NCBI GenBank assembly: GCA_964187785.1 | Contig: OZ076409.1 | Span: 62,684,001-62,748,000, forward strand | Reading direction: 5' to 3' | DNA from: Amphiscolops sp. MND2022 | Lineage: Eukaryota | Length of the DNA: 64,000 nt | Shown here: in pieces, positions 1 through 64,000 of the stretch | How positions within the stretch are numbered: the stretch's first letter is position 1 | Layout: each line of letters opens with the position of its first letter | The notes under the pieces: generated by a model | What the model was told of the DNA's origin: nothing | Database searches by the model: none | The model's input: the letters and a program-made list of their open reading frames with translations, nothing else | Made by a program: the position numbers and the translations under genes

Positions 1-335
1 AACTCTTCGTTACCTTGCATAAATGCAGTTTTATACTCAGTTGACCACTTTCAGCTTGTGTCTTTTTTAAAAATATTTCTAAAAGGGAAACAGAATGATC
101 CCAATTGTGGTATAAATTTGCTCAGTCGATTAACTCCTCCTAGAAGTGATCTGAGTTCTGGTCTCAGTGAGGGGTGCAATATTTCACAAATTCCTGACAT
201 TCTGTCATTTAATGACAAAATTTGTGTATTTGTAAATGCAAAATCAAGCCGCCCATAGCTCTCACTTGCAGATAGAAATTTATACAATATAATATATAAT
301 ATACACATGTTAATCGCAATTTTGCATCGTTCCAT
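1..335 (-). mobile_element. Decayed Ty3/Gypsy pol fragment (RT-RNase H linker)
   Basis: Minus-strand translation ELRSLLGGVNRLSKFIPQLGSFCFPFRNIFKKDTS*KWSTEYKTAF matches the Gypsy LRSFLG..N...KFIP....PL..LLKK...W.W linker pattern; it contains stops. Confidence 0.7.
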
Positions 336-516
336 GATGTCAAAATTTCCTGCATTTTTCCTTTATGCTCATCTTTAACAACTTTTTCTGACTAATATAG
401 CCGATCAAAAACGAAAAATTGCTGGTAACAGTTCCAATATTTCCTGAACTATTCAAGTCCGACAAACGATTTTCAGCACGTTCGAAAGAAGAAAATTAGG
501 GCATTCTATTTAGGGC

Positions 517-878
517 CCCTAAACCGCACTGGCTCCGAACTTTGCGCCAAAACTGTCCACGTGTTGTGTCTTTGACTGCATTTCAACATGTTTCAAATCA
601 TGCTAGGGCTACTTTGATCCAATCTTGTCCCCAGTGGGATAAAGTGGCCACACACAAAAAAGGTAAAACGGAAAATTTGCGCTCATTTTTTTGATTTTTT
701 GTTCCCGATTTCGCAATTTTGAGACATCTAGTCAACAATCCGTGAGAATGCGTGCAATGCTATGTAATTTTGTCTGAAAATCCTATTCAAGAGTTTTCTT
801 TACCGTACGGTCAACTGGTGCCTTTAGAAGTCTGCAGATCTTAAGTGGAGCAAAAACGTACCACAATGCTATTTAGGG
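517..878. mobile_element. Non-autonomous DNA element (MITE-like); its right part is repeated at about 1840-1990
   Basis: Imperfect terminal inverted repeats CCCTAAACCGCACT / AATGCTATTTAGGG. 722-881 recurs at about 1841-1990. It lies between the two Gypsy pol fragments. Confidence 0.45.
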
Positions 879-881
879 TTA

Positions 882-1150
882 TGGTTCCAAAACTAGCATT
901 TGGTTCTCATCTGTATCAACCGCTCAGTTTATTGATCTTGCATCGAGTGCTCTCACAACTGATCGATTCTTTTTCACTATGGTAACTGTCGGTTGAATGA
1001 AGGCATCATGTTTAAATTCTTTTACTTGCTCCATGTGTCTTTCGTATCAACAATTTCTTTCCAATTCACCATCTTCTGCATATTGGAGTTGTTATTTTCC
1101 GACCCCACATTTTATAAATGGGGGAGGAAAATCATGATCTGTGACGCGGT
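882..1150 (-). mobile_element. Decayed Ty3/Gypsy reverse transcriptase N-terminal fragment
   Basis: Minus strand reads FIQPTVTIVKKNRSVVRALDARSIN*AV..DENQM, similar to the Gypsy RT start (SP.V.V.KKD.S.R...D.R.LN). It is collinear with 1-335. Confidence 0.6.
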
Positions 1151-1258
1151 TTTTTTCCAAATTTTGCCAAATCTCCACAATTTCCACCTTTTGATTACTT
1201 GACTTTTTTATATAGCTATCAGTAACTAAAATAGTCAAGTAACTAAAATAGCATACAG

Positions 1259-1362
1259 CGGGAATAATATCTAAAGTCAAAAAGGGGATAAGATCTAAAG
1301 GGAATAAGATCTAAAATCACTAAATTTTAGATCTTATTCTTTAGATCCTATTCCCACCCCCC
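1259..1362. repeat. Small foldback element built of GGGAATAAGATCTAAA-like subrepeats
   Basis: Three forward copies are followed by inverted copies (TTTAGATCTTATTC, TTTAGATCCTATTCCC). AAAATAGC occurs on both sides (1245 and 1363). Confidence 0.5.
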
Positions 1363-2270
1363 AAAATAGCTATGGGATAGTTGGTGAAGGCGAACAGGGC
1401 GGAAAATATCCCGGTGCTTAGCGGGCGTCTTGTTTTCGTATAGGACGTATTCGCTTTTTTCACTTACCGGTTCGATTTGCTCAACTGTGTATCCTGGGAT
1501 TTTTAGCCACTCACGGGCAATGACAAACTTCACAACGTTTAGTTTCGACGCAATTGGAAGCACTATGTACACCTATGAATCAGTGTCGTTAATTCCGTAT
1601 CGATGGTTGACACTACTAGAAAAACGTGTGTCCTACCCTTCCCTCGTTTTTTTTCGGTTACCAAATACTACATTCTGACCACTATTTGTTTTCAAATAGT
1701 TCCACTTCTGAATTGAGTATCAACGGAAAAGAATGACATACACCGTGAGAAAGGAAAGCCACTGGGAAGTGTCATCAACCCGGAATGAAGGAAGAATTTC
1801 GGAATCAACCCAAAAATCTTGTGCTTAACTTTTAAATGTAGACATCAAGTCAATAATCCTTGAAAATGCGTGCAATGCTACGTAATATTGTCTGAAAATC
1901 TTATTCAAGAGCTTTCTTTACCATACGGTCAGCTGGTGCCTTTAGAAGTTTGCAGATCTTAAGTGGTCCAAACAATGCTCTTTAGGGTTAGGACCTGACA
2001 GGTACATTGAACTATTTACACACTTTTTTACAACGGCATCTCCTCTTGAGTGAGTCGATTTTCGGCGCCAAAACACTGTTGATCAAAAATGATAGGATCA
2101 AATAACCATAAGCAGGAGTTGAAGCCTCCATTTACGATTTATTTGCAAACTACTACTACTTTAGTAAACCTCAACTAAAATTAACCCATTTTTGATTTTC
2201 GAGAAAATACTAATTTCTATTTTTTAGTTTGAGTCTAAAAAAGACTATTTCGGCTCATCGGCTCACTCAG

Positions 2271-2702
2271 TTTTTAGTCGGCGCTTTTCTAGTGAAAAGC
2301 GCCCGACACTTACAGTGGCTAGTTTTTTTTTCGTCAGACTACAATCTCACTCTGATTGGGCCACGTTTCTTACAATCGAAACTACTAAAACTACTACCAT
2401 AAGGCCAAGTCCGGTCAGCGTTAACGTAACCTACAAAACCGGACGAGACTAAAGGGTCCCCCTTTCAATTTTTTTTCGGCATTGTGCGACTTTTTTTCGA
2501 AAATTTTTTAATGTCTCAAAAGAGTCCCCCTTTCGAGTTTTTTGATGTTTTGCAACAGAATATATGTTAATAAAGCCCAAAGGGTCCCCCCTTTTACATT
2601 TTTTGGTACTATGCGACATTTTCTGGAAGAAAATTTTCAAAAAGTCTTTTGCGCTTTTTGAGCCTTAGATATAGTGCCGACTTTAGACGTTCCCGTCTTG
2701 TT
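2271..2702 (+). mobile_element. Non-autonomous Helentron-like (HINE/DINE-1-like) element
   Basis: 5' end TTTTTAGTCGGCGC-hairpin-GCGCCCGAC; 3' end GTGCCGACT subTIR + GACGTTCCCGTC stem-loop + TTGTT. Confidence 0.7.
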
Positions 2703-3035
2703 AAGTCGTTAAAGTACCAAACCCCAAAACAAACGTTATTCTGATCTTATAATAAAAAATTACCCTACAAAAAAGTAAAAGTAACTTCCATCATAATGCG
2801 GAGAAGCGATTAAAAATTTTTAAATTTTCATTTTTAGGACTGTGTTGAATTCCCCCCAAGCGGCGACAGGGGGAAATGAGACACAAGGTTACCATTACGT
2901 CGACATCGTTTGCGTTGAAATTTTGGTCCAATAAAATAATTGATGTCGACATAATCCTATCCATTACATTGACTGTCAGTTAAAAGTTGTTCATTAGATT
3001 TTATCACGGAGAAAATTTGCGTTGAAATAGGGGCC

Positions 3036-3634
3036 TTTTTAGTCGGCGCTTTTCTTAAGAAAAGAGCCCGACTATTACAGTCACTCGTTTTTTTTTCTTT
3101 TTTTTTTATTTAAGACAGACTCGAAGCGACGAACGCTAAAATTAACGTTCAACTACTAAATAAGTACTAAACTACTGGACCGCTAAAGGCAAACGGGGAG
3201 CGCATTCATTTACTTTTTCAACGTTACATACAAGCCCGGACGGGACTAAAGTTTCGTACCCCTCCCTTTCGATTTTTTTTCGGCGCTGTGAGATTTTTTT
3301 CGGCGCTGTGAGACTCGAAAACCACTTTTTCTACAACTGAAGACAACAAAAGCTCTCAAAAAACTAAAAATTGAGAAAAAAAATTTCCGAATTTTTTTTG
3401 AATTTTTTTTTCGAAGTTTCCGGTAAGTCGCAAAGTGCCGAAAATGTAAAAGGGGGGACGCCTTTTCTCATGTTAGACGCTTTGGATGCGTTGAAAATGA
3501 AGTATTAAGTACATTAGTAAAAGTTGGCAAATGTGCATTATAATGCACAAAAAGTGGACGTTACGCGTTGAACTGACGAAAAAAAACTAGCCACTGTAAG
3601 AGTCGGGATTTTCTTCGAAAACGCCGACTAAAAA
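3036..3634. mobile_element. Two HINE-like 5' halves fused back to back
   Basis: Left end TTTTTAGTCGGCGCTTTTC; right end AAACGCCGACTAAAAA, which is the same terminus in reverse orientation. Confidence 0.55.
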
Positions 3635-3849
3635 TTAGGGTAATTTTTTGCCTGAAGTGACAAAAAAGTTGTAGAGACAATCCTCTAAGTATTTACATTC
3701 ACATAATATTCTTTAATCAGTGAAATATTTTTATTCAAGAACAAAATGTGCTTTCGTGTTGGGGGAATTCCCAACAAGGTATTCCTGGGGGAAATTGAAC
3801 ACATGGTCCGATTTTTAAAATAACAGCATCTGAGAAGAGAGATACTAAC

Positions 3850-3981
3850 CATTCACCTCGGAGGGCCAAAATGGATATTGCAGGTGTGATAAAAGAAAAT
3901 GTGCCCCCTTGCACGATGGGCAATCTGACCCCAACCGAGGTCTGCAACAAGGTCACTATTCCGGAGCAGAACAGCAGCGAA
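3850..3981 (-). CDS. SLC23/NCS2 nucleobase-ascorbate transporter, internal exon
   Basis: Encodes SLLFCSGIVTLLQTSVGVRLPIVQGGTFSFITPAISILALRGEW (SLC23 G.RLP.VQG..F.F motif). Acceptor CCTTAG|, donor |GTTAGT. Confidence 0.9.
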
Positions 3982-4546
3982 CTAAGGTCAAGAGGAGTGT
4001 TGAATGTTGAATTGTTCAATTATAGCACTAAATGCTGCAAAGCTAATTCTTTTTCTGTATTGAATGACTGACGGTTCTTTTAAATTAGAGCATCTATAGT
4101 GCTGAGAGAAATATGGAACTTAGGAGTGAGTTTTCCGTGCAAATTGCAAATTGATCATAAAATCATGTTACATTGATTCTACAAACTTCTTCAGAAAACA
4201 GCATTATAAACTAAATGAGATTTCGAAAACTTTTTTCAGATTTGCTGACTTCAACGAAGTTCAGTACTTTTTGAGTTGTCATACTTTTAAATTCAAATCA
4301 TTGTGCGTTATTATGTTCCATTTTCTTTCATAGGCCTAGAACACTCCAGAATTGTAAATCAACTATACGAGAGCAACTAAAGTTTATACTTCATGTCCTG
4401 AAGCTTCAAAATTGGTTTAAGCCATGAAAACTATTGAAAGTTAGACTTGGACAATCCGAATAAAATTTTGACATCAAAAATTTGATAAAATGCAGCACAT
4501 TTGTTTTTTGCTATCATTTTGAGATTTTTTTTAAAATTCAACACCC

Positions 4547-4717
4547 CTGATAAGTTTAGATAGCGCAATTGAGTTGTCAACAATACACAAATGCTCAGAA
4601 AGCACATACGGTATAGACACTGTAGCTCCTAACATTGTTAGGTAATGTTGAATGCCAAGAAGGACGGCTAAGTACCATGGTGGATTTTGTTCGATGCTGT
4701 AGAGAAGCTTCGAATCA
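4547..4717 (-). CDS. SLC23/NCS2 nucleobase-ascorbate transporter, TM1 exon
   Basis: Encodes DSKLLYSIEQNPPWYLAVLLGIQHYLTMLGATVSIPYVLSEHLC..SKLI (PPW and QH signature). Begins after acceptor TTTAG at 4718, or at a slightly upstream in-frame ATG (MKFSDSK). The 3' boundary needs a non-canonical donor (see findings). Confidence 0.88.
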
Positions 4718-4969
4718 CTAAACTTCATTTCATATGAGCAAAACTTTTGCTTACGCAACGGTGAAGGCATTTTTTGAATCAAAAGTGTGACTAAAGTTTA
4801 TGAGATCTGAACAAAATTACTAAAAACCAAACTGGTGCCAAACTTACAAAGCAATTTGAAGACTAAATATTGGCTTTGTTCATGCACGAACGTGTTGAAG
4901 CAAGCTTGTTCCAATTATTGTTCGTAAAGGCGTGTATAAATACTTCAGAGAAAATATAATGGTTATCAA

Positions 4970-5250
4970 ATAAGCCATACAGACATATCGGAACATGTTT
5001 CTTGTCTCAGCCAAGTACAGGACGTCAAATATATTAGTGTACCGAAATTTCGTCGGAAACGGTGTCGACATAATAGCTTTTGAACCCTTGGTTTCGTAAT
5101 TTTTCCCCCCTATACGAAACGAATGGTTCAAATACCATTATGTCAACACCGTTTCCGACGAAGTTTTGGTACACTATCATAATTGACGTCGTGTTAAAGT
5201 GTCCTTGACTGGGGTAAGAAACAGGGTCTGATATGTCTGTAAAGTTTATA
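4970..5250. repeat. Long imperfect palindrome / MITE (arms about 110 bp)
   Basis: TAGTGTACCGAAATTTCGTCGGAAACGGTGTCGACATAAT..TGAACC (about 5035-5086) is mirrored by GGTTCA..ATTATGTCAACACCGTTTCCGACGAAGTTTTGGTACACTA (about 5125-5176). ACAGACATATC / GATATGTCTGT lie further out. Confidence 0.7.
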
Positions 5251-5536
5251 TGCGGTATGACTTTGACCGCAAGTACACTATGCGGTACTATGAAATTTGA
5301 GAAAAGGGGGCAGTGGATGAATTCTTCTCATCCAATGTTTTTTACCATTAACCAGCTGGATTACATTGAATCAGGAAAAAATATGTTCGAATAATGGAAC
5401 ACGAGTGGTTTGAATGAGATTCAGAGATTTAAAAAACCCATTCAATTTCCCTTGTAAGTAAAAACGGCTGATTGACTATGATGCTTATGTCCCCTGGTTA
5501 CAAACACTTGGTTACAAATACTTGGAGGATTGTCTC

Positions 5537-7376
5537 CAGGGCCCGGATTTTCATGCGTAAAAAATATGCCAAATATGCGTAAAAACATGCGTAAAAAATC
5601 CTAAAATATGCGTAAAAATATGCGTAAAAATTTATTGGTTTTCATACACAGTATTATACCAATAGACACATAAATGGTGTTTCAAGTTTTCAATGGTAAG
5701 TGACATTCTTTGTGGAGTTTGAATTTGTCCCATTTCTGAGAAAACTCTCTCTATATCGGCAGAAACCAGGGGTGCATATCGGTAAATTGGAGCATCTAGT
5801 GGTGGCACATCAGAACTGACTCTCTCTCCTCTCAGAATTTTTGCAAAATCTTGCAAAATTTTAAAATCAGGATTTCGGGTTAAAACAGCATCGAGTTTCT
5901 CTTTATAGTTGTCGCCTTGTACGTTGACAATAACTTTCTCCAAAATAACAAACTGATCACACAACGACAGTCGTCCCTGTAACTTCGTAATGGCCTCTGG
6001 TAAAAAATCGAAAGATGCAACTAAAAATGCCATTTCTTGCATGAGCGCGTTGTCCATGAGGTCCAAAATTTTCGTGATTTCTGAATTATTGGGTTCTTCA
6101 CTTCCCAAGTGAATCAGAAATTGTTGAAATTCGGCAAAATACTTGGCGTAATAAAACACTGCAATTAGCCACGAAGACCATCTGGTGATAACAGGCACAG
6201 GCGGTAAGGGCAACCCTGTCAATTCTCGGAATAATCGTTGTCTGCGACTACAATTGCAGAATAATTTTGCCACCTTCGATATGAAAAAATCAGTAGCAGA
6301 ATTTGTGGATCGAACATTTTCTGCAAGCCGATTTAAACCGTGGGCTAGACAGGTAATGTGTAGCAGTTTCGGGAATAAGCCTTTTAACAGCTTGCCTGCT
6401 TTAAGCATGTAACTGGCACCATCTGATACAAATAAACGAAATTTTGAATAGTCCATCTCGTCAAAAATCGAGCAAAGACTCGAATTAACTATTTGGTTTA
6501 TGGCTACAGCATCCGTTTTCTCAGTCTCAGCAAGATTAAAAAGCATTGGTGGCTTTAATTCGTTGTCTAAAACTCCAATTAAAACACCAACCAAAAATCT
6601 ACCTGCGGGGTCTGTCGCTTCGTCTACCATAATGTAGTAATTTTTCCCAGTAACCGCCTCTTTAATTGCTGATATAACTTTATTGAACTGTTTCGGCAAA
6701 TAATTCTTTCGAAGTGTAGACTCGTCTGGAGCTGCCTGGCCCGACCATGTCTCCAACAGGGATTTTACTTTTCGACATTGAAGTTTGTGAAATGGAATAG
6801 CTGCTGAGGTAAATGCTTCAGTAATATGATCAAAGAATTTGTTAGAAGTTTCATCCGAAAACTTAAGCGCATCCTGTCTCTTTGCATTTAATGATAACTG
6901 CCTTTTATGCCTGTCGCTATCTATATGCTGGTGTACTCGAAAATTAATGTTCGAAGCTGAATAATCGAAGCCATTAACACATAACTTGCAAACAATTTTG
7001 TTACTCGATTGCTCGTAATTCCAGTTTTGCATACCACCAGGCAATGTCTTCACATAGTCAGAACCGTGCAATTTGTGTTTTGGCATCTTGGACAAATGCA
7101 CAGTAAGCAAGATCAAATGGCAATACAATACTGTAAACACTGAGAACGAATAAAGCAGTGCCAGACAGACAGGCACCACATAACCGCAATGTTTGCTCAC
7201 TGAAATCTGTCACACTCACATACACATTCCTGAAAGTAAATTGTCACTGCAGTCCAATTCCTTGTCAATTTTGGCTAAATATGCGTTAAGTTCATGAAAA
7301 TATGCGCAAAAATAAATTTAGGCCAAATATGCGTAAAAACATGCGTTATGAACTTCTCATATAAATCCGGGCCCTG
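5537..7376 (-). mobile_element. Full-length, apparently intact hAT-superfamily DNA transposon (1840 bp)
   Basis: Perfect 14-bp TIRs CAGGGCCCGGATTT; perfect 8-bp TSD ATTGTCTC (5529-5536, 7377-7384); subterminal ATGCGTAAAAA repeats at both ends. Confidence 0.95.
5632..7086 (-). CDS. hAT transposase (CGGBP1/DUF659-like), about 484 aa from the ATG at 7086
   Basis: Uninterrupted ORF with N-terminal CKLC..H....H zinc finger, DEATD, SDGASYM, CLAHGLN (CxxH), TRWSS and SADIERVFS. Confidence 0.9.
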   Translation of the reverse strand: MPKHKLHGSDYVKTLPGGMQNWNYEQSSNKIVCKLCVNGFDYSASNINFRVHQHIDSDRHKRQLSLNAKRQDALKFSDETSNKFFDHITEAFTSAAIPFHKLQCRKVKSLLETWSGQAAPDESTLRKNYLPKQFNKVISAIKEAVTGKNYYIMVDEATDPAGRFLVGVLIGVLDNELKPPMLFNLAETEKTDAVAINQIVNSSLCSIFDEMDYSKFRLFVSDGASYMLKAGKLLKGLFPKLLHITCLAHGLNRLAENVRSTNSATDFFISKVAKLFCNCSRRQRLFRELTGLPLPPVPVITRWSSWLIAVFYYAKYFAEFQQFLIHLGSEEPNNSEITKILDLMDNALMQEMAFLVASFDFLPEAITKLQGRLSLCDQFVILEKVIVNVQGDNYKEKLDAVLTRNPDFKILQDFAKILRGERVSSDVPPLDAPIYRYAPLVSADIERVFSEMGQIQTPQRMSLTIENLKHHLCVYWYNTVYENQ

Positions 7377-7777
7377 ATTGTCTCTAGCGCTGTTTTGACA
7401 CTTCTATCAAAAAATGACCCTGATTCTTTAAAATTGTTTTCCAAAACGTTCCACGCATGGAACATGCCAAAACCGTACTTCTTGACGCAAAATTTCTGCA
7501 ACAAATATAAAAAGCAACTTTCAACTATGGACCAATGTAGATAGAATATATAGTGACATCAACATTTTTTTGACCCAGGCAAGCGATGTCGACATAATGG
7601 TCTTCGCACCTTGTTTCTTCCGCAATTTGCTGGGAAATTTATTATTAAAAAAATTGCCTATTCGATTGTTTAACTGAATTGGTTATTTCTATTATTGGTT
7701 CCTTGAAATTAAAAAAGTAACACGACTAAACATTGAGCAACAATTGAACTAGAGAAGCACCGGCACTGAGATGTTTT

Positions 7778-10700
7778 TGTATCATTCAGATGACTCAAAT
7801 TATGATTGAATCAACTCACACTTCAAAAAGTCACAAACAACCTTGTAACTATTGATTTGACTGTCATTTTCGAAGAAAGTTTATTTGTTGCAGTGTGGTT
7901 AGTTAACTTTTCAATGATTCATTGATCGCGGTAAATAGAAAATTAGAATTGCGTATCAACCCAATTTTTGTTCAGATTTGAAAACAAAAAAGAGTTTTGA
8001 CAATTACCTGCAGCTTCTTCCTCAACACGTTTTCCCCATAGGCGGAAAATTCCAATCACAACATCATGGGAAAACGAGCAAAGGCGTTATCCCTCAGAAA
8101 CTTCGATAAAGGATGTACAAGGTATGAAAACTTCTTGTTGACTTTTGACGCCAATTTTAAAGAGCAACAACAGATTGTCGAAGACATGTCAAAAACATGG
8201 TTCAATCTCCAAAGTAAACATGAACGTTACTTGTTAACATTTAGTGAGGATAATAATGAAGCTGACATGTTGTGGATAGACGAGACTGAAACGAAATTCC
8301 ATGAATTAAGGTAAAAAAATGCCATATCGAAAAGAACTTAAAGCAAAAAGCATTTTATCTAAAAAACGAACCTTGAAGAAAATGCTAATGGTGTTGCTCA
8401 AAAAGGGGAAAATTTAAAAAGAAGTGACATCAGAAAAAGATGTCGTTAATTGAAGACAGATACAATATTGAACTGAATAGACTCTGTAACATTTGCCAAG
8501 CTTTTGAAGACATTTCTACGCCGAACGATAAAACATTGAAAGCAACGAAAACCGACATTCAATAACAATTTAAAGAAGCTGTTTGGGGCTCTTTCGGAAA
8601 TGAAAGATTCGAGTAAAGTAGAATAATTGGACTAAACTGTTTTTACAGAAATCTCTAACAAATTCGATGTTATCTCCTACCAAGCGTCAAATTCTCTGCC
8701 GTTTCAAAGTGAATGCGGTGGGGAGATGCAGTAGATACAAAACGAGTGCTATCGCACATGGTAAAAATGAAATTTCCTAAGTTCAGCGGTACTTGTAGAG
8801 ATTGGCTACAGTTTAAAAAGGCTGAAAAACAAGTTTCTTTTGTCAACGGGTATCAATCTACTGTGTCATATGCGTAACGCAATGCGTTGTCTGACAGTTC
8901 GAAAAGTTTGGTCCGTAATATGAAACTGTTAGATGAGAGATATGGCGATAAAAGCAGGGTTGTAGAAAATGGTCTCAATGACACTAAACATTTTGACCGA
9001 TCAAGGAAAACGACGAAAGAGTCTTCTTACGTTTATTGACGTTATCAAAACAGCAAAAATGGAAATGAAACATCTAGGGTGGATTCATGAAGTAAAAACA
9101 GTACAATCATTTCAATAATCGAAGAAAAATTTACCAATGATTTTACGAGAAAGCTAGTGCAATTGACAAAGGCGATAAAATTCCCGGTTTTCTAAAATTT
9201 GTATTGGAGAGAAAAATGGTTGTTGACCTTGACTTGATTTGTTGAAATGAAATGAAAAAGAGGTAAAGGCTAATGTTCGACTGAACCTGGTAGATACGGG
9301 ACAAAAAACAACAACTTTAAAGTGTTTTCTCCATCTTAGATCTGGGACGGAAGATTGCAGGTTATTCATAGACAATACTGTTGGCGAACGATCAGGTTTG
9401 GTACCAGAAAAAAGCGTCCTTGCTTCAACTGCCTCAATGTTGGGTACACATCGCGAACATGTAAAAGAATGAACAATGCCAGCCAAAAGAATGCGGGAGG
9501 AACCATCAAACATTTTTGCATGATAGTCAAAGGCTAAAAGACTAACAGTTTCTCTGCGAAATGTAACATAGCAGGGAAACATATTTTTTGCAAATCAAGC
9601 CGACAGACGGTATCACCTCTACCCATTCAAAAAATCCATTCTCTTTGGGACTCAGCTTCTACAGTCTCTTCGATATTGAACTCAGTCGCAAATACATTGT
9701 AAATTCCAGGAAAAGCTGTTTTTATTGTGATGGAAACTCTTGGTCAAACACGGAGAAAGCAGACAAGACTGTTCATGTTCAATATAGGACATCAAGAAAA
9801 CAATCTAGTTCGCGACGAAGCTAATGGTGTTGATGAGATATCAAATGAAGAATACAGTACAGAACCTCATAGGAAAATGTTTCAAACGGCGTTTCGGAAT
9901 CAGCAAGAAAAAAGGGACTTCTTTCACATCTCTGTGTGAACGCTGTGCATCAACAACCTATACCAGTAAAGTTTTGTGGAACTTTCGTCTTGTATGAAAT
10001 GCATTCGGAACGTGTGTAAGTGGAACATATTCAACAACCTACTCAATAAATTTCACTAAAGTTGAACATCAACCAGTCAAAAATACTAGTTGATGACTTC
10101 TACAAGATTGAAAACCTTGGCGTATCATATAGTTCAAAATGTGGTAATTGCAAAATCAGCGAATGCAGACTACGAGTTTTTTGAATTTTCAGTCAAAGAT
10201 TCAACAAAAATTGCAACTATTTCATATTGGACGATCTTTTAAAATAAAAGTTGGACTCCGACGTTTCCTTGGCTTAAGAATCCGTCCGTTTTACCTAATA
10301 ACAATGTTATTGCTCAAAAAATGTTACAAAATACATAGAAGAGACTGTTGAAAAACGAGAAACAAGCTGAATCTTATCAAAGTCAAATACAAGATATATT
10401 ATAGCGCAGTGTTGCTGAGAAATTAGATGAGACATACTTTAACCACGATGGTCCGAAGCATTACATTAGACACCATGAGATACTGAAAGAGGATTCTGCT
10501 TCCACGCATTGCAGTCGTGTTTTTAATGCATCTGCTATTTACAAAAACCACATCTCAAACGACATTTGGGCGAAAGACCTTCTTGGAAAGATATTGGGCA
10601 TCCTGGTAAAGTTTCGTGACGATCATTCGGCTTGTATTGGTGATGTTCGGGAATGTATCACACCGTTTGAATGGCATTGAAAAACCAACACACCAACCAA

Positions 10701-13700
10701 TTTCTATGGCGAGAATATCGTCTAAACGAAGAACCGGAAGAATACATGATGCAAGTGGTTTCTTTGGAGTCCGACTTGTAGCTTCTTCCTCAAGACGTTT
10801 TCCCCATAGGCGAAATTTTTTACCTTCGAAAGAACCAGCAATAATTGCTCAACTAGTTTCGAGGAGAACACCAGAACTTGCTTCTGATGACAATAAAGAA
10901 GAAATACTAGTTATAAAGAAGTCGACATACATGGATGACATAATTGACAGCGTCAAAAATTTGGATATTGCTGGAACTCGCACTAGTATTCTGGAAAAGT
11001 TACTTGCTACTGGTACTTTCAAAAATTTTTAAAAAAGAATTTTTCAGGTTATGAAGGCGCCGAAAATTGCCATGCTAATACAGAAGAAAGTGAAAAAGTA
11101 TTTGAATTGACTTGGGGTTTGGAGAAAAATGTTTTTGAGTTTAATCTAACGTACCGATCAAAACAAAAGTTTCTACCAAGCAGTACACAATTTTAAACAA
11201 TTTGAGAGCTGATCTCGTCGTGAGTTTCACAAGACGTCAAGCTCTTAGATAACTAATGTCAACTTTCGACTCTTTAGGGCTAGCCACTTCCTCCACGGTT
11301 GAAGCAAAAGTCCTTGTGAGAAAAATTTGGGAAGCAAACCGGGTGACTGATTGTGACGAAAGCCTTCCTCCCTCGCCGCTTGCAGAATGAATTACAAATT
11401 TTTGAAATGAGAGATGTCTTTTTCCATCCTTGTAAGTGGATTACAAGCTTTTTGAATGAGAGATGTCTCTTTCCCTCCTTGTATCAAATCAAAAAATGCC
11501 GTGGGAAATCCACAGTTAGGCGTCTTCAGCGACGCATCAAGAGAAGCTTTTAGTGCATGTGCTTATGCTGTGCGAGAATTGGAGGACGGATCTCATAAAT
11601 CGAATTTAATTTTATCTAAAAGCAGATTGGCTTCCAAACGCCAATTTTCTATAGTCTGATTAGAACTTTGCGGGCAGTCGCGATGTTTTCTCTTCGAACA
11701 TTCACGAATGAAGTTCGACGGTGTAAAGTTTACTGTAGATCCAAAAACTGTACGAGCATTGACCCAAAATGAATCTGACGGTTTCAACATTTTTACAGGA
11801 CTACGTTTGGATAAAATACAAGAAACAGAAGACCCAAAAGACGTCTTCTGGGTACCTGGTGACTTGAAAATAGCTGAACTTGTTTCCAGAGGATCTTCCC
11901 CAGTTGAACTTAAATTAGGGTCCAAGTGGCAATCGGGTCCATCTTTTCTCAAGCTAGGAAAACAGCATTGGCCACTACAACAAAAGCAATACTGAGAGCG
12001 ATTTACCAAAAGTGGTAAAAAGCAAAACACTTTGACTACAAGGAAAACTCATTGAAACAATCGAAACAAAGTTGATGGACTTAGTTCCTTAGCATCTTTA
12101 ATAAAAACCACTGCAAAGATTAAATTGCTGAAAACAGAAAAATCACTGAAAGCCTTAGCTCAAACACTGACTATGCAAGAAATTGAAGCAGCATGGAATT
12201 TCATAGTGAAGTGAACAGAGAAATTCAACAAAGTTTTGAAAGCGGAAAATTTGAACGCTGAGGTGTTTCAGGAACGAGAAAGGGTTCAATATGGCCTGCC
12301 GGAGAATCAATAATGTTGTGCCATTATTACCAAAATCATCGGAACTGGTGAAGCTGTCAATAACAGAAGCACACAAACCTGGTCACCCAGGAGTTTCAGC
12401 AACTGCAAGCAACGTTCGTACCAAACGTTGGTCACCAAACTTGCTGATGTTTATAAAATCGGTTTTGAAGTGCTGCACTGGATGTTGACTTCACAACAAA
12501 GAAAACGCTTTGCAAACTTTGGGTTTTGCAACTGAGGAATGACTGAATCCATCGTTGCCGTTTACTGACATCTGCATTGATTTTTTGGTCGCTACACTGA
12601 GAGGAGCACTTTGAAAAAGACAGCCTTCTGGAATTTATCCTGCTATTTTCACTTGCTTCTTTTCTCGAGCTGTACATTTGGATATAGTGATGGATTACTC
12701 GACACAAAAATTTCCACGAACGATTTGTTTCACTTCGCGGATTTCCTGAAATTGTTCATTCTGACTCAGGTACTCAACTATTTGGAGCCAATAAAGCGCT
12801 TCAAGGCAGCTTCAAGATGAATAATGAAGAATTTCCTCGTTAAGGACTTCAACTTAAAAGGATTACAGTGGGAATTTGCACCCAGATGGGCTCCATAGAG
12901 AGGGTTGTGCTCCAAGGTTGAGCTGTTGATGGAAACGCAAACAAACTTGTTCGAGGATCTGAATGATGGGAATGCAAACAACTTACAGGAAGATCGACCC
13001 ATTAGAAGACATCCGACTCACCCTGATGATAGGTTCTTTTTGTCTCCCAATTACCTGCTACTCGGTCGTACTCAAAACCAAACTGTGCCGTTTCCACCAA
13101 TCAAATGATGTAGTTTGACCCGTCACAACCTCGTTGAAAATGTTATGGACAGCTTTCGAAAGAAATTGCAATGAAATTTTCTGCCACAGATGTGTTTCTA
13201 CGAAAATTGGCGTACCACTCACAGGAACTTTGAGAAGGATAATGTAGTGTTATAGAAAAATCAAAACGCAGTTAGAGCATATTGGAAGTTAGGAAGAATT
13301 CGAGAAGTGTATCCTGGACGAGATGGATTAGTGAGAGATGTTAAAAATGAAATTGTCACAGAGAATGCAGTTAGGAATTGTTTGTCCTGGCCAATTCAGA
13401 AACTTGTGTTGATTCATCCCGAAAACAACAATGATTCACTGGAAAACATTAACCTTGATGACAAGATAGTTAACTTGTCAAACTCCACGGAAAATGCGCT
13501 CAATCGGACGACGTGGCGGGAGTGTCTCATTCAGATGACTCATAAAATGATTGAATCAACTCACACATCATTGTCATTTGGGAAGGTAATTCGTTTGTTG
13601 CAGTGTGGTTAGTCAATTTTTCAATGATTCATTGATCGCGGTAAATAGAAAACCAGAATTGTGTAACAACTGAATTCTTGTTCAGATCTCAAATTGTAAA

Positions 13701-13756
13701 AATGTTTTGACATTACCTGCAGCTTCTTCCACAAGGCGTTTTCCCCATAGGCGGAA
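7778..13756 (+). mobile_element. Decayed BEL/Pao LTR retrotransposon
   Basis: LTR-like direct repeats at 7778-8047 and 13523-13756 start TGT(A/C)TCATTCAGATGACTCA, and a purine tract precedes the 3' copy. Broken gag-pol motifs: KFPKFSG, CFNC zinc knuckle, LWDSAS protease, YMDDI, VFSDASREAFSACAY, HPGV, SDSGTQL, LSPNYLLLGR, WKLGRI..VYPGRDGLVR. Confidence 0.9.
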
Positions 13757-16700
13757 CGTTTTTCGTGTTCTGCTATTACACTTTCACAATAAAAATCAGA
13801 CAACTTCCGTCTTCAATTGTTTCACAAGAAGGCTAAAGGAAATTTTGATTTGAAAAGTCTGAAAAGTAATTCCCACGCTTATTCATACAGAGTTGCGATT
13901 TGGCAAATCAAAGCAAAAGTGTTCCACTTTGTTTCGACTTTGCAAGCTTCAATGTATTTCGGGACTAACGTTCAACTTTCGGATATAGGGATCTTTTATC
14001 GTTTGATGTTATAACTGAATAAGATTGAATTATTGCTCAAGTTAAAAATATTTAAAAAATCCACTTTCAGCACAGTCGAACCCCACATTCATCCTAGTGA
14101 AATGTCAGAATTTTGAAATCAAAACAAGCTTTTTAGTTTTTCACAATTCGCAATCGGTTATTCTACAGATCAAATCGAAAAGTATTCAAATTTCATGAAC
14201 AGTCGTTGTCGAAACCCACACTCTTGTTCAAGTTTGAAACTTGGGTTCAAGTTCTTGGATAATTCCTATCAGAAAACGCACTATGTAAGAAAAAAATTAT
14301 CACAATTCAATCTGAAACGATACAGAAATTCGAAACTGAAGAGATACAACGTCGCGCCTTGGAAGACATTTTTTGGCAAAACCAAAATCATAGAAGGAGG
14401 GCAATGGCGGAAAAAACCCAAATGAGACCATTTCAGAATTTTTTATTTAAAAAAACATTCATAACAGAACGCTTCAAAAATGGGAGCTTCAAAGAAAGAA
14501 TTTAGTCCCTTGCAAGCATTTTCGAAATTCAACTACCTCAAAGTTTGTTTTTCCTGGCAAAACATAAGAAACCAAAATGAGGATTTTAAATTTCTTTTTG
14601 AAATCAATATGACATCACGTGAAAAGAAACATTTCTTCAACCGAAAACATCGAAACACCAAAAAGTGTTAGATACTTTCGGTGGAAAACGTTAGTCTTTC
14701 TTCTCTTACTCTAAGTCTTCTCTTTCTTTGATAAAGTTGCACAGTGACGAAAACTTTTGAAGGTTGAACATCTTTGTCTTCACTTTATCTCTGCAAGCAT
14801 GAACGAATTAGTCTATTGAGGGGCTTTGACACACCTTGCCTAGATAAAAAAAATCTCGATACATATATCTTTGGAACGACAATAATTTCTCAAGAGCTTA
14901 TCAGCTATTACGGAAATGCGTAAATTTGAATACTTTCGGCCCAACCATTTTAGGTACGACATTTTCAACGTAGCCATTGTTCAAGATCAAGCGTAGCCAT
15001 TGATCTACAAATCAGATAACATTTTTTGATAGACAAAAATTGTTGACTTCAGTTTGTTTTATACATTTCATTCAAAAAACATTCCTGTCTATACAAGAGT
15101 ATGCTAAGTAGCAAATTGGTTGAAGGGTGAATTCCATCAATTCAGCATTCGAAAACGGTCCACTTTCGGCATGCTATCTCCCTAAAGCAAACTATTGTAG
15201 AATATTTGAAACCAAATGGTTGAGCTATCATCGATCGACTTGAAGATGCGATGCCAAAGTGACTTCCTCAAACTCACAAAAAATTGATTGTTAAGCGTTG
15301 CTTTTTGATTCCTCAGCTAAACGCATTTTTTCTCATGACCAAACCACTGAGCTGTAGAACTTACTCGAAACCCAACAGCGCTGAGCTGTCAAAAATTGAA
15401 CATCGATTATACATCAACGCAGGCTTAATACTATTGAATTTTAGATTCCTAAATACTCTGAATTTTTTGACTCACTAAAAACTTGTGTCTTCTCACTAAA
15501 ACAATGCTAAGTAGCCAAAGTAATCATTCGTTCTTTTTAACTTTCTGGATGTTGCTTCTTCCAGAAACATAAAAAGTTGAAAAGCACTGTTTTGAAAATT
15601 AACGTTGGTTAGTTTTTCTGTTTAAAAGCTTTCTCCGGAAAGTATGTTAGATAATTGAATGTTTCTTTTTTGAACTCTACCGTTGGTGATGGCCACGAAA
15701 ACGCCTGATACTGAGAACAAAACTTACATGAAATTGTCACAAATTTGATAAATTTCGGTTCACTTCACAATTTTCAAAAAATTTCAAAAAATGCTTTTAA
15801 TAGTTGAACTTTTTTGAACTCCTTGAATGTTCATACACACAAGGACATGCCTAGGGTATGAAAAACTATGAAACGGTTAAAGATAGGTATTTCTGTCATT
15901 TTCGGTTGGTTAAAGTACCTTTTCTTTTTTGAAGAGCTGGGTAAAAAAGCGTCTGTGGACATTTTAGAAGTTTGATTAATCAAAAAACTTTAAATTTGTC
16001 TTCTAAGGATTTACTGAGTGGCTAGTTTGTTTGTTCAAGAAATATGCGGAGTTTTGAAACATGTACAAAAATTGTCATTGAATGATCAAAATGTGGAAGT
16101 TTTTTGTAGTCTTTTCGAGGAATTTTTTCAACAAACTTTTGTTTGCTCTCCGTATGGGATTGGTTCGTCTTTGATTTCTGTGAAAATTCTCATATTACGA
16201 AACGGTCAAAAATTAGTTGATGTCTGTGAATGGGTTAACCTTTGAGAGCGTTCAAAAACTGCATGAAAATGCCGAAAATTTCTTGAGAGATTTTGACTAT
16301 TTTGATGTCTTCGGAACACGGCAAACTTTAAGGAAATGTGGCACAGTTGGTATTTTTCTCCCATATGGAAATATAGGCGGAAAAGAATAATTTTCCAGTT
16401 TCCACACAAATAGGAAAAGTTTTTTCAAATCCAATGGTTGCCTTAATGGTTACAGTTACTTAGTTGATATTTTGGAACTATACCAAACATTTCCATGAAG
16501 TGTTTCATCTCTGAACATTTCCGACATTTCTAAACTTTTCCTCATACTTATTTCTTCATATAAACATTCTGCGACATTTTTTTCTGCACAACTCAAATCA
16601 TGACAACTTGATGCATTTCATGCTGGAAAAATCAAAAAATTGTCCCAGCCCGAGCAATAATTTGGATAATGCCGGAAACGAGCAGATAAACGGGCAAAGG

Positions 16701-16877
16701 TGTTCCAGTGCAAATCAATTCTTGATTTCAAAAACCCATGGATGCAATTTAAATTCAAGTTTCGAATTCATAAAACAGTAGAATACAGTGAAAGCTTTTT
16801 AACTAATACAAAATTTGAAATACTGAGTGTTCGTTCCCAATCAAAGTATTACCAGTTCAATGGATACATAATGTTTG

Positions 16878-17069
16878 CTAGGTGCCGAAATCATACTCCA
16901 TGGAAGTCGGAAGGTTGTTGGCTGACCCAGAGGCCAGAAGTCGTCTGGAAGGGTCACTGGCTGTGGGAGGAGGAGGAGGGCCCCTCTTGCTCATATCTTC
17001 CAAGAAAGCCATTATCATTTTCCGTCTCTCCTGGTTTATACTGTTTAGCACCAAATACCGCTTGTCTTT
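16878..17069 (-). CDS. TCERG1: TCERG1 last coding exon
   Basis: [14 protein letters not shown]...[15 protein letters not shown]...TAG. Confidence 0.9.
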   Translation of the reverse strand, partial: KDKRYLVLNSINQERRKMIMAFLEDMSKRGPPPPPTASDPSRRLLASGSANNLPTSMEYDFGT

Positions 17070-20000
17070 CTGGAACAATACAATATTAATGTTCAGTTGC
17101 AACAACAATATTTACGGGTTAATTTTCCTCGGTATTTTACATAGGGAACGGCGGTTCAAATTGCACGACAATTATTGGAAGTTCAGTGAGAAAGATTAAT
17201 TAATTACAAAGCTATTATATGGATTTTTTGAAATTTTTTATTCCACAAAAGGTTTCTCTTTTTTTTTGTTTTCAATTATAAAAAGTCTTTTAAAGCCCAA
17301 AGTCTCCGTCCACCGTTTGAATATTTTTGGCAGTGAGATTTTGAGAACTAATTCTTGAACTTCGCGTCTTTTCATTTCAAGTGGGGCATTGATTACTGCC
17401 GTTCCCGGGTTGTTTAATTTAAACGACAACGTTTCAGTGCACAGTCCTAATTTTACATCTTCTAAATGAAGATAACAGTCATTCAAAGACGAGAACAAAC
17501 CTTGAGAACTTCCTCGATGTCATGCATGTGATGTTCACTTTGTTTGACCATGGAAAAACTTTTGTTGGTGATCAATCTTGTCTCTTTAAGCAGTTCTTTG
17601 AAATTGTGTTTGGCTCGCATGTACGCTGTTTCCTTCCAGTTGTCGAACTCCCTTTCACGTCTGCGGTCACTGGACGAAAACTTCTCGTATCTAGGGTCGT
17701 CTTTGATTTTCCTGCGAGCGTCTCTCCAATTGGTTGTGAATGAAATTCCTTCTGATTGGTCGAGTAGTTCACGATATTGCTGTTTTCGTTTTTCACCTAG
17801 TTGTTCAATGTGTTCGTTGAAAAGAGTTTCTTTGTCATCTCTAGTGAGACCCCCATTGGAATCCTCGTCTTCCAAACCCCCTCCACTCCACCTGTGGTCT
17901 TTCTTCATCAACCTCCGGCCTGCTTTCCACGTCATTTCCGCGTCCTTGATCTTGAAACGAACATTTTAGAATTTTTAATAGGCTTCACAAAAACAAAAGC
18001 ACTACTCAGTCAATCATCAGGAAGCAACTAATCGATTAAGAAGAGTCGAATGAAATGAATACACTAATGAAAGATAACATGGCTGATGTTAAACATTCCC
18101 ACAAAAGGCTTTTCGGTAAGAGTATCTTAGTCGGAAGCACGTTTCCTGAGTTTTTGGACGAATTTAGAACTTTAGTACAAAGCTTTCGATAGCATTATTT
18201 GTAAAATAAAGAATTGCAATATACCAATGAATATCACAATAAATTTGAATTACAGTACACTATTCATGGACATAGAGCAGGAAAGTTCGAACGAGTCAAC
18301 TAAACAACTACAAGTATCACAGAATTTCATTTTCCGCCAAACGCACATGGAAAATGTACAATTGAAAATATAAAAAACCCATACGGGGCTCAGTAATATT
18401 TCTGCTTTAGGCTGAAGATTTCTCGAAGCATTCAATAGAAGTCAAGGAAGGGTCAATATGAAAAACATGTGTTTATTCACTAGTATCGAGAACATTGATT
18501 CATTTATGCCAACCCTGCCCCTTCGCACATGTACAAAAGAGCGAAGGAGAAAGAAATGTGAGATTGGTAAATGGACTCACAATGTCGACTAGCAGTGCCT
18601 TGAATCTCTGCACTGATTCCTCTCTTCGATGTTGCAGCCTTTGTTCAGTGATGACCCGGTTGTTGAGTTCTCGCTCCTCAGCCACTGCTTGCTGTCTCGC
18701 ACGCATACTCTCTTCTATTCGCTTCCTCTTCTCCGCTTCCCTCACCTAAAAAAGTAATCATGATCAACTTAATTATAAGATAATGTTAGCCTTCCACGGC
18801 ATCTTCATCAAATCCAGTCGAAGACCATATTACTACTTTTCGAAGAAGATCTTTCAGAACTTTTTAAGGCCAAGATCAGCTAGGAATTGATATTGATGTC
18901 ATTGTAGAAAAAAACAACCCTGTTGCAAAATTTTGAATATTTCAAAAAATGATATTTTTAGGGCTTATGGGTCTAAAAAACACCAACTAGATGTACTTTA
19001 AAATTACACCCAAGAAATTTTAGACAATTAAGCATCTGTGTATTCGAAATCCATTTGTTTTGGAATATATGAAACGTTCTTCTGAATTAAACCATATGTG
19101 TTCCCTGGTTCATTATGCTAAGGATGACAATGTTCAAATAATTCCCGTCGAGGCCTATTAAAACTAGCAACTGCAAAAAAATGCTGCAAATGAAATTGAA
19201 ATTGTTTATCTATCGTTTCAATGAATGTTTTCGGGATAAAATACTTTTTTGAACAGTTGCTAACGGAAAACAATTAGTGGGGATATTTTGGCGAAGAAAA
19301 CCAATCTAACGTTTATTTCTAAAATAAAAATTCCACATATCTCAGAAACCATGGAAACTACCTCGCTAGGGTCCATCTTCTTCTTGACCTCGTCTATGTA
19401 CTCGTTGAACCACTGTTCCCTCAGAGTGGCAGAGGGCACCACTTTGTACCTGGAGTCGTCTTCTATCAACATGCGCAACTTGCTCCATCTCGCACTCTCG
19501 TCAAGGTAACTCTGCTCACTCAGCAGCGAGAAAAATTGATCTTTCATCTGAACACAACAAGTTTTTCATGTCTTTCAATACAACAGTTGGCAAAAAACAA
19601 ACACAAACAAAAAATCAGCGATTTTACACTTGAAAAACTGATCAAAAAGTTCCGTTGAAAAATCCATGAATTAACCCAGCATCCTTTGAATAAAATTCCA
19701 TTTAATGCATCTCTTATAGTTAACCAGTTGAAGGTTAGAATGAACAACCACATACATCCCAAGTCATTGCGTTTGCCAGATTGATTTTCTCACAGAAGTC
19801 TACAAATGCGCAAATTGGAAAATTTTCGAACATTCGGAAAAATAAAATATGAAGTCTGCAATTACAAACAAGGCGGGAACGGCACAAGTCGGCCCCTCAC
19901 TCAAAGTTCAAAAAGAGCAGTGTTTCAAATATTCAGGGCCAACTATTGAAACTTTTTCGAACGCTACCATTGAAACGCTTTTTCCGAGCCAAGAACTTCT

Positions 20001-23000
20001 TTAAAAAGATTTTTAAGACGGAATCAGATTTTTTTTCGAAAGTCGCATAGATACAGGTATTGAGAAAACTCTCATTAGTCCCACGAGACTAAAAAAATAT
20101 CCGAAGATGTCACCCTCAAGGCTTGGGCAACGAATTTCCTTAACAGAAAACCTCAAAGAAAAAAATTGAGTTTCCCAAAAAATGACTTCGATAAATCGCA
20201 TAAGGCCGAAAAATCTAAGGAGCCCTCTCTGCTCGCAAAACGCTGTTTTTGTTTTTAAAAATGAAGGGCAACTCGGTTAATTCAAAAAATAGGCCCATCC
20301 GGGCACACTATTATTTCTGCTTTAATCTTTCATTAATAAAAGAATCATATCTGGAATAATACACTCCTGTTTAATCATTATTAGGCGCAATTAATCAGTG
20401 TACCAGTTTACACCGTCTTTAAATCTCGGACTAAAGCAAATATAACTACTAAGCGTAGACGAAGTTTCGCATTCGCATTTGAATGCAGGCGAAGCTCTCG
20501 GCGAACGAATAATTAACACTCATTCGCTTCATCTCAATAACTCGACGTACGAAAGCATAATTACGAACATTCGCTCGCTTCATCTCAATGACGTTAGCGT
20601 ACGAATGCATTATTACAACTCGCTCGTTCCATCGCACGAGAATTGAATTGTCGTCGGCAGCTTGAGAAATTTAATGCTCATGCTTATGGTCACTGCCGAA
20701 CAAAATATCTGAACATTTCAGTATCACAATTGTATTTAATTGAATTTTACTGAAAAAAAGTTGACATCTTGAGGTTTCAATAATACTCCCGCTACCGCAG
20801 AAATAATAGAAGTTCAGAAAAGTCCCATAGTACCGATAAACACAAAGAGGGGACCCTTTGGCCTTTACTCAACTTTTGCAAGCATAAATTAAAACGTTTC
20901 GAAAAAGTCTCACAGTGCAGAAAAACGTAAAAGACGGGACACTTTGGGCTTTTTTTGGGTACCCTTTCGAAGCACATGAGATTGCTTTCTAGAAAAGCAG
21001 GAAGGCCTCGAGAAATTCTGTAAAAAGTGGACCTTTCAGTGTGAGGTCTGTGGTCTGGAGAAAAAAATAGTCACTGTAAGAGTCGAGCATTTTTTGTTTC
21101 ACAAAAAGCGCCGACTAAAAATACTGTTCCATAGTACTGTTAATCGGTACTTTTCCCCACTTTCCCACTTTCCACTAAAGATTTAAAGGATAAAATAATT
21201 TTTACAATGTTTCCAATAAATTTAATGAGGATTACTCATAAATCTCAAAATGATTCAGACGAACATCGCATTCTCCAATTCGTTACTTTCAGAAAAGTCA
21301 CTATCTCGGTATCTATCAAATAGAAGTCTTCATGGCATTCGAGAATACACGATGAATCTGCAGTTCTGGGGATCATTCACAGAAAAGGCTACGATTTTAA
21401 TGAGCAGAAAATACTTTCAAAACACTGAGTGTATAGACGACTAACATTGGATAGCTTGGCTTTGGTTGACTGTTGTTCTTTGACTCTGAGTTGTGCGACG
21501 TACTCGTCAAACATCGATTCTCTTTCTCGGTTCTTCTCGATGGCCTTGAACCTCGCATCTTTATTCCAACCCTTCGCAGTCCACTCTGTGAACGTCATTC
21601 TGAAAAATATCACCAGCTAAAATTAACCCTCAATGAAAACAACATTAGAAAATTAACCACAATGGTCAATAGGAACGGTCACGAGAATCAGAAACAAGAC
21701 GGGAACGTCCCAAGTCGGCGCCATATCTTAGGCTCAAAAATATTCAAGGAACAACTATTGGAAAAATTTGGAAAAAAATTTTTTTTTCAAAAAAAAAATT
21801 TGATTTTTTTTTTCGAAAAAAAAGTATTTTTTAGGTCGCACAATGCCGAAAAACTCAAAAAGAGGCCATTCAGGCTCATTCAACGTTTTCTACAAACCGA
21901 AAACTTCAAAAAAATTCAAGGGGGTACCCTTTGATAAATTTCGAAAATTTTCGAAAAAAGTCGCATAGTGCCGACTAAAAACCCAAAGGGGGGACCCTTT
22001 GGTCTCACATGTACTTTTGGAAGCATTAAAAAATTTATGGTTTAGTGCGAGAATCGAACCCACGCTCTCCGGCTGGGTCGAAGATGGAAGATGAACAAAT
22101 ATGAAAGATGAACAAAAATTGTAAGAAAAGTGGACCACTCAGAGTGAGATTGTCAACTGAAAAAAAAAACAAGACGGGAACGTCCCAAGTCGGCGCCATA
22201 TCTTAGGCTCAAAAATATTCAAGGAACAACTATTGTAAAAATTTGGAAAAAAAATTTTTCAAAAAAATTATTTTTGAAATTTTTTTTCGAAAAAAAAGTA
22301 TTTTTTAAGTCGCAAAATGCCGAAAAAAATCCAAAGGGGGGACCCTTTGGGCACGTCCGGTTGTGTATGTTTCCTTGAAAAAGTAAAAACTGAAAGGGTT
22401 GGAGTAAAGTTTGCCTTCTGCGCAGAATTGCAGAATTGTAAGAAAAGTGGACCACTCAGAGTGAGATTGTCAACTGAAAAAAACAAAAAAAAAAAAACTA
22501 CTCACTGTAAGAGTCGGGCTTTTTTCCTTAAGGGAAAAGGCGCCGACTAAAAAACTACTCACTGTAAGAGTCGGGCTTTTTTCCTTAAGGGAAAAGGCGC
22601 CGACTAAAAACAACTTGGTTGAAATTCGGGAAATTTTTCAAAAACTAGTTTTTAGTCGGCGCTTTTCTAGGGAAAAGTGCCCGACTCTTACAGTGGCTAG
22701 TTTTTTTTTCTTTTTTTTTTCGTCAGACTACAATCTCACTCTGATTGGGCCACTTTTCTTACAATCGAAACTACTAAAACTACTAGCATAAGAGGCCAAG
22801 TCCGGTCAGCGGAAATTAGTGCAAAAGGGTCCCCCTTTCATTTTTTACCTTTTTTACGTAACCTACAAAACCGGAAGAGACCAAAGGGTCCCCCTTTCAA
22901 TTTTTTTTCGGCACTGTGCGAAATTTTTTTCGAAAATTTTTTAAGGTCTCAAAAGAGTCCCCCCTTCGAGTTTTTTGATATTTTGCAACAAAATGTATGT

Positions 23001-26000
23001 TAATAAATCCCAAAGGGTCCCCCCTTTTCATTTTTCGGCACTATGCGACATTTTCGAAGTTTTTTCAAAAAAATTTTTTTCAAAAAAATTTTCAAATTTT
23101 ATTTTGTTCCCAGTCGGGAAACAGTGATTTTCCAGTCATATAGAGCATGAAAGGCACACTTTGGGTGTCTCCAAAGTGTTTTCAAAGCTTTTCATGAATA
23201 CGTCCTGAGCATATTTAGAAAACTTTGCGCTTCTTGAGCCTTAGATATAGCGCCGACTTTAGACGTTCCCGTCTTGTTAAATGTTAAAATCAATCATACG
23301 AATCCACACAGCATTCAAGAAATCCAACTGCGAAGTCATTGGATTTTGATGTGAGTTCCCTGAAGGCGCTTAAATATCCGTATACGAATTCCATCCGCTT
23401 TTTTGGAAGTCACCATCGCTCCCGAACTTCGGAAAATTGACTTCTATTCTGTGGTTGTCAATCGAATAGAGAAAGCAAAAAAATCTGCCTTATTGGCGAT
23501 TTCAGGTTAAAACTAACAATGCCAGAACCCTGAATTTGAGTGATGTGATTATCTTTCACAGGCCTCATTATTTAGTACTACCGTATATTATTGTCTTTCA
23601 AAGCAATAAAGCGCGTTGATTTATAGTTCAAAGAAGATGAACCGGTCATATTGGGTGTCCAGTAAAAGCTACAGAACAGACATTGCCAGCATCTTTCACA
23701 CCAACCTGCTTGTGATTCCAGACTGCTCCAACATAGCCCTGAACTCTTCTTTGCGTTCCTTCAACTTGTTGTTTCTTTCTTTTCTCTCTTCCTCTGCTTT
23801 GTTTCTCGTGTACACATCAAACACATTTTTCCTCTCTTTAGCATTCAACAGCGAGTAGCGATGATCAAACACTATTTTGGGAAGTTCTTTATCCCAGGTC
23901 GAATATGCAGACACCTAAGAAAACAAGTTTGGTTTTTAAAATGCTAATGTGAGGGGACATAAGGAGACAAGGTACTTGGTACTAACTGCAGAGTTATTTC
24001 GGTTTGACTTGTAATTTGAGGTTAAACTTTTAACACAAACTGAAATACGAAATAAAGATAGAAACTGGCTACCCTGACATAGTATTAGATAAAACTTTCA
24101 TCTCAGCATTTTAGAAAGGTTATAATGAGAGGCTCCAGTGCTATCAAGGTAATGTGAGCTATCGAGTAAATGAACGACCTGATCATCAAAAGATGAGGGA
24201 CAGAACTAACATTTCGTTCACCAAGCATTTCCATGAACTGTTGTTGACGCACTTCAAAAGGAATATTCGAACGCAGGTTTGCGACACGGGCTTCATCCAC
24301 TTGTTGAGCTACAGCTTCCGTTCTATGAGAAAAAAAATACGAAAGACAATATAAAATGCATTGAAATCTTAGTAGCTTCTGAATCTGGTAAATACCACAT
24401 TCACAGAGATTGTTTTGCTAAATACAGTAAACCTTGAAAACGCTAGGGTTAAGTTACTATCTAATATATCTAAGTGACACCAGGGAGCACAAATCAACCA
24501 ACTTTTTCTTTTTCGCAGCAGGGCTTTCGTCTTCTTCCTCTGTAGAAGCAGCAGTTGCGGGTTTGGCGCCATTAGCACCTGTAGCTGTTGCGTCCGCTGA
24601 GGCGGTGGTGGGAGCTAGAGCAGCTGGCAGTGTTTTGTGGGGAGGATTGGTGAGGATATTGTCAACAACCTTGTTGTTAACCAACTCCTAAAACAGCACA
24701 AAAAATTTCAAGCTACTGAAACAAAGACAAAGAAATCACATGCTATGTTTAGTCCTTAAAGCAGTAAATCAAAATAGAAAACGGCTTTTTTCAAGGATAA
24801 AAAGTGAAAAATGGAACTTCAGTGTTGTTTCAATAACGAAAACTTGTTTCAATAACGAAAGCAAGTTCCATCGAAATAATTCGTTATGAAATATCATCTT
24901 TTAGCTTTCCTTACAATTCTGTATAATCCCGGATTCTTAGTACTGTCGAAGCATTTCTCAGATACTGAAAAATTATTCATTAATAAAATTTATATTAAAC
25001 TGACCTCGGGTCTATGCCACACTGAAAGCTTAGATGACGGGTTGTAATAGAAGACCTTGTGATCGCCAGTGAACACCACACACCACGGAGAGTGAGGAAT
25101 GGGCTGTGAAGCAATTGGCTTGGCACGTGCTTTAGCTTCGGCTTCTTTCGCCTCCCGTTCTATCCTATCAGCTTCTTCCTTCTTCTTTTTCTCCTCCTCG
25201 ATTCTAGTCAACTCTTCAGCCTCCTTTTGCAGTTTTTCAGCATCTTCCACAGGTTTAGGTTTGGTCCAGGTAGTTTGCATGGTTCTTACATTGTACCAAT
25301 ACTTTTTACCATCAGGAGCGGTATTTTCAGCCCATTCGGTGCCGGGTAGGGGAGGTTTAGGGGCTTGTGGTCCGGCAAAGGGAGGGGCAGACGCTGGGGG
25401 TGCCCCTTGGGAAGGCACAGCCCCAGGCGGAGGGATGCCAGGTTGGAAATTAGGCGGTTGTTGCATTGGGGGAACATTTGGGGGAGGCCCTCTGGCAGGT
25501 GGAAACATACCGAAAGGCGGAACAGCTGGTCTAGAATAAAATTATTTCATACAATGAGCTATACCAGATTTATTTTTGAGAATACCTTTACCATCAGGCG
25601 ATAGATGGCGACATTCGAATGTTAAATTATTGGCTAGGCAATCATTCGGAAACAATTTCGTCAATGCTTATTTGTTAATGAATCGAACTTGAACACTTGA
25701 GTGGGACAAAGACCTGCTACAAATTTGACATATTAAACTCATTAATTTGAGTGTTATGCAATGAACTCAGAGACAACATATTGAGTCCAAAAACACTAAA
25801 CATTTAGTCTGACGACATTTAATAAATAACATCCGTCGGCAAATATAGTTTTTACGAAGTTCTATATATAATACAGTGCATAAAAGACTTAAATATGGCA
25901 TTTGAGCACGTTTTATACCGCCAATAGTCGACTGTCTGATATGTACGTGGGTCTGTGTAATTGTCTTAATTTGGGAATGAATGAGAACTACATTTCCGCA

Positions 26001-28525
26001 TGAAATTTAATGATATTCAGCGGAGATCCAACTAACCTAGGAGGCATATTGGGATTGTGGAAGCCCATCATATTGGGAGGAGGTATCATGGGTGGTTGAG
26101 CGGGTGGAGGGTTGAAGTTGCCAGGAGGAGGAGCCGACACTTGATGACTAACTGGCTGAGAACTAATGGCTGGGGATGACTGAGGAGGAGGTAGTTGCTG
26201 CGAATTCATATTATTCACTGGCATCGCATTGGCACCTACCAAAAAACACAAGTAGCACTACTTGTAACATGAGATGTGAATGACCTTCAGTTGAAAGTGC
26301 TAAACCTAGCCTAGGAAATGTCGAAACAAGCCAGGAACGGCATAAGTCGGCGCCCCGATTAAGGCTCAAAAATAGCAAAAGGACTTCAAAGTGTCAAGTA
26401 TTCTCTTCCACAGTGCCCGAAAAACCCAAAGGAGGACCGAACTGGCGCGCTAAAAGGGGCGACCCTTTGGGATTTTTTAACATCCATTGTTGCAAAAAAT
26501 TGGAGGGGACAATTTGGAGACAATAAAAAAATTTTAGGAAAAGTCTCATGAAAACGAAACAAGCCGGGACCGGCCCAAGTCGGCGCCATATCCAAGGCTC
26601 AAAAATAGCAAAGAGACTTCCAAGTGTCAAGTATTCTTTTACAGTACTCGAAAATCGAAAATTTTTCGAAATTTTTTTTTAAAAATTACATACTAAAAAA
26701 AATGGACCGAGTGGCGCGCCGGGGCCCGCTAGCGCGAGCCCCTGGCGCGCTAAAGTCTCACAATGCCGAAAAACTGAAAGGGGGGACCCTTTGAGGTTTT
26801 TCAACATCCATTCTGTCGCAAAACATGAAAAAATTGAAGAAAATTTTTTTTTTATTTTCGGGAAATCTCACAGTGCCGAAAAAAAACTGGAAGGAGGAAC
26901 CCTTTGGGATTTTTCAACATCCATTCTGTCGCAAAACATCAAAAAAATGCAGGGGGGACTCTTTGAGGAAAAAAATTCCGAAAAAAAATGTCTCGCAGTG
27001 CCGAAAAAAATTGAAAGGGGGGACTCTTTGGTCTTGCCCGGTATGGTATGTTACGCGGAAAAACAGGTAAAACCATTTTGGTCCAGTTCGCTAGGCCAAA
27101 TGGTGCAATTTGACACCATAATATTTTGTAGAACTTTTAAGAACTATTTTGGTCAGTTCCGTGTGGATAGAAAAAAAAGTCACTATAATAGTCGCGTTTC
27201 ACTTCATGAAGCGCCGACTAAAAATCAAAGGGGACCATTTAATCTCGTCCGGCATTGTATGTTACGCTATGAAAGGAACAACTATTATAGTACAGTTCCC
27301 TGGGTCAAATGGTACTATTTGGCCCCTTAAAATTTTGTATAATTCTGTAGAACTATTTGGGTCAGTTCACGTGGATTGAAAAAAGTCATTATAGTCGCGT
27401 TTCACCTCATGAAGGGCCGACTAAAAACGGCAAACATGGTCATTGAAGGTTGTTTCACAACTGTAATGTACTGAGATGGTTCGTTTTCCAGTAAACCTAG
27501 TAGCAACAAATTAACCAATATCAAGCCATGTTGAAGTAAAAATGAAGCGTTACTTCATAATGATTCGGACATCTAATCACTTTATTGGTCAATGGGACAA
27601 ATAACTCACGCATATAATAGATTAGCAGGGCGTGGATGCGAAAAACCACTTCTTAGATTGGTTTTTATTTGATATTTTACCTGTGGCTGCGATATTTGTA
27701 GCACCCATATTCGGCAAAGGGAGAGGCAAATTACTGCTTATGGTCAACACCATTTTCTTGAACTCCTCTTGCGTCATGACTGTGGCGTTCATGGGTCTGT
27801 TCCACTGCGTCTGTCTCGATTGTGCATGGTAATAGTACACCTTACCATTAGGGGCGGTCGTTTCTACCCAGATGTCGGGTGGCGGAATCTGCGGTCTGTT
27901 GGGGGGAGGCAGTGCTGTATTTGGAGGAGGAACAGCCGGCATATTTGGCCCAGCTCCCGTTGACAGAGGGGGTCGGTTGAAATTAAGCTGAGGAGGGGCT
28001 ACAATGCTACTGCCACTGTGAATGACATTGAAATTGGGAGGAGGCTGACTCACAGGCGGGAGATGTTGCAGATGGTGTGGAATAGGAGGACGGGGAGGGG
28101 GCATATTAGGAGGAACACCCATCTGAGGAGGTGCCTGGAACTGCTGTGGGGGTACGGGGGCTTTTGGCGGAGGCCCCGGGTGTACAACCATGGGAGGGAG
28201 CAATGATTGAGAATTTGATGCATCGGTGGAAGTTTCAGAGACGGAGGTAGGTGTAGCATCAGGAGCTCTTTGCAATGTTGGATCGGCAGGTTTTACAGAT
28301 GTTTTCCCAGCTAAAAAGACCCCAATATAAACTCCAAGTACTTATAAGTAGTTTTGCAGTACTTTTGACCACTGTTCGGACGGCAAAAAGACTATTGAGA
28401 AACTAAATTCTGGACTATTGCAGGATTTATGGTAGAGTGAATTGTAAAAACGTACAGTTAACAGGTTCGTCAGAACTTTCTGTGCTTGTTCCTCCCGCCG
28501 GTGACTGCTGCTTATCTATTTCCAT
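16878..28525 (-). CDS. TCERG1: Transcription elongation regulator 1 (CA150), 12 coding exons, 1025 aa
   Basis: Exons 28525-28456, 28310-27681, 26235-26037, 25530-25005, 24687-24503, 24322-24211, 23914-23706, 21599-21446, 19547-19362, 18745-18581, 17950-17501, 17069-16878. All GT-AG, phases compatible, 3078 nt total. Pro-rich N-terminus, three WW domains, FF repeats ([20 protein letters not shown]), C-terminal [15 protein letters not shown]. Confidence 0.93.
17501..17950 (-). CDS. TCERG1: TCERG1 exon (FF domains)
   Basis: [15 protein letters not shown]...[21 protein letters not shown]...VLK |GTTTGT. Confidence 0.92.
18581..18745 (-). CDS. TCERG1: TCERG1 exon
   Basis: [22 protein letters not shown]...[14 protein letters not shown]. 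Confidence 0.9.
19362..19547 (-). CDS. TCERG1: TCERG1 exon (FF domain)
   Basis: [16 protein letters not shown]...DDSRYKVV...REQWFNEYI...SE |GTAGTT. Confidence 0.9.
19867..21121 (-). mobile_element. Old HINE-like copy interrupted by another repeat
   Basis: Left end AACAAGGCGGGAACGGCACAAGTCGGC; right end AAAAAGCGCCGACTAAAA. Confidence 0.5.
20285..20740. repeat. Unclassified dispersed repeat rich in TTCGC/GCGAA motifs, copy 1
   Basis: Similar to 29655-30030 (shared AATATAACTACTAAGCGTAGACGAAGTTTCGC..TGAATGCAGGCGAAG). Confidence 0.75.
21446..21599 (-). CDS. TCERG1: TCERG1 exon (FF domain)
   Basis: [45 protein letters not shown]. Confidence 0.9.
21692..22609 (-). mobile_element. Nested/tandem HINE-like elements
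   Basis: Identical termini AACAAGACGGGAACGTCCCAAGTCGGCGCCATATC at about 21692 and 22168; the opposite terminus ..GGCGCCGACTAAAAA is tandemly duplicated (59-bp unit). Confidence 0.75.
22649..23278 (+). mobile_element. HINE-like element, same subfamily as 2271-2702
   Basis: TTTTTAGTCGGCGCTTTTCTAG ... GCGCCGACTTTAGACGTTCCCGTCTTGTT. Confidence 0.75.
23706..23914 (-). CDS. TCERG1: TCERG1 exon (FF1-FF2)
   Basis: [37 protein letters not shown].. |GTTGGT. Confidence 0.93.
24211..24322 (-). CDS. TCERG1: TCERG1 exon
   Basis: CATAG| ..[24 protein letters not shown]. Confidence 0.88.
24503..24687 (-). CDS. TCERG1: TCERG1 exon
   Basis: [24 protein letters not shown]...SPAAKKK |GTTGGT. Confidence 0.88.
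25005..25530 (-). CDS. TCERG1: TCERG1 exon (WW2, WW3)
   Basis: [25 protein letters not shown] and [27 protein letters not shown]. Confidence 0.93.
26037..26235 (-). CDS. TCERG1: TCERG1 exon (Pro-rich)
   Basis: GGTAG| ..ANAMPVNN...NMPPR |GTTAGT; phases fit both neighbours. Confidence 0.85.
26325..27427 (-). mobile_element. HINE-like element nested inside another HINE-like element
   Basis: Two AACAAGCC..AAGTCGGCGCC termini (about 26325 and 26557) and two ..GCCGACTAAAAA termini (about 27223 and 27427). Confidence 0.75.
27681..28310 (-). CDS. TCERG1: TCERG1 exon (Pro-rich, WW1)
   Basis: [34 protein letters not shown]| ... |GTAAAA. Confidence 0.92.
28456..28525 (-). CDS. TCERG1: TCERG1 exon (first confident coding exon)
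   Basis: TTTCAG|GACC ATG GAA ATA ... T|GTACGT; phase 1 fits the next exon. Confidence 0.75.
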
Positions 28526-28974
28526 GGTCCTGAAACATATTGGCATCAAAACATTCCGAAGCGCGCAATATTTGAAGTTTACATAAAAATAATACAAGAC
28601 GAGCAGTGCCACATCGAGAACATTTTCAGACATAAAGCTTGAAACACGAATAAAGTTATCAGGTTTCAAGGAAAATTGAAAACTACTCCGAAAGACGAAG
28701 AGGGCTTTGGTCACAAGAGAGCAGCAATAGAGGAAGGGTTGTAAAAATCAATATCTCGACGAGAACTGAGAATTTTGACGAAAATATTTCATTCCAGCAT
28801 CTTGTTGTGGTCTAACGTAGAGACACTTCAGAAACGTGACCTTTTAGTTGCCGCTATCTGAAATATAACGCGACTATAGTGGCTTTTAATTGGTTTTTAA
28901 ATCCGGTCGAAGTGGCCACATCTCTACGACAAGTTCCCGGTCGAAAAGGCCACATCTTCGGGGCCTTTTGGTAT

Positions 28975-29515
28975 TTGTAGTCGGCGCCTTTTCCCTTAAG
29001 AAAAAAGGCCGACTATTACAGTGGGTAGTTTCTTTTTCTTCTTCAGCTGACAATCTCACTCTGCATGGTCCACTTTTTACAATTTTCATGATCCACTAAC
29101 TGCCACACTTGTAACTTCTACTGGCACTTGGCAGAGCGGTTACGGCTTTTTTTGAGGTCTGCCAAGCAGAAGGACGTGGGTTCGAGTCCAACCTTGACCA
29201 AAAATTTTTTGTGCAGGTTTTTTCGGCTTTGTGATACTTTTTTCGCAATTTTTTAAAATGTCTTCAAAGGGTCCCCCTTCATTTTTTCCTACTTTGCAAA
29301 AGAATGGATGTTCAAAAACGCCCAAAGGCCCCCTTTTACACTTTTCGGCACTATGCGACTTACCGGAGACCAAAAAAAATTCGAAAAAAAATTCAGATTT
29401 TTTTTCAATTTTTTCCTCACGCGGGTACTGCAGAAGAGAATACTTGACACATTGAAGTCCTTTTGCTATTTTCGAGCCTTAGATATGGCGCTGACTTGGG
29501 CCGTCCCCGGCTTGT
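28975..29515 (+). mobile_element. HINE-like element carrying a tRNA-like 3' half
   Basis: TAGTCGGCGCCTTTTCCCTTAAG..GGCCCGACT ... GGCGCTGACTTGGGCCGTCCCCGGCTTGTT; internal GTGGGTTCGAGTCC. Confidence 0.7.
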
Positions 29516-29654
29516 TCCATTTAACAAAAAGGTCCCACAAAAGTGTTTTTTTTTCGGGATATCACCAGATAAAAGTTTGTGTCCAAAGGGTTTTTCGGTA
29601 CTGCAATTTTTACTAGCAATATGCTATATAGAACATTTTGGGAGTCTGTTTAGT

Positions 29655-30030
29655 AAAAATAGGCCCCTGCGGGGCACAGTGATATTTCTGCTTTTAGGCT
29701 TTCATTTTCAATAATAGAAGCATATCTTAATTTATATAGCGCACAATTAATCACTCCTACCAGTTTACGCGGCCTTTAATTCTTTTCGGACTAAAGTAAA
29801 TATAACTACTAAGCGTAGACGAAGTTTCGCGTTCGCGTTTGAATGCAGGCGAAGTTCTCGCCGAACGAACTATTAACACTCGTTCGCTTCATCTCAATAA
29901 CTCGGCATACGAATGCATAATTACAACTCGCTGGTTCCATCGCACGAGAAACGAATTGTTGTCGGCAGCTTGAGAACTTTTATTCTGACGCTTTCCACTC
30001 ACTGCCGAACAAATAATCTGAATTTTTTTA
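29655..30030. repeat. Unclassified dispersed repeat, copy 2 (see 20285-20740)
   Basis: Direct sequence similarity to 20285-20740. Confidence 0.75.
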
Positions 30031-32364
30031 CTCGATATCACGACAAAAATTATAACGGAACAAGAGTAGACAAGCATTCAAAAAGATTTCTAATTGTTTT
30101 GAGCAGAAAACTTTTGTAGTCTTACAATGGCTTAACAAGTCGAGAACGGCCCAGGTCTGCATCCCGCTCAAGATTCACAAGGAGCAAAGTGCTTTGAATG
30201 TGCGAAGGGACGCTATTGTGAAAAATATCATCAAATTTACTGACCCACAAATACCCAAAAAGATACCTACCCATAAGATTTGTAAACCACTTTTCTCCAA
30301 CAAAAACATTTACAAAAGTGAAAGGGTACTCTTTGAGCCAACGAATTTTTCTCAAGAGAAGTCGTGCCCAACTTGAAAATTCAAAACCCACTTTTGAAAA
30401 ATGTCGGAAAGTTTCAATTTTCGAACACAGAAATAAATAGTTCCAAAAAAGGTAGATCTCTTCCACAATTACTGAGAAAGTTCATCAATCCCAAAGGACC
30501 AAAAAATAACCAATGAGGCCACCCTTATGACTCAGTAAACGGTTTTCATTAGAATGTGTGAACAAATATCATTTTTCCCGAAAAAATTCAAAAAGTTTTT
30601 CCGCTTATTTTTTTCGAAAAGTCGCATAATGCCGGAAAACTTTGAGGACCCTCGATGTTCGTAAAACGCTTTATGTTTACTGAACAAAAGAAGCGAGGAT
30701 TCGGCAAAATAGTCTCCGAAAACGACTATAAACGAAACTTAGAAACTTTAACGAGGTGTGTGTTATCCAGAGCAGACGAGTGGAAAACCCTTGGATCAGC
30801 AGCTGCGAGGAAGCACTCCAACATCAAACAAAAACGTCAACACCCGCAAAAACGTCGAAGAACATAATGAAGCTCTGCGTCTAATAGCGAAAAAAATCAC
30901 GAAAGAAAGGAAAGCGAAGAATAAACTCCGAGAACTGGAACGCGAATGGTGGGACACTGTCATTCAGGAGTGCAAGGGGGCAGCGGAAAAAAGAGACTTC
31001 TGGTCCATGCATGTCCTCCTGAGGAAAATCGGTACCCGGAAAAGCGAACCCCATTCGGGGACAACAGTGACGACAGAACAATTCAAAGACCAGTTCTCGA
31101 GAGTAAGCGCTGGCAGGTTCGAACGGCCCCCAGCAGCCCTAATAGATGCAGTGCGAGAAATGCCCGATAGAAGACTAGAAGCGTCCGTGATAGCGGCCAA
31201 CGTCGAACTTAACGAGTGCCTCACCGACGCGGAAATCCTTGAGGCCTTCGAACAAGTTGAAGATTCGGCCCCGGTTAAAGACAAAGTCCGCGCTGCATGA
31301 GATACATCAAACACGTCAGCGCAGAACTCAAAATCAACGTCATCAACATTGTAAAAGATGTTCAGAAGAGGCGACAAATGGGATGAACTCCTAAAGCAAG
31401 GTCAGATCATCCCCTCTTCAAAAAAGGGGACAGGAATTACATCAACAACTACCGAGCTGTATGCTTGCTCGCTATGGCCAGCGGCATCTTGGCTAGGGTA
31501 ATCAGCAAACGCCTCCGCAAATGGACCGAAGAGAACGGTATCCTAGACAACAACCAAGTTGGATTCCGCCCAGAGAGATCAACGGCTGGTGCGACTCAGA
31601 TAATATTGATCCAGGAAGACATGAAAGACCTGAACAAAAGACAAGGAAGAATCTGCGAAGACACAACTGCCCCGGAGGCGTCTGCGAAAGCATACCCAAG
31701 AGTATCCAAACACACAAAGACTTCCACGAAACATAATATTCCGTGAAAGGAGAGGGTGACAGCTCCGGTTGGGTACCCGAGAGAGGTCTCCGAGAAGGAT
31801 GCCCCACATCACCAGTATTATTCAACATCTTCCACCAAGTGGTTATGCGCATTGCCGAGAGAGAAGAGACAGGCCCAAGCCCGAAGAAACGACCTCTCAG
31901 ACATCATAAAATGGAACTGGCTCTCCGGTAACAAACTACCATCCAGTGATCAGACAGGGAAATACAATAGTGAATGCCGAAAACAATGACAGCAAAGAAG
32001 AAACTATCAAGTTCGGAAACCCGGAAACAGATGGAATAAGAATGCTGGACCGACTCGCAGATAGACATCAGAGATAGGCTCAAAAGAGCAGGAGGCCTTT
32101 GTGCCGAAGTAAAACCGAGACTTCAAAAAAGCAGGCTCACGAAGAGACAAGCATTGGAAGCTCAGACATGCGTGGAGTCAGGTCTTTTTTTGATATTCAC
32201 ACAAGATCATGGCTAACATCAGAAACAAAACAGCTAAAGCAATGGATCGGCAAGACATGCCGATATGCGTGGAGCAATAGAAAATTACCGCCCTTGAAAG
32301 CTTTGCAAAATTGCAAACAGAATTCGGTCACGTCTTCAGATCAAGTCTGTAAGATGAAAAATAG

Positions 32365-32856
32365 AACAAGCCGGAACGGCCAAAGTCGGCGCTATATCCA
32401 AGACTCAAAATTGTAAAAGGGGGACCGATTGGGCTATGTGAAACTCCAGTTGGTTGCAAAATATGAAAAAATTAGAGAGGGACCCTTGATAGATTTTGAA
32501 AAATTTGCGAAAAATGTAAAAGGGGGGATCCTTTGGGATTTTTTGACATCCATTGTTGCAAAATATCGAAACAAACGAAGGGGAGACCCTTCGGTGGAGT
32601 CCTAAAAAAACTTCGCATAGTGCCGAAAAAATTCGAGTGAAAAACACCAAGGGGGGACCTATGTTTTCGAGGTTCTGGACGTCGATGTTTTTGTTTTGGA
32701 CGAGTTTCTGGCGTTTCGAGTATGTTTTGGACGTCCGTAGTTCAAGTTGATGATGTTGAACAAATGAACAAAAAAGTGGACCGATCGCGTTGAGCTGACG
32801 AAAAAAAACTAGCCACTGTAAGAGTCGGGATTTTCATCGAAAACGCCGACTAAAAA
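32365..32856 (-). mobile_element. HINE-like insertion in the RTE-like element
   Basis: AACAAGCCGGAACGGCCAAAGTCGGCGC ... AAACGCCGACTAAAAA. Confidence 0.8.
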
Positions 32857-33262
32857 GAAGCCTCCAAAGAATGGGACATGTTCTACGGATGCCAAACGAC
32901 ACATCAACGAAGATAGCAGTCCTTGGATGGTGGATGGCTTCCTAAACTAGAGCAAACTCCTAAAAACAGCAAAAAGTCCCGTAACACAGCCCAATACAGG
33001 AAGTCTGAGTTGATGTGAACCGACTAGGAGACCACCGCCAACAGAAAAGAGTGAAGAGAAATAATCAACAAGAGAATGTACCATCTCGACGTCTGGGAAA
33101 AGGGCAAGGGCAACGCGGCAACATCGAACGAGAAAGACCTGAAAAGAAATATAACACCCAAGAAAACCAACCCAACATGTACCATACGCAACGGAATTCC
33201 GTACAGCCGGAGGAATGGCGATCCACAAGAATGCACGGAACTGAAGTGCTGTTCCGAATGTC

Positions 33263-33999
33263 AACAAGCCGGGACCGGCCCAAGTCGGCGCCATATCCAA
33301 GGCTCAAAAATAGCAAAAAGACTTCCAAGTGTCAAGTATTCTTTTAAAGTGCTCGAAAATCGAAAACTTTACGAAAAAAATTTTCGAAAAAATTACATAC
33401 TCAAAAAATGGACCAAGTGGCGCGCCGGGGCCCGATGGCGCGAGCCCCTGGCGCGCTGAAAGGGGGACACTTCCGAAATTGTCAACATTTTTGTCGCATT
33501 GAAGGGGAACCCTTTGGAGAAAAAACAAATTTTCGAATAAGTCTCACAATGCCGAAAAACTGAAAGGGGGACCCCGTTTGGGGTTTTTCAACATTCATTC
33601 TGTCGCAAAATATAAAAAAATTGAAGGGGGAAATTTTTATTTTCGGAAAAAATCTCACAGTGCCGAAAAAACTGAAAGGGGGACCCTTTGGGATTTTCCA
33701 ACATCCATTCTGTCGCAAAATAGCAAAAAAAATTGAAGGGGGGACACTTTGGCGGAAAAATTTTCCGGAAAAGTCTCGCAGAGCCGAAAAAAAATGGAAT
33801 GAGGGACCCTTTGGTCTCTCCGGGTATGGTACGCGGGAAAACAGGAAAAACTTTTTTGGTTCAGTTCGCTAGACCAAATATAGCAATTTGGTGCAATAAT
33901 ATTTTGTAGAACTTTCAAGAACTATTTTAGTCAGTTCGTGTGGATTGAAAAAAGCCACTATAACAGTCGCGTTTCACTTCATGAAGCGCCGACTAAAAA
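33263..33999 (-). mobile_element. HINE-like insertion in the RTE-like element
   Basis: AACAAGCCGGGACCGGCCCAAGTCGGCGCC ... GAAGCGCCGACTAAAAA. Confidence 0.8.
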
Positions 34000-36958
34000 T
34001 GCTGAAGAACATTCACGACTGAAAATCCCATGAATTACGACGCGAAGCGTTGCGGCGGGAACATCAAACAAGCACACCCATCACATACCCCAAGTTGCAC
34101 AAAAACAATTTCAAAAAACAATTATGCGCGACACAAAAGGTCGTGCCAGCCGGAAACTCAGACCCAACGCGACGCGACCACAGCAAGAGTCCATCGTTGC
34201 CGTTATCTCCCGTGCACGGAGTGTGGCTTATTGAAAGCAGCCACTAATATGGCCGGACCCAGACGAATCCGCTCGACAAGAGGAGGTGACGTACTTCCAG
34301 CAAGGAGGTGAAAGCCAAGACGAGACGAAGGGACCATACCGTCAGAGATTTTGCAGCATCCAAAACCTGTTTGCTGGACGAATGTTACCGTAAAGCACTT
34401 ACTGGCACCGGCTTCGATCAAAAAAAGTTCAATGAACGTTTAAAGTCCACAGGATTAGGAGACGAAACGATGCATGAATCGTTGAAAAGCGTGATAATAC
34501 GTTACAATTAGAGAAATAAGGTATTACTAAGTGTTGAAGTAGTCGTGAGTGATTTGCCAATGCTTCTGAGCATATCATCGTTGGAGGAAATAAAAACAAA
34601 CGTCGACGTTTTTAACACAAAGAACATGCTGGGTCAAACGTGATTAACATGGGTCACGTGACTAAAAAAATCAAACGGCCATTTTATGATCGCATTGAGA
34701 TATGGCTTCACTTACCAGTATGAATTTGTGATTGAACGACGATATATTAAAACTTCAAAAACAGTCCGGCCACTGAAGTAGCGAAAATCTAAAAATATAT
34801 ATCAAGGGACTCAGTTTGAAGTTTCACGGAAAATTGATTCGCTCTAGAAATGCAGTATGTGAAAAACGTGGACGAAAACCCGTGGCATCAGATGTGAATG
34901 ATAATGACCTTCACCAATGGACGGAAATCGGTGGAAACACCTGGTATCTGCATATAACTGATTCACTTTCTCGTTCCAGTGCTGGCTGCATCATTAAGTC
35001 CAAAGATCCGACAGCAACCATCACTGGGTTCAAACAATGCTGTATAGATAGCTGTGTTTGGTCCTCCAAAACGTGTCAGCAGACAACGGCGGTTATTTTG
35101 CCAATAAACACTTTATCAGTATGGACGAATTGTATAAAATAAGGGTTCTCAACTGCAGCGAAAGAACCGTAATTCGAAAAAAATTACATACTCAAAAAAA
35201 TGGCCCGAGTGGCGCGCCGGGGCCCGCTAGCGCGAGCCCTGGTGCGCTGAAAGGGGGACACTTCCGAAATGGTCAACATTTTTGTCGCAGTTGAAGGTGG
35301 AACCCTTTGGAGAAAAAACACATTTTTGAAAAAAAGTCTCAATGCCGAAAAACTGAAAGAGGGACCCTTTGGGATTTTTACACACCCAATCTGTTGTAAA
35401 AGATCAAAGAAATTGAAGGGGGACCTTTTGGAGAGAAAAAAATATATAAAAAGTCTCATAATGCCGAAAAACTGAAAGGGGGGACCCTTTGGGATTTTCC
35501 AACATCCATTCTGTCGTAAAATAGCAAAAAAAATTGAAGGGGGACCCTTTGGGGAAAAAATTTTCCGGAAAAGTCTCGCAGAGCCGAAAAAAAATTGGAA
35601 TGGGGGACCCTTTGGTCTCGCCGGGTATGGTACGCGGGAAAACAGGAAAAACTTTTTTGGTTCAGTTCGCTAGACCAAATATAGCAATTTGGTGCAATAA
35701 TATTTTGTAGAACTTTTAAGAACTATTTTAGTCAGTTCGTGTGGATTGAAAAAAGCCACTATAATAGTCGCGTTCACTTCATGAAGCGCCGACTAAAAAT
35801 GCTGAAGAACATTCACGACTGAAAATACCATGAATTACGACGCGAAGCGTTGCGGCGGGAACATCAAACAAGCACACCCATCACATACCCCAAGTTGCAC
35901 AAAAACAATTTCAAAAAACAATTATGCGCGACACAAAAGGTCGTGCCAGCCGGAAACTCAGACCCAACGCGACGCGACCACAGCAAGAGTCTATCGTTGC
36001 CGTTATCTCCCGTGCACGGAGTGTGGCTTATTGAAAGCAGCCACTAATATGGCCGGACCCAGACGAATCCGCTCGACAAGAGGAGGTGACGTACTTCCAG
36101 CAAGGAGGTGAAAGCCAAGACGAGACCAAGGGACCATACCGTCAGAGATTTTGCAGCATCCAAAACCTGTTTGCTGGACGAATGTTACCGTAAAGCACTT
36201 ACTGGCACCGGCTTCGATAAAAAAAAGTTCAACGAACGTTTAAAGTCCACAGGATTAGGAGACGACACAAGGCATGAATCGTTGAAAAGCGTGATAATAC
36301 GTTACAATTAGAGAAATAAGGTATTACTAAGTGTTGAAGTAGTCGTGAGTGATTTGCCAATGCTTCTGAGCATATAATCGTTGGAGGAAATAAAAAACGT
36401 CGACGTTTTTAACACAAAGAACATGCTGGGTCAAACGTGATTAACATGGGTCACGTGACTAAAAAAATCAAACGGCCATTTTATGATCGCATTGAGATAT
36501 GGCTTCACTTACCAGTATGAATTTGTGATTGAACGACGATATATTAAAACTTCAAAAACAGTCCGGCCACTGAAGTAGCGAAAATCTGAAAAAATATATA
36601 TCAAGGGACTCAAAGTTTCACGGAAAATTGATTTGCTCTAGAAATGCAGTATGTGAAAAACGTGGACGAAAACCCGTGGCATCAGATGTGAATGATAATG
36701 ACCTTCACCAATGGACGGAAATCGGTGGAAACACCTGGTATCTGCATATAATTGATTTAGTTTCTCGTTCCAGTGCTGGCTGCATCATTAAGTCCAAAGA
36801 TCCGACAGCAACCATCACTGGGTTCAAACAATGCCGTATAGATAGCTGTGTTTGGTCCTCCAAAACGTGTCAGCAGACAACGGCGGTTATTTTGCCAATA
36901 AACACTTCATCAGTATGGACGAATTGTATAAAATAAGGGTTCTCAACTGCAGCGAAAA
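33385..36958 (+). repeat. Tandem duplication of about 1.8 kb (two units, junction about 35165)
   Basis: ORFs 34030/35830 and 34308/36108 are near-identical at an offset of 1800. Confidence 0.9.
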
Positions 36959-37770
36959 GTCCGTGGATCATTGACATCTGTGAGCGCCACAATGCTATTG
37001 TATCAGAGACGTTCGATGAAGTATTGGCAAATTCCCGATACACACTAGAAACAGCTCTCTCGCAGTCACTGTTCGCTAAAAATTCGCGACACAACAACAG
37101 TTTCTCGCCGTACCAGATTGTGTTTGGTCGTAATCCAGGCAATTTATGTCTAAGCCCTGAATTGAACAACCTCTGATTTTGTTTCAAATTAACTGAACGC
37201 ATTGCGCAGCGCACAAAAGCGATATATTGGGTAAGAAACAACAGAAGATATCAGACGTGCGTTAAGAACAAATACCCGGAATAATGATCAAGGGAATATA
37301 GTTTTTTTACAAGCATGAAAAGGAAGAATGGAAAATTCCCAGAATTGTTATCTTCGTCAGGCATGGTTCTTACGTTGACAAAGCGGATATTTGACGTTTG
37401 AAACAGAAGGGATCAGAATATCTTTTCACTCCGGAGCCTGCATCACATCAAAACAATGCCCCGAACGCTTTGGAGAATGACAAATGTTTCAAACGAAAAG
37501 ACGCCAATTGATAAAATTCCATCTGTACGGCATCTAGTAAGATTTCTAACAAATAGAGAACAAATAAAGACACCGAACACACGGGAAAAATCATCAGTTC
37601 TCGTGGAACAACTTTCATCCCCTTAATGATGCTCCTTGATACAATTATTGAAAAAAATGTTCGCAGATCAAGGAGGATACAGTGAATTTTACGCTGATTT
37701 TACGTAAGAGGAGCGCCGTCCCATTTGGAGTTGCAACGGAAGAAAAAGAAATTAATACAACCGGAGCTTG
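34330..37770 (+). mobile_element. Decayed Copia-type (protease-integrase order) retroelement fragments, partly duplicated
   Basis: Integrase motifs WYLHIIDLVSRSSAG, SADNGGYFAN, AAKSPW..ICERHN, SPYQIVFGRNP, preceded by protease-like remnants. Confidence 0.65.
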
Positions 37771-37789
37771 GAGGTGGCAATAAATGACT

Positions 37790-40410
37790 ACGTACTTCAA
37801 TGAATGCACTACTCTACAATGTTCGACGCAAAATCAACCGCAAAAAACGTCGAGATTTTGCTGATTTCGTACACAATTATGATTTGATATTACTAACTGA
37901 GACTTGGCTCACGAGGAACATCAAAAACTTGGAACTTTTCCTGACTCACTATAATATCATCCGTGCTGATAGACCAACTGCAAACAAATCGGAGACTTCG
38001 AAACACGGTGGTTGCCTTATAGCTATAGAACAATCTTTACCTTACCTGGAGCTGAACTAAGATGGATTACCTGAAAGACTTCAGGAGTCGATACTAATAG
38101 CTTAACTGGAACAAGTAGCTCCACTATACATAGCCTTGCTGTACAACCCTCAAAGAGGAAGCCCTTATCGACTATCAACTACTGAAATAGATGCTTTCTT
38201 TGATTTGCTCAAAACGATAAACAATGGAAATCTCATATAAGCTGGGGATTTTAATCTGGTTGACACCGACTGAAATACATATAGCTCCTCTGACGATTAT
38301 GAAAATTATTTTGTTTCCAATGTTGTAGAGCTTACCGAAACAATATGTGGATTTTAAAACAACCAGGTCTTCTTGCCTGGACCTGGTATTCTGCCGGGAG
38401 GACTCAAACAAAATCGCGATAGAGAAATTAGAAGACATGCCACCGTTTTCAAATCACATATCATTCGAACTGAGCAGCTATACTGAAGTAACAAAACCCG
38501 CATCTGAAGCATACTATAGTCACTGCAACTGTGACTAGGAGACCATGAATGCGCTGATGACAATGCACCCATTCGAACCTCATTGCTATAGCAACGTTGA
38601 TGTGATTGTACACTATGGTTTGAGTAGCTTCACAAATTGACTGAACCGAACACTCCTGTTAGAACACGCAAAAGGCAACTGCATCCGCCTTGGATTACAT
38701 CGGACACATCCCATTGTCTCAACAAACTAATTACTCTACGAAGGAAGACGCTTCCGAGTAACGTGCAAAAACCTACAGCGCTCAATCAGTTGGAAAAGAG
38801 ATGCGAAGAAATGCAATCAGCAGACCGTGCAGAGTACGAGGACAAACTCCTTGCATCAATAGGTAAATCGACAATATTAAAGTATTTGTCAGTATTCAAG
38901 TTGCCAAATAGATCAAATACCTCCGAAAATAGATGAAAGTGAGTGCTGTCAGGAGAGAAACAGATGAAAGTGAGTAGGCCAGAAATGAAAGTGAGTGCTG
39001 TCGAGGATTTTGACCGAGCTGAATTGGTCAACAAATACTTCACGTCAATAGTGACTGATGATGATTATATAACCTTCGAACCTAGTAGATCGCAAGTATT
39101 AGGCAACGAGATCGAAATCAGCGAGTTGCTTATTGATGAAAATCTGAAAACTCTTCGAGTATCGAAAAGTAGAGGAGCTAATATCATTCCCCCCATTCTG
39201 TTAATTAGATGCTCGCACAGCATCCCAAAACCGTTGATATTAATTTTCCAAAATATCAAGAGACTAGCTAAGTTCCAAAAACTTTGGAAGCATGGTTTTG
39301 TTTCTCCTATCTACAAAGAAGGGAGAAAGAGTGATGTGACCAACTACAGGCCTGTAACACTTCTACCCATTGTCTCCAAAATCTTTGAAAAGCTCATAGC
39401 GAGGACGTTGAAGAAACAAGTAGCAAAGGTCATTAGTAGAGAACAATATATTAATGCAGTTGACGTAACAAACAAGACTGGTTCTCGTTGACTTTTCGAA
39501 AGCCTTCGACAAAATCAGACATTCAATTCTGTTGGAAAAGCTGCTAAGCTTAAACCTCAGTAAAAAAAATCGTACAACCTAAATAAAGATTATATTAGTG
39601 ACAGAACACCCAAGTGTGAGGGTGAATGGCGTTGTTTCGGAAAAGCTCAAAAATTCATCCGGTGTCCCTCAAGGATCGGTTTCAAGGATTTGTATATCCC
39701 TCAAGGATTGCATATCAGCGACTTGCAGCTTGTAGTATTCTCATCAATGGCACTACAATTCGCTTATGATCTGAAATTGATCAGTAAAACTGCAACGAAT
39801 GATCTGACTCGCTTACAGAATGATATCAGCAATCTTCATTCCTGGAGTGTGCAAAATTGCCTCCTGTCCAACTACAAGAAATGTTCCGTAATTACATTCT
39901 CTTCGGGAAGAAATCATGAACAGCAGGAGTTGATGTTAGGACACAATGGAACAAAACATCGGAGTATAGCAAGAGAACTTGGACTTGAAATTGAGGAACA
40001 TGATGGACTGAACATGTCAAAACGCTAATCGGAAAGGCAATGCGAAGTTGGCATCTGATTGAAAGGAACACTAGCCCGATAAATACTTCACATGCGAAAA
40101 TCCACCTTTACCGCGCTATAATTCGCCCAATTCTTGTTTGCATCAGAATGCTGGGACCTGAAAGGGAGTGATCATCGAAACCTTCAATAAAAGGTTCTTC
40201 GCTGGATTACCGGCATGCATGATTACCGAGAGGCTTTGATAGCTTCGAGCTTGTTACCTACCCTCTACTTGAAAGTATTAAAGGACCTTCTGTTATTTTC
40301 GAAGATCATGTCTGGTAATTACGATGTTGATTTCTCGATGTTTTATGAAGTGAACTACAGAAGTGAGTGCCTACAGAATAAGTCAAGCTACCCGGAATTC
40401 GCTACGAAGC
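37790..40410 (+). mobile_element. Decayed CR1/L2-group LINE ORF2 (APE endonuclease + RT)
   Basis: LILLTETWL, RADR..HGGCL, GDFNL, LDLVFC; NYRPVTLLPIVSKIFEKLI, DFSKAFDKI, SGVPQGS; many stops and frameshifts. Confidence 0.88.
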
Positions 40411-40420
40411 TCAGAGACAG

Positions 40421-42060
40421 ATATATATATATATATTTATCTAAAAAAAGGCTCCTTTTTGCGAGCAAATATATGCAGTGAAATAAAGAGAAAAGTGTAG
40501 GTTAAATGTCAGTTGTTGTAAATCGCCGAGTTTCTTCAATATAACTTCCTAGACAGGGGTGACGGAAAGCTTCTTCAAGGTTACAAGGGAGGTTGAATTT
40601 ATTTCTGATGTCTGAGTAATTCTGGCATTGTAAAACAAAGTGTTCGACAGTTTCTTCATTTTCGCCACAAGCACATTTAGGTGACTCGGCTTTCCAGGCT
40701 TTGTAGAGAAACCCTTTCAGCTGGCAGTGTCCAGTAAAAAGTTGGAAAATGAAAACCTCTGTCGATCTCCTGATATTCGTTTTCGAGAGCAGTGAAGCAC
40801 TCAACAGTTCGCAATTCTTATGATCACTTTGGTTCTCCCAGTAGCGTTGCAGTAGGTGTTGTTCATACTTCTGCATTTCACGTTGACTGTATAAAAAATC
40901 TGTGAGACAACATTGTTCAAGGGACACTAAGCGAGGTGTTCTAACATTGAATTTCCAGGCCAGGAATCTCCGGAGTTTAACAAAATCTGATCGAATTTTT
41001 GGTGAACGATTTTCCTCTAGCGCGATATAATGTGAGAGACTGTCGTTAGAGAGAAAGAGTTTACAGAGGAACTTGACAACAATAACTTCGGCAAAGATGT
41101 GCATCGGACTGCAACCCGCTATTGACTCCAATACATTGTTAGCTGGGTGACAGAAAGCACCAGTGGCTGCTTGAATCACGGATTTTCTGACATCACTGAC
41201 TAGCTTCAGATCGTCGCAAAACCAAGCTGGAAGTCCATACAACATCTTTGATTCAATCGTGGCTTTGTACAGCTTCATGATTGATTTCAGATTGAGCCCA
41301 TTATTGTTATTACAAAAAGGTTTCAATCGATTCCATTCAGTCCAACCTTTCATTGCGGCAGTTTTGCAACTCGATTGCGAGTTTCCAATCGTTACCCCGG
41401 TAATGACAATTTCTTCTTTGAAAACTTTAACTCCATCAGGTTTGTAATTTTCTATTCGCTGTTTTTCATCAGGTGTGAAGTTGATCGCTAAAAATGCAGT
41501 TTTCGATTCATTGAGTTTGATGCGGTTCCGAAAACACCAATATTTCAGTTCTGACATCTTGACGATTGCGGTGTGTAATGCAGCTTCTGCATCATCCTCA
41601 GTGACCAAGAAGGAGGTATTATCAGCATACTTGTACACAGTTACATTATTCGTGGGTTTCAGGATATCAGATATGAAGATTTAAAAAATCAAGTGAGACA
41701 GAACACCGCCTTGAGGGACTCCGATTCGGCAATCAAAGCTTTCAGATCTTGTATTCCCCAGTTTGATTCGAGCTCTTCTCGTTGAGAGATAATTGTGAAT
41801 CAGCAGCAGCACTCCTTGCGACACGCCGGCTTGATAAAGTTTCAAAAGCAGTATTGACGTATCGACACTATCAAAAGCCTTCTCTAGGTCTATGCTGACC
41901 AGTATTCCTTTCTGGTTCAAATACTTCGTCTTACTGATATCAGCGAAGATCCTATACAAGAGTCGGGATGCTCCTCGTTTCTTGCGGAAACCTTCTTGTT
42001 CTTCTTCTAGAGTAAGTCTGTCATCGAAAGTCTTCAGTAACCTTTTCGCTAGCACAAGTT
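40421..42060 (-). mobile_element. 5'-truncated I/Jockey-group LINE (RT + C-terminal CCHC), one frameshift
   Basis: QEGFRK, DLEKAFDSV, GVPQGGVLS, YADN, LFTGHC..CACGENEETVEHFVLQC; (TA)n tail at about 40421-40437. Confidence 0.88.
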
Positions 42061-42129
42061 CAAGCGTCTAGTTCAAGACTAAAATCACAGCGTTTTCAGT
42101 CCTTATTCCACAGGAAATAGTAAATTTAG

Positions 42130-42435
42130 CCCTTCTTCTACATGACACAATTATCGAACTGAACCGAAACGGTTTTTCCTTTTTTTCCGCGTAATATACA
42201 ATACCCGGAGAAACTACAGCCCCCCCATTCAGTTTTTTTCGGCATAGTGACTTTTCGAAAAAAAATTGACAAAGGGTCCTTCAATTTTTTGATGTTTTGC
42301 AACAATGGATGTTGAAAAAAGCGAAAGGGTCCCCGGCGCGCCAATTCGGTCCAACTTCTTTTTGGGTTTTTCAGGTACTGTAGAAGAGAATACTTTGACA
42401 CTTTGAAGTCCTTTTGCTATTTCTGAGGCCTCGAT
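42130..42435 (+). mobile_element. Truncated HINE-like internal fragment
   Basis: Shares GGCGCGCCAATTCGGTCC..AGAGAATACTT..ACACTTTGAAGTCCTTTTGCTAT with the other copies. Confidence 0.6.
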
Positions 42436-42719
42436 TACACTATCTCAAAATTGGAAAATTTTGGCAAAGTTTTCAAAATATTCCTAGGGATTTGTCAAAT
42501 GAAAAACTCCCAAAGGTTTCGTGCTGGGACGAATAGGTTGGCTTGTTTTTGAACCACCGCTTCAGTAAAACGCAATATAGTTCCTATATAACGCAAAAAT
42601 TCGAATAGGGTTAGAACATTATTGATGGATATATATTGAAAAAAAAAAGAACTTCAGACGAAAAATGAGAAACTTGAAACAGTCTCATAGTGCCCCTGGT
42701 TTGTCTACACTTGCAAACA

Positions 42720-42778
42720 AGAATTCGAACATACGTAGCACTGCTTCGTAGCCGTGCTATACACTAGGCCAAGTGGTT
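42720..42778 (-). repeat. tRNA-derived SINE-like head (A box / B box)
   Basis: Minus strand TGGCCTAGTG ... GTTCGAATTC with tRNA-like spacing; no full cloverleaf. Confidence 0.4.
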
Positions 42779-42806
42779 GGACTCTCAAAAATTAAGAGCG
42801 AAGTAC

Positions 42807-43051
42807 CCTTTGCTGTCATTAGATAACGCTTCGTCTGTATGCTCTCTGATGTGATCGGAAGTCACCGCTGAGTCAGCCACGTCCCTCTTGTCAACAGTCT
42901 GGAATGTGTTCATGAAGGAAACCGATGATAGTTCACTGTCTTCTACATTGTTCAAACGCTCAACTGTTGGAGCCGGTGATGGACGTGTCGAAACGGTTTC
43001 AGAGTTCTCACCTACCGATTGCTCTTTCATTATTGCATTGGAATCAGACAT
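42807..43051 (-). CDS. Candidate host coding exon, possibly the true first coding exon of TCERG1
   Basis: ATG-started S/T/E/D-rich 81-codon frame with no TE motif, ending GG|GTACTT (phase 2). This fits the AG|G ACC ATG acceptor at 28529. Confidence 0.45.
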
Positions 43052-43305
43052 GTTTTGGATAAAACAGCATCAACCATTCGATGACCTAAAAAGGTACAAC
43101 TATCAAATGAAGATCCAACATGGTATTTAGCTGGAATACAATTTATTTTTTTCCTGTATCAGATATCATGGATCTTCGTCATCAATCAAGTGCCATGGGT
43201 ATCATCACGTTGGGGGGAGAAGACCCACACCCGTGGTCTGCAACGAACGTAGGAAACCCCATACTAGCCACTATCCCAGTAACAAAAATAACAACCAACA
43301 AACTA

Positions 43306-43498
43306 CTCATACCAGCCACTATCGCAGTCGACCGGTAGAATTTTTTTAAAGCTGCAATGATAGAGGTTTTTTTAATAAAAACTATATGTAATAAACTTCT
43401 TCGAACGTATCTCCGTCGCTCACAGTTCCTAGAACACAGGCCGCATTGCCGATCTGGAGAGCCATTGAAATCCGTTGCTTCAAAAAGCTGCCAGCTCG
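43306..43498 (-). mobile_element. 3' end of an RLE-type (CRE/NeSL-like) non-LTR element
   Basis: Minus strand RAGSFLKQRISMALQIGNAACVLGTV; second copy at 49760-50260. Confidence 0.7.
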
Positions 43499-43606
43499 TA
43501 TATAGAAACCTCTATTTGTAGAAACACTGCCAATAAAACATTTATTTCAAAGAATGATCCTCTGAAATAAAATGACACTTCTAAAAATATATCTATACAT
43601 TTTACG

Positions 43607-44163
43607 GTTACCAATCACTTGGCTTAATACCATTTGGCTTAATTTTTTCGTCGAGTCATTTGGCTTAAAAATTTTAAGCCAAGTGACCACAAAATTAAGC
43701 CAACTCCATTCCAACTCAAGGAATAAATATGTCAACTCCCGGAAATATCAAAATGCGGGGCATATGCGGTGTATGCACGCTCGCCCTCACCGTCGCAAAG
43801 ACCAGCTCCCACTACGATCGCTTCGCGATCTTCGTTCCCGCTAGGTCTTTGCTCCTGTTCGACCTCGCTTAGCAAGATGGGAATATAAGCGGCCCCAAGG
43901 GGCCGCAGGTCACTAGAGGAAATGGGGACATATCCGAGGGGTACTTGATATGATATGTTATAATAATACGCTGACTACGTTATAAAGATAAATTCGACAA
44001 AATCTGCCACGTGTTTTCAACTAAGTGATTTTAAGTCAAATGACTTTAAGCCAAGTGACCAATACCCGAGACACTTAGCTTAAAAAAAATTAAGCCAAGT
44101 GACCAATTGTATTAAGCCAAATGACTTTAAGCCAAATGGCATTAAGCCAAGTGACCATTTACC
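43607..44163. mobile_element. Foldback/Mutator-like MITE with 9-bp TSD, inside the Gypsy LTR
   Basis: TSD CATTTTACG (43598-43606, 44164-44172); arms of (CA)TTTGGCTTAA / TTAAGCCAA subrepeats; the other LTR shows the empty site. Confidence 0.85.
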
Positions 44164-44515
44164 CATTTTACGATGTTATAATAGTTTGCGACATTGTACA
44201 TCTCCCTTCCCCCTCCAGTCCGAACTGGTCGTAGTAGATCGGGGAGGACTGTCAGAATCGAATGTAGTCCCCAAGTCTCACAGGGGGATGCTTTTCTCTC
44301 TGGGACCGTCTGGGGGAGTCCGTGGGTTATCCGGGGGAGTCTTTGCTAGGGGTGACCCGGTTTCGTTAAGTTTATCACAACATTTGAACTGGTCAGGTGA
44401 CTCAGCAGAAAGGATGTGGGGCATGATATCTTTGTCCAGCAAAGTCTCGTTCTCATCTCCGAGGGACTCATTTGGAGGGCGGTTGAACTTGAGTGAGGCT
44501 TTAATTTTAACTGCC

Positions 44516-44864
44516 GGGTGGGCGGAAATAGGTCGAAGTTACGGGATCGAAAATCAGAGTTAGTCCTCAGGTCGACATACCAAATTTTTGAATGGGATCG
44601 AAACAACTCGGATCGAAATTTTTATAACGTAGTCAGATATGTTCACATACCCCTAGTGCCCTGAATACAGGAGCGAAGCGAAGCGGAGCGACGTGCCATT
44701 TGGCTATGCCTCAATAATGCTACTTGGCAAAAGGAGCGAAGCAATCGAGCCATACAACAAAAACGATAAAAATCGACCGCATTCCATTCGATCCCTGCAA
44801 TTCGATCAAAAGGGTTGACCCCTGTCCTTTCGACCGGGAAAATTCGACCTATTTACAGCCACCC
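44516..44864. mobile_element. Mutator-like MITE with 9-bp TSD
   Basis: TSD TTAACTGCC (44507-44515, 44865-44873); TIRs GGGTGG..AAATAGGTCGAA / TTCGACCTATTT..CCACCC. Confidence 0.85.
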
Positions 44865-47800
44865 TTAACTGCCGATGTCTGTGGGGGCGTTGTGCAAACT
44901 GTGCATCGGTCAGAACTTGACGCTCTGTTTCCGGTTGCGTTGTTTGCGGCTTTGCTGCAGGTGGATCTTTTGCCTGTTCTGGGTTGCTTTGTTGATTCAC
45001 CGGAGACAGATTCTCGGCGTTGTTGGGGGTTTTCAAAGGTTGGATGGAATTTCCGATTCCGGAGAGTAACTTTGCCCGATCCATCAATTCTGACGGCGTA
45101 CTGGTCGATTTGTTTCACTTCCATCACTAAGCCGGTTCGATCCTATCGCAGTCGATGATTACCTGTCTGGTTCTGGATAAAGAACTGGTCGCCAACTTTA
45201 AGGGGCTTTAAGCGTACTGTGTGTTCGGTGAGGCGTTCGGCATTTCTGACATTTCTAACACGCATTGCTTTTTCCCTGGCCCGTGATGTTTCTATCCAGG
45301 TGTTGTGAGGTCTGTTTGAACCCTGCAGAATGGGGATTAAGTCCTTTATGAGTCGCGCAAAGGGGGGGGGGACAAACCGGTATCGCGGTCAGGGGTGTTG
45401 CGGTATTTAAGCATGCCTCTTTGAAATGTGTCGAGGTTGATCTCGCCGTTCGGGCCAGTGTTGTCCATGAGCATGCTCTCGCAGGTCTTTACCCCGAGCT
45501 CGGCGCGACCGTTTGAATGAAGATGAGAGGCGGTGATGGTCACCTCAGTTTGACAACAGTAGCTGTGTCGCCTCGGATGTGAATTCAGGTCCGCCATCTG
45601 ACGATAGTTCGTCTGCAGTGCCGTATGTGACGAAAAATTCGCGAAAGCATTTTATAACCACTATGCAATTGCAGCCCTTGTATTTGAAGTAATCCGCACA
45701 GATGCACTGGAAGGGATAAACTGGTTCCTGAGCCGTGAGCGGAGGGCCATGTGGTTGACTGGGCGCACGCTCGTTGCATGACCGGCACAGGGCTCTCAAG
45801 GTTGCAATAGCCGGTGTGATGCTAGGCCAAAAAGCACTAGATTCAGCCCTGGAAATCCTGCAGGAGACACCTTGATGAGCAAAATGCAGTGTGTCTAGGA
45901 TTATTGCTCTTAGTGGTGATGAGATAACAGTCCACTGTGCTGAGTCCATCCTTGAATTGGAAGAATTCTCGTAAACCCGGGGCAAGATCCAATTGTGAGA
46001 TAAAGCCCTGGAACCCGTCTTCGATCTTTTGTTTGGAGATTTTGTATATTTTCATCGCGTAGGGTGTGTTCTTGGACTTCGGCCCATGTAACGGCGCGAA
46101 TGTCGCCGAGATTGGTGGCCGCAGCGACGGCAAGCATTTTTTCCAGATCAGCTGATATGTCGGGTTCCCACGTCATGGTGGCCTCAGGAAGGCGGAGCCG
46201 CAGTTCAATACATGCGATGGAGTCCGACTCCTCGAAATCACTATGCAAGGTGAGTTTTTTCCATCATCAGAGGTTTCCTCGAGTTTGCATCCGGCGCCTT
46301 TTGTTTCTGTGCGGGATATAGATTATAGAGAAACGGTATGGCAGCGTCTTCTCCTTGAGTGACAGTAGTCTTTCAGTCTTGATATCGCCGAGGTGTCGGT
46401 TGTTGAGAACCCCGAGTAGCGGCTTGTGGTCAGTAGCTACCACTAAGTTGTCGCAACCGAGTACGAAGTGACGGGCGGACTAAAATCTAAAAACCATAGC
46501 CAATGCTTCCCCTTCAGTAGGAGCATATCTTGATTCTGCTGAGTGTGTGAACCTGCTACCAGTGAACACTATTTTCCATGCCGTTGAGCAACACATAGGA
46601 GTGATGACCTCACAGGTGCAGTATTTCTGCAAGAGCCAGAAACCGATGTTTTTCTTGGACCAATTTGTGGCGAGACTTGTGACACGTTTGGGGTCGAATA
46701 TTTGGATACCCTCGGTGATTTTGTTCAGTATAGCAGCCTTGGATTGCTCAAAAACATGTTGCAGCTGATCATCCCAATAGAACGTTGACGACGGCTTGAG
46801 ATGCACGCAGAAAGGCGCCATGTCCTTGCGGAGGGAGTTGCAGTACAATACTTGGTTGATGAGGCCAAACCAAGATCGGATGTCAGTGATGTTTTGTGGC
46901 GTAGGAAAGTCACAGATTGCGGGGATAAATTTGTCACTGGGCTGGATATCGGTCGGAGTGATGACGAAACCAGCAAATTCCGTCGCGTCGTAGTCAAATA
47001 CAAACTTTTCGGAATTCTGAACAATTCTGTGTCGACCGCAAAGGTCTAGCCAGCGACATGTTTGAAAGAAGCTCTCTTCGAGAGTGTCTGCCCATAAGTA
47101 TGTGTCATCGATGCAATTGGTTTTGTTGGGAAAGTCATTGACAATCTCGTCGAATCTTCTGGTGTATCCATCCTGTGAAGTAGCGTAGCCCTGTGGACAA
47201 GTTTGTATCGGTACCGACCCCATGGCGTGACGAACGCGGTGAGGTCGCGATCTTCTTTTCTGATTGGCACACTATGATACCCGTTCCAAGCATCGGTAAC
47301 CGTCTTCTTTGTTCCTGAAGGCACCAGCGTCGCCTGGTGAAACGGGGATTGGGTGTGATGTGTTTCACGGACAGCATGTTTGTTGAGCACCTGCATGTCC
47401 ACTGTGCGTCGTGGCTTGCCGTTTTTCTTCCCAGCAGTGACCATTCGATGGCACCAGGTAACTGGTTCTCCAACTGGGACAGCCTCCAGAACCCCGAGTT
47501 TGACATATCTGTCGATAGACGCTTTCACTTCCTGTTGCCAGTGTAGAGGAACTGGAATGGGTTTGCGGACTGTGCAATCGGCTTGGCATCGGGGTCGACG
47601 TGGAGTTCCAACGGCGGGCCCTCCATCAGAGGGCGTGTTTGGCATTCGCAAGTGTTGAAAGTGCTGGATCGGTATCTGTCTAGTATCCAAATCTGGAGAG
47701 CAGCTCGGTTGGCGTCAGTTGCTTTGAATGGTAAAACAGTTGGTAATGGTGGTGGCTTGATGCGTATGGGACAGGAGAAGTCGCACGCCTCGTCGCGTGG

Positions 47801-49759
47801 GCTTGCTGCAGCCGAACTGACTGACATGGGTTGCTGAGTGGCAGATCCGATTCGCGGGAAGTCGCTCGGGATGATTCCCAGTGTTGTACTGGCTTCCTGA
47901 CTCAAGTATGCACCTTCTATCACGTCGATCACATAGCATCTTTATGCTGTCTCTATTACTTTGCCAGACACCGATTTTCCGGACAGTCGTAGGATAACAG
48001 CCCCTAAAATTGGGATGACGTCAAGATTCACCGCCGACATTCTTGTTTTAGGGTATGAGGTCCGATTTTTCGAAACCCAGTCTGTGGATGATTTTGATCC
48101 CAACTAAGACAGATTGACAACAGTATCAGCCGTCATGGCTATCGTAATGTGGCGTGTCATTGTGTGAAGGCGGTACCCCAGCTCCTCATAGTCTTTTGAG
48201 TGAGTACGGGCGGTGAGAGAAAATGTCCGTTGTGGCGGCGACCGTCTTGTGATTCAATTTCGACGTTTCTGTCGTCGAAAATGTGGTGGTCAAAAACGAC
48301 CGCCCGTTGACCGGTTTTATGAGAGGTGACCGTGCAGGCGACCGAGATATTGCACATTTTGTGAAACACAGTGTTGGATTCATCCACATCCTTCGTTGTG
48401 TTCCCACCGATCTTTTTGGCTTTAGACCTACAGATGTTGGCGAAGTGTTTCTTTTTGTCACCCTTTGAACAAAGTTTGTCCCAGGCCTTGCACTTCTCTT
48501 TTCTAGCCTGTGTATCACGGCCATCACCATGGCCTGGTTTTCCACATTTTCAGCATTTGACTACGTGTTGTTCTTGGTCCGCCTATTTATACGAGGATAC
48601 TGTCGCAGCACTCGGATTCTGGAGAGATGCTTGTGATCGTTTACTAGCTTCCTCGGCCTCTATAAACTTGATCGTGTCCTCCAGGGTTATGTCTTTGTCG
48701 TTATGTCCCAGTACATCTTGCTGGATGTCGCTGTCGCCAAGTCCTCTAATGAGAGGGTCGCGGACCATGTCGTTGGTGTAATTGACTGCTTCAAATGGGC
48801 TGTGAGAGCAATTTTTTGAGAACTTGCAGACCTTAAATTGACCTCGTAAGCGAGCGGCAAATTTCCTATTACCCTCTTCTCTATCCTGTGTCATTGTCAA
48901 GAGAGAGAGAGTCATCCTGCTCACCATGGCGTTCTCAGCCTTCACGGCTAGAGTCTTTGTTGCCGCCAGCGCATCTATCGCGGTTGCCATGGCGATGTTT
49001 GAGTGGTGGAGGTCCTTGCGTAGACTGTCTTCACAACATTCGAGAAACTGTAAGGTGGCATCGTGGTCGGTTATGCGTATGGCTGTCTTGTAGGCGAACC
49101 ACCTGGTGATAAAGTACTCCCAGTCTTCACTCGTGCTTTCCTTAGACACTTTTGGACGAGACAATTTGTCGGGTTTGGCCTGTTGACAGGCGCCGACGGC
49201 ATGTGAATACCCGTGCACCGTGAAAAGTGCGATGGCTTGCGCCGCTTCAATATCCCCCGTGGTGTAGGTACATCCTTCAATGGGGCAATTGAGCACCACC
49301 ATGGCTGGCGGACACGTTCATTGGTTGGTTTTCTCCTTGGAGCACACGAGACGTGATGCTACCAAGGTTGATATAGGAACGGGTTTGAAGTACACGATAC
49401 GTGATAATTTGAGGCCGATAAAAAGAATACGCTTGAAGCACACGACACGTGATACTACAAGGTGATATTCATGAGCGATACAATTGTAGTTCCGATCCAG
49501 TTCAGGCTTCGTTAGGAATAAGATGCAAAGGAACGAACTAACGGGAAAAGGGTAGGTGTTCCTTGTTTGCAGGATCGTGTAGATTGCAGGAGTTGCTCGT
49601 CCACTTACTGAGAATAGAGGATCATATAGAAACCTCTATTTGTAGAAACAGTGTCAATAAAACATTTATTCCATACAATGATACTCTGAAATAGAATGAC
49701 ACTTTTAAAAATGTATCTATACATTTTACGATCTGTTATAAAAGATTTTGCGACAACAT

Positions 49760-50260
49760 ACTATTCATACCAGCCACTATCGCAGTTGACCGGTAGAAGT
49801 TTTTTTAAAGTTGCAATGGTATAGAGGTTTTTTTAAAAAAACTATATGTAATAAATTTCTTCGAACGCATCTCTGTCGCTCACAGTTTCTAGAACACATG
49901 CTGCATTGCCGATCTGAAGAGCCATTGAAATCCGTTGCTTAAAAAAGCTGCCAACTTGTTAATCGTCGTGCGAACGACAGAGCGTTTTCCAGAGACGATT
50001 GATGAAATTTTCACTGCTCTCGCTTGATGAACCCGGTACTTCTAAGGCCACCGGTTGAAAAATATGTCCATTGCCTATTAATTCGCGATATTTCTCAATT
50101 TTAGGCGCTTCAGCCTCGGTGGCAAGTGGTTCCCGGGTTTCATTCCCACGCGGTTCGACCATTAAAGGCAAGTCGAGAGATCCCAACGTCTGCTTTATTG
50201 GGCACAGGTGATGACAAAAAGGATCTAGCAGATCATACACCTCCGAAAACTTGAAAGTAA
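49760..50260 (-). mobile_element. 3' portion of an RLE-type non-LTR element
   Basis: AEAPKIEKY..FQPVALEVPG...KQRISMALQIGNAACV restriction-like endonuclease C-terminus. Confidence 0.7.
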
Positions 50261-50359
50261 TATAAATACGTCAAGGAAACATCGGAATACAGTCTCAGCG
50301 AGTCGTTGACTTGCGATGTATTCCAAGCAAAAATTGCATGTTTTTCCGTTAAATTTCCG

Positions 50360-50860
50360 CACTTAGTAGTAGTAGAATAAACTTCAAGGCGTAGCCTTAG
50401 GAGGTTTCCACCTTGGATATGCCGAGTTTTGATTTAGTAGCAATTTTTCAAAGATGTTGCAGTTTCCACATCTGCATAGCAGTCTCCATGTACGTGAGTT
50501 TGCCTCATTGTATTTCTTTTGAAAGAAGGTGTGGTAGATGTCGGTCAGCGTCGATTTGTCAGGTAGAAAGAGGGACATGCCTAGATAAGGAAACTGTAGA
50601 GTCTTTTTGTGCGGGTAAAGAAATTGCCATTGTTTTTGGAGTCGAGTCTGGGCTATTGGTAGCTCTCCTCTTTGAAATTGCTGGTTGAATCATATGCATG
50701 TGGCACGGTTTCATCGAGTATTTCGTCATACTTGTCATTGAGCATAGCCAGCAACATTAGGGTATCGTGCATTGCCATATACAGACTGAGTGGAGGAGCT
50801 TCAGCTTTCATTCTTTCGGGATAGCATTTTCTTGACCCATTTTCAAGGGCAATTATTCTG
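50360..50860 (-). mobile_element. 3' fragment of a CR1/L2-group LINE
   Basis: PPLSLYMAMHDTLMLL..KYD, ..YNEANSRTWRLLCRCGNC; (CTA)n tail at about 50364-50375. Confidence 0.6.
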
Positions 50861-51020
50861 CTGTTGCTTTTTATTCCAATATCAGATATCATGGATCTTC
50901 GTCATCAATCAAATGCTATGTGTATCATCGTTGGGGGAAGACACACACCCGTGGTCTGCAACAAGAAGAGGGAACTGCTGTTTTTTTTCGGTTGCATGAT
51001 TTCAAAGGTACTAGAGAAAG

Positions 51021-51472
51021 GCGGTGGGCGAATATGCAATCTGTCATTGGGATCGCATCTGTCAAGTAAAATGGTCAAAGAAAATGAGATCGAATCAAGG
51101 TTTTCAAACACTTAGCGTTTTCAAACAGCAATGTTTTTGGCCGTCTGATATACCCCACTTCCTCTAGTGCCCCGAGGCCCCACCGCTTATGATCCCATCT
51201 TGCTAAGCAAGGTCGAACACGAGCAAAGACCTAGCGCGAACGGAGATCGCGAAGCGATCGTAGTAGGAGGTGATCTTTGCGACGTTGAGGGCGAGCGTGC
51301 ATACATCGTATACGATCCTATAATAGGTTGGGAAAAGTACGTAAAACTCTTTAAACGCTTTCCAGGTGCAAAAAACCTAGCAAAAACGGAACAATTTGAT
51401 GTCAAATCTTTCGATCCATTTTCGATCTTGCTTTTCGCTCATACAAAAATTCGATCCAAAAACAACCCACCC
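51021..51472. mobile_element. Mutator-like MITE sharing a core with 43607-44163
   Basis: Flanked by TAGAGAAA(G/A); ends GCGGTGGG / CCCACCC; 51147-51265 is the reverse complement of about 43810-43935. Confidence 0.7.
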
Positions 51473-51999
51473 TAGAGAAAACCTACATGAGGAATTTTGG
51501 AAAAATAAAAATGATTAAAGCTCAAACGTTCAGACATATTTGCAATGAGAAACAAATAATTATCACACATATCAAAATAAGGGTTGTCGGGGTTCGACAA
51601 TCCTAGGCTAACCGACTGTCAGCAGTTTCGAATGTAAGATTTCCAAAGTGAATAAGCAACTATCGGGTTTCGACGTATCGCATTGAGAAAATACAAAAAC
51701 TTTCAGATAACGGCGAGATTCGCCAGACTATCACGAAGATAAAGGGTTTATAAGCGATATGAGAAGTTGGCCATTCGCTTTTGGCCTTTTGTCAATTTCA
51801 CTGAGCTATATCTCACACTGAATATATTCACAAATTAGAATAAACACGTCTTCCAAACATTGAACTAACTCTTTTCAGATCTACGTTTTCATACAGAGGA
51901 CGTTACAGTGATGAAAAGGATGCTGAACCCATATTTCGCAAAAATCATCATCTGAAAAGAAAAGAGCCTAACTTTTTAAAATCTGAAAAATTCAAAATT

Positions 52000-54900
52000 A
52001 TAACCAATCAACCTCAATTCTGCTCTTCATTCCTACCCAACCTGTTTTAAAAAGTATTGGGCCCAACAGCTTCCCAGACGACGCCATGCACTTAGCTGAT
52101 CACAGCCCCACCAGCACAGATCACGATGGTGGCACCACGACACTCTCGACAAGAGAAACTGCTGTTTAGTGGACAAGAGGATGACTTCCCCACTTTTCTG
52201 GAGCAGCTCGAAGCAAGAGTTTATGCCCTGGGACTTTCTGACTGCCTTCTGGACATAATCAAAAAACATCTTAAAAAGACGTGGAGACGAATGCCGAACG
52301 TGTCAAGCGAGAGTGGGAAGAAGCAGATCTAGCCAAACTCCATTACAGGAGGCAAGCACCAATTTCATCAGAGCGCACAAGCTGAATGCCCTCGGCCGGG
52401 ACTGCAGCCTAGACAGCTTTGACGAAGCTCCACAAAGCAACTGAACGGCCTCTTGTTGAATCACTGATGACACAGCTCACTGGTCTCAAGATGACATCAG
52501 GGGAAAAATGACTGATTACCTCACCAAAGCAGAAGGGCTGAAGCTCTAGCTCCACCTGTGGGTCACTGGCAATGATGTCTCTCTCTATCAACCACTGGCA
52601 TCAAGTGATGGGGCACAACAACTGGCACGAGGTTGCAAAGTTGCAGCACGAGATCGTGGGCATAAACATCCCTGGCTCCGAAAAGAAGACGAACTGCAAC
52701 ATCTGCTGTACCGAGAGGGTGAAGCGGGCATCCATTCCGAAGACATGGGGGCACTCGAGCGAAACCGAAACTGGCTGAGTATCGTTCACACACACGTGAT
52801 CGGACCCATTCGGCAGGAGTTCCACGAGGGTTTTAGCTACGCAATGGGCTTCATCGACAGTTACAGCCGTTTCGGGGTAGTATACTCAAAGAAGTCAAAA
52901 GATGAGGTCACCGAAAAGTTACAATGATTCATCATCGATGTTGGCAGGCCTGGCACCTTGGTCTCAGACGAACTCGGGCTCCCAAGTTAAAGTCAAAACA
53001 GTTCAGTGACTTGTGCACATCCAGTGGCATCAAACAAGAGTTCTTTGCCCCCAACACACCCGAAGAAACCTGCAAAATTGAGCGAGCATGGGGCACTCTG
53101 ACTGGCAACACGCGATGCATGATGGCAACTGCAGGGGTTCCAAGGCAGTTCTTGCCTTTTGCTTTTTAAACTGCTGTCTCTGCCATCTACCGAAGAATCA
53201 ATCAATCCACTCGGCGCATGGTAACACCACTTTTGAGATGTTTCACGGAGGCAAATCTGACCTTTCACATATTCACGTGTTTGAATGCCAGTCGTTTGTG
53301 CTCAACGAAGTTAGGAAGAAGCTGGACAGCAAGGTACGGGATGCTTTTCTACTGGGATTCTGGGGAAACTCCAAGGCATATGCAGTGGCCTCAACATATG
53401 TGGTGGGTCACAGACAAGGGCACCAAAGGTCTGGCTGCCACGAAACGTCAGTTCCAACGACGATGACTTTCCGTATCATCGTGGTTCTGCAGTCACCCAA
53501 GAGGAATACGAGAACGATGATGCGTCTCAAGCAGATGTTGATGATCTGAAATCAGGGATACATGAACAATCCGAGGCCACATTTACGAAGCCCCAGGCAA
53601 TACAGTGCGAATCAGAAGAAAACATCAATTCGGATGAAGGGACACCAAATGTAACAGACATTGCAACAGCAGTGCAGCAGACGACAACCAGATGTTCGGG
53701 AAGGACTCAACGAGTGCCTAAACACTTTTGTGACAGGGAAAGAATTGGAGAACTTGGCCCTTTACTGTGATGTTTACTTTCAAGCGGCTTTCCAAGCACT
53801 ACCGTAAACGGATCTCAACTGGAAAGCAGCAATGGACAGGGAGCTCAAATCACTTAAACAAAGTGGGGTCTGGGAGATGGTCAAGCCACCATCACGACAG
53901 GACATCATCAGCGGAAAGTTGCTTTTAGCACACAAACTAGATGATGAAGGAAATGTGGTGAAGTACAAGGCACAATTTTTTGCACGAAACAGATGGTGTG
54001 CAAGCTTTAGCTGACACTTTATGGACTGAAGCAAATGGGGCGCAGTTAGTTTGATTGTCTGTCCTCTCATCTGTTTGCCACAACTTCAAGGCATCAGTTC
54101 ACGACCCTTGCTTGCTGACTCTGACGAGGAATGATCACAAGTGCTGGATAGTGGTTTGGGTGGATGATTTTGTTTACGGGTCAACTGACAGTCATTTTAC
54201 CTCGTGGTTCAACGAAAAGATGAGAGAACGGTTCAACATTGGCAAAAGGGGTCCTCTCACGTGGTTCATGGGATTTTCCTTCAAGGGGAGTGACGGTTCG
54301 CTGACAATGAAGCATCAGGGGTATGTGAGCAACATACTTCCCAAACACGGTATCGGCGAGTGCAAGGCGGCTTCAACACCACTCGCACACAAACTGGAGA
54401 AAGATCAGATGCCAGCAGACGGATCGGATGCGCAATAGCAAATGTTTAGACATGACTACAGATGCCTAGTGGTAGCATTGCTTTCCTTTCGCTGTCCACT
54501 CGACCTGACCTGGCATTCCCGGCCCACCTACTGTCTCGATTTCTTAGCAACTCTGGATTTACTCACTGGCAAGCAGCGAAGCACGTGTTACGCTACCTCA
54601 GAGGCAGAGCCTGACGTGGCCATCACTTTCATTAAGTGCGATGATACAGGCCTAAACGGGTATGCGGACTCAGACTCTGCCAGATGCAAGGACGATAGAT
54701 GAAGCATCACTGGTTTTTGCTTCAATGTGGGCAGTGGGGCAAGATCGCGGGTTGCTAGACGACAAACGTGTGTAGCGACTTTAACCACCGAGGCAGAACT
54801 TCATGAGCGAAGCTGTAAAGGAACCGGTGCATTCTAGGGGGATTCTTGATACACTTGGAGAATCAATAGCGACGAATCTGTGCACGGACGTTAAATCGTT

Positions 54901-55393
54901 CTTAGCATTGACAACCAGAGATGACAACAGCACAAAGACGAAACACTTTGCAACTCGGGTGGCCTGTGTGCGGGCGACAGTAAAAAATCAGTCGATTGAT
55001 TTGAAATTTATTGCCAGTGGTGACAATTGCGCTGACATATTCACGAAGGGACTGGGTAAGACGAAGACACAACAACACCTTGGTCGGCTGTCGGCAACGC
55101 GGAAGGCGGGAATGATCGAATGATGAGCCACGACCCCTAAGGTTCAAGTACATGCCAGATGACATCGCACACACAACTTTTGATGCCGCACCTTCATGTA
55201 CCTGTTTGTGCGATACGACAGACAACTCGATACCGAACATTATTGTTGACTGACAGGTACCTGTCGCGGTGCTATATATACCCGATGCTGAAACACTTCT
55301 ACCATCAAATGCAATTTTAAATACCTAAACCAAGTCTGATCAAAACTAATCAATCTCAATTCAGTTCTGCATTCCTACCCAACCTGTTTTAAA
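52000..55393 (+). mobile_element. Decayed, internally deleted Ty1/Copia LTR retrotransposon
   Basis: Truncated 5' LTR ending CCTACCCAACCTGTTTTAAAA followed by a copia-type PBS (GTATTGGGCCCA). Motifs HWHQVMGH..CNIC, FIDSYSR, KIERAWGTL, WKAAMDRELKSL, VWVDDF, YADSD, TKHF, ADIFTKGL. PPT GGAAGGCGGGA; 3' LTR about 55113-55393. Confidence 0.9.
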
Positions 55394-55839
55394 ATATCTC
55401 ACAGTGAATACTTTCACAAATTAAAACAAACACATCTTTCAAACATTGAATTACCTTTTTTCATACCTACGTTTTCAAATAGAGGACGTTACAGTGGTGA
55501 CAAGGGTGCTGAAACCCAAAATTCGCAAAATCTCAAAGATCATAATCTGAAAAGAATAAACCTAACAATTTTCAAAATCTGAAAAATTTTCCGTCAAATT
55601 TCATTGCTCTCTTGAAAAATACTCTTCAACTACTTAGGCATTCCAAATATTGCCAGACTCGAGACTACGATCCAGACAACAAAAGTTAGTAATTTTTGGA
55701 CTCTACGTGGTGGAACAACAGTAAGTCTCAGAGTCGACTAAAGAATATAGAAAACTTGTATTCATATTTTTTTCTCAAAGGAATTGTAATTAAACTCTTA
55801 CAAACGCCAGACCGAAAAACAACCACTCAAATTAAAATA

Positions 55840-58800
55840 CAATTGGTAACGCCACCAATTGTTGAGACCGGTTACAATCAGAAGTCACCAAGTAAGAGCA
55901 ACGGACCTATTGGATATGGTCGATTGAAAATATACCAGTACTTGGTACACTTTGGTTTAAAACAGATTCTCGTCTTTCATTCTGTTATAACTAGTTTTTC
56001 AGTGAGCAGCACTGCTAAGATACGACTACACAATGCGAGTCACGCAAAATGAAAAAACAAACTCGCTGAGGAAACAAAAATTAAAAACAAAATTCAATAA
56101 AATTCTACCTCGATAAAAGAATCAGTGGGTTTCATTGATTCCTTAAAAAGTAGCTAGCTCTTGTTAGTGGGTCACTTTTGTGGAGCTAGTCGAAATGCGA
56201 AAAAGTAAAAACGAAGTAACACAACAAATTAACCAAAGTGTCGGGTTGATAGCAGAGCAAAGACTACGGGTACTTCCAAGATGTTATTACCGGAACCTTT
56301 CACTGGCTCCAATGAAACTGAAAGCTACATAACTCATTTGAGCTGTTGGCTCAACTCCAAAAATAATGGAAACGAACGTAGAAGCGGGACAGAAACGAGG
56401 TTGAAAAAGATCAACGGCCGCACTATTTTCCACTTCGGCTCCAAAAATCAACAATTGATTTCTACCGTACCTTAACAGACCCTCGAAACGGTAGCTATGA
56501 TGAAACAGTGACGACTTTCAGAACTCATTACACTGAAAAACCTGTGGTGTTCCGGGGACGGCTAGCAAGACGAATACCCTACCCTTGAGAAAAACTAACT
56601 AATTTTTTGGGGAATTTGCAAGGTTTAATTTTGAAAGGGTACCCAGGGGAGTCGAATGAGATACGGAACAACTTGGTTGTGTGTGGCTTTTTGGAGGGGA
56701 TCCACAGCAGTCAAGTTTGACTTGATTTGAAAAAACCTAGTTGATACGGAACTAACTATTGAGCGGATACTAGAGAAAGCACTGTCACGAGAAATGAGGA
56801 TGAAGAAAATGAACCCAGAGTTGCTGTGCTACAACCTGACAACGCAGAGACCTATTTGCTCTGTGGATCAACTTGTTGAGTCTTTGTCACTCTCACGTCA
56901 TTCGCGAAACGACAATCGCAAAGGAAATTCAGAGAGAAAGAATTTCGGAAGAAGTAGCTCCGGCGATTGTTATGCAAGCAGAGGTTTTGGGGATCGGGAA
57001 AGAAACGGAAGAGGTAGAGAGATGAATAGAAACCCAAGATTCAAGACCCTCACTCCAGGAAGCTCCCCGGGACTTTAGGGAAGATCGTATTCTCGAAGGA
57101 GGTTTCCAGTAACTGATCGAGAGGTGGGATTCCGAGATAGATGTTGTCGTATCTGCGGGCATAATTGATACTGGGCGAGAGATTGCAAAAATTGTTTCAA
57201 GTGTGGTAGTTCACAGAGTTTCAAAAAAGATTGTCTGTTTTCAAACTAAAACAGGCTAATGTAGAAATGTCCTCGCATTTGCCTAACTGTAACATGGCCA
57301 TATTGGAAGTAACAGCCAACTAGAACACAGAGAAAACTCAAGTTTTTTACTTGACATTCCTCATACGAGGGAAATGACGAAGACACTAGTAGACAGTGGA
57401 AGTAGCGTCTCAATAATCGATTGGTTGTTCCTAAACACACTGGGTTTCAAATGAAAAATGGAAAGTTACAGTGGAAAATTTTTAACAGCAAACAAAACAC
57501 ACCTAACAGTGAAAAGAAAAGCAGAGCTGATTGTGCAGTTACAAAAGTTTTCGACCGAGTTTCGAGTTGGTTTTCTGATATCATCAATGGACATTTTTGA
57601 TTGATTTTTGAGACTGGATTTTCTCACAGAACTAGATTGTATTTAGTATATTAAACGGAAACATTTTTTCTACGGGAAGCTTTTGAAGACATTGGAATTG
57701 GAGTCAAGCATGCAAAACACTGGTACCATGTTTTTAATTGTCAGCTCAACACAAAGTATACCTTCGATAAGCCAAAAACTGCCCCAATGTGAAGTACGGG
57801 ACGAACAAGGAAAACGTGTAAAAAGTTTCCAAGGATTAGTGAATCCAATAGAATCATACCAGGAGGCAACAGGGTTATGGGTAGCACAGTCACTGGTGAA
57901 AAACAGTGAAAGAATTTGTTGGGTACAACTTTTAAAAATCCACGACGAGGATATTGTAATGTACAAAAGCTCCCGGTTCGGGAATTTGGTTGAAACGGAA
58001 CTTGAGCAACTAGTTTTTTCACTTCAAGCAAAAAAATGAAGTTTCATTTCACTGAAAGTTTCAACTTTGAAAAACACGTAAACCTTTACAGTATTCGTTT
58101 GACATGATCAATTGGACGCGGTAAAAAGTCTGTGCCAAAAGTACGAGAAAAATTGTTCAAAAAACTTGAATGTTTTAGGATTCAACAAACAAATAAAACA
58201 TCATATCAAGCTCAAACAAACGCTAAGCCGTATTGTTGAGCGTATGGAAACATGAGTTTGGACAAACAAAAGGATTAGCGGAAGCTGATCTAATAACACC
58301 AACCCATTCGGACTGGGCAGCACCCAGTATTTTGGTTCCAAAAAAAAGACGTACTGTCGTAGACTACAGTGGACTCAACAAACAACTAGAGAAGACATGT
58401 TGGCCACTGTGTAGAATGAACGATGTGATTGATTCCCTTGAAGGGAACATTTTTCTCGGGTATTGACATGACATAGGGATATTTTCAAATGGCTCTGAAA
58501 GGGGATGTTACAGTTGTTTTTATTAAAGACAGTCAGAATCTTACCGTCTTCATCACGCCTGTCGCCCTCTACAAATGGAAAGGTTTTCCATGGGACTCGC
58601 TTCTGCGAAAAGGGGTTTTTCAACACTTGATGGAGCTGCTTTTCAGTGGTTTGCCCTACGAAGTAGCGCTTGTTTACAAAGATAACCTTATAAGGTTAGG
58701 TAAAAACTTGCTCTTGTTAGTGGGTCACTTTTGTGGAGCTAGTTGAAATGCGAAAAAGTAAAAACGAAGTAACACAACAAATTAACTAAAGTGTCGGGTT

Positions 58801-61800
58801 GATAGCAGAGCAAAGACTACGGGTACTTCCAAGATGTTATTACCGGAACCTTTCACTGGCTCCAATGAAACTGAAAGCTACATAACTCATTTGAGCTGTT
58901 GGCTCAACTCCAAAAATGGAAACGAACGTAGAAGCGGGACAGAAACGAGGTTGAAAAAGATCAACGGCCGCACTATTTTCCACTTCGGCTCCAAAAATCA
59001 ACAATTGATTTCTACCGTACCTTAACAGACCCTCGAAACGGTAGCTATGATGAAACAGTGACGACTTTCAGAACTCATTACACTGAAAAACCTGTGGTGT
59101 TCCGGGGACGGCTAGCAAGACGAATACCCTACCCTTGAGAAAAACTAACTAATTTTTTGGGGAATTTGCAAGGTTTAATTTTGAAAAGGTACCCAGGGGA
59201 GTCGAATGAGATACGGAACAACTTGGTTGTGTGTGGCTTTTTGGAGGGGATCCACTGCAGTGAAGTTCGACTTGATTTGAAAAAACCTAGTTGATACGGA
59301 ACTAACTATTGAGCGGATACTAGAGAGCGCTGTCACGAGAAATGAGGATGAAGAAAATGAACCCAGAGTTGCTGTGCTACAACCTGACAATGCAGAAAGA
59401 CCTATTTGCTCTGTGGATCAACTTGTTGAGTCTTTGTCACTCTCACGTCATTCGCGTAATGACAATCGCAAAGGAAATTCAGAGAGAAAGAATTTCGGAA
59501 GAAGTAGCTCCGGCGATTGTTATGCAAGCAGAGGTTTTGGGGATCGGGAAAGAAACGGAAGAGGTAGAGAGATGAATAGAAACCCTAGATTCAAGACCCT
59601 CACTCCAGGAAGCTCCCCGGGACTTTAGGGAAGATCGTATTCTCGAAGGAGGTTTCCGGTAACTGATCGAGAGGTGGGATTCCGAGATAGATGTTGTCGT
59701 ATCTGCGGGCATAATTGATACTGGGCGAGAGATTGCAAAAATTGTTTCAAGTGTGGTAGTTCACAGAGTTTCAAAAAAGATTGTCTGTTTTCAAACTAAA
59801 ACAGGCTAATGTAGAAATGTCCTCGCATTTGCCTAACTGTAACATGGCCATATTGGAAGTAACAGCCAACTAGAACACAGAGAAAACTCAAGTTTTTTAC
59901 TTGACATTCCTCATACGAGGGAAATGACGAAGACACTAGTAGACAGTGGAAGTAGCGTCTCAATAATCGATTGGTTGTTCCTAAACACACTGGGTTTCAA
60001 ATGAAAAATGGAAAGTTACAGTGGAAAATTTTTAACAGCAAACAAAACACACCTAACAGTGAAAAGAAAAGCAGAGCTGATTGTTCAGTTACAAAAGTTT
60101 TCGACCGAGTTTCGAGTTGGTTTTCTGATATCATCAATGGACATTTTTGATTGATTTTTGAGACTGGATTTTCTCACAGAACTAGATTGTATTTAGTATA
60201 TTAAACGGAAACATTTTTTCTACGGGAAGCTTTTGAAGACATTGGAATTGGAGTCAAGCATGCAAAACACTGGTACCATGTTTTTAATTGTCAGCTCAAC
60301 ACAAAGTATACCTTCGATAAGCCAAAAACTGCCCCAATGTGAAGTACGGGACGAACAAGGAAAACGTGTAAAAAGTTTCCAAGGATTAGTGAATCCAATA
60401 GAATCATACCAGGAGGCAACAGGGTTATGGGTAGCACAGTCACTGGTGAAAAACAGTGAAAGAATTTGTTGGGTACAACTTTTAAAAATCCACGACGAGG
60501 ATATTGTAATGTACAAAAGCTCCCGGTTCGGGAATTTGGTTGAAACGGAACTTGAGCAACTAGTTTTTTCACTTCAAGCAAAAAAATGAAGTTTCATTTC
60601 ACTGAAAGTTTCAACTTTGAAAAACACGTAAACCTTTACAGTATTCGTTTGACATGATCAATTGGACGCGGTAAAAAGTCTGTGCCAAAAGTACGAGAAA
60701 AATTGTTCAAAAAACTTGAATGTTTTAGGATTCAACAAACAAATAAAACATCATATCAAGCTCAAACAAACGCTAAGCCGTATTGTTGAGCGTATGGAAA
60801 CATGAGTTTGGACAAACAAAAGGATTAGCGGAAGCTGATCTAATAACACCAACCCATTCGGACTGGGCAGCACCCAGTATTTTGGTTCCAAAAAAAAGAC
60901 GTACTGTCGTAGACTACAGTGGACTCAACAAACAACTAGAGAAGACATGTTGGCCACTGTGTAGAATGAACGATGTGATTGATTCCCTTGAAGGGAACAT
61001 TTTTCTCGGGTATTGACATGACATAGGGATATTTTCAAATGGCTCTGAAAGGGGATGTTACAGTTGTTTTTATTAAAGACAGTCAGAATCTTACCGTCTT
61101 CATCACGCCTGTCGCCCTCTACAAATGGAAAGGTTTTCCATGGGACTCGCTTCTGCGAAAAGGGGTTTTTCAACACTTGATGGAGCTGCTTTTCAGTGGT
61201 TTGCCCTACGAAGTAGCGCTTGTTTACAAAGATAACCTTATAAGGTTAGGTAAAAACTTGCTCTTGTTAGTGGGTCACTTTTGTGGAGCTAGTTGAAATG
61301 CGAAAAAGTAAAAACGAAGTAACACAACAAATTAACTAAAGTGTCGGGTTGATAGCAGAGCAAAGACTACGGGTACTTCCAAGATGTTATTACCGGAACC
61401 TTTCACTGGCTCCAATGAAACTGAAAGCTACATAACTCATTTGAGCTGTTGGCTCAACTCCAAAAATGGAAACGAACGTAGAAGCGGGACAGAAACGAGG
61501 TTGAAAAAGATCAACGGCCGCACTATTTTCCACTTCGGCTCCAAAAATCAACAATTGATTTCTACCGTACCTTAACAGACCCTCGAAACGGTAGCTATGA
61601 TGAAACAGTGACGACTTTCAGAACTCATTACACTGAAAAACCTGTGGTGTTCCGGGGACGGCTAGCAAGACGAATACCCTACCCTTGAGAAAAACTAACT
61701 AATTTTTTGGGGAATTTGCAAGGTTTAATTTTGAAAAGGTACCCAGGGGAGTCGAATGAGATACGGAACAACTTGGTTGTGTGTGGCTTTTTGGAGGGGA

Positions 61801-64000
61801 TCCACTGCAGTGAAGTTCGACTTGATTTGAAAAAACCTAGTTGATACGGAACTAACTATTGAGCGGATACTAGAGAGCGCTGTCACGAGAAATGAGGATG
61901 AAGAAAATGAACCCAGAGTTGCTGTGCTACAACCTGACAATGCAGAAAGACCTATTTGCTCTGTGGATCAACTTGTTGAGTCTTTGTCACTCTCACGTCA
62001 TTCGCGTAATGACAATCGCAAAGGAAATTCAGAGAGAAAGAATTTCGGAAGAAGTAGCTCCGGCGATTGTTATGCAAGCAGAGGTTTTGGGGATCGGGAA
62101 AGAAACGGAAGAGGTAGAGAGATGAATAGAAACCCTAGATTCAAGACCCTCACTCCAGGAAGCTCCCCGGGACTTTAGGGAAGATCGTATTCTCGAAGGA
62201 GGTTTCCGGTAACTGATCGAGAGGTGGGATTCCGAGATAGATGTTGTCGTATCTGCGGGCATAATTGATACTGGGCGAGAGATTGCAAAAATTGTTTCAA
62301 GTGTGGTAGTTCACAGAGTTTCAAAAAAGATTGTCTGTTTTCAAACTAAAACAGGCTAATGTAGAAATGTCCTCGCATTTGCCTAACTGTAACATGGCCA
62401 TATTGGAAGTAACAGCCAACTAGAACACAGAGAAAACTCAAGTTTTTTACTTGACATTCCTCATACGAGGGAAATGACGAAGACACTAGTAGACAGTGGA
62501 AGTAGCGTCTCAATAATCGATTGGTTGTTCCTAAACACACTGGGTTTCAAATGAAAAATGGAAAGTTACAGTGGAAAATTTTTAACAGCAAACAAAACAC
62601 ACCTAACAGTGAAAAGAAAAGCAGAGCTGATTGTGCAGTTACAAAAGTTTTCGACCGAGTTTCGAGTTGGTTTTCTGATATCATCAATGGACATTTTTGA
62701 TTGATTTTTGAGACTGGATTTTCTCACAGAACTAGATTGTATTTAGTATATTAAACGGAAACATTTTTTCTACGGGAAGCTTTTGAAGACATTGGAATTG
62801 GAGTCAAGCATGCAAAACACTGGTACCATGTTTTTAATTGTCAGCTCAACACAAAGTATACCTTCGATAAGCCAAAAACTGCCCCAATGTGAAGTACGGG
62901 ACGAACAAGGAAAACGTGTAAAAAGTTTCCAAGGATTAGTGAATCCAATAGAATCATACCAGGAGGCAACAGGGTTATGGGTAGCACAGTCACTGGTGAA
63001 AAACAGTGAAGGAATTTGTTGGGTACAACTTTTAAAAATCCACGACGAGGATATTGTAATGTACAAAAGCTCCCGGTTCGGGAATTTGTTGAAACGGAAC
63101 TTGAGCAACTAGTTTTTTCACTTCAAGCAAAAAAATGAAGTTTCATTTCACTGAAAGTTTCAACTTTGAAAAACACGTAAACCTTTACAGTATTCGTTTG
63201 ACATGAGATCAATTGGACGCGGTAAAAAGTCTGTGCCAAAAGTACGAGAAAAATTGTTCAAAAAACTTGAATGTTTTAGGATTCAACAAACAAATAAAAC
63301 ATCATATCAAGCTCAAACAAACGCTAAGCCGTATTGTTGAGCGTATGGAAACATGAGTTTGGACAAACAAAAGGATTAGCGGAAGCTGATCTAATAACAC
63401 CAACTCATTCGCACTGGGCAGCACCCAGTATTTTGGTTCCAAAAAAAAGACGTACTGTCGTAGACTACAGTGGACTCAACAAACAACTAGAGAAGACATG
63501 TTGGCCACTGTGTAGAATCAACGATGTGATTGGTTCCCTTGAAGGGAACATTTTTCCCGAGTATTGACATGACATAGGGATATTTTCAAATGGCTCTGAA
63601 AGGGGATGTTACAGTTGTTTTTTTTAAAGACAGTCAGAATCTTACCGTCTTCATCACGCCTGTCGCCCTCTACAAATGGAAAGGTTTTCCATGGGACTCG
63701 CTTCTGCGAAAAGGGGTTTTTCAACACTTGATGGAGCTGCTTTTCAGTGGTTTGCCCTACGAAGTAGCGCTTGTTTACAAAGATAACCTTATAAGGTTAG
63801 GTAAAAACTTTGAGGAGCATCTAGAAAGACTGGAGCTTGTTTTCGGAAGACTGGAGAAATAGGGATTGAAAATCGAAGGATCAAAATGCAATTTCTTTCA
63901 AAGAAGATTATGTTTTTGGGCCACGCCATCTCGGAGAAAGCTGTGGAGGTGGACCAAGAGTAAGTGAAAGCCGTAGAGGAAATGACAGCACCCACCAATT
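55840..64000 (+). mobile_element. Decayed Ty3/Gypsy retrotransposon (gag-PR-RT) running off the window
   Basis: LPEPFTG gag-like start, LVDSGSSVS protease, SDWAAPSILVPKK..VVDYSGLN, GYFQMAL, FEEHLERLELVFGRL, FLGH.IS. Confidence 0.85.
56157..63809 (+). repeat. Three tandem copies of a unit of about 2550 bp
   Basis: Units start GCTCTTGTTAGTGGGTCAC at about 56157, 58710 and 61260; ORFs recur at 56281/58834/61384. Confidence 0.97.

Follow-up and report, generated by a model that had tools for sequence, protein, structure and literature searches.

The window, a stretch of 64,000 nucleotides (G000:C1:62684001-62748000) of a 1.07-Gb acoel genome, contains the first two coding exons of an SLC23 gene on its minus strand. 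Exon 1 ends in ..ATC AG at 4547 and exon 2 begins at 3981 (coordinates rechecked); the intron between them, 4546-3982, is 565 nt long, lies in phase 2 and reads GGGTGT..CCTTAG. Recognised by its ends, intron 1 is, as far as the sequence tells, an old insertion with a terminal inverted repeat (TIR) at either end. The features, in the direction of transcription, are as follows.

4547..4770, minus strand: SLC23 coding exon 1, from Met to ..ATC AG, its final CAG apparently supplied by the transposon end
4550..4557, minus strand: likely first copy of the target-site duplication (TSD), AAACTTAT, exonic; assigned from the 8-bp TSD of family members
4536..4549, minus strand: left TIR, CAGGGGTGTTGAAT, lying across the junction of exon 1 and intron 1; identical to the ends of TSD-flanked elements
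4541..4546, minus strand: predicted GG donor, CAG/GGGTGT, from junction enumeration and U1 pairing
3982..4546, minus strand: SLC23 intron 1, apparent old transposon relic, from junction enumeration and TIR matches
4196..4309, no strand assigned: piece of about 110 bp of another old dispersed repeat, inside intron 1, matching 7 other places at 71-76%
3992..4005, minus strand: right TIR, ATTCAACACTCCTC, 12/14 to the complement of the left arm
3982..3991, minus strand: 10-nt stretch from the far TIR to the exon, ending in the TAG acceptor; probable decayed second TSD copy plus host AG, where 11 nt are expected
3850..3981, minus strand: SLC23 coding exon 2, adjoined by a canonical GTTAGT donor

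Intron 2 (14,537 nt) runs out of the window, and the remaining exons, the C-terminal ones among them, are present 11-19 kb below it. Introns 2-4 are GT-AG, and +5G/+6T occur in three of the four other SLC23 donors. The five exons joined give 457 amino acids without a stop, with 70% identity to P0122, and the closest relative of the third exon is the SLC23 protein of the acoel Convolutriloba macropyga (66%). The Convolutriloba orthologue (P0002/P0122) has two alternative N-terminal regions over TM1-3, one of which is found here; no alternative N-terminal SLC23 exons were detected in the window or the 20 kb below it, and exon 1 as a query found no homologue among longer proteins. A paralogue on C4 is without an intron at the intron-1 position. 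A PF00860 match on a 14-kb contig (L004/L008, G000:C532) cannot be aligned to animal SLC23 proteins and is possibly a contaminant.

Joined at the GG, the two exons read KLISSLLFCSG, which aligns without a gap to the C. macropyga isoforms KLISSVLFCSG and QLISSILFCSG (pattern KLISS[IV]LFCSG). Against chain 8jew, residue 73 of exon 1 corresponds to SVCT1 residue 82 and residue 3 of exon 2 to residue 87, a spacing that calls for four residues in between, exactly those given by the GG join. Every frame-keeping canonical junction, and every junction near the proposed one, was scored against the orthologue. The GG-AG join obtained the top score of 354, equalled by four slid placements that encode an identical protein; among these five placements, only 4546-3982 starts with G and ends with AG. 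The GC-AG, GT-AG and GT-TG readings ranked below it, and the canonical joins cost 6-8 residues of TM2: GC4564-AG3982 loses 6 (score 315), and GT4544 requires AG3956 and loses 8 (score 293). Placing an AT..AC intron at 4551-3987 also avoids a gap (352), but ATCAGG, with which that intron would start, departs from the consensus ATATCC of U12-type AT-AC introns. The U1 5' end as read from the genome forms six Watson-Crick pairs and one wobble with CAG/GGGUGU, as compared with four and two at GT4544. A first-pass annotation of this DNA had claimed that a gapless join forces an intron GGGTGT..CCTTAG and that use of the nearest GT, at 4544, would delete much of TM2; the orthologue score and the SVCT1 residue count bear out the former, and the eight residues lost with AG3956 the latter.

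Transposon ends at SLC23 and in the genome

Both ends of intron 1 match CAGGGGTGTTCAAT, the consensus of 78 element ends, a motif with 836 matches as compared with 6 for the reversed control. The left TIR is identical to the ends of L021, L024, L036, L041 and L046, among others. The estimated chance of a match this good is 5e-9 for the left end, taken at a fixed site, and 4e-5 for the right. These two TIR matches constitute the evidence from which a transposon origin at SLC23 is proposed: the interior of the intron gave no significant match among 167 element sequences, the second TSD copy is unrecognisable in register (1/8), and the offset from the far TIR to the exon is 10 rather than 11, as it also is in PIG-U, DEG/ENaC and three more candidates. 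SLC23 is the sole GG case found with a GGGTGT-type end, and no second exonic GG case with the exact GGGTGT-type end was found among young copies.

The elements start with CAG (C in 77, A in 77 and G in 76 of 78 ends) and carry four Gs at TIR positions 3-6 in 71-78 of 78 ends, counts that include a search pattern for the left end that itself demanded CAGGGG at one end per element. TSD-flanked elements are mostly 150-1,250 bp long, and many of their TSD pairs match at 7-8/8 positions. The 13-mer AGGGGTGTTGAAT had 30 matches, its control 11, with a chance estimate of about 28; the count is near chance and its value came from reading the loci, where about 10 of the 30 proved to be ends of elements with inverted repeats and 8-bp direct repeats. 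Transposase-like frames lie behind the same TIR in L065, L101 and L372 (L065 and L101 share 40% identity), with DGW, CxxH, (T/D)RW and PTSNIxER-like motifs that we take to be those of hAT transposases. The family is called hAT-like on the strength of these motifs, the 8-bp TSD and the initial CAG. The transposase-like frames had no Pfam or PDB match and no significant match to the hAT frame in the window, and a phage search with such a frame returned nothing. Intronic copies sharing the terminal G-to-C change were also considered; in 30 of 60 loci, the partner end occurred only at SLC23 and in one non-exonic copy, and the idea was dropped.

A complete-looking hAT element with another TIR, CAGGGCCCGG, and a perfect 8-bp duplication, GAGACAAT, lies at 5537-7376 on the minus strand, some 770 bp upstream of the start codon of SLC23. 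Its 525-aa open frame has a DUF659 match and a weak hAT dimerisation match.

Candidate sister introns with GG, GC and GA donors

A genome search for the same start with an inverted partner, suggested in the first-pass annotation, turned up both TIR-bounded elements and candidate sister introns with the GG geometry. The sister end 13-mer CAGGGATGTTGAA (CAGGGATGTT) has 104 matches (control, 34), of which 70 were read; in 31 of these loci a TIR-like far end is followed 5-14 nt later by an AG, and joining at CAG/GG gives open frames of at least 45 residues on both sides. Shifted or opposite-strand anchors satisfied the same geometry in 34 of 420 cases and young-type ends in 0 of 35. The offset from TIR to AG has its mode at 11 (11 of the 31 cases). 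Because the search was lenient (the best of many partners was taken, with a far TIR of at least 9/13), chance accounts for part of the 31, with about 6 expected. Pfam matches on both sides were obtained in only 6 of the 31, five with the same family and one with adjacent domains of DNA ligase IV, and six loci (L482, L486, L465, L434, L435, L420) have canonical alternatives that alter only 2 codons. An initial screen at offset 11, which required a strict match of the left end and covered 50 of 71 loci, gave no convincing gene. The GG geometry surfaced only after the left end was relaxed, and most of the cases then seen, GC and GA donors included, bear the sister end CAGGGATGTT. The GG route in AG-ending targets (30 loci and 20 of 213 matches) yielded no exonic case, one repeat-borne copy being dominant. 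Roughly 38 such introns are predicted for the CAGGGATGTTGAA 13-mer. The exact 13-mer was present in only one of the four GG cases detected by way of the far end, so the total may, by rough estimate, exceed a hundred.

Several individual genes carry the argument. In PIG-U, Pfam positions 2-52 and 53-184 are contiguous at the GG join, and an empty site is provided by P0275 (91-98% identical), one 458-aa sequence that reads SPYQGSIF, as does the join. The gene call P0125, 100% identical, starts only past the intron, and other gene models here are likely cut at such introns; the P0275 and P0125 records do not state how the genes were called. In DNA ligase IV the flanking residues correspond to human residues 455 and 459, and the join supplies exactly the three residues in between, without a gap; the TSD matches at 6/8 and the nearest canonical alternative changes 9 codons. 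Positions 2-140 and 151-211 of ABC2_membrane are consistent with a GG join, and for the GG insert of a Kv channel (L115) no canonical junction that keeps the frame lies within 30 nt. Across 19 offset-11 introns, the TSD remnants match at 77 of 152 bases; shuffling the partners gives 40, and 77 was attained in 0 of 20,000 shuffles. A TSD filter had first brought up three of the 19 (L387, L389, L395), and the remaining 16 give 60/128. The TIR ends are common to about 30 candidate sites at unrelated gene positions; at SLC23 the ends only are shared. Taken together, it is likely, judging from these sequences, that dozens of genes carry hAT-type inserts in which the TIR supplies a GG donor.

The same geometry occurs with GC donors in a myosin head (Pfam positions 2-43 and 45-84), L383 and L395, and with a GA donor in the long frame of L389. 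At the myosin-head intron (L387 1016-1411, G000:C11:32.41 Mb), the left TIR reads C instead of the consensus G at +2, possibly a GG-to-GC change. In the candidate GA-AG intron (L389 642-1413, G000:C12:29.39 Mb) the left TIR departs from its partner by G>A at +2, and no canonical junction within 30 nt would keep the frame.

Young copies in AGG-ending targets could be excised exactly as AG/GC..AG/G. Among TSD-supported readings collapsed by target, at least 40 open codons on both sides were found in 9 of 26 AGG-ending targets and in 4 of 95 others, where two of the four are reverse readings of AGG cases and AGG sites had been deliberately sampled (70 of 99 matches). The BBS5 gene spans Pfam positions 66-132 and 133-172 across a GC-AG insert, and relatives of a USP16/45-like gene (P0123, P0124) are gapless across the insert site; a C2HC zinc-finger gene and a spectrin-repeat gene are further examples. 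Young GC-type copies share interiors (L045 with L041 and L049). Two near-identical BBS5 copies (L272 and L273; G000:C5:67.48 and 67.65 Mb) both contain the insert and represent either a duplication or an uncollapsed haplotype. A recent insert with a perfect TSD, removable as GC-AG, is seen in L215 (G000:C2:10.73 Mb); its host gene is short and looks LTO1/YAE1-like by eye, with no matching Pfam match. A multi-copy frame at L182 4750-5735 (G000:C1:35.43 Mb), BEN-domain-like by eye and without a Pfam match, has spread together with the MITE, which forms a likely GC-AG intron in it (copies include L220, L223, L260, L275 and L295).

A proposed route of exact removal and its alternatives

By far the most probable reading is that SLC23 intron 1, lying between two hAT-type TIRs, is a GG-AG intron that the ordinary U2 spliceosome excises. 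From the sequence we infer the splicing of the RNA at GG, its execution by U1 and U2 and the order of events at SLC23. An element would insert into a coding exon and duplicate eight bases. Its end, CAG-GG(G/A)TGT, would mimic a U1 site at -3..-1, +1, +5 and +6, missing only the T at +2, and the GGATGT subfamily end would also fit at +3; the first CAG of the TIR would serve as the exon end favoured by U1, and the following GG(A/G)TGT as the donor. The C-rich far TIR likely acts as pyrimidine tract and branch region; the right TIR at SLC23 likely doubles in this way, the branch being the part presumed. A host NAG located right past the duplicated target would be used as acceptor, and the excised stretch would comprise the element together with the second target copy and this NAG. 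The CAG of the TIR would then stand in for the NAG, with the protein restored exactly and the mRNA length regained, and we propose that such insertions survive because of this exact restoration. The interior and the second target copy would decay later. For AGG-ending targets the same family would follow the GC-AG route.

The first-pass annotation had described a 13-bp stem closing the intron, and had suggested a non-canonical intron that was either structure-guided or transposon-born (Introner-like). The stem (4548-4536 with 4005-3993, one G-U, 11 nt before the acceptor) is recovered with pair probabilities of 0.78-1.0 in a 685-nt fold. A TIR family and a geometry recurring genome-wide now argue for the transposon origin, with splicing as GG-AG the predicted consequence. 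The SLC23 stem is more than chance because both of its arms match the ends of a repeat family. Guidance by the stem, which would join the ends either within a spliceosome or outside it as in the nonconventional introns of Euglena, appears unlikely. TIR-paired introns are described for euglenids in the accessible text of PMC11282704, the SLC23 stem has a probability of about 1.0, and the far TIR seems better kept than the neighbouring TSD copy, though it was selected for. Among 24 sister GG introns hand-picked from the 31, however, stem probability ranges from 0 to 0.99, being at least 0.73 in 13 and no higher than 0.16 in 7, which suggests that the stem is probably a by-product of the TIRs; it is found in non-exonic copies too, and it would cover the donor and thus the U1-binding site. 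Stable end-pairing in all members and lack of a spliceosomal consensus, as in Euglenid-type introns, are not what was observed. Instead, AG precedes the donor, every junction fits +1 G, +5 G and +6 T, the acceptor is YAG in 22 of the 24, and GC and GA variants occur in the same geometry, as expected of a U2-type GG intron read by U1. A helping role for the stem is conceivable.

Use of GT4544, which lies inside the TIR, has the appeal of a normal donor. It would be combined with a TG acceptor at 3989, adding three residues, or with AG3956; a weak upstream GC is a further variant. Human TG acceptors are reported (PMC2374985). We regard this as very improbable, as TM2 residues would be gained or lost with lower orthologue scores, U1 pairs less well at GT4544 than at GG4546, and LIG4, PIG-U and Kv have no near canonical option that preserves the protein.

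It is equally improbable that the inserts are left unspliced, SLC23 and the other genes being disrupted alleles or pseudogenes. The second SLC23 gene on C4 speaks for this reading. Against it, the flanking exons are all intact while the insert interior and the second TSD copy have decayed; LIG4, PIG-U and BBS5, which are among the interrupted genes, are conserved; and an AG that restores the frame recurs at a fixed offset much more often than in the null.

One base change would turn the GG into a normal GT donor. That the run of Gs contains a sequencing or assembly error, or that T>G at +2 is a mutation private to this gene, is nevertheless extremely unlikely, since the four Gs belong to the conserved first six bases (CAGGGG) of the transposon end, a firmer ground than the one on which a homopolymer error had earlier been discounted, and since variant records of other GG loci retain the read-through. 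Two of these, P0280 and P0282, with few residue changes, keep the read-through into the TIR, and hence these GG sites are not errors of one assembly. An exact look-up of 10 proteins found 4, and two exon-1 read-through frames were absent.

No U1 5' end fitted to GG was seen among 20 of 23 U1 matches read. At least 21 U1 genes exceed the cut-off (L130-L149), many of them on C12 and a few with other 5' changes. Three U1 genes read ACTAACCTG and would pair with the GTTAGT donors of SLC23.

Relation to known intron-generating elements

Like MITEs of the hAT superfamily (Ac/Ds-like), the present elements have an 8-bp TSD and a short TIR starting with CAG, and are non-coding beside transposase-like copies. 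Splicing of Ds is typically imprecise, with codons added or removed, whereas inserts of the present family could be removed exactly.

Introners carry one splice site and co-opt the other from the target or flanking exon, with several frames per family, according to the accessible text of 10.1101/2022.06.06.494994, PMC9860276, PMC12130899 and 10.1101/2020.10.14.339549. The same arrangement is seen here: the ends are shared at unrelated sites, empty sites exist (PIG-U, USP, the SLC23 paralogue), one site is apparently carried and the other co-opted, several frames occur, and the frame is kept. In the portions available of these papers, Polarella class 12 introners form a GC donor from the last G of the TSD and the first C of the element, which is the GC-AG route proposed here. 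The 5' sites named there are GT, GC, GA and AT, with GG not among them; the present candidate introns differ in their predicted GG donor, in that the first three bases of the element turn exonic in place of the host NAG, and in their acoel host. In the searched part of the PMC12130899 supplement, Symsagittifera, Convolutriloba, Hofstenia and Acoela were not found, and in that of PMC9860276 Hofstenia appears in the genome list only.

Human GG donors number 32 of 222,263 introns (quoted in PMC5714493). In the copepod Eurytemora affinis, 31 GA and 5 GG donors were counted among 297 (about 12% of introns, 10 genes), with no origin given (PMC5714493); a Eurytemora assembly is listed with introners in the accessible text of the introner papers. 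As here, these donors are G[AG] after an exonic AG, the U1 5' end is normal and automatic gene models are broken, and the introns are constitutive, lineage-specific and recently gained (PMC5714493), as the present ones would be. GA is dominant there, whereas GG dominates among the non-GC cases found here and the donor can be traced to a TIR with TSD remnants. Fritillaria borealis, likewise a marine animal, has lineage-specific non-canonical introns with TIRs, derived from MITEs, mostly AG-AC/AG-AT and accompanied by a changed spliceosome (available portions of PMC11282704 and PMC13326754); in contrast, the AG acceptor and +1 G are kept here, and GT-AG ends bound the other SLC23 introns. Non-canonical donors go unmentioned in the accessible text of two genome papers on xenacoelomorphs (PMC9911081, PMC11521371), and the literature searched, which covered few subscription papers, held no report of TIR-derived GG donors or acoel introners. 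Introners and copepod GG donors are each known, and the new link, likely on the sequence comparisons made here, is the origin of GG donors from transposon ends.

Animal introns very seldom begin with GG, and the origin of such donors had been unexplained in the cases where they abound; here the donor is traceable base by base to a transposon end. The acoel adds an animal lineage to the introner hosts. Matched GG, GC and GA donors from one family in the same geometry represent a natural test set for how strictly +2 is read, and could show whether transposon invasions loosen that reading. A broader scenario is conceivable, if doubtful: a hAT invasion would have given the acoel lineage at least 100 constitutive GG-AG introns in essential genes, its spliceosome would have become laxer at +2, with possible help from the pairing of the TIRs, its donors would drift from GG to GC or GA, and the copepod GA and GG donors would share this origin.

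Elsewhere in the window, a multi-exon gene with proline-rich, WW-like and FF-like stretches occupies about 17,400-28,400 on the minus strand; we take it to be TCERG1/CA150, and it showed no end of the TIR type. A nearly identical pair of units, about 1.8 kb apart, lies at about 33,500-37,300, and at about 56,600-63,900 a unit of about 2.55 kb with retroelement-like frames is repeated in tandem in three nearly identical copies.
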